A DNA stretch of 64,000 nt from Nitrospinaceae bacterium. Its GTDB lineage: Bacteria > Nitrospinota > Nitrospinia > Nitrospinales > JACRGP01. A program made the translations under genes and the position numbers. A model generated the notes under the pieces. The model saw nothing but the letters and a program-made list of their open reading frames with translations, ran no database searches and was not told the origin of the DNA. The stretch lies in contig JAJDBB010000095.1 of NCBI GenBank assembly GCA_029261555.1, positions 33,511 through 97,510 on the forward strand. The letters are read 5' to 3'. This document shows positions 1 through 64,000 of this stretch, one piece after another (the stretch's first letter is position 1; each line of letters begins with the position of its first letter).

Positions 1-1403
1 ATAAGGGGCCTACTCTTAGCGAGGACTATCCTTTGTATCAGGTGTTCAAGGATGGTCAGACTCAAACTAAAGATGAAACCGTATTTTGGACGAAAGATGG
101 TTCTGCTCTGTTGGCGGAGTATATCTGCGCTCCCATTTATGAAGATGAGAAAATTGTAGGGGCGGTGGTTACGTTTCGCGACATATTAAGGAGAAAACGG
201 GTGGAGGAGGCGCTGGTACAGGCTAAAGAGGAAGCGGAGCGTGCCAACCGGGCCAAATCGGATTTCTTATCCCGAATGAGTCATGAATTGAGGACCCCTT
301 TGAATTCAATCTTGGGTTTTGCGCAAATCTTGGAAATGGATAAAGTTGATCGCCTATCGGATCGACAAAAACCCTGGGTCAGCCAAGTGCGGAAAGCGGG
401 AGATCATTTGCTGGAACTGATCACTGAAATACTGGATCTCGCACGTATTGAATCGGGGGCTATGACCATCTCCATGGAAAATGTGGATATCGTTCCTCTT
501 ATGAAGGAAGTGGTGGTTTTGATTATGCCGATGTCAAAGGATAAGGGAATAAAAATTATCAATAAGATTTTAATTCCTGATTTGGTGATATTTGGAGACC
601 GAATTCGATTGAAACAGGTTTTCCTGAATTTATTATCCAATGCGGTCAAGTACAATGTCGAAAATGGCACCATTTCCATATATCATAAGATAACTTCCGA
701 AGGGAACATCCAGATCAGTGTGGAGGATTCGGGTATAGGAGTCTCCAAAGATAAAATCAATGATTTGTTTGAGCCTTTTGCCAGGTTGGATGCCGACGAC
801 TCGGGAGTGGAAGGAGCCGGTATCGGGCTTACCATAACTCGACGCTTGGTCGAACAAATGCGCGGTAGCGTATCGGTTAAAAGTACTCTGGATGAGGGCA
901 GTTGTTTTACCCTGGAGTTTTCGGCCGGGGTGGCTCAAGAGAAGGAAAAGGATCTGGTAAATACCAAACTTGAGCTATCAAAAAAACCGTTGAGCTCGAG
1001 TGAGAACTACACTCTTTTATATATTGAGGATAATCCGGATAATCTGATTTTGGTCAGACAAATATTGAAGACCCGACCGAATATTCGTCTGATTTTTTCA
1101 AGGGATAGCAAGACGGGGATTGAGCTTGCCTTGACGCATCACCCCGACTTGATTTTAATGGATATTAACCTGCCGGGTATGGACGGTTTTACGGCCTTGA
1201 GAGCTCTACGGGGCTATCGTGAAATCCGCTCCATCCCCGTTGTTGCAGTCAGTGCCAATGCCATGAAAGAAGATATTGAGCATGGATTGGATGCAGGTTT
1301 TGATTCCTATATCACTAAGCCCATCAATATTTCCCGATTTATGGAAGTCGTGGACCGGTTGCTGGAACAGAGAAAAGGGACTTCTTTAAAATCTTCTTCA
1401 TGA
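1..1403 (+). CDS. Hybrid sensor histidine kinase (partial PAS/PAC - HisKA - HATPase - REC), 5'-truncated by the window edge
   Basis: Frame is open back to the window start. PAC-like ETVFWTKDGS...GAVVTFRDI, H-box FLSRMSHELRTPLN, N-box NLLSNAVKY, G boxes DSGIG and GAGIGL, receiver YIEDN...LMDINLP...ITKP. Confidence 0.95.
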   Translation, partial: KGPTLSEDYPLYQVFKDGQTQTKDETVFWTKDGSALLAEYICAPIYEDEKIVGAVVTFRDILRRKRVEEALVQAKEEAERANRAKSDFLSRMSHELRTPLNSILGFAQILEMDKVDRLSDRQKPWVSQVRKAGDHLLELITEILDLARIESGAMTISMENVDIVPLMKEVVVLIMPMSKDKGIKIINKILIPDLVIFGDRIRLKQVFLNLLSNAVKYNVENGTISIYHKITSEGNIQISVEDSGIGVSKDKINDLFEPFARLDADDSGVEGAGIGLTITRRLVEQMRGSVSVKSTLDEGSCFTLEFSAGVAQEKEKDLVNTKLELSKKPLSSSENYTLLYIEDNPDNLILVRQILKTRPNIRLIFSRDSKTGIELALTHHPDLILMDINLPGMDGFTALRALRGYREIRSIPVVAVSANAMKEDIEHGLDAGFDSYITKPINISRFMEVVDRLLEQRKGTSLKSSS

Positions 1404-1418
1404 TTATAGGAAACTACT

Positions 1419-2576
1419 TTGGAACCAAAAAATTATCTAAAATCTAAAATACTGATTGTGGATGACGAGCCGGGTAATGTCTTTCTTCTGGAGCAAATGA
1501 TGATTCAGGAGGGATACGATAGCCTTCACAGCACCTGCGATTCCACAAATGCTATCGGATTGTTTGTCGAGGTTCAGCCCGATTTGGTATTGCTCGATTT
1601 GAATATGCCGCGAACGGATGGTTTCCAAGTCATGGAGCAGTTGAAGGAAGCGGACCCGGAGTCGCTGGTCCCCATTTTGGTGTTGACGGCCTTGAAAGAT
1701 GAGAAAACCAAGTTGCGTGCCTTGAGGTCGGGAGCCAAGGACTTTTTGAGTAAACCGTTTGATCTGACAGAAGCGAGCTTGCGTATCAAGAATCTTCTGG
1801 AGATGCGGTTATTGCACCAACGGGTTCAAATGCACAATCAGATATTGGAAGAGCAGGTTCAGATCCGAACAGCGGAATTGGAAAGAAGCGCGGAAGAGTT
1901 GACTAATTTCGCTTATATCGCATCGCATGATCTTCAGGAACCTTTAAGGAAGGTCATTGCGTTTGGAGACCGGCTTGCCGCAAAGTTCGGCCCGATTTTA
2001 AATGATACAGGCAAGGATTATGTTGAGCGAATGCAAAAATCTGCGATTCGCATGAAAACCCTGATAGACGACCTCCTACACTTTTCCAGGGTGACCATGC
2101 GTTCAACCCCTTTTCAGGAAATTGATTTGAATGCTGTGATATCGGAAGTATTGTCGGACTTGGAGGTCCAGATTGAACGAACCAAGGGACGAGTGGAGGT
2201 GGATTCCCTTCCTCGCATTGAAGGGGGCAAGTTTCAAATGCGCCAATTATTCCAAAATCTGATTTCCAACGCCCTGAAATACCATCGTGATGCAGTGCCT
2301 CCTGTAATTAAAATCAAATATGCCGGGTTCAATGAAGAATTCGAAGAAATTTATATCGAAGATAACGGAAAAGGATTCGATGAAAAACACCTGGACCGGA
2401 TATTTCGTCCCTTTGAGCGACTGCATGGCCATAGTGAATATGGAGGAACAGGAATGGGGCTGGCAATTTGCCATAAAATAGTTACACACCATAAAGGACA
2501 GATCACTGCAAAGAGCCAGCCGAATCAAGGCGCCACATTTATTGTGAAACTTCCTTCCAAGCACACGAAAGAATGA
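1419..2576 (+). CDS. REC-HisKA-HATPase response regulator/histidine kinase
   Basis: Receiver ILIVDDE...LLDLNMP...FLSKPF, H-box IASHDLQEPLRK, NLISNALKY, DNGKG, GTGMGL. TTG start after an AGGA RBS. Confidence 0.95.
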   Translation: MEPKNYLKSKILIVDDEPGNVFLLEQMMIQEGYDSLHSTCDSTNAIGLFVEVQPDLVLLDLNMPRTDGFQVMEQLKEADPESLVPILVLTALKDEKTKLRALRSGAKDFLSKPFDLTEASLRIKNLLEMRLLHQRVQMHNQILEEQVQIRTAELERSAEELTNFAYIASHDLQEPLRKVIAFGDRLAAKFGPILNDTGKDYVERMQKSAIRMKTLIDDLLHFSRVTMRSTPFQEIDLNAVISEVLSDLEVQIERTKGRVEVDSLPRIEGGKFQMRQLFQNLISNALKYHRDAVPPVIKIKYAGFNEEFEEIYIEDNGKGFDEKHLDRIFRPFERLHGHSEYGGTGMGLAICHKIVTHHKGQITAKSQPNQGATFIVKLPSKHTKE

Positions 2577-2861
2577 ATCCGTAAAAGGTCTTAATTGAAG
2601 CCCTCTGGCTTTGGAGTCGCAACTGAGTTCGTTCGGCAAGAGCGTTCTGACTTTCATGGATTTATTGGATTGTTTATAGATTCCTTTTTGCACCTCGATT
2701 CATAATACTTTCTTGATGATAAAATCAAAAACCCTGGGTTTAAATCACAAGAAACTTGCACGCGTTTTTCTCTCTCCGCTAGCCTCTTCAATCCCAAACT
2801 TGTAATATTGGAAAATACAACGGTTTTTGAGTTCCTTCCGCAGTCTCACCCCGCGCTTTGA

Positions 2862-2921
2862 TGTTCCCCATTATGAAACAGTCTGTCCGAACGGTGCGAC
2901 ATTGAGTGTTTCATATTTGGG
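2862..2921. promoter_or_regulatory. Candidate upstream activator sites for a sigma-54 enhancer-binding protein
   Basis: TGT...ACA-bounded imperfect palindromes at 2862-2880 and 2884-2901, plus TGTTTCATATTTGGG (2907-2921), which is nearly the reverse complement of CCCATTATGAAACA (2867-2880). They lie about 85-140 bp upstream of the -24 element. Confidence 0.4.
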
Positions 2922-2975
2922 ATTAGCTATGTCAACCGAGTCTCCATTCAGGTTGTCGATAGATAATAGTCAATA

Positions 2976-2988
2976 AAACAATGACTTA
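2976..2988 (+). promoter_or_regulatory. IHF-like binding site
   Basis: AAACAATGACTTA versus consensus WATCAANNNNTTR (1 mismatch), between the candidate activator sites and the sigma-54 promoter. Confidence 0.45.
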
Positions 2989-3003
2989 GTGATTACCTAT
3001 GCG

Positions 3004-3019
3004 TGGCATACAAATTGCT
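3004..3019 (+). promoter_or_regulatory. Sigma-54 (-24/-12) promoter
   Basis: TGGCAT-ACAAA-TTGCT. GG at 3005-3006 and GC at 3017-3018 have the canonical spacing, and the site is about 70 bp upstream of the 73-aa ORF. Confidence 0.8.
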
Positions 3020-3087
3020 ATTCATGTGTATAGCAGTCAATGTGACTGATGAATGGATCATTCTTAAACTTACCTTAGGAGGCAGGC

Positions 3088-3309
3088 ATGTTTTATGAAG
3101 TCCGAGTATACAAAGCCAATGGCACGTTGAAGCAAAGAATTTCCGATACCGAATTGACTGACAAGCATTGGGATAAATTTGAGAAGACTGAGGGAGAAAT
3201 CGGCCTCAATAGTTCTGGGACGAAACCCGTACCTGCATGGGTTAAGGCAAAACTGGATATTGAATTCCCATCCAACTTGGAGTTGGGTTATCAAGCTTCT
3301 CAGGGTTGA
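3088..3309 (+). CDS. Small hypothetical protein (73 aa)
   Basis: Strong RBS (TAGGAGG) before the ATG, first gene after the sigma-54 promoter, protein-like composition. Confidence 0.8.
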   Translation: MFYEVRVYKANGTLKQRISDTELTDKHWDKFEKTEGEIGLNSSGTKPVPAWVKAKLDIEFPSNLELGYQASQG

Positions 3310-3337
3310 ACTGAAATAACTGCTTAGAGGCCTGCTG

Positions 3338-4471
3338 ATGAATGATCCCAATTATTCTAAAGTATCTTTTGAGAATATTCTGGACAGTAAAATTCTTGTC
3401 GTCGACGACGACGAATCCAATGCCAGGCTATTAGAATATCTGCTCCTTCGCAATGGCTATCGTACGGTGCGCTGGACCACCGACCCGCGAGAGGCTTTAA
3501 AAATATATCAGGAGTTTAGTCCGGATTTGATTCTTCTGGATCTTGAGATGCCTCATATGGATGGTATCGAGGTCATGGAGAAACTTCAAGAGATCGAAAG
3601 AGAAACCTATCCCTCCATAGTAGTTATTACTGCAAACAATAATGATGAAGTCAAGATCCGCTCTTTAGCTTCAGGAGCGATGGATTTTCTTGCCAAGCCC
3701 TTCAATGGGGTGGAAATGATAGCGCGTATCAAAAATATATTGAATGTTCGTCACCTTCACAAACGAGTCAATGATGATAATAAAGTTTTAGATCAGAAAA
3801 TCCGAGAAAGAACTCGGGAATTATCCGATAGCCGGTTGGAAGTCGTTCAACGACTGAGCCGCGCCGCGGAATGCCGAGATAACGAAACGGGGATGCACGT
3901 TATACGTATGAGTCGTTATTCCTATCTTTTAGCACAAGCGATGGGACTATCCATCAATCAATGCGAACTGTTGCAACATGCCAGCCCGATGCACGACATC
4001 GGTAAAATTGGAATTCCCGACAGCATTTTGCTAAAAGCCGGGAAGTTGGATGCCACGGAATGGGAAGTTATGAAAAGTCATACCAAAATCGGAGGGCAAA
4101 TTCTATCCGGTTCCGGTTCAAAGCTACTGCAAATGGCTGAAAGTATCGCTTACACCCATCATGAGAAATGGGACGGATCGGGTTATCCTCGTGGATTGAA
4201 AGGTGAAGACATTCCTATTGAAGGGAGAATTGTGGCTATTTGCGACGTGTTTGACGCGCTTACTTCCGGGCGTCCCTATAAAAAAGCATGGTCAGTGGAA
4301 AAGGCTGTTCAAGAGCTAAAAGATAATTCCGGAATTAACTTTGACCCGTTTCTGGTGAATATATTTATCGAAATCCTGCCGCAGATTCTGAAAGTCAAGG
4401 AATGCTACACAGATCAACAAACTATGGAGCGATCAAACGGTTCGGGAGTTGCTCAACTATCCTGCAGTTGA
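3338..4471 (+). CDS. REC + HD-GYP c-di-GMP phosphodiesterase (RpfG-like)
   Basis: Receiver ILVVDDD...LLDLEMP...KPF, then ETGMHVIR, HDIGKIG, HHEKWDGSGYP and CDVFDALTSGRPYK. Confidence 0.95.
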   Translation: MNDPNYSKVSFENILDSKILVVDDDESNARLLEYLLLRNGYRTVRWTTDPREALKIYQEFSPDLILLDLEMPHMDGIEVMEKLQEIERETYPSIVVITANNNDEVKIRSLASGAMDFLAKPFNGVEMIARIKNILNVRHLHKRVNDDNKVLDQKIRERTRELSDSRLEVVQRLSRAAECRDNETGMHVIRMSRYSYLLAQAMGLSINQCELLQHASPMHDIGKIGIPDSILLKAGKLDATEWEVMKSHTKIGGQILSGSGSKLLQMAESIAYTHHEKWDGSGYPRGLKGEDIPIEGRIVAICDVFDALTSGRPYKKAWSVEKAVQELKDNSGINFDPFLVNIFIEILPQILKVKECYTDQQTMERSNGSGVAQLSCS

Positions 4472-4530
4472 GTAATATTTTATTTAACACGAGTGCACCC
4501 AGTGCCGCAGTCCCATGAGAAATATTTTCT

Positions 4531-5715
4531 ATGTCTGATCTTAAATTTGAACCTTCTGAAATCAAAATCCTGATTGTGGACGACACCCTGACCAATATTG
4601 AGGTGTTGCATAAAACCCTCGAGCCGGAAGGATACGCCGTTTCCGTTGCAACCCACGGCGAGATGGCTCTGGAGATAGCCTCTCACCTGAATCCTGATTT
4701 AATTCTTTTGGATATTATGATGCCGGGAATTAACGGATACGAGACCTGCGAGCGTTTGAAGAAAAATGAAGATACCCGGGACATTCCGGTTATTTTTATT
4801 TCAGCAAAAGGTGAGATGGAAGATATTGTGGAGGGGTTCCGCATGGGAGGGGTGGATTACATCACCAAACCATTCCGCAGTGAAGAGGTACTTTCCCGGA
4901 TTAAAACCCATGCGCAGTTGAATTATTTAAAAAAACAACAGGAAAAACGTATTAAGGAATTGGAATATCAGAACCACAAGCTAAGAAATTTGGATGAAAT
5001 AAAAAACCGTTTCCTCGGAACCGCCATGCACGACCTGAGGAGTCCTCTTTCCGCAATCAGCGGTTTTTCAGATCTCTTTTTACTTGGGGATGAGTCTTAC
5101 TCAGAAGATCAAAAAATAGAATGGGTCAAAATGATCAATCAAGTCAGCAAAGACCTTTTAGGGCTGGTCCACAATTTGTTGGATATTTCGGTATTTGAAA
5201 GCGGTCAGTTAAACCTGAACCTGTCCTCAGGGAATCTGAGTCCCTTGCTCCTGAAACAGGTCAAGATGAATCAAGCTTACTCGAATCAGAAAAACATCTC
5301 TATTATTACTTCGCTGGAAGAAGTTCCCAACTCGATATTCGACTCTAACCGGATGGGCCAAGTCATAGACAATCTCATCAGCAATGCCATCAAGTTTTCC
5401 CAGCCGGGGACTTCCATTCAGGTAGGATTAACCCACAACGACGAGAGTTTGGAATTTTATGTCAAGGATGAAGGTCCTGGAATTCCCAAGGAAGACCAGT
5501 GCCGGTTGTTCACCGAATTTCCCGGAATCAACGTGCATCCGACCAATGGTGAAAAAAGTACGGGTTTAGGCCTGTTCATTGTTAAAAAAATTGTGGAAGC
5601 GCACTCTGGAAGCATTCAAGTGGAGAGTATAGAGGGCCAGGGAACGATATTTCATGTTCAGCTACCCCTGATCGTGGCTCGGCCAGACTTGAAGTCCGTC
5701 AATATCTTTCATTGA
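4531..5715 (+). CDS. REC-HisKA-HATPase hybrid kinase
   Basis: ILIVDD...LLDIMMP...ITKPF, AMHDLRSPL, NLISNAIKFS, DEGPG, STGLGL. Confidence 0.95.
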   Translation: MSDLKFEPSEIKILIVDDTLTNIEVLHKTLEPEGYAVSVATHGEMALEIASHLNPDLILLDIMMPGINGYETCERLKKNEDTRDIPVIFISAKGEMEDIVEGFRMGGVDYITKPFRSEEVLSRIKTHAQLNYLKKQQEKRIKELEYQNHKLRNLDEIKNRFLGTAMHDLRSPLSAISGFSDLFLLGDESYSEDQKIEWVKMINQVSKDLLGLVHNLLDISVFESGQLNLNLSSGNLSPLLLKQVKMNQAYSNQKNISIITSLEEVPNSIFDSNRMGQVIDNLISNAIKFSQPGTSIQVGLTHNDESLEFYVKDEGPGIPKEDQCRLFTEFPGINVHPTNGEKSTGLGLFIVKKIVEAHSGSIQVESIEGQGTIFHVQLPLIVARPDLKSVNIFH

Positions 5716-5720
5716 AATAA

Positions 5721-5906
5721 TTCCCAACAGCAAGCAAAAATGATGATGCCAGAATCCGCTCGTTGGCACTCGGAGCCATAGACTTTCTTCCCAAACCTTT
5801 CAACCGGACAGAAGTGGTCGTGCGGATTACCAACATGTTGAGAGTGCAGCCCGTTTTGCAAACCCGCAAAGTATCCAAAAAGGATAAAGATTTGTTTAGG
5901 GGCTAA
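5721..5906 (+). pseudogene. Start-less remnant of a receiver domain (C-terminal half)
   Basis: Manual translation gives TASKNDDARIRSLALGAIDFLPKPFNRTEVVVRITNMLRV, which aligns with TANNNDEVKIRSLASGAMDFLAKPFNGVEMIARIKNILNV of the HD-GYP protein. It is preceded by an in-frame TAA (5718-5720). Confidence 0.75.
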
Positions 5907-7401
5907 GCAGTTGAGGTACTTCGTCAACTTGCAGGCCTGTGGTTTGTTGGATGAGTTGAATCACACTTGCATCCATCGTCTCCATCAATGGTCCGGGATA
6001 CAATCCAATACATAATACGAGGATAGCCAATGGAATTAGTGTGGCCAATTCCCGCTTCGATAAATCTGGGAGTACTTTGGCGACTTCTGTTGATGGCTCT
6101 CCCAAAGCCACCCTTTGGAGTGTCCACAACATATATGCGGCAGCTAAAACAATACCGCCCATAGAGATAAGAACCATGGCAAAGCTGACATAGGAGGTTC
6201 CTACTAAGACTAAAAATTCGCCAATAAAATTACAGGTGCCTGGTAGCCCAAAGGCGGCGACTGAAAATAAAAAGAACAATGCAACAAATCTTGGCATGGG
6301 TTTGTGTAAGCCGCCGTAGTCAGAAATCTCTCGACTGTGGGTGCGGTCGTACAATTGTCCAACAGCAATAAATAATGCTGCAGTAGTAATCCCGTGATTG
6401 AACATTTGCAAGACGGCCCCCTGGATGCCTTGGCTATTGAAAACAAAAATTCCGAGAGTAACAAAACCCATGTGAGAAACTGAAGAATAAGCCACGAGCT
6501 TTTTAAGATCCGACTGCGCCAAGGCCACGTACCCGCCATAGACAATGGCTGTGACCGATAGCCACAAAATATATGGGGCGAAAATTGCCGAAGCCTCTGG
6601 AAACATCGGCAAACAAAAACGTAAAAACCCATATCCCCCCATTTTCAACAGCACTCCAGCCAGAATCACGCTGCCAGCCGTTGGGGCTTCGGAGTGCGCG
6701 TCCGGGAGCCAGGTATGAAAGGGAACCATTGGCATTTTTATGGCAAAAGCCAGAAAGAACGCCAGGAATAACCAGTGTTGAGTGCTGGAAGAATAAGTTT
6801 GTTCAGATAACACCAACAGATCGTAGGTATGCCCTCCATTAAGAAAAAGACCCAATATTCCCACCAGGAGCAGTAAGCTTCCAGTTAGACTGTACAAAAC
6901 GAATTTAAGCCCAGCAGCAATGCGATTCGGTCCCCCCCATAGAATAATCATGAAATACATGGGAATCATTGTAAGTTCCCATAACATGAAAAACAGGAAA
7001 AGATCCAGTGCGGTAAAGACCACAATCATGGCGCCTTCAACTAACAGGATCAGCGAGAGAAAGGCTCGTACTCGTGTTTTAATTCCCGTCCACGAACAAA
7101 GGACACAGAGTGGACAAAGAAGGGCTGTGAGTAACACCATAAGAATACTGATGCCATCAACACCAACCGCATACTGAATATTAAACGTGGTCATCCATTC
7201 CACGCGTTCCACGAACTGCATGTCTGGCAGAGTGGAATCAAAATTCTTCCAAAGTATCAGCGAAAGGGCAAACACCACCAGTGTGATGCCAAAGGCAATT
7301 CGTCGAATCCATTCTTCATCACGCACAAATGCCAGAATGACGATTCCTAAAAAAGGAACGGCAATCATCCAGCTAATCAGATGATCCATCAATAGAGCCA
7401 T
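5896..7401 (-). CDS. NuoM-like proton-translocating antiporter-like subunit
   Basis: GVDGIS, TM5 Glu (LWELTMIP), TM7 Lys (FAIKMP), HTWLPDAHSEAPT, TM8 Lys (LLKMGGYG), LVAYSSVSHMG, TM12 Glu (NFIGEF). GGAGG RBS. Confidence 0.92.
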   Translation of the reverse strand: MALLMDHLISWMIAVPFLGIVILAFVRDEEWIRRIAFGITLVVFALSLILWKNFDSTLPDMQFVERVEWMTTFNIQYAVGVDGISILMVLLTALLCPLCVLCSWTGIKTRVRAFLSLILLVEGAMIVVFTALDLFLFFMLWELTMIPMYFMIILWGGPNRIAAGLKFVLYSLTGSLLLLVGILGLFLNGGHTYDLLVLSEQTYSSSTQHWLFLAFFLAFAIKMPMVPFHTWLPDAHSEAPTAGSVILAGVLLKMGGYGFLRFCLPMFPEASAIFAPYILWLSVTAIVYGGYVALAQSDLKKLVAYSSVSHMGFVTLGIFVFNSQGIQGAVLQMFNHGITTAALFIAVGQLYDRTHSREISDYGGLHKPMPRFVALFFLFSVAAFGLPGTCNFIGEFLVLVGTSYVSFAMVLISMGGIVLAAAYMLWTLQRVALGEPSTEVAKVLPDLSKRELATLIPLAILVLCIGLYPGPLMETMDASVIQLIQQTTGLQVDEVPQLLSP

Positions 7402-7526
7402 TTAAGAATCCTCCTGCCTACGAAAGAAGCAAACTTCCGACTTTTCAATTTAGCACAAGAAAAATGATGTAAGGCCATTCTCAACCAGATCCAATTTTTA
7501 TAATAGGGATAGAAACCGGGAACTCA

Positions 7527-9635
7527 TTAAACCATGATATACAATAGGCCAGTCATCGCCACTAACCAAAATATCATTACTAATAATTGATGTTTGATGG
7601 TACGGGATTCCATCTCTTGCAGTAATTTCGCTTCCGCAACTTGTTCTGCTACTTGCCCCACTTTCCCCTCCAACCACCGAATATCAACAATTCGCCATAA
7701 CCGCCTGGCAAAATGCACAGAATAAGTCGCGATAGAATTGACGAAACGATCTATGCCTCTTATATCCATAATTTGCCACAACCATCTGGCAAAATATACA
7801 GAATAAGTTGCGAGAGAATGGATGAAATGATCTATAACCCTTATATCAATATTTCGCCACATCCAGTGTGCGAACCGAATGGTTGGGGTTACCAGATAGG
7901 CCTCATAGATTTCATCAAAGTACCCTTTATTCCAAAACAGGACATACCATTGATTGCTTCTCGCATTTGCTTTGGAGACCTGATGTTGAGATCGAATCTG
8001 TGTTGAGTAGGCATAGACCCATCCCGCCACTGCCATGCCAAGAGAAACCACAAGCCAGAAAGAAAAGCCCTGCTCGACTACACCTTCGCCCAACGTGACT
8101 CCTGGAAAGTTCAAAGCTGGAGCTAGAAAATTGGCGAACCAACTCCAAAACAGAGTCAATAGCCCACCTGTAAAAATCGTAGCCAGAAAAAGACCCGTTA
8201 AAATGGAGCCATTTAAAAGCTGTGGTCGAACAGATTGCGCCTCCATACTATTTTGACCTGAAGCGGGCCAGTACGTCTTTGGACCGTGAACAAAAAGTGA
8301 GGTGACGCCTTTAAAAAGATATTGGGAAGCCACAAATACCGTGATCAAACCAATGATTTTGAATCCGATCGCGGCAGAAGCAAACCCCGTGATCGCCCAC
8401 AAATATTCATACGATCCGGAAAACAGCACAAACGGCGGGAGTAACGCCAACACCAGGGCTCCGCCATATAAGATGCCCATGCCTTCAGGGACACGGTGTT
8501 CATGGTCACCATGCTGAAGGCCCTGTTCCACGGATCGCAACGCATTGCCGGTAGATAGAAAAAAGAACGCTTTGTAACACCCATGGGCTAGAAGATGGAA
8601 AATCGCAACTGCAAACGCACCTAAACCACAGGCCATAATCATGAACCCGATTTGACTGATTGTGGAATAGGCCAAAACCTTTTTGATGTCCGATTGAGTC
8701 AAGGAAACTATCCCAGCAAATACCGCGGTAGTGGCACCAATAATGAAAATGACTGTCATGGCGTACGGAGAAAGGACAATCAACGGACTCAATCGCACTA
8801 GCAAAAAAGGACCCGCATTCACCATAGTAGCCGCATGAATAAGCGCCGAGACCGGAGTCGGCGCTTCCATCGCCCCGGGTAACCACACGTGAAACGGTAT
8901 TTGTGCTGATTTTCCCATAGCCCCCATAAAGAGAAAGAAGGGGATGAGCGTCACAGGATAGATATCAAGATTCAAGCCCACCCACCCTAAAATATTGATG
9001 GTATGGTTCTGCATTCCTTCCGCCTGAGCAAGAATAGTCTGGATATCGAGTGTGCCAAAGGTGAAAAAGGTTAGAATGATGCCAAAACTGAATCCGACAT
9101 CCGCGATTGCTTTAACGATAAAAGCTTTAGTAGCTGCCCGGGAAGCTGAAGGTCGTTCTGCTGCGTGAGAAATTAACAGATAGGAACAGATCCCCATAAC
9201 TTCCCAACTAATCAACAACATTAAAAGGTTGCCACTCATGACCAACAAAATCATAGAAGATGTAAACAAGGCAATGACGGCGAAAAAACGATTGTAGCGT
9301 GACTCTCCTATCATGTAACGAGAGGAATACACATGCACAACCCCACTTACTCCTGTGACCAAGAGCAAAAGCAGAACCGTCAGTTGGTCAACAAACAGAG
9401 TAAAATCAATGGTCAAGGAACCCGATTGAAAGAGGCGATAAAGAGAAAGAGTAAAAGGTCCATTTCTCAACACTTCAATGAAAGCGGCAACTGATAACAC
9501 AAAGGAAACACCGATGGCAGGAATCCCAATCCGGTGACTGTTCTCACCCCAACGACGTCCTCCAAGCAGGAGAATGAGAGAAGCCAGGAGGGGAAGCAAA
9601 GGAATGAGGGCGAAAAGAGCCATAATTTCCCTCAA
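7527..9635 (-). CDS. dabB: DabB/NuoL(NdhF)-like membrane subunit of a DAB-type inorganic carbon transporter, with extended lateral helix
   Basis: WEVMG, GKSAQIPFHVWLP, AMEAPTPVSAL, DIKKVLAYST, DabB-like VNAG and AHGCYKA motifs, NuoL-like tail NKGYFDEIY. In the same operon as DUF2309. Confidence 0.8.
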   Translation of the reverse strand: MREIMALFALIPLLPLLASLILLLGGRRWGENSHRIGIPAIGVSFVLSVAAFIEVLRNGPFTLSLYRLFQSGSLTIDFTLFVDQLTVLLLLLVTGVSGVVHVYSSRYMIGESRYNRFFAVIALFTSSMILLVMSGNLLMLLISWEVMGICSYLLISHAAERPSASRAATKAFIVKAIADVGFSFGIILTFFTFGTLDIQTILAQAEGMQNHTINILGWVGLNLDIYPVTLIPFFLFMGAMGKSAQIPFHVWLPGAMEAPTPVSALIHAATMVNAGPFLLVRLSPLIVLSPYAMTVIFIIGATTAVFAGIVSLTQSDIKKVLAYSTISQIGFMIMACGLGAFAVAIFHLLAHGCYKAFFFLSTGNALRSVEQGLQHGDHEHRVPEGMGILYGGALVLALLPPFVLFSGSYEYLWAITGFASAAIGFKIIGLITVFVASQYLFKGVTSLFVHGPKTYWPASGQNSMEAQSVRPQLLNGSILTGLFLATIFTGGLLTLFWSWFANFLAPALNFPGVTLGEGVVEQGFSFWLVVSLGMAVAGWVYAYSTQIRSQHQVSKANARSNQWYVLFWNKGYFDEIYEAYLVTPTIRFAHWMWRNIDIRVIDHFIHSLATYSVYFARWLWQIMDIRGIDRFVNSIATYSVHFARRLWRIVDIRWLEGKVGQVAEQVAEAKLLQEMESRTIKHQLLVMIFWLVAMTGLLYIMV
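7681..7876 (-). repeat. 81-bp (27-aa) in-frame tandem repeat, about 2.4 copies
   Basis: On the + strand, ATATC...GCCA units start at 7681, 7762 and 7843. Protein units: FAHWMWRNIDIRVIDHFIHSLATYSVY / FARWLWQIMDIRGIDRFVNSIATYSVH / FARRLWRIVDIR. Confidence 0.9.
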
Positions 9636-11101
9636 AGACCGGGTGGCAGAGCATGGTTTAACAACAGTTGAACAATGGGAGCACTGAATAAACCAAGAAT
9701 TATAATAGCTGTGGACGTGACTCCCAAAGTCAGTTTAAATGAGAGGGGAATTTTACCAAACTGAACGTCCGGTTGAGTTGATGTTTGGCGAAAAATGCTT
9801 TCAAACAGTTTAACGAAATAGGCAAGCGTCAAGAGCGTGGAGAGAACCACCGCGGCTACCGAAATATAATCGCCCGCTTCTAACGCTCCAAGAATGATGT
9901 ACCATTTGCCAAAAAATCCACCCGTCGGAGGCAGGCCAATCATGCCTAAGGCTACAACAACTAAAGATCCAGTAAGCCAGGGAGCTTTTTTTCCAACACG
10001 CCCTAAGTCGTCAATTGTTCTGATCCCATACTGAAAAAACGCGAAGCCTGCTATATAAAACAAGGCGGCTTGCATAACGGCATCGTTCAATAAATAAAAA
10101 ACTCCTCCGACAAACCCAGTTTGGTTGCCTTGACCGATTCCAATAAGAATGATGCCGATGTGTGAAATCCCTCCATAGGCAAACATCATTTTAATATTCC
10201 GCTGGGCCAAGGCCAGACTTGCGCCTATGACCGCCGCTAATGTTCCAAGAACTGCCACCAGTAGCAAAATCGGAATGTCATAAATGGCAATTGACACATT
10301 TAAGACCCAAAAGACTATTCTGACCCACGCCAATAGCACAACTTTCGTGAGGAGTGGAGCCAGGATAGGGGAAATAGAATCAGGAGCATGGGTATAGGCC
10401 TCGGGCATCCAAGCATGAAACGGGACTAAGGCCATCTTGATCCCTAAGCCAATAAATATAAAAAGCAGTCCACCCACTACAGCTCTAGAGTTTAGTAAAA
10501 AGGGAAGCCTCTCGGCCAAATCAGCCATATTCAGTGTGCCAGTCACCGCATAGAGATAACTCACTCCTAAAAGATAAAAGGAAGCACCAAGGGTTCCCAA
10601 TATAAGATAGCGAAAGGCTGCAAACAGCGCTCTTCCGCCAGCGACACCCACAAGTGCGTAACTCGAGATAGCGGCAACTTCTAAAAACACGAACAGATTG
10701 AATAAATCCCCAGAGAAAACAATGCCGGTCAAGGCGGATATTAATAACAAAATTAATGTGTAATAATGAGCGAGTCGGCCACCTAGAGCCTTTGGGGACG
10801 TGGGTCCAGCAAACACCACACCCAACAAACCCAAGGCACTCAATAACACCATGATGACACTCGCTAATCCATCAGCTACCCATTCAATACCGAGGGGCGC
10901 AGTCCATCCGCTAAATACATACCGCACCTCTCCATGATGAATGACGTTATAGAGATTTAAAATAGAGACCAGCACCATCGCCGCGAGAATTGCCACAGAA
11001 ATCGGCAGGCTCCAATGACGGTGTTTTAGACAAACCACTGGCATGGAAATAGCGGCAAACAATGGGAGAAGGAATAGGATTGCGGGAAGTTGGTGGCTCA
11101 T
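9632..11101 (-). CDS. mrpD: Mrp/Mnh Na+/H+ antiporter subunit D
   Basis: GWTAPLGIEWVAD, GDLFNLFVFLEV, LGIKMALVPFHAW, GLPPTGGFFGKW. Overlaps both neighbours by 4 bp. Confidence 0.9.
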   Translation of the reverse strand: MSHQLPAILFLLPLFAAISMPVVCLKHRHWSLPISVAILAAMVLVSILNLYNVIHHGEVRYVFSGWTAPLGIEWVADGLASVIMVLLSALGLLGVVFAGPTSPKALGGRLAHYYTLILLLISALTGIVFSGDLFNLFVFLEVAAISSYALVGVAGGRALFAAFRYLILGTLGASFYLLGVSYLYAVTGTLNMADLAERLPFLLNSRAVVGGLLFIFIGLGIKMALVPFHAWMPEAYTHAPDSISPILAPLLTKVVLLAWVRIVFWVLNVSIAIYDIPILLLVAVLGTLAAVIGASLALAQRNIKMMFAYGGISHIGIILIGIGQGNQTGFVGGVFYLLNDAVMQAALFYIAGFAFFQYGIRTIDDLGRVGKKAPWLTGSLVVVALGMIGLPPTGGFFGKWYIILGALEAGDYISVAAVVLSTLLTLAYFVKLFESIFRQTSTQPDVQFGKIPLSFKLTLGVTSTAIIILGLFSAPIVQLLLNHALPPGL

Positions 11102-11475
11102 TCCAATTTTTCAAGAATTTTTTGTTCGTCAAGGCTTCCATACTCTCGATAGATCGCCCCGCACAGGGCTAATCCCACGCCGAGGGTCGCCACGCCAACT
11201 ACAATAGCTGTTAGCGTCAAGACATGAGGTAACGGATTCGCATAGCTGGCCGCTTGCACCGGCTCCGTGGTTGACAAGAGCACGGGAACCGTCGCGCCCT
11301 TCTTCACACTAATAGACACCAGGAAAAAAATCACACTGGTTTGCACCAAATACATCCCGATGAGTTTCTTTACGAGATTGTATCGCGTAACCATGATATA
11401 AAAGCCCCACAGAAAAATGATGACAAATGTCAAAAAATTGGGTCGCTGAAAAACTGCAGAAAATGCATCAACCAT
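11098..11475 (-). CDS. mrpC: Mrp antiporter subunit C
   Basis: NLVKKLIG and NPLPHVLTLTAIVVG signature. Confidence 0.92.
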   Translation of the reverse strand: MVDAFSAVFQRPNFLTFVIIFLWGFYIMVTRYNLVKKLIGMYLVQTSVIFFLVSISVKKGATVPVLLSTTEPVQAASYANPLPHVLTLTAIVVGVATLGVGLALCGAIYREYGSLDEQKILEKLE

Positions 11476-11920
11476 TTATTGAATCCTCGATAATCTCTTC
11501 AGCAGACAAGCTGAACACGATAGAAACGGCTGTTACCGCAACATCGACAGCCACACCGATTTGCGTGAGTACGATTCCCAAAGATCTTCGAGAAGCAGTT
11601 TCTAAGCCTGGAATTTCCAAATTCGCATAATTGAGGAACTCTCCACCCCCAATCATACACAAGCCACCTACCCCCGCGAAGATCAGCATCCCGACGCCGT
11701 CAGCATGTAAAACCTTTTTGGCAATTTGACTCCGGGTATTGTCATGACCAAAAATCAAAACCGATAAGATCATCCCCATGCCTAGAATCACCCCACCCAC
11801 AAATCCTCCCCCTGGTCCGTATTGCCCAAAAAACAATACATGTAAACCGAAAATTTGGACCACCGGGATGAGAAAGCGCCCCAAGGTCTGTACGATAATG
11901 CTGTCGTGTGGGCGTATCAT
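11468..11920 (-). CDS. mrpB: Mrp antiporter subunit B
   Basis: GQYGPGGGFVGG signature, about 4 TM segments. Confidence 0.9.
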   Translation of the reverse strand: MIRPHDSIIVQTLGRFLIPVVQIFGLHVLFFGQYGPGGGFVGGVILGMGMILSVLIFGHDNTRSQIAKKVLHADGVGMLIFAGVGGLCMIGGGEFLNYANLEIPGLETASRRSLGIVLTQIGVAVDVAVTAVSIVFSLSAEEIIEDSING

Positions 11921-12447
11921 TATACCTGTCTCCTAAGCAGTAAAGCACAAGCAATGCCGGACGCAAAAATCACCACGGTTTCGATCATCGTATCAAGCGA
12001 TCGATAGTCCATCAGTACCGCAGTCACAACATTCGGAGTGTTGGTATCCTGATAGCTCTGCTCGAGATAGGTCGGCGAAATATGAACACTCGCTGGAGAA
12101 TTGGGGTCTCCAAATGCAGGAAGATCCTTCGCGGCATAGAGCAGAAGAACTCCCAGGAGAGGGAAAATAATTAACGTTGTCAGAGAAGGAGGCGGGCGCC
12201 GAAGCCGAGTGTCTTTGGGGGCAGTACCGAACAGAGTTAATAGAAACAGAACAGTAGCTAATCCTGCTCCTACGACGGCTTCAACGAAGGCGACGTCCAC
12301 AGCCCCAATCCATGCCCATACCAACGCCAGGAAAAAACTATAAGAGCCCAAGAGCAGAACGGAACTCATCAAATCCTTAACCATGATGGCTCCGGCGGCA
12401 GTAGTAAGCAGAAGAAGGAGTAAAAGAATTTGAACTGAAAAGGTCAT
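11920..12447 (-). CDS. MrpA C-terminal (DUF4040) / MrpB N-terminal-type subunit (split MrpA)
   Basis: AVDVAFVEAVVGAG and TPNVVTAVLMDYRSLDTMIE motifs. Confidence 0.88.
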   Translation of the reverse strand: MTFSVQILLLLLLLTTAAGAIMVKDLMSSVLLLGSYSFFLALVWAWIGAVDVAFVEAVVGAGLATVLFLLTLFGTAPKDTRLRRPPPSLTTLIIFPLLGVLLLYAAKDLPAFGDPNSPASVHISPTYLEQSYQDTNTPNVVTAVLMDYRSLDTMIETVVIFASGIACALLLRRQV

Positions 12448-12743
12448 GAGTTTTCCTTTTTCCAGGGTTTTAAACCAGACCGGAGAGCTGCGCGAACCGT
12501 GGCATGGGTAATGCCTGGATTTAGAATATATAGCAAGGCCAACACCACTAGAATTTTCAGCATATTAGTCCCCAGTCCTTCATGCCAGGCGATTCCAATT
12601 AACATCAAAAAGGCCCCTAAGGAGTCTGTCAATGATACGGCATGAGAACGACTAAACACATCGGGCAATCGTATCACTCCAATCGCGGCAACAATCAGAA
12701 AAAATAATCCCGCTACTATAAAAATAATGGAAAGTATGTCCAT
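12444..12743 (-). CDS. mrpG: Mrp antiporter subunit G
   Basis: IGVIRLPDVFSRSHA...DSLG...NPGITH. Likely start is the ATG at 12743. Confidence 0.92.
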   Translation of the reverse strand: MDILSIIFIVAGLFFLIVAAIGVIRLPDVFSRSHAVSLTDSLGAFLMLIGIAWHEGLGTNMLKILVVLALLYILNPGITHATVRAALRSGLKPWKKENS

Positions 12744-12744
12744 G

Positions 12745-13011
12745 CTACGAATGTCCCTTTTCTTCCAAATACTTGGCCACTGCAAGCGCTCCGACTAAAT
12801 TTAGCAGGGCATACCCAGTCGAAATATCAACAAACATATCGACTCGTTCAAAATAAACTCCAATGACAATAAGCAAAATAATGGCCTTGGTGGAAATGCC
12901 ATTGAGCCCCAACACACGATCAAAAACTGTGGGACCGCGCAGGACACGGTACAGATACGCACCAATGAGAATAGCCAGCAACACTAAAACGCAGAAAAGA
13001 AAAATTTTCAT
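12745..13011 (-). CDS. mrpF: Mrp antiporter subunit F
   Basis: YRVLRGPTVFDR signature. Confidence 0.92.
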   Translation of the reverse strand: MKIFLFCVLVLLAILIGAYLYRVLRGPTVFDRVLGLNGISTKAIILLIVIGVYFERVDMFVDISTGYALLNLVGALAVAKYLEEKGHS

Positions 13012-13514
13012 AAATCCGGCTCTTCGTCCTTAAAAATATCTGCAATTTTCGATTCAATCTGCTTACTAGTAATATCTTCGGCTAAAGTTTTATCCATCGC
13101 GTGAATAATGAGTTTATTACGGTCAACCTCTGCGGTAATTGTTCCAGGTGTTAACGTAATGGAATTACCGAGAAGAACAACGGCTGCGTGGTGACGCAGT
13201 TTTGTTTCTACAGAAATCAACTGAGGAGCAATGGGAAGCGCAGGATGCAAAATAAGCTTGGTCAATTGAAGGCTACTTTGAACGATTTTATAAAAAAGCC
13301 ATGGAAGGTAAAGCAGGATTCTGAGCCACAAACGAAATTTTGGAACAAAAGGTGAATGACCAGAGTTGATCCAAGCCACGGCGAAAGAACAAATAAACCC
13401 CAAACCAAGATGAATCCATGCAAAGCTGGCAGACAACAAAACCCAAACCACAAACAGCGCCATGGCTTTTAAAAACAGGAATTCGGATGATATGGGTCTA
13501 GTTCGAGTTGCCAT
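13008..13514 (-). CDS. mrpE: Mrp antiporter subunit E
   Basis: LLGNSITLTPGTIT signature. Confidence 0.92.
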   Translation of the reverse strand: MATRTRPISSEFLFLKAMALFVVWVLLSASFAWIHLGLGFICSFAVAWINSGHSPFVPKFRLWLRILLYLPWLFYKIVQSSLQLTKLILHPALPIAPQLISVETKLRHHAAVVLLGNSITLTPGTITAEVDRNKLIIHAMDKTLAEDITSKQIESKIADIFKDEEPDL

Positions 13515-13691
13515 AAAATTATCAGATACGGGTTTGACTGCACAGTATCAGTGTCATATGATTTTCCCTAAAAAACCAGCCCGGGACTTATAACGAACAT
13601 CTGTATTCTTATAACAGTCGGTACCTATCTTCAATATTTATCTAAATAGAGCTCATGATATATATCTAATTTTCGAACAAGATATATCTAA

Positions 13692-16600
13692 TTAACTAAC
13701 ATGAACCGGTTCCCACGTCGCATTGGGATTGTACCGATGAAACTCAAAGTTATGGGGATTCAAGGCAATAAGGTTAAGCCATTGATTATGAAATAATTGT
13801 TGAAGGATCGAGTGTTTTTGAATGATAGATGTGATTACGCTCGGCGTCTGTTCGATGACAGCTAACAGTCGCATCGGTTCATGATAGTGAGCGTTCCCGT
13901 CATTGACTGTTTGTAAGGGGAGTCCCATTAGCAAATCACTTTGGGTTCCCAGCATCATCCCAACACCCCCAACGACATTGTGTAACACTTTACTCCCACT
14001 TCCATACGACCATGGATCAACGGCAGGAAAATAATAACCCATGCTAATCCACTCGCCGACTATTAATGGCGCGGTCATAATTTTTTCAAGGATGGCACCT
14101 TCAGGATCAGCAATAGGATCATAAGAATGCAAGAAAACCCGACCGCCTAAATCTAATCCTTTGGTCAGGTTTCGTCTTCCAATGAGAAACGCTCCATTGC
14201 CGGCCAATCCCCATTCCGGGCGAGTATTCGCCCAATCGCAACTGCGTTCGTCCACATGAGCAAATGCCTGCTGTGGAGAAATTTTAGTCGGCGCTTTAGG
14301 AATGTGATGGCATCGCTCAAGAGCCTGCTTGGCGCCAGCTTCTTCGAGATCCTTGTTCAACGATTGCAAATCTTCTTTATGCGAATCTGGCAATTCCTCT
14401 AGATCGTAAAACTCGACCCGATCAGTCGTCGTGTTATGTTTCCCCGGAAGAAACCAGGCGTCATCGGGAATCGGCAATCCTTTTTCCTTGAGAATGCGAC
14501 GAACATCAGGTTCATTCGCCATCGCGGCAAAAACGCGCGCATTGGCGTCGCCCGGCGCTCCCCCGCAAGCCCCGCAATCCAACGCCCCATAATAGGGATT
14601 GTTGTCCGTCTCACTTCCATGGCCACAGAGACACACCAACCGCGCAAAATTTTTGGTAAGCCCCATTCCACGCAAACCATTTTCGACAAATGTCGCCCGT
14701 TCCGAAAGAGAAAATCCCCGAGAAAGCCCGTCAGGAATTCCTTCCGCATTCACTTCTCCGATCCTGGGATTCTGAGGATCAGATGGCGTGGAAATTGAGA
14801 TCTGGGTTGGAACCCTATGCGTCAACCAACTCTGGATGGTAGAGGTCACTGCACGAAATGGTTTTTGGAGCAAGGTCTTGCCCACCAACCCCAGACTAAA
14901 AAACAACCCCAAGACGTCAATCACCATCATCGACCCAATCGGATGATGCTTCAGGTCGTGAAAAAGATGCCCCCCCAGTAGGCGCCAGCGACTACCGGAA
15001 GAATATTTTTCTAACGCCGCTCCTTCTCCAGACCGAGGTGTTTCCGTCACCGCATGGTTAGGAGTCAATAGCACCGGACATAAAATGGCACGTTGATTAT
15101 TATCAAAAGCTTGATGGCTAATGGGAATGCCAAAAAAACCTGCAAACCCAAACGTTTCATAGGGACCTTGGGCTTCAAGATGGCGACGAAATGATTCAGA
15201 ACGTACGTCGATACAAAAGACGAGTTGTGCCTGGGGACGCGTTTCCAATTCCGGTACCGTTCCGCGATGCGCTGAAATATTTCTCAGAATCTTCTCTCGA
15301 AAGGAATCTTCGTACGCCTCAATCCATACCCGTCCATGTTGATCGGCAGGAGAGTGCTCTATCCATTGCAACAACATCTGGGCGTCAGTAAGCGAGAGAT
15401 CGTGAACTTCTCTTGGAGATAACTCAAGAAACTGTGCCAAATGGAATAATCGCCAAACATGTCGGCATGTCATCTGTTTGGTTGGATCCCCAGATTGTCC
15501 TCCATGCCCCATTCGTTGGCGGTATTCCTCGGGTCGATCATTCCAATATGCAGTCAAGGTAGAAACCGTCCCGTCAATGCCCCATTCTTGTTGGCACTTG
15601 ATGTTGGTCAACTCCACTTCATAGAATAGACGCACGGCCAGATATTGCGTGGTGTCAATGGGATGTTTGTGTTGCGCATGGTATGTTGGGTGTTCCCCAA
15701 GCCACCGTATATATCGCGTCCAGCCTGGTAATAATGATAGTTGCCTTGAGAGGTAATCTTCCCATTGTTCTTGGGGAATTTCGAGTTGGTCCAAGCTGGA
15801 ATGGATCGCGTCCTCTGGATCTGCAGGAAGGCTATGAACTTTTTGGGCGAAATCTGTAACCCCGAGAAGCTGCCCCGAAAAATCTTTTTGCGCCAGGTTC
15901 CGCCATACTTGGTAGAAACCTTCTTCTCGGCCAGGCATTTCCCAGCCGGCTAATCCTTCATCTAGAAACGCCGTCACCCATTTGATGAGTTGATTATTGA
16001 TTTGTTCAACCACCTCACCCTCAGTCAAATTATCAACCCAATCGCTGATGGTCCGTTGAGGCGATAAGGAAATGGGCGCTGACGTTTGCGAATGCGAATC
16101 CTCGGAACTTTGAGATGTAGCTTGAAAATCAGATGGCACGAATGTGGCTAACACACTCTTCCACAAATTCGTCAGATAGGCCTCTTCTGGATACTCCCGA
16201 TTCTGCTCATATTCCTTGATGGTTTGTTCAATAATTCGTTTCTGGGATTCCTCGGAAAGATCTTGCCGAAACCGCTTTGTAGCTCCACCACCGCTTAACT
16301 CCCATTCCAAGAGGGATAGTGGCAATTCCTCGAGGCCAAAAAGTACGTGTAATTGCCAAACATCTTTGGCGGTAACTCTTCGACTTCCAATTTCAATAGA
16401 ACCTTGTTCATCTAGGCGAGGCCCAACTCTGGAAAAAGCACGCTCAAAACTTTCTTTGGTAATACGACCATTTCGGTAAAATTGACGATACTCCTCATTT
16501 GGGAGATACCCATTTCCACCAAGGAGGTCCTTGCCTTTTCGAACAGCCTGATCAAACGGCAGATATTCCAATCCATGAATAGGATTTTGCGCGACCATGG

Positions 16601-16715
16601 TCCGCATGGGCCAAAATGGCGCAATGGGTTCACTGGCGTTCAATACAATTTGCCGAACCTGATCGCGATCTTCTGAGGAAAGGGACTTCACTGAAATAGG
16701 ACTCATATTGAGCAA
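13692..16715 (-). CDS. dabA: DabA/MpsB (DUF2309, UPF0753) beta-carbonic-anhydrase-like subunit of an inorganic carbon transporter
   Basis: IAPFWPM...AQNP, Zn ligands in FCIDVRSE, GHGS and LDCGACGG, HNTTTD, RPEWGLAGN, FLHSYD, YGSGSKVLHNVVG, HEPMRL. Confidence 0.95.
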   Translation of the reverse strand: MLNMSPISVKSLSSEDRDQVRQIVLNASEPIAPFWPMRTMVAQNPIHGLEYLPFDQAVRKGKDLLGGNGYLPNEEYRQFYRNGRITKESFERAFSRVGPRLDEQGSIEIGSRRVTAKDVWQLHVLFGLEELPLSLLEWELSGGGATKRFRQDLSEESQKRIIEQTIKEYEQNREYPEEAYLTNLWKSVLATFVPSDFQATSQSSEDSHSQTSAPISLSPQRTISDWVDNLTEGEVVEQINNQLIKWVTAFLDEGLAGWEMPGREEGFYQVWRNLAQKDFSGQLLGVTDFAQKVHSLPADPEDAIHSSLDQLEIPQEQWEDYLSRQLSLLPGWTRYIRWLGEHPTYHAQHKHPIDTTQYLAVRLFYEVELTNIKCQQEWGIDGTVSTLTAYWNDRPEEYRQRMGHGGQSGDPTKQMTCRHVWRLFHLAQFLELSPREVHDLSLTDAQMLLQWIEHSPADQHGRVWIEAYEDSFREKILRNISAHRGTVPELETRPQAQLVFCIDVRSESFRRHLEAQGPYETFGFAGFFGIPISHQAFDNNQRAILCPVLLTPNHAVTETPRSGEGAALEKYSSGSRWRLLGGHLFHDLKHHPIGSMMVIDVLGLFFSLGLVGKTLLQKPFRAVTSTIQSWLTHRVPTQISISTPSDPQNPRIGEVNAEGIPDGLSRGFSLSERATFVENGLRGMGLTKNFARLVCLCGHGSETDNNPYYGALDCGACGGAPGDANARVFAAMANEPDVRRILKEKGLPIPDDAWFLPGKHNTTTDRVEFYDLEELPDSHKEDLQSLNKDLEEAGAKQALERCHHIPKAPTKISPQQAFAHVDERSCDWANTRPEWGLAGNGAFLIGRRNLTKGLDLGGRVFLHSYDPIADPEGAILEKIMTAPLIVGEWISMGYYFPAVDPWSYGSGSKVLHNVVGGVGMMLGTQSDLLMGLPLQTVNDGNAHYHEPMRLLAVIEQTPSVITSIIQKHSILQQLFHNQWLNLIALNPHNFEFHRYNPNATWEPVHVS

Positions 16716-16735
16716 CTTATTCCTGTCTCAGACAT

Positions 16736-16842
16736 AAAAAAGGCCAACCGCTTCTCCCCATCTCCAAGGAAATGGTTTGTAACATGGTTGGCTTGTGTTG
16801 CGGATGACTTCACAAACTGAATGCGTCAAACACCCCACAGCC
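16736..16842 (-). ncRNA. Candidate cis-regulatory leader RNA (riboswitch/attenuator) upstream of dabA
   Basis: Terminator-like stem GCCAACC/GGUUGGC followed by a U6 tract, about 20 nt before the start codon. Its 5' strand overlaps a competing helix GGCU-GUG/CAC-A-AGCC. Confidence 0.6.
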
Positions 16843-16997
16843 TTAAAAAGTTAAACTTAAGCCTAGAATGCCTATTCCTTTCAGTTTGAAACAAAAAGAA
16901 AATAAAAGTCTAGTCTTGATATGAAAAAAAAACAATCACTTTTACCATTTCCATCAAGAATTTCCGGAATGAGACAATACCACTGCTTGGACTGCGG

Positions 16998-17270
16998 TTA
17001 ACCGCTTAATTTAAATAGGTCCTCGTTACCGTCCGCGGGGCAAAAGATCACCTGGAATCCATCATTCAAGGTCATGCGTTTACCGCCGTTGCAGTCTGGG
17101 TCTTCAGCGGGCACCCATTTCTTTACCCCGCCATGGTCCTTTTGTAGCGGCAGGTAATATTTCAAGTATTCATCTTTAGAAGCGAAATGGTACTTCACAC
17201 CGGACTCGGGTCCCTGCGAACAAGCTCCCAGCCAAAGCGATATTAAAACCGCACAGAATATCGTTCTCAT
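16998..17270 (-). CDS. Small lipoprotein of unknown function (90 aa)
   Basis: Start MRTIFCAVLISLWLGAC with an LGAC lipobox and a GAGGG RBS. Confidence 0.7.
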   Translation of the reverse strand: MRTIFCAVLISLWLGACSQGPESGVKYHFASKDEYLKYYLPLQKDHGGVKKWVPAEDPDCNGGKRMTLNDGFQVIFCPADGNEDLFKLSG

Positions 17271-17519
17271 AGAAACCCTCCCGAAAGTATTGTCACGTTC
17301 ACCTATCCATTTAAATAAGTCGGGATCAACATCATTCCCACTATTGTACGTCTTTAAATGATTCTGGACCAAGAGCTGTAAATAAACTAGAGACACATTT
17401 GGTTTATAGTCCTTCGATAAGAATTGTGCAAGTTCAAGTTAAGCGACTCTGATGGGGAATGTTCAAAGGCCAAGCCGCCCCCCAGATAGCCACCCGAACA
17501 CACACCAATGTGCCCGGGG

Positions 17520-17601
17520 AATTGTGGGGAATTTTTGGGGTTTTGGAGGGAGTGGAAAGTATCTCGTAGCTTTTTTTCTCTACGGATCTCCATTCGCTGT
17601 G
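17520..17601. repeat. Diverged ~80-bp direct repeat, copy 1
   Basis: AATTGTGGGGAATTTTTGGGGTTTTGGAG...AAAGTATCTCGTAGCTTTTT aligns with 18797-18878. Confidence 0.7.
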
Positions 17602-17608
17602 GTTGAAA

Positions 17609-18304
17609 TCAGTAAGAAAGTCCCAGCGCTTCCGTAATGAATTTTACGAGCGGGCTCGTAGCCGAGAATGCCTTTCGAACCTCTTTGATGAATTCCGGCT
17701 TTAGCGCTAATGTGGGTTTGACCGTTTGAAGAACAAAAAAGGTTTTACGTTTCAAATCCACAATATGGGGATGGTCCGGATCAAATCCTTTGGGCGGGCG
17801 TTTTAGCCCGTCTCCGTCTACCCCGCCAAACCGCTTCACTAGCGCTCTGTTTTTTATCACCTTTCCCCATTGTTCTGAATTCCTTACAATGGCGGTACGA
17901 ATTTTATTGAGCTCCGGATTGGGGGCCTTCCAGATCCCAGCTCCGAAAAATACTACATCCGGTGCAAGGTGCAAATAGAATCCGGGCGCGTGAGCGTCCT
18001 TGCCTGCTAAATGCCGAAAATGGCAACCCACGTGGTCCTTGTAGGGACGTTTATCCTTTGAGAAGCGTGTGTCCTTGTAGATCCGAAACATTGATCCGCC
18101 ATTCGGCCTTGGGTCGGCGGTATAGTACTCGGAGATTTTGTTCAACGCCGGCTGGATAGTCGTGATGAATTCGCACACGGGGGCGACCACGTTCGAGCGG
18201 TAGCGATCCTTATTGGCATTAAACCACTCTCGATTGTTGTTTTTAGAGAGGTCGGAAAGGAACTCAAAAAGCTCTTTCGGAAACCCTGGAAAGTCTTTTT
18301 TCAT
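17609..18304 (-). CDS. DUF2461 / TIGR02453 family protein
   Basis: FLSDLSKNNNREWF, MFRIYKDTRFSKDKRPYK, GFYLHL, LKRPPKGFDPDHP. Start ATG at 18304. Confidence 0.92.
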   Translation of the reverse strand: MKKDFPGFPKELFEFLSDLSKNNNREWFNANKDRYRSNVVAPVCEFITTIQPALNKISEYYTADPRPNGGSMFRIYKDTRFSKDKRPYKDHVGCHFRHLAGKDAHAPGFYLHLAPDVVFFGAGIWKAPNPELNKIRTAIVRNSEQWGKVIKNRALVKRFGGVDGDGLKRPPKGFDPDHPHIVDLKRKTFFVLQTVKPTLALKPEFIKEVRKAFSATSPLVKFITEALGLSY

Positions 18305-18408
18305 TTTTTGTACTGTGAGAAAGTGTTGGGCATTTTCCACAAGTCCCCAGGTTTTCCAAGGTCTACCCAGATGCGATATATCACAACATTTTAATGGAGA
18401 AATTTCAT

Positions 18409-18708
18409 ATGAATATGATATCAGGAAATTTGGTCGGGGGCGATGATGCACACCCTGCCTCAGGTACGATTAAAATTGAAGGAGATGTTCTTAAACTGGT
18501 AGAGGTTCAATTAAGTGAAGCGCCAGACGCCCGGGTCCTCCTTGCCAAAGAATTTGACGAATCCTCGGGTATGCGCTTGGGACCTCTACAGGGTTTCACC
18601 GGAAGCCATGAGTACCCCCTTCCGTCAGGAGTGGACGCCAAGGATTATAATACAGTCCTAATTTGGTGCGATGAATTTAACGTCCCCATTGGGAAAGCAC
18701 AGCTCTAG
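18409..18708 (+). CDS. DM13 domain protein
   Basis: HPASG...APDARVLL...LGPL...G..EYPLP...YNTVLIWCDEFNVPIGKA. GGAGA RBS before the ATG at 18409. Confidence 0.85.
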   Translation: MNMISGNLVGGDDAHPASGTIKIEGDVLKLVEVQLSEAPDARVLLAKEFDESSGMRLGPLQGFTGSHEYPLPSGVDAKDYNTVLIWCDEFNVPIGKAQL

Positions 18709-18796
18709 CCAGAATCTGTGGTGGCAGAGAGAAGTTCAAAACACCAAGCCGACGCCCCAAGGGGGGTCACTCGAACAGGCGCTAAAGCGCTCAAGA

Positions 18797-18878
18797 AATT
18801 GTGGGGGATTTTTAGAAATTTGGAGAATGTAGAAAAGTATCCCTTAGCTTTTTAACTCAATCGGTCCACTTTGCTCTG
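18797..18878. repeat. Diverged ~80-bp direct repeat, copy 2
   Basis: AATTGTGGGGGATTTTTAGAAATTTGGAG...AAAGTATCCCTTAGCTTTTT aligns with 17520-17601. Confidence 0.7.
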
Positions 18879-18983
18879 ACGGCAAACAGACAATCTGACG
18901 CCACTACCCCTTTCTTAAACTTCCCTCTTCTCCCATGTGTCACAATGAGCGGATGTCTTTCACTTAAGAAGAAGAAGGGGTTT

Positions 18984-19304
18984 ATGACCGAACATAATTT
19001 AGGGAAATGGCGCCAAGTTTACTTTGGGCGCGGCAAAACATATACCATTAATGGGCAGCAAATAGCGATGTTTAGCATTGATGGTGAGCTTTTTGCTATT
19101 GACGATGCCTGCCCGCACGTGGGAGCGTCATTGGGAAGCGGCAAATTGGAAGGGAAACTGGTGGCCTGCCCCGCCCACGATTGGCAATTTGACGTCACCA
19201 ATGGAGAATGTATTACTGTCGATAGGTGTGATGATGGGTGTTATGTTGACACTTATCCGGTAAAAATAGAAAACGACGAAATAATTTTAAGCTTGCCTTT
19301 TTAA
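18984..19304 (+). CDS. Rieske [2Fe-2S] ferredoxin (NirD/dioxygenase ferredoxin-like)
   Basis: CPHVG...CPAHDWQF (CxH...CxxH). Likely start is the ATG at 18984 after AAGGGG. Confidence 0.9.
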   Translation: MTEHNLGKWRQVYFGRGKTYTINGQQIAMFSIDGELFAIDDACPHVGASLGSGKLEGKLVACPAHDWQFDVTNGECITVDRCDDGCYVDTYPVKIENDEIILSLPF

Positions 19305-19323
19305 GCTATAAGGATTGGCTACT

Positions 19324-19361
19324 AAAAAGGGTTTACGCCAAGCTGACGTAAACCCTTATTT
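19324..19361. terminator. Intrinsic terminator between the convergent Rieske gene and tRNA-Ala
   Basis: Perfect 11-bp stem AAGGGTTTACG (19327-19337) / CGTAAACCCTT (19347-19357), flanked by A/T tracts. Confidence 0.75.
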
Positions 19362-19364
19362 TAC

Positions 19365-19440
<76 letters not shown>

Positions 19441-19490
19441 TTATTTTTTCTTTATCGCCGACGCTTTTCTTCCTATTGCGGCGGGTCCAA

Positions 19491-19519
19491 ATACTAACGG
19501 ATTTTGTTCCAAGACTCAA
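19491..19519 (-). promoter_or_regulatory. Sigma-70 promoter for tRNA-Ala
   Basis: TTGAGT-N17-TAGTAT followed by a GC-rich discriminator (GGACCCGCCGC), as expected for stable-RNA promoters. Confidence 0.6.
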
Positions 19520-19673
19520 CTCCAATTATTCTCCGCTCGCTCGCTCAAAAAGCCGCGCTTGTCTTCTCATTCAAACTTATTATAATTAACTAACCATTCT
19601 ATTTTTTGTATTTCCTTACATAATTAAAGCCAAACACGGTTCCATTTTTTTATCTCCTGCCGCTTCGCAAACC

Positions 19674-20357
19674 ATGACAAAGCTTAAAAAGAAACTTCGA
19701 AATATATTCATCGCGGGATTATTGATCACCGTTCCCATCGCCTTCACTTATTTTGTTCTCAATTTTTTGTTCAAAAAGCTGGATCAAAATTTGTCGCCGA
19801 TGTTCACCAAGCTCCTGATCTGGGCTGGAGCGCCCATTCCGGAGGGTTTCCAGATTCCCGGCCTGGGACTAGCGATGACGCTGATTTTCATTTTCATCGT
19901 CGGCCTTCTGGCGACCAATTTCTTCGGCAAAAAACTTTTGGAAATCGGCGAGGCTATCGTCGAGCGCATTCCCGTGGTGCGCAGCATTTACACCGGCACC
20001 AAGCAGGTGGTGACGTCGATCGCCAAGGCGGACACTAACGCCTTTCGGCAATGCGTTCTGGTGGAGTTTCCGCGCAAGGGAGTTTACGCCATGGGCTTTG
20101 TTACCGGCGACGCCAAGGGCGAGGTCCAATCGAAAACCGCAAAACATCTGATCAATATCTTCATCCCCACCACCCCCAATCCCACTTCCGGATTCCTGGT
20201 ATTCGCCCCCCAAGACGAGGTTCTTGAATTGAAAATGTCGATTGAGGACGGCATCAAACTCATTATTTCCGGCGGCATCGTCATCCCTCCCTACGATGAA
20301 AATTCTCCCCAGGTCGACGCGCAAAAAGTTAAAGCCATCAAGGATATCCAGGTTTGA
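19674..20357 (+). CDS. DUF502 family membrane protein
   Basis: FIAGLL, IPVVRSIY, VLVEFPRKG, FIPTTPNPTSGFL, ISGG. Confidence 0.92.
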   Translation: MTKLKKKLRNIFIAGLLITVPIAFTYFVLNFLFKKLDQNLSPMFTKLLIWAGAPIPEGFQIPGLGLAMTLIFIFIVGLLATNFFGKKLLEIGEAIVERIPVVRSIYTGTKQVVTSIAKADTNAFRQCVLVEFPRKGVYAMGFVTGDAKGEVQSKTAKHLINIFIPTTPNPTSGFLVFAPQDEVLELKMSIEDGIKLIISGGIVIPPYDENSPQVDAQKVKAIKDIQV

Positions 20358-21034
20358 TCCCGGACCCCGCTCCGCTAAAAATTTTATACGTCGATAATCA
20401 TCTGCTGGCGATCTCTAAACCTTTCGGAATGTTGACCCAAGGAGACTCCAGCGGCGACCCTTGTTTGCTCGACCGGGCGCGCGCCTGGGTCAAACGGGAA
20501 TTCAACAAACCCGGCGAGGCGTTTCTGGGCCTCGTTCACCGGCTGGACCGTCCGGTTGCCGGAGTCGTTTTATTTGCGCGCACTTCCAAAGCGGCAGCCC
20601 GCCTGTCGCTCCAGTTCCGCGAGCGGTCCATTCAAAAAATTTATCTCGCCGCTGTCCATAAACCGGTCGCTCCCGAAAGCGGGGCGCTGACTCATTACCT
20701 GAAAAAAGGCCGGAGCTTGAAGGCTACTGTTTTCCCGAGGGAGGCGCCGGGCGCACAATTAGCGGAGCTGGATTACCAGGTGGTTAAATCCTTACCGGCG
20801 GGAAACGTTCTGGAGGTTCGGCCCAGGACTGGACGCTTCCATCAGATCAGGGCGCAGTTGGCCTTTATCAAACATCCCATCGTCGGCGACGTCAAATACG
20901 GCGCGCCCTCTCCTCTTCCCGAAAATCACATTGCCCTGTTCGCGCAGAAACTGATTTTCCGGCATCCGGTTTCCAAAGAGGAACTGTGCGTCGAAGCGCC
21001 CGTCCCGGAAGGCTGGCCCTTCCTAAACGGCTGA
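20354..21034 (+). CDS. RluA-family pseudouridine synthase
   Basis: KPFG, HRLDRPVAGV with the catalytic Asp, TGRFHQIRAQL, PIVGDVKYG. Confidence 0.93.
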   Translation: MIPDPAPLKILYVDNHLLAISKPFGMLTQGDSSGDPCLLDRARAWVKREFNKPGEAFLGLVHRLDRPVAGVVLFARTSKAAARLSLQFRERSIQKIYLAAVHKPVAPESGALTHYLKKGRSLKATVFPREAPGAQLAELDYQVVKSLPAGNVLEVRPRTGRFHQIRAQLAFIKHPIVGDVKYGAPSPLPENHIALFAQKLIFRHPVSKEELCVEAPVPEGWPFLNG

Positions 21035-21058
21035 CATGCGGAGTTTTTTAAAACGAAT

Positions 21059-24000
21059 TCAGTTTGATGGAGCGGTCGACAGGACGTCCTTTTCAATATC
21101 TCCCTTGCGGATATGCAAACCCAAATCCATGGTGAGGGACATTAAAACGGGGACCAGAAACAGCGTGATCAAGGAGGAAAACGTCAGCCCTCCGATGATC
21201 GCCGCTCCCATCCCCCGGTAAAGCTCTGTCCCGGCTCCTTCCCCAAACGCTAGGGGAATCATTCCAAAAATGCTCGAAATCGCCGTCATCATGATAGGCC
21301 TCAGGCGGGTTTCGCAGGAATGCAACAGAGCCTCGTGCTCTTCCATGCCGTCCTTGATATTGTTCAGCGTCTGGTGAACGATGAGAATCGCGTTGTTCAC
21401 CACGATGCCGGCGAGGATGATGATTCCCAACTGCGTCAATATGTCGAAGGTGATCCAGTTCCAGCCCGCCGCCATTTGCGCGGCGCCGGGGACGTTCCAG
21501 TCCTCTAGTATTCCTCCGATAAAAATCCGTTGCAGTTCGTTGTTGCCGACGATCCCAAGAAAAGCTCCCGACGTGGCGAACACCACGGTCAACATAACGA
21601 TCAGAGGCCGCACGAAAGATTTAAACAAAGCAACCATCAAAAAGTAAATGAACGCCACGGCGTATACGAAGCTTCCCAACAAGGCTTGTTGCGTGGAGCC
21701 CAAGTCGTCCGCCAAGCCGCCCACCTGCAGGCCGTATTCCTCGCTCAAAGATTTTCGTAAAGGGTCGAGTTCTTCGGTCTCCACCCTATCGATGGCAGGT
21801 TGCATGGGCTGGTCTTTTTTCACCTGCACCAACAGGGTGATCGAGCGTTCCTTTTCGATGTGGTCGATTCTTGCGGGACCCGCGTCGACCGACACGTTGG
21901 TCAAATGTCCCAGGTAAGTCATTTTATTTTCGGCGGTCCAGACAGGTAGGGTGAGGTAGTCGTCCAGCGCCAATGGAGTATTTTTGTCCCGCACCAGAAC
22001 GAAGTCGATCGGATCCCCGCGGTCGTTGAATTCCCCTAGATACTTGCCCGCGTTCAGCGCCTCAACGATATCCCCGATCTCCGGCACGCCCAGATTCAAA
22101 CGCGCGTTCTGCTCCCTTTTAGGAACAAACCTCAACTCGGGATTCCCAAACTTGAACTCCGGGCGAACGGAATGAACTCCCGGGTGCGTGGAAATTTTTG
22201 GAATCAATTCCAGCGCCAAACTTTTGAGTTTCAACATGTCCGGCCCCAGAATTTCCACCTTAAACGTTTTGTCCGCCGAGCGAAAAATGGGTCTCTGCGC
22301 GGCGAAGGCAAAGCGATATCCCGGAATCTTGAACAGGTTGGAGCCGACTTCCCTGGACTTCAACGCCATTTTCACTTCCCCCTCTTGCCCTCTTGCCAGC
22401 TCCGGCTCGACTAAGATTCCTCCACCATTGAAGCGGGATGAAAACACCAGAAAGTTGCGACTGACGTCTTCCATTTTCACGATCTCTTTTTCGTAGGGGG
22501 CAAAGTATTCTATATTTTTTTCCACGGGATTCCCCGCCACGGGTTCCATCAACATGAATACCATGTTGCTGTTTCCGAACGGCAGGTAGTCGGAAGCGGG
22601 TAATAAAAGAAAACTCCAATAAAGCGTCCCAAGAGTCAATCCCACGATCCCCGATTTCCAGAAAAACTGCTTAACGCCCTTTCCCAACAAGAAATGCATG
22701 GCGTCAACATAAGCCCGGGCGACTCGTGTTCCTAACAGCGCAACCGGTTTTAAAATCGTTCGATGCAATTCGCCCGAAGAGTAATCCTCTCCGGGTTTCA
22801 GGCGGATGATCAACGGGGTCAGGGTGGGGATGACAGTGAGCGAAACCAGCAGGGACAGGGTGATGCTGGAACTGATGGTGATGGCGATATCGCGGAACAA
22901 CTGTCCGGCTTCTTCCTGGATGAACACCACGGGAAGAAACACGGCGAGCGTGGTGAGCGTAGAGGCAAACACCGCGCCCCCTACTTCAGTCGTTCCATCG
23001 AAAGCGGCGCGCACGGCGCCCTTCTTCATGGCCAGATGCCGGTAAATGTTTTCTAGCACGACGATGGAATTGTCCACCACCATGCCGACGGCAAACGCCA
23101 TTCCCGCCAGGGAAATTATGTTGACGCTACGGCCCAGCAGTTTGAGAATTATGAACACGGAGACCAGACTCAGGGGAATGCTGATTCCAACGATCAAAAC
23201 GGAGCGCACCGATCCCAGGAAAACCAACAGGACGGCGACCGCCAGCAACGCGCCTAATCCGAGGTTGGATTTCACCAGACTCATCGCCTCGAAAATGTAA
23301 TCGACGTCCTGATACACGATTTTAATTTTCAGGGGAATGCCGCGGTTGATGAACTCTTGATTTAGCTTCTCCGCCACCTTGCCTACTTCCCGGCAGGTAT
23401 CGACAACATTGGCCCCGCTTTTGCGAATGATCCCGAAGGCGTTGGAAACCTGGCCGCTGATTTTGACGATGGATTCGCGGCGCTTGAAGCCGTCTACCAC
23501 GCGGGCAAAGTCGCGCACGAAAATGGTTTTGCGTCCGTCGCGTTTCACCACGGCGTTTAAAATATCATCCGGGCTTTTGAATTCTCCCAGAGTCCGAACC
23601 GTGTAATTGCGGTCCGCCTCGTCGTGGAATCCGGCGCGCACATTTTGGTTTTCGTCCCGTAAACTTTCAATCGCCTCCTTGTAGGTAACGTGAAGGCGGG
23701 CCATTGCATAGGGGTCAAACTCCACGCGCATTTCCCTCTCCTCGCCGCCAAAGTGCCAGACCTCGGCCACTCCGTCGACTCTCAGCAAAGCGGGACGCGC
23801 CAAATCCTCCCCCACCTGGAACATGTAATTCTGGTCGAGGTCCGGACTTTTAGGGTGAGCTTTATCGAACACCATCCACATGATCGGACTGGAATTGTCC
23901 GTAGATACCGATTTCAAAGTCGGCTTGTCCGCCACCGGCGGCAGATCCTTCACCTGCTGGAGCTTATTGTTGACGTCGATCATGGAGATTTTCTTGTCCG

Positions 24001-24295
24001 TGCCCCAGTCGAATTCCAATTCGATCTCGCTGGATCCATGCGAGCTTTTGGAGATCATTCTCTTGAGACCTTCGACGGATTCCAACTGGTCCTCCAGGCG
24101 GCGGGTGATGTTTTGCTCCACCTCGCTTGGGGAGAGTCCCAGGTATTTGGTTGTGACCTGTATCAAAGGTTTGTCGACGGTGGGGATCAACTGGCGCGGC
24201 AGGCTTTCGAAACTGAGAACCCCCATGACGGCCAGGAAAACGACGGCAACCACGACGGTGTGGTAGTTGCGTATGGAATACTCGACAAGTTTCAT
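21059..24295 (-). CDS. RND efflux transporter permease (AcrB/AcrD/AcrF family)
   Basis: 1078 aa, GMVVDNSIVVLENI, GIVVNNAIL, RLRPIMMT. Confidence 0.95.
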   Translation of the reverse strand: MKLVEYSIRNYHTVVVAVVFLAVMGVLSFESLPRQLIPTVDKPLIQVTTKYLGLSPSEVEQNITRRLEDQLESVEGLKRMISKSSHGSSEIELEFDWGTDKKISMIDVNNKLQQVKDLPPVADKPTLKSVSTDNSSPIMWMVFDKAHPKSPDLDQNYMFQVGEDLARPALLRVDGVAEVWHFGGEEREMRVEFDPYAMARLHVTYKEAIESLRDENQNVRAGFHDEADRNYTVRTLGEFKSPDDILNAVVKRDGRKTIFVRDFARVVDGFKRRESIVKISGQVSNAFGIIRKSGANVVDTCREVGKVAEKLNQEFINRGIPLKIKIVYQDVDYIFEAMSLVKSNLGLGALLAVAVLLVFLGSVRSVLIVGISIPLSLVSVFIILKLLGRSVNIISLAGMAFAVGMVVDNSIVVLENIYRHLAMKKGAVRAAFDGTTEVGGAVFASTLTTLAVFLPVVFIQEEAGQLFRDIAITISSSITLSLLVSLTVIPTLTPLIIRLKPGEDYSSGELHRTILKPVALLGTRVARAYVDAMHFLLGKGVKQFFWKSGIVGLTLGTLYWSFLLLPASDYLPFGNSNMVFMLMEPVAGNPVEKNIEYFAPYEKEIVKMEDVSRNFLVFSSRFNGGGILVEPELARGQEGEVKMALKSREVGSNLFKIPGYRFAFAAQRPIFRSADKTFKVEILGPDMLKLKSLALELIPKISTHPGVHSVRPEFKFGNPELRFVPKREQNARLNLGVPEIGDIVEALNAGKYLGEFNDRGDPIDFVLVRDKNTPLALDDYLTLPVWTAENKMTYLGHLTNVSVDAGPARIDHIEKERSITLLVQVKKDQPMQPAIDRVETEELDPLRKSLSEEYGLQVGGLADDLGSTQQALLGSFVYAVAFIYFLMVALFKSFVRPLIVMLTVVFATSGAFLGIVGNNELQRIFIGGILEDWNVPGAAQMAAGWNWITFDILTQLGIIILAGIVVNNAILIVHQTLNNIKDGMEEHEALLHSCETRLRPIMMTAISSIFGMIPLAFGEGAGTELYRGMGAAIIGGLTFSSLITLFLVPVLMSLTMDLGLHIRKGDIEKDVLSTAPSN

Positions 24296-25659
24296 CCTGC
24301 TTTTTGCTTTTTCGCCGTAGCATTTTCAGCCGGCGGCGGGGCGCTTGCGGCGGTCGGGGAGTTTTTATTTTTGGATTTCGGGTTGGTGATGAACACCTTC
24401 ACTCCGGGAAACACCGCCCCCGAGCCGCGCAGGACAAGGTCGGCGTCCGCTTTCAACTGATGCGTGAAATCCTCAATCTCCACATAGCCGTCCTTTTCCC
24501 TGAAGGCCTTGACGGGAATCAGATGCGCTCGCTCTTCTTTAATTACGTACACCGCCGAACCTTGCTCCGAAATCGCCAGGGAAACAGATGGAACGTGAAG
24601 CGCCTGCTTCCGCGTTTGAAATTGCATCAAACATTCCAGAGTCAGGCCGGGAAAAATTTTCGGGTCGGGCTTGACCAGGTTGATTTGCACCTGAATGTTC
24701 CCAGAAAAAATGTTGGCGTCTGGAACGACCCTAACGTGTTTTTTTAAATTCTTGTTTTGGTCGAACTTCAAATTCAATTCCGGAATAAAAAATTGAACGT
24801 TCGTGAGCTCGGCCAATTTCCCCCGGTAACTTTGCGGCAATTCGACCACGGCTTTCAACTTTGAGGAACTGATCATCTCCACCAGCGGAGTCCCCGGTTG
24901 AGCCAAAGCGCCCTTCTCGATATTTTTGGAAACAATCACCCCGTCGAACGGCGCCACAATAAGAGTTTTTGACAAATCCAACGCAGCCATAGCGCGCCTC
25001 TTTATGGCAACGTCCAGGTCTGATTTTTTTTGAACGATATCCTCTTCGCGAGACGTTTTCCCCGCCTCCCGCGCCGCCCGGCTGGCCCGCACGGTTTCTT
25101 CCGCCCGTTGCGTCTTGTCCACCGCCTCGTCCAGAACGGAAACGGCGAGCACTCCCTCCTCGGTCAGCTTTTCGGTCCGCCTCTGTTCCTTTAAAGTCAG
25201 ATTCCAGGCGCTTTCATCGGCCTTGACCTGGGCGTCCAGTCGGTCCTGTTCTTCCGGGCGCAGACCTTCCTGAGCTTTTTCATATTCCTTTTCCGCCGCC
25301 GTCCGCTCCGACTCCAATCGCTCCATTTCCAATTCGTATTCACGCGAGTCGATCGCAACCAGAGTTTGACCCGCGCGCGCCCTCTGCCCTTCCTCAATGA
25401 AAACGTCCAGAACCTGCCCGGTGATTTCCGAGGTCAGCGTCACCCGCTTTTCCGATTGAATATTGCCAACCGTGCGGACCCCGTCCACGACGTCCTTGTA
25501 AACGACTTTCCCAATTTGCACCGGCAGAGCCAACTCCCTTTTTTTCGGGAGTTCATTATTCATAGCGGGATCGCTGCAGGCGGAAAGGACGAGACAAAAA
25601 ATTATCGCCGCAAGGGGACGGCAATTTTTCCACTTAAAATTTTTTTTGGTATAATCCAA
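24292..25659 (-). CDS. RND periplasmic adaptor (membrane fusion protein), lipoprotein
   Basis: LSAC lipobox, lipoyl halves EITGQV...EEGQ and IVAPFDGVI, long coiled coil, 4-bp overlap with the RND gene. Confidence 0.93.
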   Translation of the reverse strand: MDYTKKNFKWKNCRPLAAIIFCLVLSACSDPAMNNELPKKRELALPVQIGKVVYKDVVDGVRTVGNIQSEKRVTLTSEITGQVLDVFIEEGQRARAGQTLVAIDSREYELEMERLESERTAAEKEYEKAQEGLRPEEQDRLDAQVKADESAWNLTLKEQRRTEKLTEEGVLAVSVLDEAVDKTQRAEETVRASRAAREAGKTSREEDIVQKKSDLDVAIKRRAMAALDLSKTLIVAPFDGVIVSKNIEKGALAQPGTPLVEMISSSKLKAVVELPQSYRGKLAELTNVQFFIPELNLKFDQNKNLKKHVRVVPDANIFSGNIQVQINLVKPDPKIFPGLTLECLMQFQTRKQALHVPSVSLAISEQGSAVYVIKEERAHLIPVKAFREKDGYVEIEDFTHQLKADADLVLRGSGAVFPGVKVFITNPKSKNKNSPTAASAPPPAENATAKKQKAG

Positions 25660-25729
25660 GGGCGCCTTTTAGAAAGCATTGTTTTTTCTATATATTACAC
25701 GACTTGAGGGATGCTGGCAAAAAGCTTCT

Positions 25730-26665
25730 ATGACTCTTCCAACGAAAAAAACTTCCTATCAAACCACTGACGCTGAAAATCCCTACCCTCTGGAAGGGTT
25801 CGATTATCGTCTGGTGGACGCCGGAGACTTCCAAAAACTCGAAAGGTTTGGGCCGTATCATTTCATCCGTCCGGCGCCCCAGGCCATCTGGCCGCGCAGA
25901 CTGGGAGAAAAAGAATGGAAGCAAGCCAAAGGCGAGTACCGGTATTATAAAGGAAAGGAAACGGGCGGGGAGTGGACCCTGTTTGACAAACTGCCCAGGG
26001 AAGGCTGGCCGGCGAGGTTTCACGATTTAACTTTCCAACTGCGACCCACCGGGTTCGGTCACATAGGATTATTCCCGGAACAGGCGCCCAACTGGATATG
26101 GATCGCTGAAACGCTGAGACGAATTACGGATCGCGAAATAAAAGTCATCAACCTGTTCGGCTACACCGGCGGCAGCGCCTTGGCCGCGGCCTCTGCCGGC
26201 GCGCACGTCACCCATGTCGACGCTTCCAAGGCGTCCGTCACCTGGGCGCGGCAAAATCTGGAACTCTCCGGTCTGGGCGACCGGCCCGTGCGCTGGATCG
26301 TCGACGACGCCTCAAAGTTTTTGATACGCGAGAAAAAGCGCGGCAACCGCTACGACGCCGTGATCATGGACCCGCCCACCTTCGGTCGCGGACCCAAAGG
26401 CGAGGTCTGGAAAATCGAAGATCATTTATCTGAATTGATGCTTCAATGTCGCGACGTGTTGAGCGACGATCCCTTGTTTGTTCTGCTCACCACGCATTCG
26501 CCGGGCTTTTCCGCGCTGACCTTGCAAAACATGATCCTGACGCATCTTTTCAAACACGGAACCGGGCGCATAGAATCCGGCGAAATGTCGATATTGGACA
26601 GCGCCTCAAACCTCCACCTGCCTAGCGGCTTTTATTCACGTTGGATAAGTTCCAGCCTCGGCTAA
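25730..26665 (+). CDS. Class I SAM-dependent methyltransferase (RlmI/RlmK-like)
   Basis: KLERFG, GLFPEQ, INLFGYTGG, VDAS, MDPPTFGRG. Confidence 0.88.
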   Translation: MTLPTKKTSYQTTDAENPYPLEGFDYRLVDAGDFQKLERFGPYHFIRPAPQAIWPRRLGEKEWKQAKGEYRYYKGKETGGEWTLFDKLPREGWPARFHDLTFQLRPTGFGHIGLFPEQAPNWIWIAETLRRITDREIKVINLFGYTGGSALAAASAGAHVTHVDASKASVTWARQNLELSGLGDRPVRWIVDDASKFLIREKKRGNRYDAVIMDPPTFGRGPKGEVWKIEDHLSELMLQCRDVLSDDPLFVLLTTHSPGFSALTLQNMILTHLFKHGTGRIESGEMSILDSASNLHLPSGFYSRWISSSLG

Positions 26666-26699
26666 GCCAAAATAGAAGACTCTCTATAAAGGGAAATAC

Positions 26700-28256
26700 A
26701 TGGCGCGGGAATTTTATAATTCAATCAAGTCGGGCGCTCAGAACGACCCGGACCGGACGGCGATCATCGACGGAGAGGTTTCCTTAAGCTACGCCGAGTT
26801 GCTGGAACAAGTCGAAAAGTTTTCCGCCGCCCTGGAAACTCTGAACCTGGGACCGGACAGCAAGCTGGGGATTTTTTGCCTCAACCAAAAAGAATTCCTC
26901 GTCGCTTTGCTAGGCGCCTTTCTTAAAGGAGTCCCGGTCGTTCCGTTCAACCTGCTCTTGGGTCCGGAGGATCTGGTCTTTGTCGCCAAAGACGCGGGCG
27001 TGGACGCCATACTGTTGAACGCAGCTTTTGTGAAACCGGAAACGGCGCCGTTCTTTAACATGTTCCCGCATCGGATCGTCGCGGGACAAGGCGAGAACGT
27101 CGGCCTGCTCAAAGAGGGGTTTCACTCCTTCGAAGATTTTCTGGAATCGGGAAACGCCAGCGACGCTTTGACGAAACATAAACGCGGAGCAAACATTCCC
27201 GACCTCATCCTTTATACCTCGGGCACGACGGCGCGTCCCAAGGGCGTGACGCTTAACGAATCCCAGCTATTCGCCAACACTGGAGCCGTTCGCGAGCATT
27301 TGCCGTTTTCCAGCGAGGACCGCGTCATCATGGCCCTGCCCTTGTTTCACTCTTTCGGCAACATCATTGCGCTGGTGATTTTGCAATCGCACGCCACCTT
27401 GATTCTCGTCCCCCAGTTTGCGCCCAAGACGCTTCTGGGCGCCATCGACCGGCACAAAGCCAGCGTGCTCCCTCTGGTGCCGACCATTTATTCTTTTCTG
27501 GCGGACCTTTACCAACGCGGCGGTTACGACGTTTCGTCTTTAAAATATTGCATCTCTGGCGGCGCGGCGTTGCCCGTTGCTCTGCTCCACAAAGTGGAGG
27601 AGGTATTGGGGGTGACGGTCATCGAAGGTTACGGCCTGACGGAAACGGCGCCGGTGATCGCGGTCAACACGTTCAAGGACGGCAGTATTCCCGGTTCGGT
27701 GGGTCCGCCTCTGAGCAACGTGGAGACGCGGATCGCGGACGACGCCGGCAGACCGGTGAAACAAGGAGAGGTCGGCGAAATCTGCGTGCGCGGGCCTTCC
27801 GTCATGAAAGGCTATTGGAATCGCCCGGAGGAAACCCGCGAGGCCTTTGGCCCCGAGGGTTGGTTTAAAACCGGCGACCTGGGTCATATTGACGAGGCGG
27901 GCAGGCTTTATATTTCAGCCGGACGCAAGAAGGATCTCATCATCCGCGCCGGGGAAAATATTTCTCCGTTGGCAATTGAAAATGCGCTGATGAATCACCC
28001 TGCGGTGGCGGAGGCGGCGGCTATCGGAACGCCGCACGAGCGCATGGGGGAGCAGGTGAGCGTTTGCATCGTCCTGCGCGCAGGGCAAACGGCCACGCCC
28101 GCGGAGTTCAAGGAGTTTTGCCGCAATAAACTTCCCGCTTACATGGTCCCCGATCAATTTAATTTCTACGCGGAACTGCCGAAAAACGCGGCGGGAAAAA
28201 TCCTCAAAAAACAATTGAAAGAAGAGTTCGCAACCAGGCAAGCGCCTGGAGGCTAA
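26700..28256 (+). CDS. Long-chain fatty acid--CoA ligase / AMP-binding enzyme
   Basis: YTSGTTARPKG, EGYGLTE, TGDLG, LPKNAAGKILK. Confidence 0.92.
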   Translation: MAREFYNSIKSGAQNDPDRTAIIDGEVSLSYAELLEQVEKFSAALETLNLGPDSKLGIFCLNQKEFLVALLGAFLKGVPVVPFNLLLGPEDLVFVAKDAGVDAILLNAAFVKPETAPFFNMFPHRIVAGQGENVGLLKEGFHSFEDFLESGNASDALTKHKRGANIPDLILYTSGTTARPKGVTLNESQLFANTGAVREHLPFSSEDRVIMALPLFHSFGNIIALVILQSHATLILVPQFAPKTLLGAIDRHKASVLPLVPTIYSFLADLYQRGGYDVSSLKYCISGGAALPVALLHKVEEVLGVTVIEGYGLTETAPVIAVNTFKDGSIPGSVGPPLSNVETRIADDAGRPVKQGEVGEICVRGPSVMKGYWNRPEETREAFGPEGWFKTGDLGHIDEAGRLYISAGRKKDLIIRAGENISPLAIENALMNHPAVAEAAAIGTPHERMGEQVSVCIVLRAGQTATPAEFKEFCRNKLPAYMVPDQFNFYAELPKNAAGKILKKQLKEEFATRQAPGG

Positions 28257-28323
28257 TGTTTACGATTGGCTATTTTTCCTTAAACTGACAACTGTCAACC
28301 GACCGCTGCAAACTATTTTTTTA

Positions 28324-29598
28324 TCAGCCTCCGGCGGCGCAGCGGAAGCCAACTCCGACATTACGAAAATCTCGCAGGAAAGCGTTGCGTTTGGCCGAGC
28401 GCAGAAAATCGATCCTCGTGTTCCAGGCGCCGCCGCGAATGATTTTATAGCCGCCGCTGGGCGGGCCTTTGGGATTGTCTTTCGGACTCAGACTGTAAAA
28501 GTTTTCCAACATCCAGTCGTTGGTCCATTCGGAAAGGTTGCCCGCCATGTCGAACAAATTGTAGCCATTAGGCGGAAAAGCGCCGACGGGGGCCGAAACC
28601 GCATAGCCGTCGTTATGCGCGGCATTTTTAATATTGAGAGCGCACTTCTCATCGCAAAAATTTCCCTGCTTTCCCGAAAAGGTATCGCCGGTATAAAACG
28701 CCTTGCCCGATCCAGCTCGGGCGGCAAACTCCCACTCCGCCTCGCTGGGCAACCGCTTGCCGGTATTTTTACAGTACTGGTCGGCCTCAAACCAAGTGAC
28801 GCTATCCACCGGAAGCTCAGCCCCGGTGTATTGCGACGGATTGGTTCCCATCACTTTCTGGAAATCCGCCTGGGTCACCTCGTACTTGTCTATTTTAAAC
28901 GGGTCCAGACAAACCTCGTGCACGGGCCTTTCGTCGAGATTGCCCTTTTCACTGCCCATTTTGAAGCATCCCCCTTTTAGGGCGACGAGGCTTTGCTTGA
29001 TTTTTGCCGGGCCGGATAATGCGATCAATTCTTTTTGAACGATCAGGTCCATGTCCTTAACCAAGTAGTAATCCCGGCGAGGGACTCCGATAAACTCTAT
29101 TCTCACCTGCTTTTTGGGAACCAGTTCCACCTTGCCGGTCCGGGGAAAATACATTCGATAATGTGGAATGGGATCGCGGGATTTAGCCTCAATATAATTC
29201 CTCATATTGTCCTTGCCTTGGGGCGGCGCGACCACCGTCTCGTCCACGATTTCGGCCTCCTCGCTTTCGGACTGCCCCTCCCAAAAGACCCGAACCTTTT
29301 TGCCGTGGGAAACGGGCAGGGCCAGGATTTTTGTCGTCAACTCGCCCGCTTCTTTCCATTTTTTAAAACGAATTTTAATGTCTGCGAGCGACTTCATCAC
29401 GCGATAATTATTTGGATCCACTTGCAACGCCTTTTCATAAAGGCCTTCCGCCGTTTTATAATCGTTCTGGGTAAACGCGCTGTCTGCTCTATGAATAAAA
29501 TCGTTGGCATTTTCCGCAAAGGCGAATGGAACCGACGACCAAAAACAAACAAGACAAAAACCCAACGCTCTGTTTAAAAATTTCATGTGCTGTCCCAT
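28324..29598 (-). CDS. Secreted TPR + formylglycine-generating-enzyme (FGE-sulfatase) domain protein
   Basis: Signal peptide, TPR-like N-terminus, FKMGS...DERPVH, RLPSEAEWEFAAR, LFDMAGNLSEW, RGGAW, GFRC. Confidence 0.88.
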   Translation of the reverse strand: MGQHMKFLNRALGFCLVCFWSSVPFAFAENANDFIHRADSAFTQNDYKTAEGLYEKALQVDPNNYRVMKSLADIKIRFKKWKEAGELTTKILALPVSHGKKVRVFWEGQSESEEAEIVDETVVAPPQGKDNMRNYIEAKSRDPIPHYRMYFPRTGKVELVPKKQVRIEFIGVPRRDYYLVKDMDLIVQKELIALSGPAKIKQSLVALKGGCFKMGSEKGNLDERPVHEVCLDPFKIDKYEVTQADFQKVMGTNPSQYTGAELPVDSVTWFEADQYCKNTGKRLPSEAEWEFAARAGSGKAFYTGDTFSGKQGNFCDEKCALNIKNAAHNDGYAVSAPVGAFPPNGYNLFDMAGNLSEWTNDWMLENFYSLSPKDNPKGPPSGGYKIIRGGAWNTRIDFLRSAKRNAFLRDFRNVGVGFRCAAGG

Positions 29599-29726
29599 TG
29601 AAATATCCTTAAATAAAAGTTCAGGAATTATTTTTGAAGGAAGGCGTTAATTATATCATTCCAAGTCCGAAATCCAACCCTAGATGGAGGAGCGCAAAAG
29701 CTCCGGCGAGGCGAAAGAAAAATAAT

Positions 29727-29885
29727 TCAGGCCTCCGGTTTTTTCCCGTCGCTCTCGTCTTTCTTTTTGGGTGGTACTTTTTTGGGCGTCTTGGAGGTCT
29801 TCTGTTTTTTTAACTCCTCCCACTCTCCGCCTAAATCTTTTTTCCGCTTTTCCCGCTGGGAGAAAAAATCCGTTCGTTCAATCAT
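29727..29885 (-). CDS. Small Lys/Glu-rich hypothetical protein (52 aa, below the ORF-track cutoff)
   Basis: MIERTDFFSQREKRKKDLGGEWEELKKQKTSKTPKKVPPKKKDESDGKKPEA. GGAGA RBS, same strand as both neighbours, hairpin downstream. Confidence 0.55.
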   Translation of the reverse strand: MIERTDFFSQREKRKKDLGGEWEELKKQKTSKTPKKVPPKKKDESDGKKPEA

Positions 29886-30014
29886 TGCATTCTCCAGGAC
29901 AAAAAGAGACCTCGATCCAGCCGGGCTGGTTTGTTACATATAATGAAATTATATGGGGCGGTGGAGAAACTGTAAACCGTTTATGAGGGGAAGAGGGGAT
30001 AAGATTGTGAGGCG

Positions 30015-30842
30015 TTAAAAAAAGAACTCAACCAGTTCATCCAGACGGTAATTGATCTCCTCGGATACCTGCTCCAATTCATCCTTGTTCAAGCCCACAA
30101 TTCCCACGGGGTCGGCTTGGGGATCAACGTCAAAGCTTCTGTTGCCGCAAGTGTGCCCGAGCGTATTGGCTATGATGTTCGCTAGGCTGACCGTGGCGGT
30201 TTTGAACTGGTAATCCTCCGATTCAAAGGGATCGTGATGGTGGGCCACGGGATCGACCAGGCTTTCGGGAAGCTTCCAGGCCCTCAATAACTCCTGGCCG
30301 ACGAGGGCGTGGTCGTAGCCTATGATTTCCTTCTCAATCAAATTGGCGGGCATTTTTTTATCTCGACTGATTTCCAGAACCTTCCTGGAGACGTCAGGCA
30401 GTTTTTTGAACAATACCAGCTTGCCAACGTCGTGCAACATCCCAGCCAGAAACATACTCTCCAATCCGTCTCCCCCGCGCCGGGAGGAAAGATATTTCGC
30501 GGCAAACCCGCAAGCCAGGCTGTGTTTCCAGAATTTTTTCATGTCCACCAGATCCCTGGGAATCCCCTGGAATTGATCGGTCACGGAAGCGGCAAGCACA
30601 AGATGACTCAACTGCTCGGTTCCCACAAAGGAAAGGGCCGTGGTGATATTCTCCACAGGCTGGGACAAATTGTAAAACGAACTGTTGACGATTTTTAACA
30701 AGCGGGCAACCAGAGCGGAATCGCTGCTGATTATTTTCCCCAGGTCGTCAAACGAGGTCTCCGGATTGTCGAGCGCCGCTTTCAGTCTGAAATAAACTTC
30801 CGGCAGGGACGAGACCCAATCGTCAATCAAATTGGTTTGCAT
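30015..30842 (-). CDS. HDOD domain protein
   Basis: SLPEV, LLKIVNSSFY, FWKHS, GMLHDVGKL, DHALVG...WKLP...HH. Confidence 0.92.
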   Translation of the reverse strand: MQTNLIDDWVSSLPEVYFRLKAALDNPETSFDDLGKIISSDSALVARLLKIVNSSFYNLSQPVENITTALSFVGTEQLSHLVLAASVTDQFQGIPRDLVDMKKFWKHSLACGFAAKYLSSRRGGDGLESMFLAGMLHDVGKLVLFKKLPDVSRKVLEISRDKKMPANLIEKEIIGYDHALVGQELLRAWKLPESLVDPVAHHHDPFESEDYQFKTATVSLANIIANTLGHTCGNRSFDVDPQADPVGIVGLNKDELEQVSEEINYRLDELVEFFF

Positions 30843-30959
30843 TTTGGTTGTAGTCGATATGGAGGCGAAACCCTCAAATTATTTTTGAGGCTTACTAATA
30901 AATATATCATGCTAATTTAATCAACCCCTATTTACCAGGTCGTGCTTCGGCGGGGCAGG

Positions 30960-32774
30960 TCAATCCAACTCAAATTCCGTTCGCCAGTCGACGTCGTCCT
31001 TGAGGGGAGGTTGTTCTTTTTTATCGAGTATCAAATTTTCCAAAACCAGATAGTCCATCTCCGTGCGCATGAAACACAGGTAGGCTTCTTGCGGGGTACA
31101 GACGATGGGTTCGCCGCGCACGTTGAACGAGGTGTTGATGATGAGAGGACAGCCTGTTTCGCTGTCAAATTTTTTAATCAGATCGTAATAACGCGGGTTG
31201 GTTTCGCGGTCGACGGTCTGGATGCGAGCGGAATAATCAACGTGCGTGATTGCTGGCGCCCCGGAACGGGACACGTTCAGCAAATCGATTCCGAACAATT
31301 TTTTTTGCTCTTCGGAGGGTTCCAGGCGTTTGTCTTTTCGGACGCCCGCGACCAGCAACATGTAAGGGCTATCGGAATCCATCTCAAACCATTCCCCTAC
31401 TTTTTCCCGGAGGACCGAGGGCGCGAAGGGGCGAAACGATTCGCGGTTTTTAATTTTGAGGTTCATGACGGACTGCATGGCGGGACTGCGCGCGTCGCCG
31501 ATGATACTGCGTCCGCCCAGGGCGCGGGGACCAAACTCCATCCTCCCCTGGAACCATCCGACGACTTTTTCGTCCTGTAACTTTTTGGCGACGCTTTGGC
31601 TCAGATCGCCGTCGTCGCATTCCCTGAAAGGGGCGCCGCTTTGATTCAGAAACTCCTTGATCGCCTGCGTCTCGAATCGCGGCCCCAAGTAAGCGCCTTG
31701 CATGAGATCCTTGCCGTTTCCCTTACGATCATTGTTCAACACCTGACGCCAGATGTACAAGGCGATCCCCAACGCCCCTCCGGCGTCGCCCGCAGCGGGT
31801 TGAATCCATATATTATCGAATATTTTTTCCTTGAGGATTTTTCCGTTGCCAACGCAGTTGAGGGCCACGCCCCCGGCCAGGCAAAGATTTTTCATTCCGG
31901 TCGACTGACGAACGTGCCGGGCCATGTTCAACATGATCTCTTCGGTGACCGCCTGCATGGACGCGGCGATATCCATCTCCCGCTGGGTGAGCGGGGACTC
32001 GGGCTTTCTGGCGGGCGCTCCAAACAGGTCGGCAAACTTTTTGTTGGTCATCGTCAGGCCGGCGAGATAGTCAAAATATTCCATGTTCATGTGGAACGAC
32101 CCGTCCGGTTTTAGATCGAGTATATTGTCGCGGATCAAATCGACGTAGCTGGGCCGACCGTAGGGGGCGAGGCCCATGACTTTATATTCGCCGCTGTTAA
32201 CCTTGAAGCCGAGGTAATAGGTGAACGCTGAATAAAACAGGCCGAGGGAGTGAGGGAACCGCAACTCCCGGATCATTTCCAGATGGTTGCCTTTGCCGAC
32301 GCCGATACTGCTGGTGGCCCATTCCCCCACCCCGTCCATGGTTAAAACGGCGGCCTCGGAAAACGGGGACGGGAAGAACGCGCTGGCGGCGTGCGACTCG
32401 TGGTGTTCCGCGAAAAGTACGGGACCATAATAGTTCAGAGCCTCGCGGATATTTTTCCGCGTCCACAGTTTTTCCTTGAGCCAAAGGGGGAGCGATTTTA
32501 AGTAGGAGCGGATTCCCCTGGGAGCGACGCTGAGGTAGGTTTCGAGAATGCGTTCGAACTTGATGAAGGGTTTGTCGTAGAAACCGACGTAATCCAGATC
32601 GGCAACGCCAATCCCACCTTCTTTCAAACAAAACTCGACTGCTTTTTTTGGAAAGTCTGCGTCGTGCCTTTTCCGCGTGAACCGCTCCTCCTGAGCGGCG
32701 GCGACGATTTCCCCATCCTGCACCAAGCACGCGGCGGAGTCGTGATAATAAGCTGAAATGCCAAGTATGTTCAT
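30960..32774 (-). CDS. Carbamoyltransferase (NodU/CmcH family)
   Basis: YHDSAA, AQEERF, EHHESHA, DGVGE, GEYKVMGLAPYG, GGVALN, EFGPRALG, FRPFAP, NTSFN. Confidence 0.95.
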   Translation of the reverse strand: MNILGISAYYHDSAACLVQDGEIVAAAQEERFTRKRHDADFPKKAVEFCLKEGGIGVADLDYVGFYDKPFIKFERILETYLSVAPRGIRSYLKSLPLWLKEKLWTRKNIREALNYYGPVLFAEHHESHAASAFFPSPFSEAAVLTMDGVGEWATSSIGVGKGNHLEMIRELRFPHSLGLFYSAFTYYLGFKVNSGEYKVMGLAPYGRPSYVDLIRDNILDLKPDGSFHMNMEYFDYLAGLTMTNKKFADLFGAPARKPESPLTQREMDIAASMQAVTEEIMLNMARHVRQSTGMKNLCLAGGVALNCVGNGKILKEKIFDNIWIQPAAGDAGGALGIALYIWRQVLNNDRKGNGKDLMQGAYLGPRFETQAIKEFLNQSGAPFRECDDGDLSQSVAKKLQDEKVVGWFQGRMEFGPRALGGRSIIGDARSPAMQSVMNLKIKNRESFRPFAPSVLREKVGEWFEMDSDSPYMLLVAGVRKDKRLEPSEEQKKLFGIDLLNVSRSGAPAITHVDYSARIQTVDRETNPRYYDLIKKFDSETGCPLIINTSFNVRGEPIVCTPQEAYLCFMRTEMDYLVLENLILDKKEQPPLKDDVDWRTEFELD

Positions 32775-32831
32775 TTTTATTTTAACTTTCCAAACGGCCT
32801 GGATTCATAGTTAAAAACACGTTTTGTTCTA

Positions 32832-34055
32832 CTAACCATGCCCGCCAGCTCCTTTAATTTTCTCCATCAATCCCGACCAGGCGTCAAGGGTTTTATCCAT
32901 GCCAAACGTTTCGTCGGCCAGGCGGCGGGCCTTCTCCCCTATCTCTGGTAAGGACTCACTTTGCCGGTAGGCTTGCAAAATAGTTTCTTTAAGCGCTTGT
33001 GCGTTGCCGGGCGGAGAAACGAATCCAACGCCCTCTTTATGAATGAACCGGCTCAGCCCGCTTTCGGGTTCCATGACCGCTAAAACCGGGCAACCCTGAG
33101 CAAGATAATTGATCGTCTTGCTGGGAAACGCAACCTTATAAACGCCCTCCTTTAAGGAAATAAGCCCAAGGTCGGCGGTTTGCATGGCTTTACTCGCCAC
33201 GTCGGCGCTTTGTCTGGGACAAAAGAACAAGGTGTTATTAAGAATTTCCTTTCCTCGTTCTTTCAGGCGTCCTTCATAAAGCCCTTCGCCCATGAAAAAG
33301 AATTCTAAACATTCCTCGTCCTTTAGAAGCAAGGCCGCGTCGATCACCGTATCCAATCCCTGGAACATGCCTATGTTGCCGGCGAACAGGATGCGGAATT
33401 TTCCTGGAGGTTTCACAGCCTCTTCAGGAAGTTCGCAGGCGGCTTCCGGAGTCGGCAAAATGAAACTGTTGATAATGTGAAATCGCCCGCCGTCGTTCAT
33501 CCCTCGAGACGTCAGAGTATTTTTCATATCCTCCGACAATACGACCAGGGCGTCGGCGTTCTCGCAGTTTTTCTGGTCGATCTTCAACATCCAATTATAC
33601 AGCCGGGAGTTTTGAATGAAACCGCCCAGGCGCCCCACCTCGGGATAAATATCCTCGCACTGGTAAACAAACGCCGCTCCAATCTTCGCCGCCGCAACTC
33701 GAACCGCCCAGCCCATAAAAACGGGCGGAAAGGAGGTGGTCATGAGAACGTCGTATTTTTTATTGGTAAAAACGTGAAGCAAGATTCGCATTGAAAAAAT
33801 CAGGATATTGATTATGCGGGTCAGAAACCGGTTTTGTTTTTCCGGAAAGACGGGGACGCGATAAACTTTGAAGGCCCTTTGATTTTCCAGCGCTGGAGGC
33901 GTCGGGAAATCTCGCTGTGGGGAAAATGCCCGCCGGGCGCCGAGAACCGTCACCTCGTGCCCGTCGTCGATCCACCGCCGGACAATGTGAGGAAGCATGG
34001 CGGCAAGAGGCGTATCGTCGGGCCAAAAGAATCGGGTAACGATGAGTATTTTCAT
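32832..34055 (-). CDS. GT4 glycosyltransferase (WbuB-like, putative L-FucNAc transferase)
   Basis: FFWPD, DIYPE, FAGNIGMFQGLD, FPSKT. Lies directly after the fnl genes. Confidence 0.85.
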   Translation of the reverse strand: MKILIVTRFFWPDDTPLAAMLPHIVRRWIDDGHEVTVLGARRAFSPQRDFPTPPALENQRAFKVYRVPVFPEKQNRFLTRIINILIFSMRILLHVFTNKKYDVLMTTSFPPVFMGWAVRVAAAKIGAAFVYQCEDIYPEVGRLGGFIQNSRLYNWMLKIDQKNCENADALVVLSEDMKNTLTSRGMNDGGRFHIINSFILPTPEAACELPEEAVKPPGKFRILFAGNIGMFQGLDTVIDAALLLKDEECLEFFFMGEGLYEGRLKERGKEILNNTLFFCPRQSADVASKAMQTADLGLISLKEGVYKVAFPSKTINYLAQGCPVLAVMEPESGLSRFIHKEGVGFVSPPGNAQALKETILQAYRQSESLPEIGEKARRLADETFGMDKTLDAWSGLMEKIKGAGGHG

Positions 34056-34080
34056 TGAAGCAGGGAAAGGAATCTAAAAA

Positions 34081-35238
34081 TTAATTGTAATCGTGGAGTT
34101 CGACGTTTTTCCATCGATGGCAAAGCCGTGCCGTGCCTATGATTAAATTCACCACCCGTTGAGAGACGTTGTCTACGAGATAATCGGCGGGCGTGGGCGG
34201 CGGCGAACCAGCTGCGTAGGGCCGAACGGCTTGATCGATGCACTGCAAAATCGCCGCCGGCTCCAGGCCGGAGATAAGAATACTACCGGTATCCAAGCCT
34301 TCCGGACGCTCCATGGCATTGCGCACGGTGACGGCGGGGAAACCCAGCAGGGAAGATTCTTCCGTGATCGTTCCGCTGTCGGACAAAACACAAAAAGCGT
34401 TTTTCTGAAGCTTATTGTAGTCGAAATAGCCGAAGGGTTTCGGAAACTGAACGCGCGGATTGACGACTTTTTGCGAAAGGTTTTCCAGGCGGCTCCGGGT
34501 CCGGGGATGCGTGGACACAACGACGGGCATGTCGTGGGCGTCGCAAGCCCGGTTGAGAGCCTCCAGCAATTGGAGCAGATTTTTAGAGCTGTCGACGTTT
34601 TCCTCGCGATGAAAGCTGGCAAGTATGTATTTTCCTCGCTCCAGATCCAGGTCGTCTAATATGGCAGAGCGTTCGATATCGCTCTCAAAATGATCCAACA
34701 CCTCTTTCATCGGCGAACCGGTGAGATAAATATGCCGGTGCGGCAAGCCCTCGGAAAGCAGGTGGCGGCGAGCATGCTCGGTATAGACGAGATTGAAGTC
34801 GGCGATGTGATCGATGATCTTGCGATTGATCTCTTCGGGAACGTTGGGATCGAAGCAACGGTTTCCCGCTTCCATATGGTACAGGGGAATTTTCATCCGC
34901 CGGGCCATGATTCCGGCGATGGAACTGTTGGTATCGCCCAATATCAACGCCGCGTCGGGGCGTTCCTTCTGAAAAACCTTTTCCACCGAAGAAAGAATAC
35001 TTCCCATGGCGGCGCCCAGCGACCGGGTATCCGCTTCAAGAAAATGATCGGGCTTTGGCAGTCCCAACTCGTCAAAAAAAATCTCGTTCAACTCGTGATC
35101 GTAATTCTGGCCGGTGTGGATCAATTTATGATCCACCGCTTCGTTCGCTTCGTTAAGCCGCGCAATGACGCGGGACAAGCGGATGATCTCCGGACGCGTG
35201 CCAAGTATGGTAGCGACTTTAAGTTTTGCAGAAGCCAT
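34081..35238 (-). CDS. fnlC: UDP-2-acetamido-2,6-dideoxy-L-talose 2-epimerase (FnlC/WbjD)
   Basis: GTRPEIIRL, HTGQNYD, GDTNS, HMEAGNR, VPEEINR, SDSGTITEE. Start ATG at 35238. Confidence 0.9.
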   Translation of the reverse strand: MASAKLKVATILGTRPEIIRLSRVIARLNEANEAVDHKLIHTGQNYDHELNEIFFDELGLPKPDHFLEADTRSLGAAMGSILSSVEKVFQKERPDAALILGDTNSSIAGIMARRMKIPLYHMEAGNRCFDPNVPEEINRKIIDHIADFNLVYTEHARRHLLSEGLPHRHIYLTGSPMKEVLDHFESDIERSAILDDLDLERGKYILASFHREENVDSSKNLLQLLEALNRACDAHDMPVVVSTHPRTRSRLENLSQKVVNPRVQFPKPFGYFDYNKLQKNAFCVLSDSGTITEESSLLGFPAVTVRNAMERPEGLDTGSILISGLEPAAILQCIDQAVRPYAAGSPPPTPADYLVDNVSQRVVNLIIGTARLCHRWKNVELHDYN

Positions 35239-35242
35239 GGGT

Positions 35243-36403
35243 TCAGGAGCCGGAGCTAACAGACTCGGCAAGAATAACGGGTTCGAAAATAGTATCAGCC
35301 GCATTGGGATCGTAAATCTCATGCGCCCAAAACAGGGTCAACAACTCCGTATCGCCGACATTGGCGATCGTGTGGGTGTGCAGAGTGGGAATGTCGATGT
35401 ATTGTGGCCGCTCTCCATTCACCTCGAATTTTACGATTTCATCGTTAAACATTCTTCGCAGACAAATTTCCGCCTGGCCTCGGACAACCAGAAACCGTTC
35501 CAGCTTGGACAAATGATAATGGTTGCCCCGCGTGATTCCCGGTTTGGTGGTGGAGACAAAGGACTGGCCGCCGTTAAAATTTTTAACCGCCTCGAACAAA
35601 TGTCCCCGGTCGTCTTCGTGAAGTTGCAAATTCCGGGGATAGGCCTGGGGGAACAGATAGGACCGATAGGTATTGAAGAGCGCCAGGTCCAGCGGGTCGC
35701 GCAGGTCGGGAACAATATGGGCGCCGTAGGAAGCGGCCATGGAGCGCAATTTCTCCAACAGTTCGCTCACCATCATGGGCGCTCCGCCGACGGCGACGTC
35801 GCCGGTATTTTTGGTCAGGATCGCCTCGTAAATAATGTCGGCAACCCTTTGCGCGTGGATTAATTCCAACGCAGAATCTTCAATTATTTTGGGAGCCTCG
35901 CCCTGGGCCAGTTGATGGCAGAAGGTGGACACGACGGAGTTGTAAAACGGCCTGCCGCTCTCGCCAAAGACATGCGGCAGGATCATATTGCTGAATTCGC
36001 CGCCTGATTTTTTGGCCCATTGCCGAAAACGCTCGGCGCAAATTCTTTTCGAGCGACCGTAAGCGCCTTCTTTATAAATATGAGTGGAGGAAGAAAAAAT
36101 AATATGCGCCCGGCTTTCCAGACGCTCCAAACTTTCGACCAAATCATCCGCCAGTCGGATGTTGACGGTTTCCAACTCCACGCCGTCGCCCCGGTTCATT
36201 CCCGCAAGGTGAACGACGACGTCGCAGGAGTCGACAAAGTCGTCCAGTGCGTCCGGCCCATCGGCAAAGGTCGAGCGGTTGGCCGCCTTGACGGTCGTTC
36301 CCTCCCGGCCTTTTAAAAAGGCGCGCAAATGCCAGCCGATCAAACCTTCCGCGCCGGTGATCCCGACGACAATATTCCCTGGCGATGAAGAGGATTCCGG
36401 CAC
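35243..36403 (-). CDS. fnlB: FnlB/WbjC/CapF reductase-epimerase (SDR + cupin)
   Basis: ITGAEGLIG, HLAGMNR, PFYNSVVSTFC, cupin TRGNHYH. Confidence 0.9.
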   Translation of the reverse strand: MPESSSSPGNIVVGITGAEGLIGWHLRAFLKGREGTTVKAANRSTFADGPDALDDFVDSCDVVVHLAGMNRGDGVELETVNIRLADDLVESLERLESRAHIIFSSSTHIYKEGAYGRSKRICAERFRQWAKKSGGEFSNMILPHVFGESGRPFYNSVVSTFCHQLAQGEAPKIIEDSALELIHAQRVADIIYEAILTKNTGDVAVGGAPMMVSELLEKLRSMAASYGAHIVPDLRDPLDLALFNTYRSYLFPQAYPRNLQLHEDDRGHLFEAVKNFNGGQSFVSTTKPGITRGNHYHLSKLERFLVVRGQAEICLRRMFNDEIVKFEVNGERPQYIDIPTLHTHTIANVGDTELLTLFWAHEIYDPNAADTIFEPVILAESVSSGS

Positions 36404-36407
36404 GGGG

Positions 36408-37424
36408 TCAGTCCTTCAATGCCGCCTGAATTTCCGGCAGGGTTAACAATAACTCCTCGACTTCTTCAACGGACAACTGGACGGTATTCCCGGACGTGTA
36501 GTCTTCCATCGCGGCTTCTTCGGGGTCGCCCTCGACAAAATACTTATTGTAATTGAGATCGCGCGCGTCCATTTTCACCCGGTAATAATCGCCCATGTCT
36601 TCGGCCTGGCGCAACTCTTCGCGGGTCGCCAGGGTTTCGTGGATTTTTTCGCCGTGGCGCATGCCGATGACCTTTACGGGAACGTCGGACTTAAAAATAT
36701 TTTTCAGCGCCTGGACCAGATCGTCCATCGAGCAGGAGGGCGCCTTGCGTATAAAAATATCCCCCTGCCTGCCGTTTTGAAACGCAAACACCACCAGATC
36801 GATGGCCGCGCTGAGGGGCAACATGAAGCGCGTCATCTCCGGCAAGGTCAGTGTGATTTCGCGATTCGCCTTGATCTGGTTGATGAACAACGGAATCACC
36901 GAGCCTCGGGATAGCATCACGTTTCCGTAGCGGACGCTACAGATCAGAGAATCGTCCTCGCCGAGGTTTCGGGAAAACGCGCGCGCTGCCTTTTCCATCA
37001 GCGCCTTGGTCATGCCCATAGTATTGATGGGGTAGACCGCCTTATCGGTGCTCAGGCAAACGACTCTGGAGACGCCCGCTTGCTGGGCGGACGCCACGAC
37101 GTTTTGGCTTCCGATCACATTGGTCTGAACCGCCTCCATGGGAAAGAATTCGCAGGAAGGCACCTGCTTCAACGCTGCGGCGTGGAAAACGTAGTCCACA
37201 TTGCGCATCGCGCTGTCGACGCTGGAACGGTCCCGGACGTCGCCAATATAAAATTTTACTTTCGGATTGTTCAGGCCCAGTCGCATTTCCTCCTGCTTCA
37301 ATTCGTCGCGGCTGAAAATCCGAATCTCCCTGAAAGGTTCGTCGGCCAGGTACTTCAAAAACGCATGGCCAAAGGACCCCGTGCCCCCCGTTATTAAAAT
37401 GGATTTGTCTTCAAAAGAACTCAC
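36408..37424 (-). CDS. fnlA: UDP-GlcNAc 4,6-dehydratase/5-epimerase (FnlA/WbjB/CapE)
   Basis: TGGTGSFG, FSRDELKQ, AALKQVPSCEFFP, LSTDKAVYP, RYGNVMLSRGSVIP. Confidence 0.93.
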   Translation of the reverse strand: MSSFEDKSILITGGTGSFGHAFLKYLADEPFREIRIFSRDELKQEEMRLGLNNPKVKFYIGDVRDRSSVDSAMRNVDYVFHAAALKQVPSCEFFPMEAVQTNVIGSQNVVASAQQAGVSRVVCLSTDKAVYPINTMGMTKALMEKAARAFSRNLGEDDSLICSVRYGNVMLSRGSVIPLFINQIKANREITLTLPEMTRFMLPLSAAIDLVVFAFQNGRQGDIFIRKAPSCSMDDLVQALKNIFKSDVPVKVIGMRHGEKIHETLATREELRQAEDMGDYYRVKMDARDLNYNKYFVEGDPEEAAMEDYTSGNTVQLSVEEVEELLLTLPEIQAALKD

Positions 37425-37688
37425 GCAAATTCCTTATGGATAATTTCGAATGTTCGGAGGAACCAACCGTTTTGCCGAAAACGCGATTCACAAATACGGA
37501 ACGTTTGCGTCAATATAACAAAACGGCAAATTAAACGAAATCAAATTAAATCGCCGTATTGGAGCGACGGTTGTGCGTTTACATTTGAGGCGGAGAAACT
37601 TAGAATTAGATTGTAGAACGTCGCCAAATTTTTTCCCATAATTCCAAACAGCGCCGCACATTAACGATTCCCTAAAAAACGCCATTCA

Positions 37689-39419
37689 ATGAAAGATTGG
37701 TTCCTCCTTATTTTCCTCGTCCTGACGGCCTATCTGGGCGTTCAATCCATGTTTCTTCCTATTTCCGGGTGGGCGGTCACTTCCCTGTTCAGTTATCTGG
37801 CTTTGTGTTTTTTGTTGATCAATTTAGCTCACCTGAAAAACGCCGGGATTTTAAAATCGCGAATCACCTGGACGACCGGTCTGTTTCTGGCTTTCATGGG
37901 TTGGACCGCCGTCGGTTTTTTTTACTCTGTCCGGCCCGACGACAGTTTTGACTCCCTTGCCAATTATCTCGCCGCCATGGCATTTGGAGTCGGCTTGCTA
38001 TTGTGTTTGAACACGACGGCTTTTGTGGACCGAATCATGTGGGCGGTGATTTTAGCCGCCTGCGGCCACGGACTTTTGAGCCTTGGTTTTCAATTTGCCT
38101 ACCCTTTGGAATCCAAACTTTGGGTGTCGATTTTTCCCAACGACAATATCATCGTCTATTATTATTTTTTTCCGCTGGCATTTTGCTGTTTCCAGTACAA
38201 AAAAAATCCCGACCGCTTGCATAAAATCGTCGCCGGGAGTGGGTTCGTATTGATCTGGCTCAACATGTTTTTCACGGCCTCGCGCGGCGGTTGGTTGCTC
38301 CTTATTTTGGGAACCATACTGATCCTGGGCAGGGAATGCCGACAAAAAGATTTTCGCTTCGTTTACAGCATGGCCGCTGGAATTCTGATCACCGTGACCC
38401 TTTTTATAAGCGTCAAAACTTTTCTTCATTACCAGCGCCCGCAATCCGATTCAAACCCGCCCGTCGTCAAGGCCACCATTTTCGAAGAGGGGTTGGATTT
38501 TTCAATCGCCTCCTATCTGCGAATTGCCTACTGGCAAGGGGCTTTAGATATTTTCGCCGACCATTGGCTGTTGGGGTCCGGACCCCATACCTTCTCCACC
38601 CTCTACTCGAATTATGATCGGTTCAACCTCCCTCCCAACCAAATGCCGCACGACGCCCACAATCTTTATTTACAGACTTTGGCGGAAAATGGCGTGGTGG
38701 GTTTTGCTTTGTTGTTCGCTTTTGTATTTCACGTCTACCGCCGCCTCAACAAACTTTTAAAGAACGACGACCACCCGGAAAAGGACCGGCTTTTTTATCT
38801 GGGCACGGCCCTTAGCTTTTACCTTCTGTATAATTTGATCGGCTTTATCGTTCTGCCCCAGTTTTTTCTTTATCACTTCACCTTGCTTGTCTTCCTGATA
38901 GACTTTTTGGACCGAAAGTTTTCGCCCAAACCTCCCGCAACGCTTGGCTCCGCGAGGAGTTTCATCGCGTTTGCCTTCTCGATATTTGCGCTTGGCGTCG
39001 CCGGGGCGGGTTATCATTTTGCTTATTACAATATGAACGCTTCAATTATCCGCACAAATTCTTTTGAGGAAATAGCGGAAACTCTTAAGACGGCCAAAAG
39101 GCTCTGCCCAAAATGCGACCACCCTTATCTTTTCATGTCCGAAGCGTTGTCTCAAAAATACAAACAAAACCAGAATCCACGACTCATGGACCTTGCGGAG
39201 GAGGAAATCCGGGAAGCCCGGAAGATTTCAGACAGCGCGGAGTCAATGTATTATCTGGGACAAATACGTCTTCAACAAGGCAACCTCCGGGAGGCAAGAA
39301 AATATTTCACCAAAGCTTTGAATTCCAAAAGAGTCCGGTACGTGGCGCAGACCATACTCAACGAAATGACTATTCAAAGCGTTGCCCAGGGCCGTCGGGC
39401 ATTTCGTCCGGCGCCTTGA
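37689..39419 (+). CDS. O-antigen ligase (Wzy_C/WaaL/PglL-like) membrane protein with C-terminal TPR
   Basis: TASRGGW, R..YW..A...F.DHWLLGSGP.TF, HDAHNLYLQTLAENG, many TM segments, TPR tail. Confidence 0.85.
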   Translation: MKDWFLLIFLVLTAYLGVQSMFLPISGWAVTSLFSYLALCFLLINLAHLKNAGILKSRITWTTGLFLAFMGWTAVGFFYSVRPDDSFDSLANYLAAMAFGVGLLLCLNTTAFVDRIMWAVILAACGHGLLSLGFQFAYPLESKLWVSIFPNDNIIVYYYFFPLAFCCFQYKKNPDRLHKIVAGSGFVLIWLNMFFTASRGGWLLLILGTILILGRECRQKDFRFVYSMAAGILITVTLFISVKTFLHYQRPQSDSNPPVVKATIFEEGLDFSIASYLRIAYWQGALDIFADHWLLGSGPHTFSTLYSNYDRFNLPPNQMPHDAHNLYLQTLAENGVVGFALLFAFVFHVYRRLNKLLKNDDHPEKDRLFYLGTALSFYLLYNLIGFIVLPQFFLYHFTLLVFLIDFLDRKFSPKPPATLGSARSFIAFAFSIFALGVAGAGYHFAYYNMNASIIRTNSFEEIAETLKTAKRLCPKCDHPYLFMSEALSQKYKQNQNPRLMDLAEEEIREARKISDSAESMYYLGQIRLQQGNLREARKYFTKALNSKRVRYVAQTILNEMTIQSVAQGRRAFRPAP

Positions 39420-39508
39420 ATTTAGACGTCAATTTGGCAATAATCCCTTGAAGCGCGAGACGCTTCAACTCAACAAACCTTGTTTGCCTTATCGCCTTTC
39501 GGATCGCC

Positions 39509-40360
39509 GTGGATTTATCGTTTATCACAATTAATCACTACAACTCCAGGGCATTGCAAACCTGCCTGCAATCCATAGAAGACTCCGCCGGGAAATTGTC
39601 CCATGAAATCATCGTGGTCGATAACAGCGCCGGCGATCCGGATTTCATCGATCTGAAAAAAAAGTTTCCTCGCGCGCGATACATCGCCAACCCGCAAAAC
39701 GTGGGGTTCGCTGTCGCCAATAATCAGGGCGCCCGGAAAGCCCGGGGCGAGACGCTCCTGTTTATCAATCCAGACGCGGTTCTTCATGAAGGCGCCGCCG
39801 AGCGTCTGCTGGCCTTTTGCAAAACCCATCCAGACGCGGGAATCGCAGGCCCAAAGGTATTGAACGCCGACGGGTCTCTGCAATATTCCTGCAGAAATTT
39901 CCCCACACTGTGGTCCGGCCTGTTCAATCGCTATTCCCTGTTGACCCGGCTATTTCCCAACAACCGGTTTTCCGCGGATTACTTGATGCTGGATTTCGAC
40001 CACGACTCCGTAAAGGAAGTGGATTGGGTATCGGGATGCTGTATGATGATCCGCAAAGAGGTCTTCCGGCAAATTGGCGGGTTCGATGAAAATTATTTTT
40101 TGTTCAACGAAGACGTCGACATTTGCCGCGCCGCCTGGAACAACGGATTCAAAGTCGTTTATTGCCCCACGGCGCAGATCAATCACGATATCAGTTCCAG
40201 CAACAGCAAAACCCCCGCCCGAATTGTTATTCAAAGGCATCGAGGGATGAGCTACTATTACAAAAAACATCATTCCGCGAACGTTCTCAAGCGATTTTTT
40301 GTGAACGCCATGGTCGGCCTGCGCTGTTGTTCCCAATTGATTCTCAACGTTTTCAAATAA
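39509..40360 (+). CDS. GT2 glycosyltransferase (WbbL-like)
   Basis: IIVVDN, NVGFAVANNQG, FINPD, WVSGC, FNEDVD. Confidence 0.9.
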   Translation: MDLSFITINHYNSRALQTCLQSIEDSAGKLSHEIIVVDNSAGDPDFIDLKKKFPRARYIANPQNVGFAVANNQGARKARGETLLFINPDAVLHEGAAERLLAFCKTHPDAGIAGPKVLNADGSLQYSCRNFPTLWSGLFNRYSLLTRLFPNNRFSADYLMLDFDHDSVKEVDWVSGCCMMIRKEVFRQIGGFDENYFLFNEDVDICRAAWNNGFKVVYCPTAQINHDISSSNSKTPARIVIQRHRGMSYYYKKHHSANVLKRFFVNAMVGLRCCSQLILNVFK

Positions 40361-41430
40361 TGTTTCCAAATCCTCCCGTCGCCTCTGCGGTTTACTGGGT
40401 CGTTCCAGTTTCCGCTTTTGCTCTTTCAGTTTGCATATCCGGTCTGCTCGCGCGCTTTGCCGCCCCGGAAAGGATTAAAAATCCCGCCCGCCGCGCCCCC
40501 CTAAACTCGGCGGGAAAACCCGTTGCAACCTTTGGCGGTCTGGGCGTGATCCTTTCCTTTCTGGCGGCCCTTTGGATCGCCCATTTCATGACCCCTCCGG
40601 AGAGTCGGCTGTTCGATCTGTTTCTTATCCTGACTCTGGGCGCGAGCGCGATGTTAATCTTGGGCGTCCTGGACGACTTGTTTGAATTTTTCGCAAAAAC
40701 CAAATTTATTTTTCAGGCCCTCATCGTTCTGGGGCTCTACTTTTCCGGGTTCGGCGTTCCACAGGTAGGAAGCCTGGAGCTTTGGAAACCGCTCTCTTTC
40801 CTGCTCGCTATTTTGTGGATGGCCGGAATGGCCAACGCCGTGAACCTGATCGACGGTTACGATGGACTGGCCGGCGGAATCATCCTCATTTCCTGCCTCG
40901 CCATGTTTCTTGTCTACCTGGGCCGCGACTTACACCTCGCCGCCTTGCTGGCCATCGCCCTGTCGGGAAGTCTGCTGGGATTTTTCATTTTCAATTTTCC
41001 GCCCGCCAAAATTATTCTTGGCGATACCGGCAGTTTGCCCATTGGCCTGCTCGCTTCGCTCATCGCTCTTTTCCCGGTCAATCAGGGGTTTGTGGATGAA
41101 ATTTATTTTCTGATACCGGTCGTCCTCCTCCTGTACCCGATGCTCGACGCATTCCACTCATTTGCGCGCCGCATTCTCGCGGGGAAAAACCCATTCCAAA
41201 AAGACGAATTGCATTTCCACCATCGCCTCGCCCGCCTGGGATTTTCCTCGAAGCAAATTATTTTTTTGCTCTACGGCATTTCGATTTATTTTTGCCTCCT
41301 CTCCCTGGTTCCCATTTACGACGTCAATCTCATTCCAAACTTCATTCCCATTTTTTTGGTTTTCATTATTATAAATGTCGCGTTGTTCCTGTTCCTTTTA
41401 AGCCGTTACGAAAAAAAAGTCGGCTCCTGA
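40360..41430 (+). CDS. wecA: Undecaprenyl-phosphate GlcNAc-1-phosphate transferase (WecA/MraY family)
   Basis: LGVLDD, NAVNLIDGYDGLA, FNFPPAKIILGDTGS, HFHH. ATG at 40360 overlaps the upstream TAA. Confidence 0.88.
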   Translation: MFPNPPVASAVYWVVPVSAFALSVCISGLLARFAAPERIKNPARRAPLNSAGKPVATFGGLGVILSFLAALWIAHFMTPPESRLFDLFLILTLGASAMLILGVLDDLFEFFAKTKFIFQALIVLGLYFSGFGVPQVGSLELWKPLSFLLAILWMAGMANAVNLIDGYDGLAGGIILISCLAMFLVYLGRDLHLAALLAIALSGSLLGFFIFNFPPAKIILGDTGSLPIGLLASLIALFPVNQGFVDEIYFLIPVVLLLYPMLDAFHSFARRILAGKNPFQKDELHFHHRLARLGFSSKQIIFLLYGISIYFCLLSLVPIYDVNLIPNFIPIFLVFIIINVALFLFLLSRYEKKVGS

Positions 41431-41431
41431 C

Positions 41432-43480
41432 ATGATCGAAACCGCAAACCAAAATAGGCGCGGAGCCCTTGTAGCAGGCCTGGCGATTACCCTCGCGGTC
41501 CTGTTGGTTTATTTCAACGCCCTTGAGGTTCCCCTCTTATTCGACGACGAAAACACCATTCGCAAACACGGATCGCTAGCGGACGAGTTTCTAACTTTAG
41601 AACGCCTTCGCTACCGCCACCTTTTTTACGGCTCGTTTTCCGCCAACTACGTGCTCGGAGGGTTTCAACCCCTCGGGTATCACCTGTTCAATACGGCGGC
41701 GCACGTGGGGACGTCGATTCTTGTTTTCTGGATAGCCTTCCTCACGTTGAGCCGGGGAACCGGCCAGGGCTCCAAAGCCGCTCGCCGGATCGCGGTCGTC
41801 GCCGCCCTGTTTTTCGCGCTTCACCCGGTCCACACCGAATCCATCTCCTACCTTTCCGGCCGAGCCACCTCCCTTGCCGCGTTTTTTTACTGCCTGTCCC
41901 TCTTTATGTTCATCATGGGAAGTCTGAAGGAGACGCCCCTCAAACTGCCTCCCTGGTTGGCGTATCCCGCGTCGCTTTTCTTTTACGGATGCGCCGTGCT
42001 CAGCAAGGAAACGGCGGTCGGCCTCATCGTCGTCGCGGTTCTATACGACTTTTTTTTCATGCGGGGAGAAAACTGGGCGTCGCTCAAACGCCGTATTTTG
42101 TGTTTTTATTTGTGGTTTCCCGTCCTAGCGCTGTTTGTAATCGTCAAGGTTCCAGACCTGACGAATCTAGCTAAATTGTGGTTGGCAAAAATTGATCCCC
42201 TGTACGCTCTCCTGCAAATAAAATATTCTTTTTATCCGGCGTTGATCTATTTTCTTCCCGTCAATTTAACGTTCGACTACGACTTTCCAACCGTCCTGAA
42301 TTTGTTTCAGCCTCATTTTATTCTGGCGGCGTCCGGATTTCTCCTTCTTTTATTTTTGATCCTGAAAAAATTTTATATCCAATCTCCCATTCTGTCTTTT
42401 TGCGCTTTATGGTGTTTGATCAACCTGGCTCCGACCAATAGTTTTTTGCCGCGAGCGGACGCGTTCAGCGAAAGAAATCTTTACCTGGCCTCCGTTGGCC
42501 TGGCGATCTTTTTCGCCGTCGCCGCCTATTCAATTATCGAGTCGCAAAAAATCCGCCGGACTCACCTGGCAAGCTTCGGTTATTGTCTCGTCATTCTGGT
42601 TCTGATATTGAATTCCGCCTTGTTGATCCATCGCAACCGCGTCTATCAACAGCCGACCGTCCTGTGGGAAGACAGCTACGCAAAAGCTCCGGGCAAAGCG
42701 CGTATTCTGCAAAACCTGGCGCGAGCCTATATTCTAAAAGACGATTACGACAAAGCCTTCGTCGTTCTACAAGAACTCAAGACGCGGGCGCCCGCCCTTT
42801 ATTTCGCGCGATTGAATCTGGGAAAAATATACGTCCATTTTGGAAAACCCGAACTGGCGCTCGCTGAATTTCTGGCCGCCGTAAAATCCAATCCCGCCGG
42901 CCCGGAGGGACATTTCAATCTTGCAAGTTACTACGCGACTGCGGGTCAACTTATTAAAGCCGCCCAGGAATACGACAATGTCGATTCCGCCGAACTGAAT
43001 GAAACAGATCGCCTCGCCCTACTTTTATCCAGAGGAAAACTGCAATACGATATGAAGGATTACGCCGCGTCCGAAAAACTGTTGCGGAAATTTCTCGCTT
43101 TGGACGGCGCCGAAGAATTAAAACCGGAAGCTTTTCTGTTTTTGGGAAAAACCTATCAGGCGACCGGGCGCCGCGAAAAGGCTCTGATCGCCTTCGGAAA
43201 AGTCGCCGGAACCAGACCCTTGACCGCCCAAGCTAAAAATCAAATGGCTATTCTACACGCCGAAGCGGGAGACAACGATCAAGCGCTGACATTGTTTGAA
43301 AAAGCCGTCGCGTTGGACCCTGCCCTGGTCGAAGCCCATTTTAATCTGGGCCGCTTTCTGCTGGAAACCGGCGGCGACAAAATCCTAGCCCGCCTTAGCC
43401 TGAATAGCGCGTTGGAACAGGTTCGTGATCCGGCCAAGGTCAAAATCATCCGCGATATTCTTGCGGCGGAATTCGATTAA
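41432..43480 (+). CDS. TMTC-like multi-TM protein with C-terminal TPRs (putative GT-C glycosyltransferase)
   Basis: LLFDD, GYHLFN, FALHPVHTESISYLSGR, LSKE, ERNLYL, then TPR repeats. Confidence 0.8.
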   Translation: MIETANQNRRGALVAGLAITLAVLLVYFNALEVPLLFDDENTIRKHGSLADEFLTLERLRYRHLFYGSFSANYVLGGFQPLGYHLFNTAAHVGTSILVFWIAFLTLSRGTGQGSKAARRIAVVAALFFALHPVHTESISYLSGRATSLAAFFYCLSLFMFIMGSLKETPLKLPPWLAYPASLFFYGCAVLSKETAVGLIVVAVLYDFFFMRGENWASLKRRILCFYLWFPVLALFVIVKVPDLTNLAKLWLAKIDPLYALLQIKYSFYPALIYFLPVNLTFDYDFPTVLNLFQPHFILAASGFLLLLFLILKKFYIQSPILSFCALWCLINLAPTNSFLPRADAFSERNLYLASVGLAIFFAVAAYSIIESQKIRRTHLASFGYCLVILVLILNSALLIHRNRVYQQPTVLWEDSYAKAPGKARILQNLARAYILKDDYDKAFVVLQELKTRAPALYFARLNLGKIYVHFGKPELALAEFLAAVKSNPAGPEGHFNLASYYATAGQLIKAAQEYDNVDSAELNETDRLALLLSRGKLQYDMKDYAASEKLLRKFLALDGAEELKPEAFLFLGKTYQATGRREKALIAFGKVAGTRPLTAQAKNQMAILHAEAGDNDQALTLFEKAVALDPALVEAHFNLGRFLLETGGDKILARLSLNSALEQVRDPAKVKIIRDILAAEFD

Positions 43481-43558
43481 ACCGCCACAAATTTTTTCAG
43501 AATTGTATATAATCCCACTCGGCTCAAAAAAAATTTTAACCTGGGAAAATTATTTGCC

Positions 43559-44863
43559 ATGCTGATCGAAAAAATCAAACAAAAAAAGGCCCGCGTGGGT
43601 ATTGTCGGCCTGGGCTATGTAGGCCTGCCTCTGGCGCTGGCCTTTGGCAAGGCGGGCTTTCCGGTTGTCGGGCTGGACCTGGACCAAAAAAAAGTGGACA
43701 AACTTTCCAAAGGGGAAAGCTACATTCACCATATTCCTAACGAGGCCATTCAGGAATTGGTCCGAGGCGGCGGTTTTTCCGCCAGCGTGGATTTCTCCCA
43801 GGTCCGCGATCTCGACTGCATCCTCATTTGCGTACCGACTCCTTTGAACAAGAACCGGGAGCCCGACATGAGCTTCATCGTGTCCACGGCCAAAAACTTA
43901 TCGCCTCATGTGACGAAAAATCAATTGATCGTTCTCGAATCCACCACCTATCCGGGCACCACGAATGAGGTTTTGATTCCGGAACTGGAGGCTCAATGCG
44001 GGCTGAAAGCCAATCAGGATTTTTTCGTGGCCTACTCGCCGGAAAGGGAGGATCCAAACAATAAAAAATTCACTACGGCCACTATTCCCAAGGTGGTGGG
44101 AGCGGATAGCGAATACGGCTTGCGGGCCGCCGAAGCCCTATACTCCAGCGTCATCGAGACCATCGTTCCGGTCTCCGGAACCATGGTGGCGGAAGCGACC
44201 AAGCTGATGGAAAATATTTTCCGCTCAGTCAACATCGCTTTGGTGAACGAGTTGAAAGTTGTTTTCGACCGTATGGGAATCGACGTCTGGGAAGTCATCA
44301 AGGCCAGTAGCACCAAACCTTTCGGCTTCATGCCCTTCTATCCAGGCCCCGGCCTGGGCGGACACTGTATCCCCATCGACCCATTTTATCTCGCCTGGAA
44401 AGCGCGCGAGTACAACGTCGCGACGCGGTTTATCGAGCTTGCTGGAGAAATCAACTGTTCCATGCCGGAATATGTGTTCCATAAAATCCAGACCAGCCTG
44501 AACAACGCCGGGAAAAGCCTCAAAGGCAGTCGTATATTGGTCCTGGGGCTTGCGTATAAGAAGGATATCGACGACGAGCGCGAATCGGTCAGCTACAAAA
44601 TCATGGACTTGCTGGATCACTACAGCGCCGAGATATTTTTCAACGATCCTTACATTTCGCAGGTGGGCAACAAACGTGAATACCCCCATTTCACGGGAAA
44701 GAAAAGCGTGGAACTTAAAAACCTGGACCAATACGATCTGGCGGTGATATTAACGGACCACTCGTGTTACGACTACCAGGACATTGTCAACCAATCCAAC
44801 ATCGTCGTCGACACGCGCAACGCCTGTGGCGGGATTCAATCGGAAAAAATTGTGAAGGCCTGA
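43559..44863 (+). CDS. wbpA: UDP-GlcNAc 6-dehydrogenase (WbpA-like)
   Basis: GLGYVGLP, CVPTP, ESTTYPGTT, SPERE, GPGLGGHCIPIDP. Confidence 0.88.
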   Translation: MLIEKIKQKKARVGIVGLGYVGLPLALAFGKAGFPVVGLDLDQKKVDKLSKGESYIHHIPNEAIQELVRGGGFSASVDFSQVRDLDCILICVPTPLNKNREPDMSFIVSTAKNLSPHVTKNQLIVLESTTYPGTTNEVLIPELEAQCGLKANQDFFVAYSPEREDPNNKKFTTATIPKVVGADSEYGLRAAEALYSSVIETIVPVSGTMVAEATKLMENIFRSVNIALVNELKVVFDRMGIDVWEVIKASSTKPFGFMPFYPGPGLGGHCIPIDPFYLAWKAREYNVATRFIELAGEINCSMPEYVFHKIQTSLNNAGKSLKGSRILVLGLAYKKDIDDERESVSYKIMDLLDHYSAEIFFNDPYISQVGNKREYPHFTGKKSVELKNLDQYDLAVILTDHSCYDYQDIVNQSNIVVDTRNACGGIQSEKIVKA

Positions 44864-44889
44864 TCGCCCTCCCCTATCTCTCTTTTAAT

Positions 44890-46419
44890 ATGCAATTTCT
44901 TCTTCATATAGACGTTCTGGCCGCACGCCTGCGCGCGCCGGAAACCTTGGACGATCTTTGGGCAAACTGTATCGCCGGAAACCTGAACGGATGGATTCTA
45001 TCCTCCACCGTATCCTCGCTTTCTGAACGCCTCTCCACCGCCCCCAAAAGCGAATCCCTGCGCGCCGGATTGAAACAAGCGATCGAATGCCTCTCTATTT
45101 TCCCCGTCACGGCAAAGGAATTGCGCGACGGATTGGAAGCTCCGGAAAGAATGGATATCGCGCTGGCCGTTTCCTGCGCCAAAGCGTTGAATCTGGATGG
45201 AATCGTGACGCTCGATCCGACGGCGTTTAAAAATTCCGGAGCGACCGTCTTGGAACCCAAACAGGCCGAAGCGCTTTTAAAAACCGGCAAACCGGTGGAT
45301 AGCGCGCCTCTGCTCGATGTCGGAGCCTCTTATCCGAAAATAATGGAAGCGGTGGAAGCATCCATGGCTCCCGTCGTGCGATCCGGAAAATTCATCCTTG
45401 GCTCCATCGTCGAGGAATTGGAAGAAGCCGTCGCCCGCTATTGTGAAAGTAAATATGCCGTGGGCGTCTCGTCGGGAACCGACGCCCTGTTAATTTCGCT
45501 GATGGCCGCGGGAATCGGGCCGGGCGACGAAGTGATCACCACGCCCTACACTTTCTTCGCCACAGCAGGGTCAATCGTTCGCACCGGAGCGCGCCCGGTA
45601 TTCGTTGATATCGATCCCGTCACCTTCAATATCGACTCCGCCAAAATCGAAGAAAAACTGACCGCCAACACGCGAGCGATTATGCCGGTGCATTTGTACG
45701 GCCAAAGCGCGGAAATGGCGTTGCTTCTCGATTTGGCGCGGGCCAAAAATTTGATCGTCGTCGAAGACGCCGCGCAAGCAATCGGTTCTGCATACAATGG
45801 GAAAAAGGCTGGCGGGATGGGAGATTTCGGTTGTTTCTCCTTTTTCCCAACCAAAAATCTCGGCGGGTTCGGCGACGGCGGCATGGTGACCGTTCAGTCG
45901 GAAGAAAATTGGGACCGGCTCAAGGTTCTGCGCAACCACGGTTCCCAACCGAAATATTTCCACAAAACCGTCGGCGGAAATTTTCGCCTGGACGCCCTGC
46001 AGGCCGCCGTGATTCAGGCCAAACTGCCGTTTCTGGACGGATGGATCGAGAACCGCAGGCGGAACGCCGCCCTGTACAAAAAACTGTTTCACGAAGCCGG
46101 TTTAAACGACCGCGTCCAAACACCCGATGAAATAGTCGCCCCGCACACCTACAACCAATTTGTGGTCCGCGTCGGCGGCCATAGGGACGCTTTGCGGAAA
46201 CACCTGGCGGAACGCAGGATATCGACAGAAATATATTATCCCTTGTGCCTACACATGCAGGAATGTTTTTCCGAACTGGGTTACCAGGAGGGCGGTTTCC
46301 CTGAAGCGGAGAAAGCCGCGAAAGAAACCCTCGCCCTACCGGTATATCCCGAACTGACTGAAAGGCAAATCGAATATATCGTAGACGGAGTCCGCCAGTT
46401 TTTTGAGAAACCTGCTTAG
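44890..46419 (+). CDS. Degenerate PIN-like domain fused to a DegT/DnrJ (WbpE-like) aminotransferase
   Basis: C-terminal part has SSGTDAL, PVHLYGQ, EDAAQA and SFFPTKNLGGFGDGG. The N-terminal ~125 aa look PIN-like (…DIALAVSCAKALNLDGIVTLDPTAFKNSG). Confidence 0.85.
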   Translation: MQFLLHIDVLAARLRAPETLDDLWANCIAGNLNGWILSSTVSSLSERLSTAPKSESLRAGLKQAIECLSIFPVTAKELRDGLEAPERMDIALAVSCAKALNLDGIVTLDPTAFKNSGATVLEPKQAEALLKTGKPVDSAPLLDVGASYPKIMEAVEASMAPVVRSGKFILGSIVEELEEAVARYCESKYAVGVSSGTDALLISLMAAGIGPGDEVITTPYTFFATAGSIVRTGARPVFVDIDPVTFNIDSAKIEEKLTANTRAIMPVHLYGQSAEMALLLDLARAKNLIVVEDAAQAIGSAYNGKKAGGMGDFGCFSFFPTKNLGGFGDGGMVTVQSEENWDRLKVLRNHGSQPKYFHKTVGGNFRLDALQAAVIQAKLPFLDGWIENRRRNAALYKKLFHEAGLNDRVQTPDEIVAPHTYNQFVVRVGGHRDALRKHLAERRISTEIYYPLCLHMQECFSELGYQEGGFPEAEKAAKETLALPVYPELTERQIEYIVDGVRQFFEKPA

Positions 46420-47405
46420 GGCTTTCGGAAATTTTTGAGATACGGGGTCAGCCAGCCCTTCGCCATCAATTTTCTAAATCCGGCAAAACTCGATTTCCTC
46501 CCCGCCCGGATTTTTTTTCTTTCGCGCCAGACGCGCGGCAAACCAAAAACCGCGTCCCATTTAGCCCTCAATATAATTGCTCCCTGCCCGCGCAACGCGA
46601 ACCAAACCAGCGCGGCCAAATCCGCCAAAAGCCGCTGGGGAAGATAAATCCAGACCCAGGGAAACGGCATGTTCTTGAAATAGGACCACACCATATTTCG
46701 ATGGCCGTGGTAAACGGCAAAGTCGCTTTGCTTTCCCAGCGACGCCGAACCGATATGCGCGACGACGGATTCCGGAACCAATAGGCAACGATGGCCCAAA
46801 AACCGCAAGCGAAAAGCCAGGTCGACGTCCTCGAAATAATTAAAAAACGATTCGTCGAAACCATCCGCCTCCAACAAAGCGTCCCTGCTATAAAGGGCCG
46901 CGGCGGCGCAAGGCGCAAATATTTCCTGTTGTTTGATTTTACAAGCGCTTACCGGTCGTCCGTGTCCTCGCCGCCAAGCCAAGCCGCCGACATGGTAGAC
47001 GTCGCCCATCCCGTCAAGTAACGCGTTATCCGGATGGTTGAGCAAAAGACTGCCAAAAAACGAAAACTGAGGGAACTTGTTTGCCGCGTCCAAAAGTTTC
47101 TCCAGCCAGTCGGGCCGGGGGAAGGCGTCCGGATTGAGCAGGGCGATCCAGCGGCAGTCGTCCGCCCTTTTTATGGCGAGGTTGTTTGCCGCCGCAAAGC
47201 CCAGGTTTTCTTCCGAGGCGACGATTTCCACTTCATTATATTCGTCGCGAATTCCTTCCAGGGAGCCGTCGGAACTCGCGTTGTCCACCACGACCACTCT
47301 TTTTGGGAGTCGCGTTTGGCGGGACAAGGCTTTCAGGCAGTCGCGAAGGCAAAAGCCGGAGTTCCAGTTGACGATCACAACGGCGATGGAATTATTTTCG
47401 GTCAT
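46416..47405 (-). CDS. GT2 glycosyltransferase
   Basis: VVIVNWN, VVDNASSDGS, NLGFAAANN, LLNPD, YFEDVDL. Start ATG at 47405. Confidence 0.9.
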   Translation of the reverse strand: MTENNSIAVVIVNWNSGFCLRDCLKALSRQTRLPKRVVVVDNASSDGSLEGIRDEYNEVEIVASEENLGFAAANNLAIKRADDCRWIALLNPDAFPRPDWLEKLLDAANKFPQFSFFGSLLLNHPDNALLDGMGDVYHVGGLAWRRGHGRPVSACKIKQQEIFAPCAAAALYSRDALLEADGFDESFFNYFEDVDLAFRLRFLGHRCLLVPESVVAHIGSASLGKQSDFAVYHGHRNMVWSYFKNMPFPWVWIYLPQRLLADLAALVWFALRGQGAIILRAKWDAVFGLPRVWRERKKIRAGRKSSFAGFRKLMAKGWLTPYLKNFRKP

Positions 47406-47763
47406 GGAGAAATCGTGGGGAGCGTTTCGATACGCTTGGACGCCGAAGAAAGCTACGGCCAAATCCCTCCACCTGTAAGGTGGCAATGAAAGGCAAACTG
47501 CAAAATTATCCTATCATAACCGAACCGGTTTTATTGAAGGCAATCCCGAGGTTGCGATTCTGGCCGCTATCCTTTACCCTGTGGGCGAACAGATTGCCAA
47601 TTGGCATTGAGGCCAGCGGTTTGGTTTACAAACCCAACACGGCTTGTAGCGCTCGCCGTGTAAGCGCCGCTTATTAGGTCCAGCGGCACGCTGGCAAAAA
47701 CGCTTTAAAAGGTTAAAAATTCCCCACGCTTTCAATCATCCACCTGAACACTCCGAAATAAAA

Positions 47764-48783
47764 ATGAAAATACTAGTTACCGGCGCCGCTGGATTTATCG
47801 GTTATCACACTTCCAAACGTTTGATGGACGACGGACATGAAGTGATCGGCTACGATATTGTAGACGATTATTACGACGTCAACTTGAAATTGGCGCGTTT
47901 GAATATGCTCAAGGACTACGACAAGTTTACTTTTCTCCAGAAGAATATCAACGACAAGGAAGCCGTCGACGCCATGTTCAAAACGCACGAACCGCAGAGG
48001 GTGGTTCACCTGGCGGCCCAGGCGGGAGTGCGCCATTCCATCGATCACCCGCACATGTTTATCAAGGACAACGTCGAAGGATTTTTGCACATGCTGGAAT
48101 GTTGCCGGCATTTCAAAACAGAACATCTGGTTTACGCATCCACCAGTTCGGTGTATGGGTTGAATGAAAATTTCCCGTTTAAGGAATCGGACAACGTGGA
48201 CCACCCGGTTTCATTTTATGGCGCCACCAAAAAGGCCAACGAGTTGATGGCCCACACCTACTCGCATTTATTCAACCTGCCCACGACGGGTCTGCGGTTT
48301 TTTACGGTGTACGGTCCCTGGGGCCGCCCGGACATGGCGCTGTTCCTGTTCACCAGCGCCATTGCGGAAAAACGGCCACTAGACGTTTACAATTACGGAA
48401 AGATGGCGCGAGACTTCACCTACATCGACGATATCGTCGAGGGCATAGTGCGCGTGTTAATGAAAGCTCCGGAACCCGATTCCGACTGGACGAGCGAGGC
48501 CCCGAACCCCGCCTCCTCCTCCGCTCCGTATCGCGTTTACAATATCGGCTCCACGCAATCCGTCGACCTGCTCGACTTCATCCGGGAAATCGAAAAAAAT
48601 CTGGGGATGAAGGGCGAGTTGAACATGATGCCCATGCAACCCGGCGACGTGGTCAAATCTCTGGCGGACGCCTCGCTCCTGGTCAAGGACTTCGGCTACC
48701 AGCCCAAATACGGCGTCGAACACGGGATCAAACAGTTTGTCGACTGGTACGTCGATTACTACAACGTAAAAAGACCCGGTTAA
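47764..48783 (+). CDS. NAD-dependent epimerase (UDP-glucuronate 4-epimerase type)
   Basis: TGAAGFIG, HLAAQAGVR, YGATKKANE, RFFTVYGPWGRPDMA. Confidence 0.92.
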   Translation: MKILVTGAAGFIGYHTSKRLMDDGHEVIGYDIVDDYYDVNLKLARLNMLKDYDKFTFLQKNINDKEAVDAMFKTHEPQRVVHLAAQAGVRHSIDHPHMFIKDNVEGFLHMLECCRHFKTEHLVYASTSSVYGLNENFPFKESDNVDHPVSFYGATKKANELMAHTYSHLFNLPTTGLRFFTVYGPWGRPDMALFLFTSAIAEKRPLDVYNYGKMARDFTYIDDIVEGIVRVLMKAPEPDSDWTSEAPNPASSSAPYRVYNIGSTQSVDLLDFIREIEKNLGMKGELNMMPMQPGDVVKSLADASLLVKDFGYQPKYGVEHGIKQFVDWYVDYYNVKRPG

Positions 48784-48859
48784 CGGCGCGCGTCGGACCG
48801 ACGTCTCTACGGCGCCGTCTAAAATCCAGCGCGGGTTCTAAATTTTTTACTTCAGCGCC

Positions 48860-50401
48860 ATGGCGCCCAACTCCTCCATAAAAAATAGATTCGCGACCAG
48901 CTTGGCTGCCAACGCCGTTCGCGGCGGGGTTAATTTCCTCGTCGCTCTGCTAGTCGCCCGCAATCTCGGTCCCGCCTCCTACGGCGATTTCGTTTTCCTG
49001 ATGGGGACCTTCGTAGCCCTCAAAACGCTGATGGAAATGGGAACGTCCAACGCGTTTTACACTTTTATTTCCCAACGCCCGCGCAGTCTGGCCTTCATAG
49101 GCGCTTACGCTCTCTGGCAGTTGGCCCTGCTGGCGCTGGTTGCGGGGACAATCGGATTTCTCTTGCCGCAAGCGTGGATGGAAATAATCTGGCTCGGCCA
49201 TGGCAGGACGTTAATTCTCCTCGCGCTGGGCGCCGTGTTTTTCCAGGAGCAGGCCTGGCTCACAGTCGCGCGAATCGGCGAGGCGCTGCGAATGACCGCC
49301 CAGACGCAAGCTATCAACCTTTGCGTCGCGCTGGCCCATCTGGCGCTAGTGCTGGGCGCCGTCCTTTTTGAAAGTCTGACCATCGACCTGATCTTCAAAT
49401 TTTTTGTCGCGGAATACGCCGTCGCCGTTTTAATTGCTATGCGAGTGTTTCGAATTCTGGAAATAGAGGGAGAGCCTTTTGACGCCAAAACCGTCCTGAG
49501 CGATTACTGGACTTATTGCTCCCCCACCCTGGTCTACGTCTGGCTTTGTTTTGCCGCCGAGTTTGCCGACCGCTGGCTCCTCCAACACTTCGGCGGCTCC
49601 GTCGAACAGGGAATCTTCGGCGTGGGACTCCGCATCAGCGGGGTATGCCTGCTGGTCGCCACTTCTCTTTTGAATATTTTTTGGAAGGAATCCGCAGAGG
49701 CTCTGGAGACAGACGATCTCGCCCGCTTGCAAAAATTGTACAAAACGGCGGTGCGCCTCGCGGCATGCTTCGCCGCCCTGGCAAGCGGATTCCTCATTCC
49801 CTGGAGCGCCGAGATTCTTCGGCTAACGGTCGGCTCTTCTTATTCTCAGGGTTCCATGGTCCTGGCGATCATGCTCCTGTATCCCATCCATCAATCCTGG
49901 GGGACCATCAACCAGATCATGCTGTTCGCCTCCGGAGAGACTCGCGCGCATTTGTTTTTGAATGGAATTTTTTTGGCGATCAACCTGCCTTTAACATGGT
50001 TCGTCCTCGCTCCGCAAGACGCCTGGCTCCCCGGACTCCAACTGGGGTCCCTGGGCATGGCGCTGAAACTGATCGCCTATACCGTAATCAGTACCAACGT
50101 TATTTCATGGTGGATCGGAAGGCGTTTTGGTTGGGGACTCGATTGTAGCTTCCAGTTTATCGCGATCGGAGGCGCCCTGGCTTCCGGTTGGCTCGCATAC
50201 CAGGCGGCGACGTCCATTGCCGCTTTCATGCACTTGAATATTGTGGTTACAATAGGGTGCGCTTTTATTATCCATTGTGCGCTGGCCGGGTCCGGATTAT
50301 GGTTTTATCCCGGCCTGATCGGTCAAAGCCGGAAGGAAATGCGTTCGTATCTTGCCCGGACTTTAAATTTCGTTGGAATTAATTTTTCTGGAACACGATG
50401 A
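48860..50401 (+). CDS. wzx: Wzx-type oligosaccharide flippase
   Basis: About 12-14 TM segments, ARNLGPASYG, DRWLL...QGIFGVG pattern, glycan-locus context. Confidence 0.8.
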   Translation: MAPNSSIKNRFATSLAANAVRGGVNFLVALLVARNLGPASYGDFVFLMGTFVALKTLMEMGTSNAFYTFISQRPRSLAFIGAYALWQLALLALVAGTIGFLLPQAWMEIIWLGHGRTLILLALGAVFFQEQAWLTVARIGEALRMTAQTQAINLCVALAHLALVLGAVLFESLTIDLIFKFFVAEYAVAVLIAMRVFRILEIEGEPFDAKTVLSDYWTYCSPTLVYVWLCFAAEFADRWLLQHFGGSVEQGIFGVGLRISGVCLLVATSLLNIFWKESAEALETDDLARLQKLYKTAVRLAACFAALASGFLIPWSAEILRLTVGSSYSQGSMVLAIMLLYPIHQSWGTINQIMLFASGETRAHLFLNGIFLAINLPLTWFVLAPQDAWLPGLQLGSLGMALKLIAYTVISTNVISWWIGRRFGWGLDCSFQFIAIGGALASGWLAYQAATSIAAFMHLNIVVTIGCAFIIHCALAGSGLWFYPGLIGQSRKEMRSYLARTLNFVGINFSGTR

Positions 50402-50431
50402 TCATTTTGACAAATATTTTTGCGCGAAAAA

Positions 50432-51418
50432 ATGACTGCTAGCCAACGAGTCCTCATAACCACTTTTCCCTTCGGCGAAGTCGACCTGGCGCCGCTGACG
50501 ATTTTGCAAGAATCGAGGGCGGAGTTCGTTCTCAACCCATTCAAACGCAAACTTAAGGAAGCCGAATTGGCCGAATTGATCGAAGGATTCGATATTCTCA
50601 TCGCCGGCACGGAACCCATTACGGAAAACGTACTGAACCGGGCCTCGGATTTGAAATTCATTTCGCGAGTGGGTATCGGCCTGGACTCCGTTGATCTTCT
50701 CACGGCGGAAAAACGCGGGATTGCGGTTTCCTACACGCCGGACGCGCCTTCCGCCGCGGCGTCGGAGTTGACGATTGGCTTGATGCTTTCCCTTTTAAGA
50801 CACATTCCGCAGGCGGACCAAAACGTCAAGAACTCCAGTTGGCGCCGTTTGATGGGCAGACAAATTTCCGATTGCGTGGTGGGCGTGATTGGAATGGGAC
50901 GAATTGGAAAACGCGTTGTCCGCTTGCTACATGCCTTTGGCCCCAAAATTCTCGCCAATGATTTGTTTCCCGACAAGGAGTTTGGAGATCAATTTGGAAT
51001 ACGTTGGACGGATAAAGACGCAATTTACCGGGAGGCCGACGTTATCACGATTCACGTTCCTCTCACCCGGCTGACAAAAAACCTCGTCGCCGAGAAGGAA
51101 ATTCAAACGATGAAATCGAACTCCGTTTTGCTGAATACCTCCAGAGGCGGTATCATAAATGAAAAATATCTGGCCGAGGCTTTGAGGTCGAACACAATTG
51201 CCGCCGCCGCGCTCGACGTTTTTGAAGAGGAGCCTTATGTCGGCGAATTGGCCGATCTGGACAATTGCTTGCTCACCGCGCATATGGGATCCATGTCCGA
51301 GTCCTGCCGCAAGAGGATGGAGCGGGAAGCGGCGGAGGAAGCCGCGCGTTTTATCCGGGGAGACCCCTTGCACAACCCCGTCCCGCAAGTGGAATACGAC
51401 GTCCAGCGGCAAATATAA
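50432..51418 (+). CDS. D-isomer-specific 2-hydroxyacid (SerA-like) dehydrogenase
   Basis: RVGIGLD, GVIGMGRIG, HVPLT, NTSRG, LDVFEEEP, HMGS. Confidence 0.9.
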   Translation: MTASQRVLITTFPFGEVDLAPLTILQESRAEFVLNPFKRKLKEAELAELIEGFDILIAGTEPITENVLNRASDLKFISRVGIGLDSVDLLTAEKRGIAVSYTPDAPSAAASELTIGLMLSLLRHIPQADQNVKNSSWRRLMGRQISDCVVGVIGMGRIGKRVVRLLHAFGPKILANDLFPDKEFGDQFGIRWTDKDAIYREADVITIHVPLTRLTKNLVAEKEIQTMKSNSVLLNTSRGGIINEKYLAEALRSNTIAAAALDVFEEEPYVGELADLDNCLLTAHMGSMSESCRKRMEREAAEEAARFIRGDPLHNPVPQVEYDVQRQI

Positions 51419-51430
51419 AATCACGCCCCC

Positions 51431-52597
51431 TTGGAAAAGGTTATGGAAAACGCAACCGACGTTTATCGGAAACAAAACAGCTTCCACGCAACGAATTGTT
51501 CCGGGAGTTTGGAAGAGACGCGGCCTCGCCTTGAAAAAGTTTTGCGGGAAGACCCACAGGCATATTTTTCGGACGGCCAAAATAACCTTCTTAAAACCGC
51601 CTGCAAGGAAGCGCTGGGCCTGACGGCTCCCGAAAAAGGTTTTACCCCATTCCAGTTGCATCCGTTCAACCTGGATGAAATCGACAGGTTGCCGGACGCA
51701 GAACTTCCGCGCTACCTTCTCTATCGCTATCGATACGACGTTTATCCCGCCCGGCGGATTCTCGACGATTACCCGCCCTGCGTGCAGATCGAACCTTCGT
51801 CCATTTGCAATTACCGTTGCGTGTTTTGCTATCAGGTCGACGAGGCGTTTACGGACAAAAGCTCCGGAATGATGGGAAGCATGTCGCTGGAAATGTTTAA
51901 AAGCCTGATCGACCGGTTGGAGGGACGCTGCGAAGCCGTCACTTTGGCGTCGCGTGGGGAACCCCTGATATGCCCGGATATTGAGGCCATGCTGGACTAC
52001 GCGGGCGGAAAATTTCTGGCGCTCAAAATAAACACCAACGCCTGGTTTCTGGACGAAGCCAAATGCCACGCCATTCTGCGGGCGGACGTCGGTTCACTGG
52101 TGTTTTCGGCGGACGCCGTTTCCGAGCCCGCCTACAGCCAATTGCGAGTCAACGGAAATTTGGAGCGCGTTTATAAAAACATTCGTCGCTTTCGCGAAAT
52201 CCGCGCCCGCCATTATCCCAAGTCGCGCGTAATCACTCGCGTGTCCGGGGTGCGGTACCCGAAGGCAGACTCCCTGCAAGCGATGAAAACTTTTTGGGCG
52301 GAAATGGTGGATCAAGTCGCCCTCGTGGAATACAATCCTTGGGAAAACATTTACGAGAGACCGGCGAACGATATATCCGAAGCCTGCTCGGATTTATGGC
52401 GGCGGCTTTTTATATGGTGGGATGGAACCGCCAACCCATGCGACAGCGATTACAAATCCACTTTAAAAATGGCGCAGTCGGAAGCGCCGGACGTCCGGGA
52501 GATATGGCGCTCCGAGGCATATGAAGCCCTGCGGCGCGATCACCTTGTCGGCGCAAGGAAAAACCGAACCCCTTGCAATAGTTGCCAAACGGTTTAA
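51431..52597 (+). CDS. Radical SAM protein with SPASM/twitch domain
   Basis: CNYRCVFC, RGEP, C-terminal C...C...CNSC. Confidence 0.9.
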   Translation: MEKVMENATDVYRKQNSFHATNCSGSLEETRPRLEKVLREDPQAYFSDGQNNLLKTACKEALGLTAPEKGFTPFQLHPFNLDEIDRLPDAELPRYLLYRYRYDVYPARRILDDYPPCVQIEPSSICNYRCVFCYQVDEAFTDKSSGMMGSMSLEMFKSLIDRLEGRCEAVTLASRGEPLICPDIEAMLDYAGGKFLALKINTNAWFLDEAKCHAILRADVGSLVFSADAVSEPAYSQLRVNGNLERVYKNIRRFREIRARHYPKSRVITRVSGVRYPKADSLQAMKTFWAEMVDQVALVEYNPWENIYERPANDISEACSDLWRRLFIWWDGTANPCDSDYKSTLKMAQSEAPDVREIWRSEAYEALRRDHLVGARKNRTPCNSCQTV

Positions 52598-52605
52598 AAA
52601 CTTTC

Positions 52606-53355
52606 ATGAAAATTCACAGCCTGAAGGGCAAGAAAATTTTGATCACCGGCGCCAGCGGCGGAATCGGTTCCTCCATGGCGATTTTATTTGCGGAGCACGG
52701 CGGCAAAATCGGATTGCATTATCATACGAACCGGGACCAGGCAAGAATCCTGGAGCGTAGCATCACGGAGAGCGGAGGAGACGCCGCCTGTTTCAAGGCC
52801 AATCTCCTTGCCAAAAATTGCGCGGCGCTGGTCGACAAATTCATCGACCGGTTTGGAGGGATCGACGTTTTAATTAATAATGCGGGCGGCGTATTGGGCT
52901 GTCGACATTTTGCCGAACTGGACGAGGCGGACTGGAAACAAACTATGGCGCTCAACGCGGAGGCGGCATTTTTTCTTTCTCAAAGAGCCTTTTCCTTCAT
53001 GAAAGATAATGGCGGCGGCCGCATCGTCAACATCAGTTCTATTTCCGTGAAATACGGGGGTTCGCCGCAGACTTTGCACTACGCCGCCGCAAAAGCCGCT
53101 CTGGAAGCGGTTACTATAGGCTTGGCGCGCGCGGGCGCTCCGCACAAAATTCTGGTCAACGCCGTACGGGGAGGATTCATCGACACGGCGCTTCACCAAA
53201 AACTTGGAGCCAAGAATATCAAAAAGCGAATCGGCCTCATCCCCCTGAAACGAGCCGGCAAGCCGGAGGATATTTCCCGCATGGCGCTGTTCCTCGCCTC
53301 CGAAGCGGGCGACTTCATCACCGGGGAAACTTTCACGGTGGGCGGCGGAGATTGA
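52606..53355 (+). CDS. Short-chain dehydrogenase/reductase
   Basis: TGASGGIG, NNAG, catalytic S...YAAAK. Confidence 0.92.
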   Translation: MKIHSLKGKKILITGASGGIGSSMAILFAEHGGKIGLHYHTNRDQARILERSITESGGDAACFKANLLAKNCAALVDKFIDRFGGIDVLINNAGGVLGCRHFAELDEADWKQTMALNAEAAFFLSQRAFSFMKDNGGGRIVNISSISVKYGGSPQTLHYAAAKAALEAVTIGLARAGAPHKILVNAVRGGFIDTALHQKLGAKNIKKRIGLIPLKRAGKPEDISRMALFLASEAGDFITGETFTVGGGD

Positions 53356-53403
53356 CCGGACGAAAACGCAGAATCTTTTTTTAACAATATGAAACGCATT
53401 TAA

Positions 53404-54177
53404 ATGTTTGGACTTGAAAAAAAAATTCACGCCCAGCTTTCCCTGTTGAAGGACAAATTTGATCTTCAGGGAATCAAGGCCGAGTTTGAAGCCGAGGGCG
53501 CGTCCTTCCGCGACTTGGTGCGGCTCCGCAGGCTGGCAGACAAACTGGACCTGAAATTATTTCTTAAAATCGGCGGCGTCGAGGCAGTGCGCGACGTGAA
53601 AGATTCCCTGGAGTTGGGAGTCGACGGCCTGATCGCTCCCATGGTGGAAAGCGAATTCGGGTTGAAAAAGTTTCTCGACGCTTATCATTCCATTTACAAG
53701 GACCGTCATATTCATAAATCCATAAACATTGAAACCCGCACGGGCGTCGAAAATCTGGACGCCATTTTATCCCTGGCGAAAGGCGAAATCGACAACATCA
53801 CGGTAGGTAGAACAGATTTGAGCGCCTCCTACTTCGACGAAGAGATTCACCCGGACAGCGAGTTCATTTTTAAACTGATTGCAGATTTGGGAGAAAAAAT
53901 CAATACCGCGGGCGTCGCCATGACGGTGGGCGGCACTTTAAGCTCCCGTTCTCTCACTTACATGAACAGCCATAAATGCGAATGGATTAATAATATTCAC
54001 TGGTTGGAAACGCGAAAAACCATTTTCCCGACGCGAATCATGCTGGACAACAAAGACTGCCTTTTGGCCGCGCTCCGATTTGAAGAGCTATATATTTTGT
54101 CCAAAAAGGAAATTAGCGATTTGTTTCTGGAGTCCGAAACGGCTCGGCTTGCCCGGCTCCGGGCGAGAGCGAAATAA
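53404..54177 (+). CDS. HpcH/HpaI aldolase / citrate lyase-like protein
   Basis: GIKAEFEAEG, KIGGVEA, IAPMVES, NIET, VGRTDL. Confidence 0.75.
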   Translation: MFGLEKKIHAQLSLLKDKFDLQGIKAEFEAEGASFRDLVRLRRLADKLDLKLFLKIGGVEAVRDVKDSLELGVDGLIAPMVESEFGLKKFLDAYHSIYKDRHIHKSINIETRTGVENLDAILSLAKGEIDNITVGRTDLSASYFDEEIHPDSEFIFKLIADLGEKINTAGVAMTVGGTLSSRSLTYMNSHKCEWINNIHWLETRKTIFPTRIMLDNKDCLLAALRFEELYILSKKEISDLFLESETARLARLRARAK

Positions 54178-54221
54178 TGAGTCATACCCCTAAAAGAATT
54201 TTAACGCGGAGGCTCTAAACC

Positions 54222-54929
54222 TTGAAAGTCGCCGCCTTGCTGACCGGTCGGGGCGCCAACACCCTGCCGGACAAGAACCTTCTTCCCGTGCTGGGAAAGC
54301 CGCTGATGACCTACCCCGCCTCTGCGGCGAAAGCTTCCGCATTGGTGGACGACTTTTTTGTCAGTAGCGACGACGATAAGATTCTGGACGCTGGAGCAGC
54401 CGCTGGTTACAAAAAGATCAAACGGCCTCCAGAGTTGGGAACTCCGGAAGCTAAACACGTCGACGTTCTTTTACACGCCTTGAAGTTTCTCGAACGCGAA
54501 AAAAACGTTCCCGACGTCCTCGTTGTTCTGCTGGCGAATTCCGTTTCCATTAAAACCGAGTGGATCGACGATTGCATTCGCATAATCCAGGAACGACCGG
54601 AAGTCTCCGCCGTCGTCCCCGCCGTTCAGGATCAGGACCGGCATCCCCACCGTGCAAAACGCCATAATCCGGAAGGATTCCTCGAAAGTTTTTTTGATTT
54701 TGAGGAACAAACCGTCTCCTCCAACCGACAGGAACTGGAACCCAGTTATTTCCTTTGCCATAATTTCTGGGCGTTGAACGTCCGGCTTTCCCTTCTGGGG
54801 AAGGACGGCCAGCCGCCTTGGGAGTTTATGGGCGACCGCGTTCTTCCCTACGTCGTTGAAGATTGTCCGGACGTCCATACGCTGGAAGATATCTCCCGAT
54901 CTGAAGAGTGGTTGCGCAAAAATTTTTAA
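54222..54929 (+). CDS. NeuA/KdsB-like acylneuraminate cytidylyltransferase
   Basis: GRG...LPDKNL..VLGKPL, VSSDD, RP.EL, DVHT.ED. Confidence 0.85.
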   Translation: MKVAALLTGRGANTLPDKNLLPVLGKPLMTYPASAAKASALVDDFFVSSDDDKILDAGAAAGYKKIKRPPELGTPEAKHVDVLLHALKFLEREKNVPDVLVVLLANSVSIKTEWIDDCIRIIQERPEVSAVVPAVQDQDRHPHRAKRHNPEGFLESFFDFEEQTVSSNRQELEPSYFLCHNFWALNVRLSLLGKDGQPPWEFMGDRVLPYVVEDCPDVHTLEDISRSEEWLRKNF

Positions 54930-55105
54930 TCTCCCCTTTTGGATCCATCGAATGTTCCAACCCGATCAAAGCGACGGCCTGTTTAAAGTTAACTTTGCCG
55001 CGCAAACATGTGTCCGCAAAACTGCTTTTAAATTGCCACCCCGCAGGGAAACTGGGATAATAATTTGGAAGTTTCCTTGTCCAAAACCATCCCGGCGCGA
55101 TCCTT

Positions 55106-56677
55106 ATGGGAATAAAAATCCTTTTTATCTATCCCAACACCTATGGCATGAACATGTTGCCGCCGGCCATCGCCTTGTTTTCCGCCTTGCTCAAGCGCGA
55201 AGGACACGAGGTTGACCTCTTCGACGCGACTTATTATCAGACGGATTACGGCGTGAATTCGGACGGAACCAAGGAGACGCGTCTGAACGTCGTTCCGTTC
55301 AAGGCCAACGATCTCGGCATAACAATGCGAACCAGTGATTGGCGCGAAGACCTGCGCAAAAATTTTGAAACCTTTCAACCCGACCTGATTGCGCTGTCTT
55401 CCACCGAAGACATGTGGCAATTGGGAATGTATCTTTTGGAATCCGCAAAGGATTGCATAACCCGCAACCGAATTCCCGTAATCGCCGGGGGCGTGTTCCC
55501 AACCTTCGCTCCCCTGCTGGCTCTTGCGCACGAAATGGTCGACATGGTTTGCGTGGGCGAAGGCGAAGGCGCGATGATTGAATTGTGTTCCCGCATTGAA
55601 AAAGGCCGCGCCTGGGACGACGTTGAAAACCTGTGGACCAAACAAAAGGACGGGTCCATCCGCAAAAATCCCATAGCCGCCCCCTACGACGTCGACGACG
55701 CGCCGGTCCTGGACATGAGCCTGTTTGAACCCGCGCGGCTGTACCGTCCCATGGCTGGAAAATGGTACAGGATGACTCCCGTGGAGACGATTCGCGGATG
55801 CCCCTACAAATGCTCCTTCTGTAATTCGCCGGACCAGATGGACCTCTACGACGCGCAAACGAATTCCAGTTTCTTTCGCAAAAAAAGGATCGAACTGGTC
55901 TACCGGGACCTCAAATATTTTAAAGATGAGTGGGGCGTCGAATACAATTATTTCTGGGCGGACACTTTTCTCGCCTGGAATGAATCCGAATTCGAAGAGT
56001 TCTGCGACATGTATTCAGAAATCGGCCTGCCTTTCTGGATGCAAACCCGTCCCGAGACAATCTCCGATTACAAGATTAAACGTCTGGCTAAGGTGGGCCT
56101 GCACCGCATCTCCTTCGGCGTCGAGCACGGCAATTCCAATTTGCGTCTCAAGCTCCTTAAACGGGACTGGAAAAACGAACCCATCGTCGAAGCGCTTAAA
56201 ATTCCGCATCGGCACGGAGTGGCGTTCAGCGTCAACAACATCACGGGATTCCCCACGGAGACCCGCGAGATGGCCATGGACACGGTGGAGCTGAACGTCC
56301 GCATCGAATCGGACAATCAGAATATGTACGCTTTCGTTCCGTTTCATGGAACGCCGCTGAGGAAACTGTGCGAAGACCAGGGCCTGATCGAACCCGGCGC
56401 GTTGACCCGGGCGCTGACGGACCGGCCCGTTCTGGACATGCCGCAATACCCTCGGGAAGAAGTTGAGGGGTTGATAAAATGTTTCGCGTTGTACGTTAAA
56501 TTCCCAAAATCGCGTTGGAAGGATATTCGACGCGCCGAAGCCAACGACCCAGAAGGCGAAAAAATTTTCGAAGAACTTCGCCGAGAATATCTGGACAAGT
56601 ACCTTCCAACGCCAAAGCCGGACCGGGAAATCCCCGCCACCGCCGACTTGGAGTACGGCCTGGAGAACGCCAATTAA
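55106..56677 (+). CDS. Cobalamin-binding radical SAM protein (class B methyltransferase-like)
   Basis: B12 domain GGVFPT...VGEGE, RGCPYKCSFC, SFGVEHG, GFPTET. Confidence 0.9.
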   Translation: MGIKILFIYPNTYGMNMLPPAIALFSALLKREGHEVDLFDATYYQTDYGVNSDGTKETRLNVVPFKANDLGITMRTSDWREDLRKNFETFQPDLIALSSTEDMWQLGMYLLESAKDCITRNRIPVIAGGVFPTFAPLLALAHEMVDMVCVGEGEGAMIELCSRIEKGRAWDDVENLWTKQKDGSIRKNPIAAPYDVDDAPVLDMSLFEPARLYRPMAGKWYRMTPVETIRGCPYKCSFCNSPDQMDLYDAQTNSSFFRKKRIELVYRDLKYFKDEWGVEYNYFWADTFLAWNESEFEEFCDMYSEIGLPFWMQTRPETISDYKIKRLAKVGLHRISFGVEHGNSNLRLKLLKRDWKNEPIVEALKIPHRHGVAFSVNNITGFPTETREMAMDTVELNVRIESDNQNMYAFVPFHGTPLRKLCEDQGLIEPGALTRALTDRPVLDMPQYPREEVEGLIKCFALYVKFPKSRWKDIRRAEANDPEGEKIFEELRREYLDKYLPTPKPDREIPATADLEYGLENAN

Positions 56678-56704
56678 TTCTAAACTATCAATTACGGATT
56701 TATA

Positions 56705-58612
56705 GTGTCGGATCGTTCCTGCATGGTCCTGCTGGACGGCCCGGACGATTGGTCCGGCGAAGCCAAGGTCGTGGCCCACTGGTCTCGCTTGCAGGTTTCC
56801 TTCTACCAGTATTCCATTCCCCTGTTGACGGAAGAAAATTCGCTGTCGATCAAAAAGGAGTTTCTCGAATGGGCCGACGCCTTGGGCCAATGGAAAATCG
56901 ACGGTAAGCCTCTAAAGACCCGGCTCCAGATTTCAAAAGATTTCTCCCTTTGGCCCTCGGTCTGGGCCGCCATAAAATCGCCGTACATTTCCGAATCGAT
57001 TTACGACGTCTTCAAGTTAAGGGTTCTGGAAAAATTTTACGCCGGATCCCATTGCAAGGGATTAATCTATTGCGGCGCTTCGCCGCAACTGGACAGGACA
57101 TTGAACGAATGGATGCAACGCTTGGAACAGCCTTACCGCCGCGCGCCTTGTCCAGCCCCGCAAAAGACGTCTTCAAACGGTTCTCTTAGAGACTGGGTCA
57201 AACGCGGCCCGCACTGGTTTCAAGCCCTGGCGTTTTTGAGCAAGCGCGTCTATTTTTTTCTCCCGAATTCCAAAGCAAGCGCCGATCCAAAATTTTCAGC
57301 CGACGACAAAAGGCGAATCACAATCGTCGCCTTTTTCCCAAATATCGACAAGAACGAAACGCGGCGAGGACGGTTCAGGTCAAAGTATTGGGAAAAACTA
57401 CATCCGGTTCTCGACGAACTTCCCGTCGCCGTAGACTGGGTGTGGCATTATTTTTCCAACAAGGAAATTAGCCGCAGGGAAATGGCGAAACTTCGAAACG
57501 CCTGCAACAAAAGCGCTCCGCAAAAATACCGGCATTACCTTGTCGAACAATTTCTCGGCCCCGGTCTGCTTTTTAAAATCTTGAAAAATTATTTCCGCGC
57601 TTACCGCCTGAAGTCGCGTTTGAAAAAAGCTTCCATCGCATTTCGTCTTTCCAATTCGCAAATCAACTTTTTCCCGACGCTCCAGGAGAAATGGGAGTCC
57701 TCACTGCGCGGCTATCTAGCCATGAATGCGCTGATCAGTTTTGCCGGCTTTGAAAATCTGGCTCAGACAATCCCAAAGAGCTCATTGCTCCTGTATGTCT
57801 GGGAGAACCAGCCCTGGGATACGTCCTTGCTCCAAACCTGGCGAAAGTTGCGACCGGAAACCAAAATCGTCGGTTACCAGCATTTCAGTTCCATCCGCCC
57901 CTTGCACTTGAATTTGTTTTCACAAACAAACAATAGCGGCGGCCCGGAAAGGCCATCCGATTTGGCACCCGACCGTCTGGCGATAAACAGCGCTTCCGGG
58001 CTGAAACTCATGAAGGAGTCCGGCGTCGCCGAAGAAATTTTAACGCCGGTGGAAGGTCTGGCTTATTATCGCTTGAAAGGCCAGTTTGGAAAATTGCGAG
58101 GCAAACAAAGCGCCGCAAGAAAAACTTTGCTCGTCGTCACCGGAGTGTTGAAGCCGGACAATCAATTTCAGTTTGAGCTTTTAAACGGAGCCGCCAAAAT
58201 CGGGGCGCTGGATCTCTACGAAAAAATTTTACTCAAGGAACACCCTGCGCTCCCCACAGACGAACTGATCGACGCCCTGGCTACTTCTTTCGAATTTGAA
58301 AGGACCGATCGTCCTCTTGAGGAATTGTTTCAGGAATCGGACGCCGTTTATTGCGCGAACGCCACGGGAGCGTCTTTGGAGGCCTCCTGGCTGGGGTTGC
58401 CCGTGATCATCACGGCGGCGGCGAACGCTTTGAACATGAATCCTTTCTTTGGATGGGAGGGGGTTTCCTTTGTCTCCGATTCCTCTACGCTCAGGGACCA
58501 ACTGCTTAACCCGCCTCGGATCAATATTCCGGAGGATTATTATTTTCTGGACGACAACCTGGGCCGTTGGAAAAGTTTGCTGAATCAGTACGCCGACCTG
58601 GACGCTTTTTGA
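56705..58612 (+). CDS. Surface carbohydrate biosynthesis protein (TIGR04326-like)
   Basis: FRSKYW, YVWENQPW, GYQH, KEHP, GLPV GT-B-like tail, ulosonic-acid cluster context. Family name assigned from recalled motifs. Confidence 0.6.
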   Translation: MSDRSCMVLLDGPDDWSGEAKVVAHWSRLQVSFYQYSIPLLTEENSLSIKKEFLEWADALGQWKIDGKPLKTRLQISKDFSLWPSVWAAIKSPYISESIYDVFKLRVLEKFYAGSHCKGLIYCGASPQLDRTLNEWMQRLEQPYRRAPCPAPQKTSSNGSLRDWVKRGPHWFQALAFLSKRVYFFLPNSKASADPKFSADDKRRITIVAFFPNIDKNETRRGRFRSKYWEKLHPVLDELPVAVDWVWHYFSNKEISRREMAKLRNACNKSAPQKYRHYLVEQFLGPGLLFKILKNYFRAYRLKSRLKKASIAFRLSNSQINFFPTLQEKWESSLRGYLAMNALISFAGFENLAQTIPKSSLLLYVWENQPWDTSLLQTWRKLRPETKIVGYQHFSSIRPLHLNLFSQTNNSGGPERPSDLAPDRLAINSASGLKLMKESGVAEEILTPVEGLAYYRLKGQFGKLRGKQSAARKTLLVVTGVLKPDNQFQFELLNGAAKIGALDLYEKILLKEHPALPTDELIDALATSFEFERTDRPLEELFQESDAVYCANATGASLEASWLGLPVIITAAANALNMNPFFGWEGVSFVSDSSTLRDQLLNPPRINIPEDYYFLDDNLGRWKSLLNQYADLDAF

Positions 58613-58638
58613 TTTTCAATGATCGCTACGAGCCAATC

Positions 58639-59532
58639 ATGACCAACCCGTTTTTTTCGGTAATCATTCCAACCTACAACTCCGCCAGTTACATCGAAAA
58701 AACTCTGGAGTCGGTTTTCGCGCAGGACCACAAAAATTATGAAATTGTGATTTGCGACGACGCCTCGACCGACCAGACCGTCGAAACTCTACACAATATA
58801 AAAAGACAGCGCCTCGAATTTTCCATAACAATAATTAGAAACAAAACCAACCAGGGGCACGCTACCGCCCGAAACAAGGCCATTAGAGAGGCCAAAGGCG
58901 AATGGATGGCATTTTTGGATTCCGACGACTTTTGGTTTCCAAATAAATTACAATGTGTTTGCGAATACCTTGAACAGCAACCAGAAATGGACTTGATATG
59001 CCATAACGTCGTCTACAAAAACAAAAGAAAGACCTGGTTCGTAGACCACACAAAATTATTTGATTCGTCCGTTCATCCCTTCTTCTCCCTGTTTCGAAGA
59101 AACGCACTAAACCCCTCGGCCACCGTGGTCCGGAAATCAGCGATCGAAAACCTAGGTTTGTTCGACGAGTCCTTTAAAATCGCACCCGATTACGATTTAT
59201 GGCTCTCTCTTGCCAAGGCTGATAGAATAGGTTTTCTTAAAGATGTTTTGGGAATATATTGGGTTCGGGAAAATAGCCTTTCCAAAAATCCTCTAGGCCT
59301 GATTGAGGAAGCCGACCGGATTTGCGAAAAGCATAAAAAGGATTTGCCCGCCCATTGCTCCTTCCCTGCCCTGGAAATTTTGAAGTATAAAAGCCGGTAC
59401 CAGTTATCCGCGGGACTTTTATTCTGGAGAGACGGCTCGCCTGTCCGAGGAGCGCTTTACATCACCAGAGGATTTCTCATGTGGCCTTTCTGGATCAAGG
59501 AAGGGATCAAAAAAGTTTTCCGAGGATATTGA
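58639..59532 (+). CDS. GT2 glycosyltransferase
   Basis: SVIIPTYN, DDASTD, ARN, FLDSDD, DYDLW. Confidence 0.92.
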   Translation: MTNPFFSVIIPTYNSASYIEKTLESVFAQDHKNYEIVICDDASTDQTVETLHNIKRQRLEFSITIIRNKTNQGHATARNKAIREAKGEWMAFLDSDDFWFPNKLQCVCEYLEQQPEMDLICHNVVYKNKRKTWFVDHTKLFDSSVHPFFSLFRRNALNPSATVVRKSAIENLGLFDESFKIAPDYDLWLSLAKADRIGFLKDVLGIYWVRENSLSKNPLGLIEEADRICEKHKKDLPAHCSFPALEILKYKSRYQLSAGLLFWRDGSPVRGALYITRGFLMWPFWIKEGIKKVFRGY

Positions 59533-59680
59533 TTCCCTCCAGCCCATATCCGGCGCGGGAAAACAGGCGCACAGTTGCCAAGCTTTTCGACGCTGTTATA
59601 ATGGACTCAACGCCTCTTTTTCGCTTCCTACAATCGCCGAGCGGCGAAAATTTTTCCGGCTCCGAGGGGAGCATGGCTTT

Positions 59681-60733
59681 ATGAAAACCCTGGAATTAGC
59701 CGACCATTGCCTGGGCCCAGGCCAACCCGTCTTTATCGTTGCCGAAGCGGGGGTCAACCACAACGGCGATTTGAACGCCGCGTTGGAACTGGTCAGGCAA
59801 GCCAAACGGTGCGGCGCTGACTGCGTCAAGTTCCAGACGTTCCAGGCGAAACGCCTATTGGCGCCCGACGCGCCCAAAGCCGCCTACCAGCTTCAAACTA
59901 CCGACCCCGCCGAATCGCAGATGGCCATGCTGAAAAAGCTGGAACTGGAAGATTCCGCCTACCGGGAAATCATGGGGCTTTGCAACGACCTGGATATTCT
60001 GTTCCTTTCCACTCCGTATAATTTTGAGGACGTGGAATTTTTAAACGACTTGGGCGTCGCCGCGTTTAAAGTGGCGTCCGGTCAGGCTGTCGAGCTTCCC
60101 TTTCTGGAATACGTTGCGCGCCTGCAAAAACCTATGATCGTTTCCACAGGCATGTGCAACGAGACAGACGTCGCGGAGGCGCTGGAGGCCGTTCGAAGCG
60201 TCGGAAACGATCAAATTGTTCTCCTGCAATGCACCACCAATTACCCTTCCCGGCTGGAAGACGCTAATATACTAGCTACGTCTGCCCTTGGAAAAAATTT
60301 CGACGTATTGACCGGCTATTCCGACCACACGGAAGCGCCGCACGCCGCTTACGCCGCCGTCGCCCTGGGCGCCGTCATGATTGAAAAACATTTCACCCTG
60401 GACAGAGGCCTCGACGGACCCGACCATTCCTCCTCGTTCGATCCGGCGCAATTTAAAAATTTTGTCGAAGGTATTCGAAACGTCGAGAAAGCCCTGGGAA
60501 GCGCGGAGAAAAGGCCGACGGCTCTGGAGGCGAAAAACATTGCCGGTATGCGACGCAGTATCGTCGCCATTGAAAATATTCCAGCGGGAGCGACGATTCA
60601 AATGGAATCGCTGGGATTCAAACGTCCGGCCAACGGGTTGTCGCCTAATTGCCTTAACGATATTCTGGGAAAAAGGGTAAAAATTTCCATAGCGCCGGAA
60701 ACGCCTTTACAGAAAGAGCATATTGAATGGTGA
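59681..60733 (+). CDS. neuB: NeuB-family nonulosonic acid synthase (with SAF domain)
   Basis: AEAGVNHNG, VKFQ, STGM, CTTNYP, GYSDHT, IEKHFTL, GPDH, KRP. Confidence 0.93.
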   Translation: MKTLELADHCLGPGQPVFIVAEAGVNHNGDLNAALELVRQAKRCGADCVKFQTFQAKRLLAPDAPKAAYQLQTTDPAESQMAMLKKLELEDSAYREIMGLCNDLDILFLSTPYNFEDVEFLNDLGVAAFKVASGQAVELPFLEYVARLQKPMIVSTGMCNETDVAEALEAVRSVGNDQIVLLQCTTNYPSRLEDANILATSALGKNFDVLTGYSDHTEAPHAAYAAVALGAVMIEKHFTLDRGLDGPDHSSSFDPAQFKNFVEGIRNVEKALGSAEKRPTALEAKNIAGMRRSIVAIENIPAGATIQMESLGFKRPANGLSPNCLNDILGKRVKISIAPETPLQKEHIEW

Positions 60734-61374
60734 ACGGAGCAAAGCGAATTATTATTTTAGGCACGGGGGGCCACGCCCGCGTTTTGGTCTCTTTGCTCCG
60801 GGCCCTGGGCGACTGGGAGATAGTAGGCTTGTTGGATAGAGCGAAGTTTCGCGAGGGCGAGCTCATCGGCGGGCGTCCCGTTCTGGATTCCTGGGACGAT
60901 CTCGAAAAATTCAAACGCGATAATATCAATTACACGGTCCTGGCTCTGGGAGACAACGCGGAGCGGAAAGAAAAGTTCAGGGAACTGGCGCGTTTGGGCT
61001 TTTCCGTCCCCACCTTGACGCACCCCACCGCTTATCTGGACCCATCCTCGAAACCGGGCGACGGGTCCCAGATATGTATGGGAGCCTTGATCGGCGCGGA
61101 GGCTGTAATTGGCGCCAATACGATCGTCAATTCCGGCGCCCTGATCGATCACGAATGTCAAATCGGACCACATTCACACATCGGGCCGGGTTGCCGCATT
61201 GCCGGACGCGTCTCCATCGGCGAGGAAACTTTTATCGGAATCGGCGTTTCCGTCGCCGATAAAATAAAAATCGGAAACAACGCGACCATCGGCGCAGGTT
61301 CCGTAGTTGTGGACGATATACCCGACAACGCAACCGCCGTCGGCGTTCCGGCAAAAATAATTCCGGCTGGATAA
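60727..61374 (+). CDS. neuD: NeuD/PglD-family sugar acetyltransferase
   Basis: GTGGHA, LGDN..R, HPTA, DHEC, hexapeptide repeats, GVPAK. Confidence 0.88.
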   Translation: MVNGAKRIIILGTGGHARVLVSLLRALGDWEIVGLLDRAKFREGELIGGRPVLDSWDDLEKFKRDNINYTVLALGDNAERKEKFRELARLGFSVPTLTHPTAYLDPSSKPGDGSQICMGALIGAEAVIGANTIVNSGALIDHECQIGPHSHIGPGCRIAGRVSIGEETFIGIGVSVADKIKIGNNATIGAGSVVVDDIPDNATAVGVPAKIIPAG

Positions 61375-61376
61375 AA

Positions 61377-62255
61377 ATGAAACTCGCCGTCAGTTCCACC
61401 GCTTTCCGCAATCAACCCATCGAGGCAATCATAGAAATTGCCCGCAAGGAAAACTTCGTCCTGGAATTCAGTTCAGGATTGCCTTTCCAAAAAAATATGG
61501 AAGAACTGTTTCTTCAGGCCCCCGTGCAACGTCTGCCGCACAATTATTTTCCCGCGCCGGAAACCCCCTTTGTGCTGAACCTCGCAAGCTTGAACCCGGA
61601 AATCTGGGAGCGTTCCATGAGCCATTGCCGGAAGGCGTTGAAAATGACCGCGCGGGCGAACGCCTCATTTTACTCTGCCCACGCGGGGTTTTGCGTTGAC
61701 CCCGACCCTGAGGATCTGGGGAAAAAGTTTAAGGCTTCGGCGACCCGACCGCGCGCGGAGCATTGGAAGCGTTTTATAAACGCAGGGGATGAACTGTCCG
61801 CCGAGGCAAAAAAACTGGGCGTCGATTTTCTGGTGGAAAATAACGTCCTCCACGCTTCCAACGTCTTGGAAGACGGCGGCCAGCCGCTTCTATGCGTCGA
61901 AGCAAAGGAAATCCTGGAACTGGTTTCCGAAATAGGATCCGATTCTTTTGGCGTTCATCTCGATACCGGACATTTGAAAGTATCCGCACAGACCCTGAAT
62001 TTTTCCCGGAACGATTTCATAAATCAAATCACCCCTTTCGTTCGCGCGATTCATCACAGCGACAACGATGGAACACGCGATTCAAACCGGGCGATCGGCG
62101 AGGATTACTGGTTCCTGGAATACATGCCACGGCTTCCCGACGCGGTCCACATCCTGGAAGTCCACGACCAAAGCGTCGAACAAGTCCGCGCCCAGTTTGA
62201 AATTTTGCGACGCGCCGCCCTCGCTCCCAAAAACCTTCAGCCCACGCGATCATGA
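61377..62255 (+). CDS. TIM-barrel sugar phosphate isomerase/epimerase family protein
   Basis: HNYFPAP, NLAS, HAGF, VENN, DTGHL, HHSDNDG. Confidence 0.75.
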   Translation: MKLAVSSTAFRNQPIEAIIEIARKENFVLEFSSGLPFQKNMEELFLQAPVQRLPHNYFPAPETPFVLNLASLNPEIWERSMSHCRKALKMTARANASFYSAHAGFCVDPDPEDLGKKFKASATRPRAEHWKRFINAGDELSAEAKKLGVDFLVENNVLHASNVLEDGGQPLLCVEAKEILELVSEIGSDSFGVHLDTGHLKVSAQTLNFSRNDFINQITPFVRAIHHSDNDGTRDSNRAIGEDYWFLEYMPRLPDAVHILEVHDQSVEQVRAQFEILRRAALAPKNLQPTRS

Positions 62256-63721
62256 TTCCCACTTTGGAGCAAATGACCATCGATCATAACAGCGATCTGC
62301 AAGCGGCTCTGGCGGCCATCGACAGGAACGCCCAAGGGATCGTTTTCGTGGTGGATGAAAGCAACAAGCCGGTAGGAACGCTCACCGACGGGGATATTCG
62401 CAGAACCTTGCTAAAAACGAGGTCTCTCGACACGCTCGTCCATCAAGCCATGAACGTCGACTTCGTGTGCAAAAACGCTAAGACGCCGGACGAGGAAATT
62501 CTCCCTTTGCTCGACGAAAAAATAAAACACGTTCCGCTGGTGGACGAGGCGGGAGTCCTGGTCGACTATTCGTCGCTGAACCGAATCCGCAGGGCGCCCA
62601 TTATGGAACCCTGTCTGGGCGGCAACGAGCTGGCTTACGTTACGGACTGCATTAAATCCAACTGGATTTCTTCGCAGGGGAAATACGTCGCGAAATTTGA
62701 AAACCAATTTTCCGAATTTCACGGCGAGGGATTCGCTGTATCGACCAGCAACGGAACCTGCGCCCTGCATCTGGCTCTGACCGCCCTGGGAATAGGGCCG
62801 GGAGACGAGGTGATCCTGCCTGACCTGACCTTTGCGGCCACCGCCAACGCGGTGATCCACGCTGGCGCCACTCCGGTATTTGTGGACGTTTCTCCCGATA
62901 CATGGGGAATCGATCCCGATAAAATCGAATCAGCCCTGACGTCAAATACCAGAGCTTTGCTTCCGGTCCACCTTTACGGTCATCCTTGCCATATGGATCG
63001 CATAGTGGAAATCGCGCGACGACGAGATCTTTTTGTTATTGAAGATTGCGCGGAAGCCATGGGGGCAGAGTACAAGGGGGAAAAAGTAGGCCTGTTCGGC
63101 GACGCCGCCTGCTTCAGTTTCTTCGGCAACAAGCTGATCACCACCGGTGAAGGGGGCATGGTTTTGTTCAAGCAAAAAACTCTCGGCGAAAAAGCGAAGC
63201 TCCTGCGCGACCACGGCATGTCAAAGGAGAAGCGCTACTGGCATCCCGAGGTCGGCTTCAATTACAGGATGACCAATCTACAGGCAGCGATTGGTCTTGC
63301 GCAACTGGAGCAGGTCGAAGATTTTCTGGCCGCTAAAATAAAACTGGCGAACGCCTATGAAAACGTTTTGAAGGATTGCCCCGGCCTGGAGCTTCCCAGC
63401 GCCTGGGACTGGGCCAAAAACGTCTGCTGGTTGTATACGGTGCGAATCGACGAAACGCGTTTTGGCGGGCGCGACGAGGTGATCGAAAAACTTTTGCTCA
63501 ACGGAATCGACGCGCGTCCAGTTTTTTATCCCCTACACTGCATGCCTCCCTACCAAAAATATGCCAGGGGAAAAACTTTTCCCATCTCGGAAGCCGCAAG
63601 CCGGACAGGACTCAGTCTTCCCTCCGCCGTTACGCTCGAGCTGGACGAAATCGCCCGCATCGGAGAAGTTTTGAAGCGCCTGCAATCGGTCCGTGATATC
63701 AAAAATATGATCGCAAAATAG
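62252..63721 (+). CDS. CBS-domain + DegT/perosamine-synthase-like aminotransferase
   Basis: N-terminal CBS pair (GTLTDGDIRR...HVPLVD), WISSQG, SNGTCALHL, EDCAEA, SFFGNKLITTGEGG, NYRMTNLQAA. Confidence 0.9.
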   Translation: MIPTLEQMTIDHNSDLQAALAAIDRNAQGIVFVVDESNKPVGTLTDGDIRRTLLKTRSLDTLVHQAMNVDFVCKNAKTPDEEILPLLDEKIKHVPLVDEAGVLVDYSSLNRIRRAPIMEPCLGGNELAYVTDCIKSNWISSQGKYVAKFENQFSEFHGEGFAVSTSNGTCALHLALTALGIGPGDEVILPDLTFAATANAVIHAGATPVFVDVSPDTWGIDPDKIESALTSNTRALLPVHLYGHPCHMDRIVEIARRRDLFVIEDCAEAMGAEYKGEKVGLFGDAACFSFFGNKLITTGEGGMVLFKQKTLGEKAKLLRDHGMSKEKRYWHPEVGFNYRMTNLQAAIGLAQLEQVEDFLAAKIKLANAYENVLKDCPGLELPSAWDWAKNVCWLYTVRIDETRFGGRDEVIEKLLLNGIDARPVFYPLHCMPPYQKYARGKTFPISEAASRTGLSLPSAVTLELDEIARIGEVLKRLQSVRDIKNMIAK

Positions 63722-63861
63722 CGTTTCCCTGAAAAGCCCAGATTTTATTAAAGCAAATTTCCCTCTCTGCCGTTAAGCCAATGGAGGCGCCGCGCGCGCC
63801 GGAACGGGCGGCAAAACTCCGTCCGAATTCCCCGTCACTCAACCCGAAACCGGAATCCATT

Positions 63862-64000
63862 ATGCCGACCAGCACTTTTTCGCAAATACCCGCAGTGGTC
63901 AAATATCTTGAAACAGCCCGGCCCGCGTCCATTCTCGATATTGGAGTGGGCAATGGAAAGATGGGCTTCATGGCCCGCGACTTTCTCGACGTCATGTTGG
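63862..64000 (+). CDS. Class I SAM methyltransferase, 3'-truncated by the window edge
   Basis: Manual translation MPTSTFSQIPAVVKYLETARPASILDIGVGNGKMG... contains motif I (LDIGxGxG). Confidence 0.7.
   Translation, partial: MPTSTFSQIPAVVKYLETARPASILDIGVGNGKMGFMARDFLDVML

Follow-up and report, generated by a model that had tools for sequence, protein, structure and literature searches.

Ten co-oriented genes on the minus strand, at positions 5896..16715 of the window (the whole 64,000-nt stretch of DNA analysed), follow the order dabA-mrpE-F-G-A'-B-C-D-L(nuoL-like)-nuoM in an analysis of open reading frames (ORFs) and family profiles, and the same layout is present in three bacterial phyla. Judged from their sequences, the ten chains probably belong to a single complex. 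We propose, with slightly less than even confidence, that they form one redox-free complex in which inward protons drive CO2 hydration and the Mrp end exports sodium. If the complex is indeed single, this direction of flow is likely by analogy with DAB and Mrp systems.

Results

The preliminary description had placed these genes in one operon on one strand, overlapping or abutting from mrpE through the nuoL-like gene, and the ORFs and family matches agree, with spacings of -8 to +1 bp over that stretch. The source is a marine bacterium of the nitrite-oxidiser type, and the relatives of its genome are Nitrospinota. The genes and the gap that separates dabA from mrpE are:

13692..16715, minus strand, dabA, 1007 aa (PF10070, E 1e-267)
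13515..13691, minus strand, dabA-mrpE gap, 177 bp
13008..13514, minus strand, mrpE (PF01899)
12745..13011, minus strand, mrpF (PF04066)
12444..12743, minus strand, mrpG (PF03334; TIGR01300 above cut-off)
11920..12447, minus strand, A', the MrpA C-terminal domain as a separate gene, MbhD+MbhE-like (PF13244+PF20501)
11468..11920, minus strand, mrpB (PF04039; PGGGF gate motif)
11098..11475, minus strand, mrpC (PF00420; NF005624 above cut-off)
9632..11101, minus strand, mrpD-like antiporter subunit (PF00361)
7527..9635, minus strand, subunit L, DabB-related and NuoL-like (TIGR01974, 470.8 bits, cut-off 407.5)
5896..7401, minus strand, nuoM-type subunit (TIGR01972, 614.2, cut-off 263.8)

Intergenic spacings are 177 bp for dabA/mrpE, -4 for mrpE/F, +1 for F/G, -4 for G/A', -1 for A'/mrpB, -8 for B/C, -4 for C/D, -4 for D/L (presupposing a TTG start at 9635 for L) and 125 bp for L/nuoM; the most likely start of mrpG is ATG 12743, in place of the TTG 12785 given by the ORF list. 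Three PF00361 genes share the apparent operon with dabA, and the full set of Mrp components is present (MrpB, C, D, E, F, G and the MrpA C-terminal domain), with MrpA split and not the full-length single chain of groups 1 and 2. The locus is flanked by a convergent response-regulator/kinase cluster and unrelated genes. Redox genes are missing, as had been claimed: window positions 1-25000 hold no nuoB/C/D/I/H and no hydrogenase gene, and no redox arm or NuoH-like anchor was found in the window or in 49 complete loci. Complex I genes of the same genome sit on contigs C53 and C5. A further DAB locus, the second of the genome and canonical in type, lies on contig C127 and consists of a dabB fragment, a short nuoM-like gene, dabA and a PII-like gene.

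Conservation of the gene order in other genomes, which the preliminary description had left to be checked, extends over Nitrospinota, Nitrospirota and four Gammaproteobacteria, the last with the complete ten-gene order. Among 68 loci chosen by DabA alone, mrpE lies downstream of dabA in 62 and the remaining six end too early to show it; 49 of the 68 carry all nine membrane genes, the others being cut by locus ends. The order is not due to chance, because it persists down to approximately 50% DabA identity. This type of dabA is found in 35/39 L-bearing Nitrospinota genomes (three of the other four are cut by contig ends), and 17/18 L-bearing Nitrospirota genomes have a same-strand dabA at most 14 kb away; G030, G039, G028, G221, G038, G197 and G209, cut by contig ends, are counted neither way. 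For further phyla, the cluster names pointed to nothing beyond Nitrospirota and Gammaproteobacteria, apart from a single protein with the label Petrachloros mirabilis and without context. A Phycisphaerales-titled 3-kb contig (L056) was set aside as it is 87% like Nitrospina, and a metagenome scan with the L alignment was rejected as a test of breadth, given that its patterns are generic and 77/80 among the matches listed are ordinary complex I.

The exceptions are of several kinds. Insertions of 1.9-9.7 kb separate dabA from mrpE in 8/62 loci, and in the closed genome G362 dabA lies 260 kb from the membrane arm. Three genomes without mrpE and L (G541, G470 and G546) retain a 26-codon mrpB relic and a dabA cut to about its first half, and their canonical dabB genes persist despite this decay; the three are related and probably reflect one loss event. 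The dabA of G422 has two frameshifts, which is weak evidence because dabA is also split in three loci whose arm is intact (L018, L044, L069). In several closed genomes (e.g. G018, G037, G354, G503) this dabA is the only dabA.

All four zinc ligands of DabA are kept, as first reported (C501, D503, H699 and C714), and they do not vary across the other 58 near-full-length rows of the alignment. The active-site Leu is L837 of the RPEWGL motif, and the protein matches 9rd0_A at E 1.8e-120. The acidic residue of its finger is Asp600 (D in 58/58 rows), replaced by Glu in the other DabA of this genome:

14871..15005, minus strand, DabA finger/elbow, residues 571-615, two helices in the predicted model

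Subunit L keeps E142, K239, H264, H344, H348 and K352 (residues counted from base 9626) and is without the TM6 Arg and the TM12 Lys, yet has a full lateral helix and last TM. Across the alignment the TM12 Lys is missing and the TM5 Glu present in 62/62 rows, and L looks incomplete without the DabA finger because of this missing Lys. By sequence and fold L is closer to NuoL than to DabB2. It matches NuoL at 1e-79 versus MrpA at 6e-38 and scores above the NuoL cut-off and below DabB-type models. In a structure search with L, 9rd0_B is not among the 50 matches listed, an outcome to which we give no weight. In three trees, which take in neither group 1 MrpA nor NdhF, L joins DabB, away from NuoL (SH-aLRT 95, 87 and 98), and the L+NuoL grouping is not rejected by the AU test (p 0.053). 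L appears to be a distinct DabB-related subfamily of NuoL-like proteins.

The tail of L in the window measures 134 aa, versus 27 aa in DabB, and is lengthened by a repeat:

7681..7865, minus strand, 81-bp (27-aa) tandem repeat in the L lateral helix, 2.3 copies, 80% matches

The shortest L lateral helices (79-81 aa) compare with 77 and 80 aa in the genome's NuoLs and 27 aa in DabB, and the helix is long enough to span two more pumps. The idea that its length is a ruler for additional pumps was rejected: one and the same gene set is found with lengths of 79-81, 107-108, 133-136 and 162 aa, and such insertions are found in ordinary NuoL too.

A structure prediction, covering the DabA-L pair only, gives the complex a score of 0.78, the best of three controls reaching 0.00. 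The score mark of this test is passed by 116/157 solved pairs and 2/215 mismatched pairs, and close cousins of true partners pass too. Prediction runs share at least 91% of contacts, with a partner pLDDT of at least 79, and DabA D600 is predicted to contact L residues 343-347 on TM11. Likeness to the solved DAB2 (9rd0) may explain the high score.

The remaining membrane subunits were compared at the residues of known ion paths. The mrpD-like subunit has E141, K222, K253 and K399 in 60/60 rows, and the nuoM-type subunit has six of six axis residues (E142, K222, K253, H310, H336, E395) in 56/56. A' is alignable to 7qru_A, 6u8y_D/E and 6cfw_D/E, with D51, E56, D147, D152 and E156 in 64/64 rows, and F40 of the MrpB gate PGGGF is present in 63/63. 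Equivalents of MrpA Asp678, Asp771 and Glu780 and of MrpB Phe41 are invariant, and that of MrpA Glu687 stands one turn earlier, as in MbsD. The MrpB of the window has Gln at the His34 position; MrpF retains the first Asp and has Asn at the Asp38 position in 66/66 rows, a position also non-Asp in 6/8 DabA-free clusters. Charged residues appear to run without a break from L, M and D into the sodium module, which supports the arm as the preliminary description had it.

Upstream of dabA lies a leader that, from its sequence features, is a candidate attenuator or riboswitch:

16728..16860, minus strand, structured leader: variable-stem hairpin, conserved linker and terminator-like hairpin with a U run, with covariation

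The window copy is a diverged member of its family and folds modestly by itself (z -1.76); it was in the training set of the leader model R1, which has a single match in the genome and in the window. The leader stands upstream of dabA, mrpE, dabB or sulP in 30/30 loci examined, the leader seen before mrpE being common to the other carbon-uptake operons (dabA, dabB, sulP), and none was found in six stand-alone Mrp loci. Many Nitrospirales have a second, terminator-bearing copy directly before mrpE. There is no Rfam match for the leader in the window or in seven loci, and the Na+-I (DUF1646) and Li+-I (nhaA-I) riboswitches were rejected as identities on this ground and for the missing G-rich P2 loop of published examples. 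The base of P1 alone resembles one Li+-I example.

A promoter of their own for the Mrp genes in the 177-bp gap, named earlier as a point against a joint system, was not found in this genome: the gap has no minus-strand promoter-like or terminator-like match and no leader copy, and the promoter/terminator scan is no richer than shuffles (18 versus 18.3; 11 versus 16.2). In relatives the suggestion partly holds, given the second leader, the insertions and the 260-kb split, although this leader also belongs to other carbon-uptake operons. Contigs of relatives in four RNA runs cover 28-30/30 bins, although contigs cannot demonstrate co-transcription, and one contig, from a run guessed to be RNA, spans the dabA-mrpE gap. 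In two loci tested, an NhaR-type regulator (NF008284 above cut-off) precedes dabA or mrpE.

Discussion

Gene order, catalytic residues, a DabB-like docking subunit, the charge chain and the decay of dabA without the arm all favour the original suggestion that DabA sits on an Mrp/complex-I-like arm. The further suggestion that it replaces the redox arm is plausible as to position, but DabA would be better read as a consumer of energy than as a driver. A site on L is plausible because the MBH catalytic module sits on the side opposite to that of complex I (PMC7419157).

We expect an L-M-D-C-A'-B-F-G-E arm with DabA docked, by prediction, on its L subunit; the finger would enter L beside TM11 and Asp600 would fill the place of the missing TM12 Lys/Asp, a role that may resemble that of Glu444 in DAB2. 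L would link to M and then D, like NuoL-M-N, because its TM5 Glu is kept and its lateral helix is no shorter than that of NuoL, and D would link to the sodium site in A'/B/C. From what both parent systems do, protons would enter, the DabA active site would be switched on, one-way conversion of CO2 would let bicarbonate accumulate, and sodium would leave; the sodium gradient could feed a SulP transporter, whose gene often lies immediately upstream. DAB2 is coupled to protons and does not depend on sodium (10.64898/2026.03.13.711513), and in a model of Mrp 2 H+ enter for each Na+ that leaves (PMC9568556). An objection is that proton entry and hydration would both acidify the cytoplasm.

The alternative that survives best, which we consider doubtful, is that two machines share one regulon: DabA-L(-M) as an enlarged DAB pump, and MrpE-F-G-A'-B-C-D as a separate antiporter for pH or for SulP's sodium gradient. 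In its favour are the metagenome locus L072, where dabA-L-M has no mrp genes in between, and G010 (92% complete), where an intact L-M pair lies behind nhaD and both mrpE and this type of dabA are missing; operons that combine dabA with nuoL- and nuoM-like genes form a known clade (PMC5700660), and for Ca. Nitrospira alkalitolerans a further mrpE-D cluster, the second, is listed with a single mrpD. The E-D block also has its own history, locus L008 being 88% identical to the window in DabA, 77% in L and 49% in D, but the swapped block keeps its position, which suggests that the slot matters. Two separate machines would also not be expected from an L that is encoded after mrpD and abuts it, seven genes from dabA, with a helix that would reach two further pumps, or from the DabA-free E-F-G-A'-B-C-D clusters L218-L220, which have two further antiporter-like genes where L and M stand.

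A single complex running in reverse, with sodium inflow via Mrp driving proton export along D-M-L, would clear the hydration proton and give sodium-powered bicarbonate accumulation. The marine settings indicated by run titles and RNA holders, the invariant A' sodium-site acids and PGGGF gate, and the NhaR-type regulator are in keeping with it, and sodium use has been argued for MpsAB; however, DAB2 needs no sodium and characterised Mrp complexes export it, and we consider this reversal unlikely. In a last alternative, which we regard as very improbable, the nine membrane genes would make up an ordinary group 3 Mrp antiporter, with dabA a neighbour that acts alone or with a canonical DabB from elsewhere. 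An antiporter is the published reading of the membrane genes for Ca. N. alkalitolerans (PMC7784846) and probably N. gracilis (PMC3578206), and G010 and G362 could suggest the same. Against it stand the TM12 Lys missing from every L row, a dabA that decays after arm loss though canonical dabB stays and is the sole one in several closed genomes, and a leader missing from six stand-alone Mrp loci.

Beyond the proton-driven complex that we prefer, it is possible, and we put this tentatively, that the locus encodes an unreduced, ancestral-like, ten-subunit and redox-free member of the complex I superfamily, with a carbonic-anhydrase-like enzyme as load on a three-pump arm and a sodium module. DAB1 and DAB2 might then have been pared down from such a form, and the shared undescribed riboswitch-like leader, also found on the nitrite oxidisers' other carbon-uptake operons, may sense bicarbonate, CO2/pH or sodium. 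Our literature search found no published link between the DabA half and the Mrp membrane half, each of which is already in print.

If the complex exists, the complex I/Mrp superfamily gains a non-redox catalytic module and a natural system for studying how energy travels along an antiporter-like axis to reach the load at the far end. In the main marine nitrite oxidisers, genes that now carry the label NADH dehydrogenase L/M or salt-tolerance antiporter would then belong to carbon uptake, in a ten-gene ion-driven machine as opposed to the usual two- or three-protein pump. This bears on why energy-poor nitrite oxidisers have so many carbon transporters, an abundance that has been called mysterious (PMC13147460). 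The dispute over protons versus sodium that divides DAB2 and MpsAB could be tested directly in this system, and the leader, linked as it is to carbon-uptake genes, makes a concrete candidate for an orphan riboswitch.

Comparison with known systems

DAB2 (DabA2-DabB2 of Halothiobacillus neapolitanus, PDB 9rd0), DAB1 (DabA-B-C of T. albus) and MpsAB share with this locus the four zinc ligands, the active-site Leu and the acidic finger, whose acid is Asp here and Glu444 in DAB2. DAB-type partners and L alike keep the TM11 H-H-K, have lost the TM12 Lys and have had one residue of the Arg/Glu ion pair removed; DabB2 has Ile at the TM5 Glu, whereas L keeps the Glu and loses the Arg instead, and L differs from DabB in its full lateral helix and last TM. 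DAB1 and DAB2 have two subunits, or three with the small DabC, whereas here there are nine membrane genes, eight beyond the partner. DabC is half-sized, with hydrophobic residues replacing those of the proton path, in contrast to the intact NuoM here, and the sodium module of this locus is likewise missing from DAB1 and DAB2.

The group 3 Mrp/Mnh cluster of Ca. N. alkalitolerans (NSPALKALI_v1_30027-30035) has the same nine-gene membrane set in the same order and is very probably the membrane half of this system; it has been read as a Na+/H+ antiporter, with no DabA link in the accessible text and table (PMC7784846). In DabA-free group 3 clusters the last two genes are just 25-30% like NuoL. 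COGNAT clade C operons resemble this one in having ybcC upstream of a nuoL-like gene, nuoM, sulP nearby and proposed multi-ion complexes, but the accessible part of that source mentions no MrpB/C/E/F/G (PMC5700660).

MBH and MBS of Pyrococcus (PDB 6cfw, 6u8y) have an Mrp-derived sodium module and separate MbhD/E-type pieces, as here. They differ from this locus, which has three antiporter-like subunits, no NuoH-like anchor, Fe-S or NiFe subunits, and a carbonic-anhydrase-like catalytic module. In cyanobacterial NDH-1MS, CupA/B sits on NdhF3/4, and this CO2-hydrating module on a NuoL-like subunit with a long membrane arm is comparable in layout; NDH-1MS is, however, redox-driven, its CupA is unrelated to DabA, and the Mrp sodium module belongs to the present system alone of the two.

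Gene order and conservation

The window carries ten minus-strand genes, all running in one direction from 16715 to 5896, which overlap or abut from mrpE through L (a NuoL-like, DabB-related subunit) and have outer gaps of 177 and 125 bp. The single co-oriented operon of the preliminary description holds, as does its statement on redox genes, none of which adjoin the operon in the window. At 3.05 Mb and 86% completeness, the genome encodes complex I away from this operon; a second DAB locus, of the canonical type, lies on contig C127. The closest relatives of the window's DabA carry Nitrospinota titles.

16715 to 5896 (-): dabA, mrpE, mrpF, mrpG, A' (MrpA C-terminal domain), mrpB, mrpC, D (MrpD-like), L, nuoM (M)
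16728-16860 (-): structured leader, hairpin-linker-terminator 5' of dabA; relatives' copies in loci L179-L208
13660-13701: short AT-rich 22-bp tandem repeat at the dabA stop, inside the dabA-mrpE gap
33-5715 (+): a series of response regulators and hybrid histidine kinases, one of which has an HD domain, convergent with the end of the operon; locus L053 has comparable genes after nuoM
16998-19304 and 21059-25659: upstream neighbours, namely 132-aa hypothetical protein, DUF2461, DM13-domain and Rieske ferredoxin genes and an RND efflux pair; G+C climbs from about 0.45 to 0.53 near position 20000
Contig C127 of the same genome, 1-5222 (L002): dabB fragment, 412-aa degenerate NuoM-like gene, dabA (1083 aa, finger Glu) and PII-like gene; a type common across Nitrospinota and Nitrospirota, at times an inverted insert between dabA and mrpE

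Scanning the window's DabA against species genomes gave 154 relatives; the best 80 were retained and represent 68 loci, and all counts that follow are descriptions and not tests, because kin are not independent. A neighbourhood survey of these relatives, of the kind proposed in the preliminary description, finds mrpE downstream of dabA in 62 of the 68; five of the other six end inside dabA and one ends 480 bases past it. All nine membrane genes follow in order in 49 of the 62, the remaining 13 being cut by the locus end. The dabA-mrpE gap is at most 586 bp in 54 loci (at most 10 bp in six). In the other eight it measures 1.9-9.7 kb and contains a degP-like gene, a canonical DAB operon in inverted orientation or some other insert.

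Among 120 Nitrospinota genomes, the window's dabA type occurs in 43, all from the window's own taxonomic order. By hand count of coordinates, mrpE lies directly behind it in 37 and contig ends cut six. L occurs in 39, of which 35 also have this dabA type and three are cut by contig ends; the real exception is G010, in which neither mrpE nor a matching dabA was found. With three candidates scored per genome, L was found in 18 of 301 sampled Nitrospirota genomes (scores >1000 bits, next best 625), 17 of them with a same-strand dabA within 14 kb; in G362 an intact dabA lies 260 kb from L. L occurs in 3 of 400 Gammaproteobacteria genomes, and the full ten-gene order extends to four Gammaproteobacteria (G041, G051, G052, G815) and metagenome locus L071. 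Other arrangements were also seen.

L157 (G010:C16:72000-76237): nhaD followed immediately by intact L and M, in a setting of glycosyltransferase-like genes
L072:6606-12303 (metagenome): dabA-L-M with no mrp genes between; its DabA does not match the GHG and DCGAC motifs exactly and may have diverged or degenerated
L175 (G504:C39): another expanded DAB, with nuoM-like gene, dabA, short L-like gene and two further nuoM-like genes
L216, L217 (G182, G212; Nitrospinota): Mbx/Ehr-like cluster in which an Mrp module is surrounded by NuoH-, NuoC- and NuoI-like genes
L168:5748-9080 and L195 (some Nitrospirota): DabA without adjacent membrane gene, possibly the partnerless type noted in PMC13147460

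Four genomes have lost the arm, the nine membrane genes: neither mrpE nor L was found in G541, G470, G546 or G422, and all four retain canonical dabB. In the first three, dabA keeps roughly its first 490-530 residues and at most a scrap of the remainder, and a 26-codon mrpB relic marks the former arm site; the three share this relic, and their losses are probably one event. In G422 dabA is spread over three frames, weak evidence alone because dabA is also split in three loci with intact arms (L018, L044, L069). The pattern nevertheless fits a DabA that would be useless without its arm and that the other DabB would not rescue.

Subunits of the arm

Sequence comparison brings L closer to NuoL (E 1e-79) than to DabB2 (4e-38) or MrpA (6e-38), and its model (pLDDT 69.8; <50 beyond residue 617) best matches E. 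coli NuoL (Z 37.1, rmsd 3.0, 414 aligned). L nevertheless forms a subfamily of its own, of about 18 top clusters, with DabB-like changes. Quick trees, built without group 1 MrpA or NdhF, join L with DabB apart from NuoL at full length (71 rows; 95 SH-aLRT), over TM1-11 only (39 rows; 87) and after two rows were dropped (98), and the L+NuoL alternative is not rejected (p 0.053).

Predicted as a complex, DabA 490-960 and L 60-585 gave a score of 0.78; the best of three controls gave 0.00. Of solved pairs, 116 of 157 reach the docking mark, as do 2 of 215 mismatched ones. At least 91% of contacts are shared between runs, partner pLDDT is at least 79, and the tightest predicted contacts join DabA 596-606 to L 343-354, Asp600 lying beside His344. 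The predicted docking shows likeness to DAB2, not binding, because DAB2 is solved and cousins pass too.

The six axis residues of M are conserved in every one of 56 rows, as are the Glu and three Lys of D in all 60. D also shows a compensating exchange: 54 rows have His314/Gln344 and six have Ser/Lys. A' retains equivalents of Asp678, Asp771 and Glu780 plus a Glu whose placement matches that in MbsD; the gate Phe of MrpB is conserved, and MrpF has Asn at the Asp38 position. The E-D block of L008 and L061 is a different allele (D 47-49% identical to the window's, 78% to each other), and their DabA and L show unlike identity patterns; the sodium block was exchanged yet held in the same position.

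Control and proposed mechanism

The leader model matched in 28 of 41 Nitrospirota genomes. Its first helix has two-sided changes in five of six pairs, and the pairing observed is higher than in any of 500 shuffles or any slid control, a figure inflated by relatedness. The leader has no Rfam match and is an undescribed element, a candidate riboswitch or attenuator. Contexts from 30 loci, out of 60 matches listed, place it before mrpE (13), window-type dabA (8), canonical-operon dabB (6), another dabA (1) and sulP (2); the last three kinds, nine loci, were outside the training set. Six Mrp loci that have no DabA do not carry it, nor do the Gammaproteobacterial loci and several of those from Nitrospina. 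Often an NhaR-type regulator, sulP, beta-carbonic anhydrase or a gene that we take to be MpsC-like lies upstream of the loci.

We favour, at just under an even chance, a single complex in which DabA would sit on L at one end of the arm, with the sodium module opposite; proton entry would turn on one-way CO2 hydration and sodium would exit via the Mrp end. Gene content and residues are observed and the docking is predicted, whereas assembly and direction are inferred. Two co-regulated machines are somewhat unlikely. The separate mrpE transcription raised in the preliminary description is partly upheld in relatives: many Nitrospirales have a further leader copy directly 5' of mrpE, which therefore can possess its own control point, but the same leader precedes dabA, dabB and sulP, so the control is of the type used by carbon-uptake genes. 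The same complex powered by sodium entry is unlikely. That the membrane genes form an ordinary Mrp, with dabA as a bystander, is highly improbable.

Comparison with known systems

The operon is a real, conserved and apparently undescribed large form of DAB pump. PMC7784846 lists the nine membrane genes in the same order near bicA, read as a group 3 Mrp plus extra mrpA/D-like genes; PMC3578206 mentions, for N. gracilis, an Mnh antiporter of eight subunits, and PMC5700660 reports ybcC together with nuoL, nuoM and sulP. No literature linking DabA to an Mrp module was found, subscription journals, preprint supplements and Fig. S8 of PMC7784846 lying outside coverage.

The L tail, at its shortest 79-81 aa, is similar in length to that of NuoL (77, 80) and far longer than that of DabB (27), and so can, judged by length, span two further pumps; 27-aa repeats lengthen it by up to three units with the gene set unchanged. 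According to 10.64898/2026.03.13.711513, Glu444 of the finger stands in for Lys399/Asp400 in DAB2, and loss of the Glu disrupts the Arg175/Glu144 pair; the DAB1 paper doubts proton carriage by the finger (PMC13684180). L retains TM5 Glu, TM7 Lys and TM11 His-His-Lys in 62 of 62 rows, all of which lack the TM12 Lys and replace the TM6 Arg by Ala, Ser or Gly. Whereas the DAB2 pair is broken by losing Glu, L keeps the Glu and loses the Arg, and the finger acid is Asp600 in the window's DabA type (58 of 58 rows) in place of the Glu444 of DAB2.

Follow-up and report, generated by a model that had tools for sequence, protein, structure and literature searches.

The question raised by this locus is what kind of regulatory element precedes the dabA operon of the window (viz. 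the whole stretch of 64,000 nucleotides that was analysed), and to what signal or partner this element answers. The preliminary description, made from the letters of the window, saw here a riboswitch-like leader that would possibly respond to CO2, bicarbonate, pH or a cation, and it named a protein antiterminator as its last alternative. On balance, we favour the reading that the leader, which consists of a conserved hairpin and a predicted terminator, is probably a protein-held on-switch, that its partner is likely the protein MpsC (DUF2294, PF10057), and that the window copy is likely an orphan, since MpsC was not found in its own genome or order.

The dabA leader of the window and its predicted folds

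The leader stands in front of an operon which, as described earlier, comprises dabA and, by Pfam, nine downstream membrane genes of the Mrp/complex-I type. The features of the locus are as follows, in the order of transcription.

16948..16977, minus strand: position of the sigma70-like promoter of the relatives (TTGACC-N16-TATAAA), from an alignment of 15 upstream regions
16790..16842, minus strand: conserved antiterminator hairpin, predicted from folding and the family alignment
16842-16840 with 16792-16790, minus strand: P1a, GGC/GCC, the base of the hairpin
16838-16836 with 16797-16795, minus strand: P1b, GUG/CAC
16835-16834 with 16799-16798, minus strand: 2x2 loop, GG/AA (family consensus AG on the 3' side)
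16833-16825 with 16808-16800, minus strand: P2, with a variable top above it
16736..16792, minus strand: predicted intrinsic terminator, GCCAACC/GGUUGGC round an inner hairpin, then U6, with its GCC in common with the hairpin base
13692..16706, minus strand: dabA (DUF2309), 1004 aa, first gene after the leader (PF10070, E 1e-267)
11098..13514, minus strand: small membrane subunits mnhE, F, G, MbhD/E-like, mnhB and mnhC-like (Pfam)
5896..11101, minus strand: MrpD-like, ND5/NuoL-like and ND4/NuoM-like antiporter-type subunits, to the end of the operon (Pfam, NCBIfam)

The leader RNA quoted in the preliminary description agrees letter for letter with the minus strand at 16842-16736, and its terminator is present as drawn: GCCAACC (16792-16786) pairs with GGUUGGC (16749-16743) round the inner hairpin (16775-16758), and one C and U6 (16741-16736) follow. 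Folding of the first 59 nt of the leader also gives the upstream helix GGCU-GUG/CAC-A-AGCC (z -2.77; as good in 3 of 200 shuffles), the terminator part alone (the 3' 61 nt) has a folding z of -2.75 (2 of 200 shuffles as good), and the energy of the whole 131-nt leader region is ordinary (z -1.28; 21 of 200 shuffles as good). The GCC at 16792-16790 is used both by the base of the hairpin and by the terminator, and the competition between the two folds, as well as the ON layout of a cis-acting leader in which terminator and antiterminator exclude one another, is supported by the predicted folds. The spacing of about 20 nt between terminator and dabA holds if TTG 16715 is taken as the start; however, the relatives read TCG at this place, and their common start is ATG 16706, at 29 nt from the U tract. 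A simple terminator and promoter scan of 16500-17500 found no promoter-like site and, because the loop is long, did not list the leader terminator; in the alignment of 15 upstream regions both promoter boxes are changed in the window copy relative to its relatives. A 91-aa ORF without a Pfam match lies upstream on the same strand (16998-17273, minus strand) and is a possible source of read-through into the leader.

The window copy scores 55 bits on the final covariance model of the family described below, a model which was built including this copy. Its P1b pair has the G-C form, at a place where the Nitrospirales copies have A-U (107 of 116) or G-U (6 of 116); it has a private A at 16798, where 113 of the 116 have G; one P2 pair is broken at 16804; and the private change to A also abolishes a competing pairing which is present in the relatives. 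The copy folds correctly, and it has an intact terminator with an intact operon behind it.

A cmscan search of the whole window against Rfam 15 gave no riboswitch or leader family at the gathering threshold, the sole match being a tRNA gene (19368-19440, minus strand). At E values up to 10, again no riboswitch or leader family was found for the window copy, and for two Nitrospirales copies the best results were terminator matches to unrelated sRNAs, below threshold. Neither this RNA nor the regulation of CO2/bicarbonate uptake in nitrite oxidisers or comammox Nitrospira is described among the literature matches listed, a search which did not extend to the supplementary lists of motifs in PMC5737381 and PMC11109978. 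A term search of the main text of PMC11109978 gave no match to this RNA, and the sul1 motif, as given in the available portion of PMC5737381, has other targets than this leader.

An RNA family on the carbon-uptake genes of nitrite oxidisers

With a model built from Nitrospinales, diverged copies of the leader were found preceding dabA in Nitrospirales, viz. in another phylum, and the final model gives 144 matches in 109 of 151 Nitrospirales genomes, with up to three per genome. (The first pattern, which was run over 401 genomes, gave about as many control matches as real matches, and six matches without the stem or a target gene were set aside.) The consensus reads GGC, a linker of 1-6 nt, GUA, GG, a variable stem, AG, UAC, RA and GCC, corresponding to P1a, P1b, the 2x2 loop and P2. 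From 129 matches, 116 unique copies were parsed (2 false matches were dropped, 5 were unparsed and the remainder were duplicates), and in these most core positions are 95-100% invariant; about 20 such near-invariant positions stand in small internal loops, and the stem varies freely. Among 103 model-aligned matches both sides change at 11 of the 15 pairs, with 124 cells against 33.7 when shuffled, and slid controls pair at 18-41% compared with 90% for the family structure, figures which come from an alignment that was fitted to the structure, was partly gathered by a fixed pattern and contains one spurious row. The pair at the base of P2 is UA in 72, CG in 18 and UG in 18 of the 116 unique copies, and the terminator, present in 114 of them, has covarying arms (AU 94/GC 19, AU 69/GC 42 and CG 72/UA 20). 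P1a is GGC/GCC in 94 of 114 copies, GGU/GCC in 7 and GGU/ACC in 1, and because of this near-uniformity it is supported by conservation and folding more than by covariation. No second conserved element or pseudoknot was found beside this one simple hairpin. An alternative pairing, 5' CUGUG/CRCAG, fits Nitrospinales but fails copies starting GGCCGGUA, and it was dropped as the family structure.

The gene that follows each of 129 matches, identified by tblastn against reference proteins, is DabB in 50 cases, DabA in 25, SulP in 25, MnhE in 23 and NhaD in one; the five matches without a gene call consist of one at a contig end, one facing a convergent mpsC, one before a further SulP by Pfam, and two false ones. 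The remaining 15 matches precede mnhE (6), dabB (4), dabA (2), sulP (2) and degP (1). A metagenome pattern which contained no term for the terminator gave at least 120 loci, of which 3 were too short; among the matches listed, at least 71 have an overlapping terminator, and at least 66 of these precede dabA, dabB, sulP or mnhE, compared with 1 of 46 without a terminator. The SulP proteins score under the cut-offs of the SulP, DauA and BicA models, and their substrate would, from the gene context, be inorganic carbon. Conservation and covariation upstream of homologous operons, which the preliminary description had proposed as the check on its claim, are both found, and they extend to the leaders of non-homologous carbon-uptake genes. 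This RNA family, which has no match in the catalogue and stands on the carbon-uptake genes of nitrite oxidisers, is real, and judged by the conservation and covariation in other genomes the window copy is far above chance. Searches with the model gave only 2 weak matches (E about 0.03) in 151 Planctomycetota genomes and none in 18 Nitrospinota genomes outside Nitrospinales.

Several arrangements of these loci may also be recorded. One cluster (G102; L282/L283) carries three copies of the RNA within 8 kb and a DegP-type protease gene inside it, in the order nhaD, RNA, sulP, mpsC (divergent), RNA, dabA, degP, RNA and mnhE-mrp. At another locus (L101:5389-5862, the same as L359) a copy of the RNA is followed by a convergent mpsC and only then by dabA. 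In some Nitrospirales (L197, L280, L442-L444) NhaR-like LysR genes adjoin the RNA or lie between dab operons.

MpsC as candidate partner, and the leader in Nitrospinales

If the transcript ends with the hairpin, then P1a is predicted to form with a probability above 0.5 in 92 of 98 copies, but once the whole leader has been made the predicted energies favour the terminator, not the closed hairpin, in 97 of 98, by a median of 5.9 kcal/mol; for the window copy the same calculation gives 1.00 and 0.94, with a terminator preference of 3.3 kcal/mol. Since the hairpin folds first and the terminator wins in the full leader, the conserved surface appears from these predicted folds to be that of the closed hairpin, viz. 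the ON form. An ON switch that was activated by bicarbonate or CO2 would increase uptake just when these are abundant, which is the wrong sign for such genes; a protein would fit, and so would Na+, alkaline pH or a metabolite that marks carbon limitation. The riboswitch-like reading of the preliminary description thus holds in so far as the leader is a conserved and covarying cis-acting terminator/antiterminator with ON layout; however, the CO2/bicarbonate/pH/cation ligand in its headline is less supported, because the ON sign is wrong for a plentiful ligand and because the presence and integrity of the element follow mpsC. Its last alternative, a protein antiterminator, is better supported.

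At 60 of 129 matches a divergent PF10057 gene is present no more than 700 nt from the RNA. The RNA and MpsC are both present in 98 of the 151 Nitrospirales genomes, the RNA only in 9, MpsC only in 5 and neither in 39, but these counts are not independent, as mpsC and the RNA are physically linked and the genomes are kin, and p-values calculated from them overstate the association. The nine RNA-only genomes include one with a contig end just upstream, one with a split mpsC and one with an mpsC remnant; among the five MpsC-only genomes, two have stops inside mpsC and in one mpsC is divergent from an SbtA-family gene without the RNA. A perfect core, in a scoring that allowed wobble and compensatory letters, is seen in 96 of 132 copies from MpsC-positive Nitrospirales genomes versus 2 of 10 from MpsC-negative ones. 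However, mpsC and the RNA may simply decay together in small genomes, because several of the MpsC-negative genomes are small (2.2-2.6 Mb) and in two of them dabA is truncated. MpsC was found in none of the 102 Nitrospinales genomes, of which 51 are at least 90% complete, in none of 301 Pseudomonadota genomes, and not in the window's own genome (86% complete) by a six-frame HMM search. A control search gave no MpsC in E. coli; Bacillus subtilis has a homologue.

The MpsC protein matches PF10057 only; it has no CAT, PRD or ANTAR domain and no NCBIfam family. Its AlphaFold model has a pLDDT of 92, no sequence relative of it was found in the PDB, and no clear fold match to the model was obtained with Foldseek (best E 0.014, the top rows being nearly all ribosomal chains) or VIA (best Z 7.2, unrelated proteins). 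In one Planctomycetota protein a receiver domain is joined to MpsC (REC-MpsC), which places MpsC as the output domain of a response regulator.

The mechanism that we favour would operate as follows. The GGC/GCC base of the hairpin and the terminator compete for one GCC; the hairpin is predicted to fold first and the terminator to win in the full transcript, which makes OFF the default state. MpsC would then bind the invariant core, viz. two 3-bp helices and two small purine loops, and hold the base shut, leading to read-through in the manner of BglG/LicT on RAT hairpins. MpsC would be active when inorganic carbon is short, and this is the most tentative step of the proposal. According to PMC6689103, expression of mpsA in S. 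aureus is 1.7-2.5-fold lower in 5% CO2, a difference that reached significance in one strain out of three. In the same source the delta-mpsC mutant shows normal growth in air, and E. coli is complemented by mpsAB alone. These last two findings speak against the proposal, as neither would be expected if MpsC were a required activator.

The leader has had a different history in Nitrospinales, the order to which the window belongs. The region was matched in 28 genomes out of 61 relatives examined, and when the 28 dabA loci were read by eye, the leader was present in 10, the hairpin and the 5' arm of the terminator were deleted in 5, a small helix-turn-helix-like gene (named by eye) had replaced the leader in 12, and other sequence stood in its place in one. 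The model from the 10 leaders gives 11 strong matches in 102 Nitrospinales genomes, one per genome and all preceding dabA; none of these copies has a perfect core, and in three of them a single deleted base inflates the score. The terminator is intact in 2 of the 11, versus 89 of 114 Nitrospirales copies, both basal helices fold in only 2 of the 11, and all 11 have C at a P1b position where the Nitrospirales have U. Divergence in Nitrospinales is lower in the core (0.233) than in the adjacent leader (0.310) and at fourfold sites (0.406), and in 8 dabA-anchored Nitrospirales copies it is 0.125 in the core versus 0.481 at fourfold sites; the constraint on the Nitrospinales core appears relaxed, not absent. 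By this comparison, the window copy seems to be one of the two most intact Nitrospinales copies, in a lineage where the RNA family is apparently eroding.

The DabA sequences of the Nitrospinota group in trees as a single clade (SH-aLRT 100) within the Nitrospirota, adjoining a locus with a similar leader (support 85-95); however, an AU test on DabA does not reject monophyly of the Nitrospirota (p 0.141). We infer that the operon was transferred into Nitrospinales with its leader, but without mpsC. If MpsC is the activator, then these species, in keeping the dabA-mrp operon and the leader without mpsC, would be left with an unregulated, leaky terminator, and their lineages would have weakened, deleted or replaced it.

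Some individual loci deserve mention. Two pre-dabA leaders (L004, L007) have a 12-nt duplication of the AAGCC segment, so that hairpin and terminator can coexist, which would uncouple the switch. The conserved dabA ATG is ACG in three others (L002, L003, L046), where the start must be elsewhere or weak. Nine in-frame stops in the first 460 codons of one dabA (L008), behind an intact terminator, suggest a frameshift. On a contig titled Phycisphaerales (L112), dabA nests among the Nitrospinota and the leader is deleted; this contig is probably mis-binned. In the window's own genome DabA occurs a second time (G000:C127:4-5213), accompanied by a fragment of DabB and a P-II-like gene, the leader there being cut by the contig start. 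A weak Nitrospinales match (L419), without terminator or target gene, was rejected.

It is possible, but in our judgement unlikely, that the RNA is a true riboswitch, viz. that the hairpin itself binds a small ligand and turns the genes on, with mpsC only a neighbour in the regulon or the maker of the ligand, which could be Na+, an alkaline-pH-linked cation signal, or a metabolite accumulating when CO2/bicarbonate is short. The near-invariant core in its small internal loops below a freely varying stem, the several non-homologous target genes of one pathway, an ON terminator platform like that of the Na+-I and Na+-II riboswitches, and the residual constraint in Nitrospinales are all consistent with this, as is the occurrence of nhaD directly upstream of 17 of 25 sulP copies, of NhaR-like genes upstream of 9 of 25 dabA copies, and of one copy of the RNA before nhaD. 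However, a riboswitch that acts by itself would be expected to persist in genomes lacking mpsC, and in these both the core and the terminator are eroded (although mpsC and the RNA may decay together); the RNA is one simple hairpin, with no further conserved element or pseudoknot found; and bicarbonate or CO2 would act with the wrong sign.

We regard as rather improbable a protein-operated or kinetic switch in which MpsC is not the activator, i.e. in which another RNA-binding protein acts, or MpsC acts negatively, favouring termination at high CO2. If MpsC were negative, then its loss would leave the operon on and the leader free to drift. The absence of a growth defect in the S. aureus delta-mpsC mutant (PMC6689103) is in line with such a switch, and so are the retention of the leader before intact-looking operons in 11 Nitrospinales genomes and the prediction that the hairpin base forms before the 3' arm of the terminator exists (in the 92 of 98 copies noted above). 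However, the conserved surface is apparently that of the closed hairpin, viz. the ON form, and the weakening or deletion of terminators where mpsC is missing suggests relief from unwanted termination. The idea of a chance hairpin beside an ordinary terminator, conserved by descent only, could draw on the ordinary folding z of the whole region and on the conservation of the entire intergenic region within Nitrospinales, but it is very improbable here and is already refuted for the family by the presence of diverged copies, as many as three in a genome, in front of genes that are unrelated, by compensatory changes and by the metagenome loci listed.

Leaders of similar layout are linked to mpsC in other phyla. 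In Planctomycetota, mpsC occurs in 12 of 151 genomes, and in five genomes a hairpin lies 88-204 nt behind mpsC and overlaps a terminator; it has GGC/GCC at its base, then a loop of two bases and another helix. A scan for this layout, which was designed after the hairpins had been seen, gave 5 distinct matches in 188,510 nt versus 11 background matches in 6.1 Mb of the window's own genome; the genes downstream of these leaders include PEP carboxykinase (as in L422, behind an mpsC-linked leader), argininosuccinate synthase and a second mpsC. An Anoxybacillus plasmid carries, in the interval that separates mpsC from an SbtA-family sodium-dependent bicarbonate permease, a hairpin with a GGU/ACC base (z -3.6) which overlaps a strong terminator; at the other two plasmid loci (three of seven plasmid matches were examined) a terminator is present with no clear matching hairpin. 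Because the covariance model matches none of the Planctomycetota and Bacillota leaders, these are analogues, alike in layout only, and not members of the family. An MpsC domain and PEP carboxykinase share one open frame at another Planctomycetota locus (L435:469-2424), and on a Staphylococcus pettenkoferi plasmid (L450:2180-7357) IS6 elements flank mpsA-dabA-ORF-mpsC, where mpsA is directly preceded by a terminator-like hairpin.

A wider proposal, which we offer tentatively and hold to be less probable than the MpsC-held switch itself, is that MpsC represents a new class of RNA-binding antiterminator, itself sensing CO2/bicarbonate and running an inorganic-carbon regulon through this hairpin and through the Planctomycetota and Bacillota analogues, and that the Nitrospinales acquired the operon for the pump but not the sensor. 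MpsC is widespread, has no assigned role and is dispensable for transport. As the RNA is defined (50-60 nt), its candidate partner is of 120 aa and the read-out is binary, the control of carbon uptake in nitrite oxidisers and the role of MpsC are both open to experiment in vitro or in a laboratory host, and these organisms need not be cultured. If the RNA is a riboswitch instead, then it is a new class with a carbon-uptake regulon and of equal importance. The Nitrospinales copies form a natural experiment, in which an RNA switch was apparently inherited without its presumed partner.

Comparison with known regulatory systems

The leader shares with riboswitches in general its cis position before non-homologous genes of one pathway, and its conserved core nucleotides within a covarying structure. 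The preliminary description did not recognise in it the fluoride, Na+ (DUF1646) or Li+ class, and this is borne out, there being no covariance match and the published conserved elements being absent; fluoride and Li+-II riboswitches are not among the matches at E values up to 10 for three copies. The Na+-I riboswitch (DUF1646, RF03071), as described in the available portion of PMC9337991, is likewise an ON switch in which a terminator competes with the aptamer (here by predicted folds), and it also has genes of the cation/proton antiporter type among its targets. However, the leader lacks the two-hairpin P1+P2 aptamer and the conserved P1-base and P2-loop sequences of the constructs published there, and RF03071 gave no match at the locus in 5 genomes, even at E 10. 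As in Li+-I (nhaA-I)/Na+-II (PMC9646797, in part), a G-rich run opens a variable stem, and the Na+-II variant uses a terminator; but the conserved P2 loop of the published constructs is lacking here, and cmscan gave no match for three copies at E values up to 10.

Among protein-operated systems, ANTAR regulators (AmiR, NasR; table 1 of PMC12591593) resemble the proposed one in that their output domain acts at the RNA level and may be joined to a receiver domain, as in REC-MpsC. However, ANTAR proteins target dual hairpins, according to the part of that source available, whereas here there is one long irregular hairpin, and MpsC has no ANTAR domain. The S. aureus mpsABC and DAB pumps share with the present operons their transporter families, a linked mpsC homologue and lower expression at high CO2, but no leader RNA or role of MpsC is described in the available portion of PMC6689103. 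With BglG/SacY/LicT and RAT, the candidate partner differs in having PF10057 only, without a CAT or PRD domain, the targets are inorganic-carbon transporters instead of sugar PTS genes, and the leader RNA has no Rfam match. As far as the available part of PMC12591593 goes, however, the likeness to these systems lies in the layout itself: a short stem-loop partly overlaps an intrinsic terminator and read-through follows when the RAT is held, several operons of one pathway carry the element, and the gene for the protein (here the candidate mpsC) lies beside or inside the regulated cluster.
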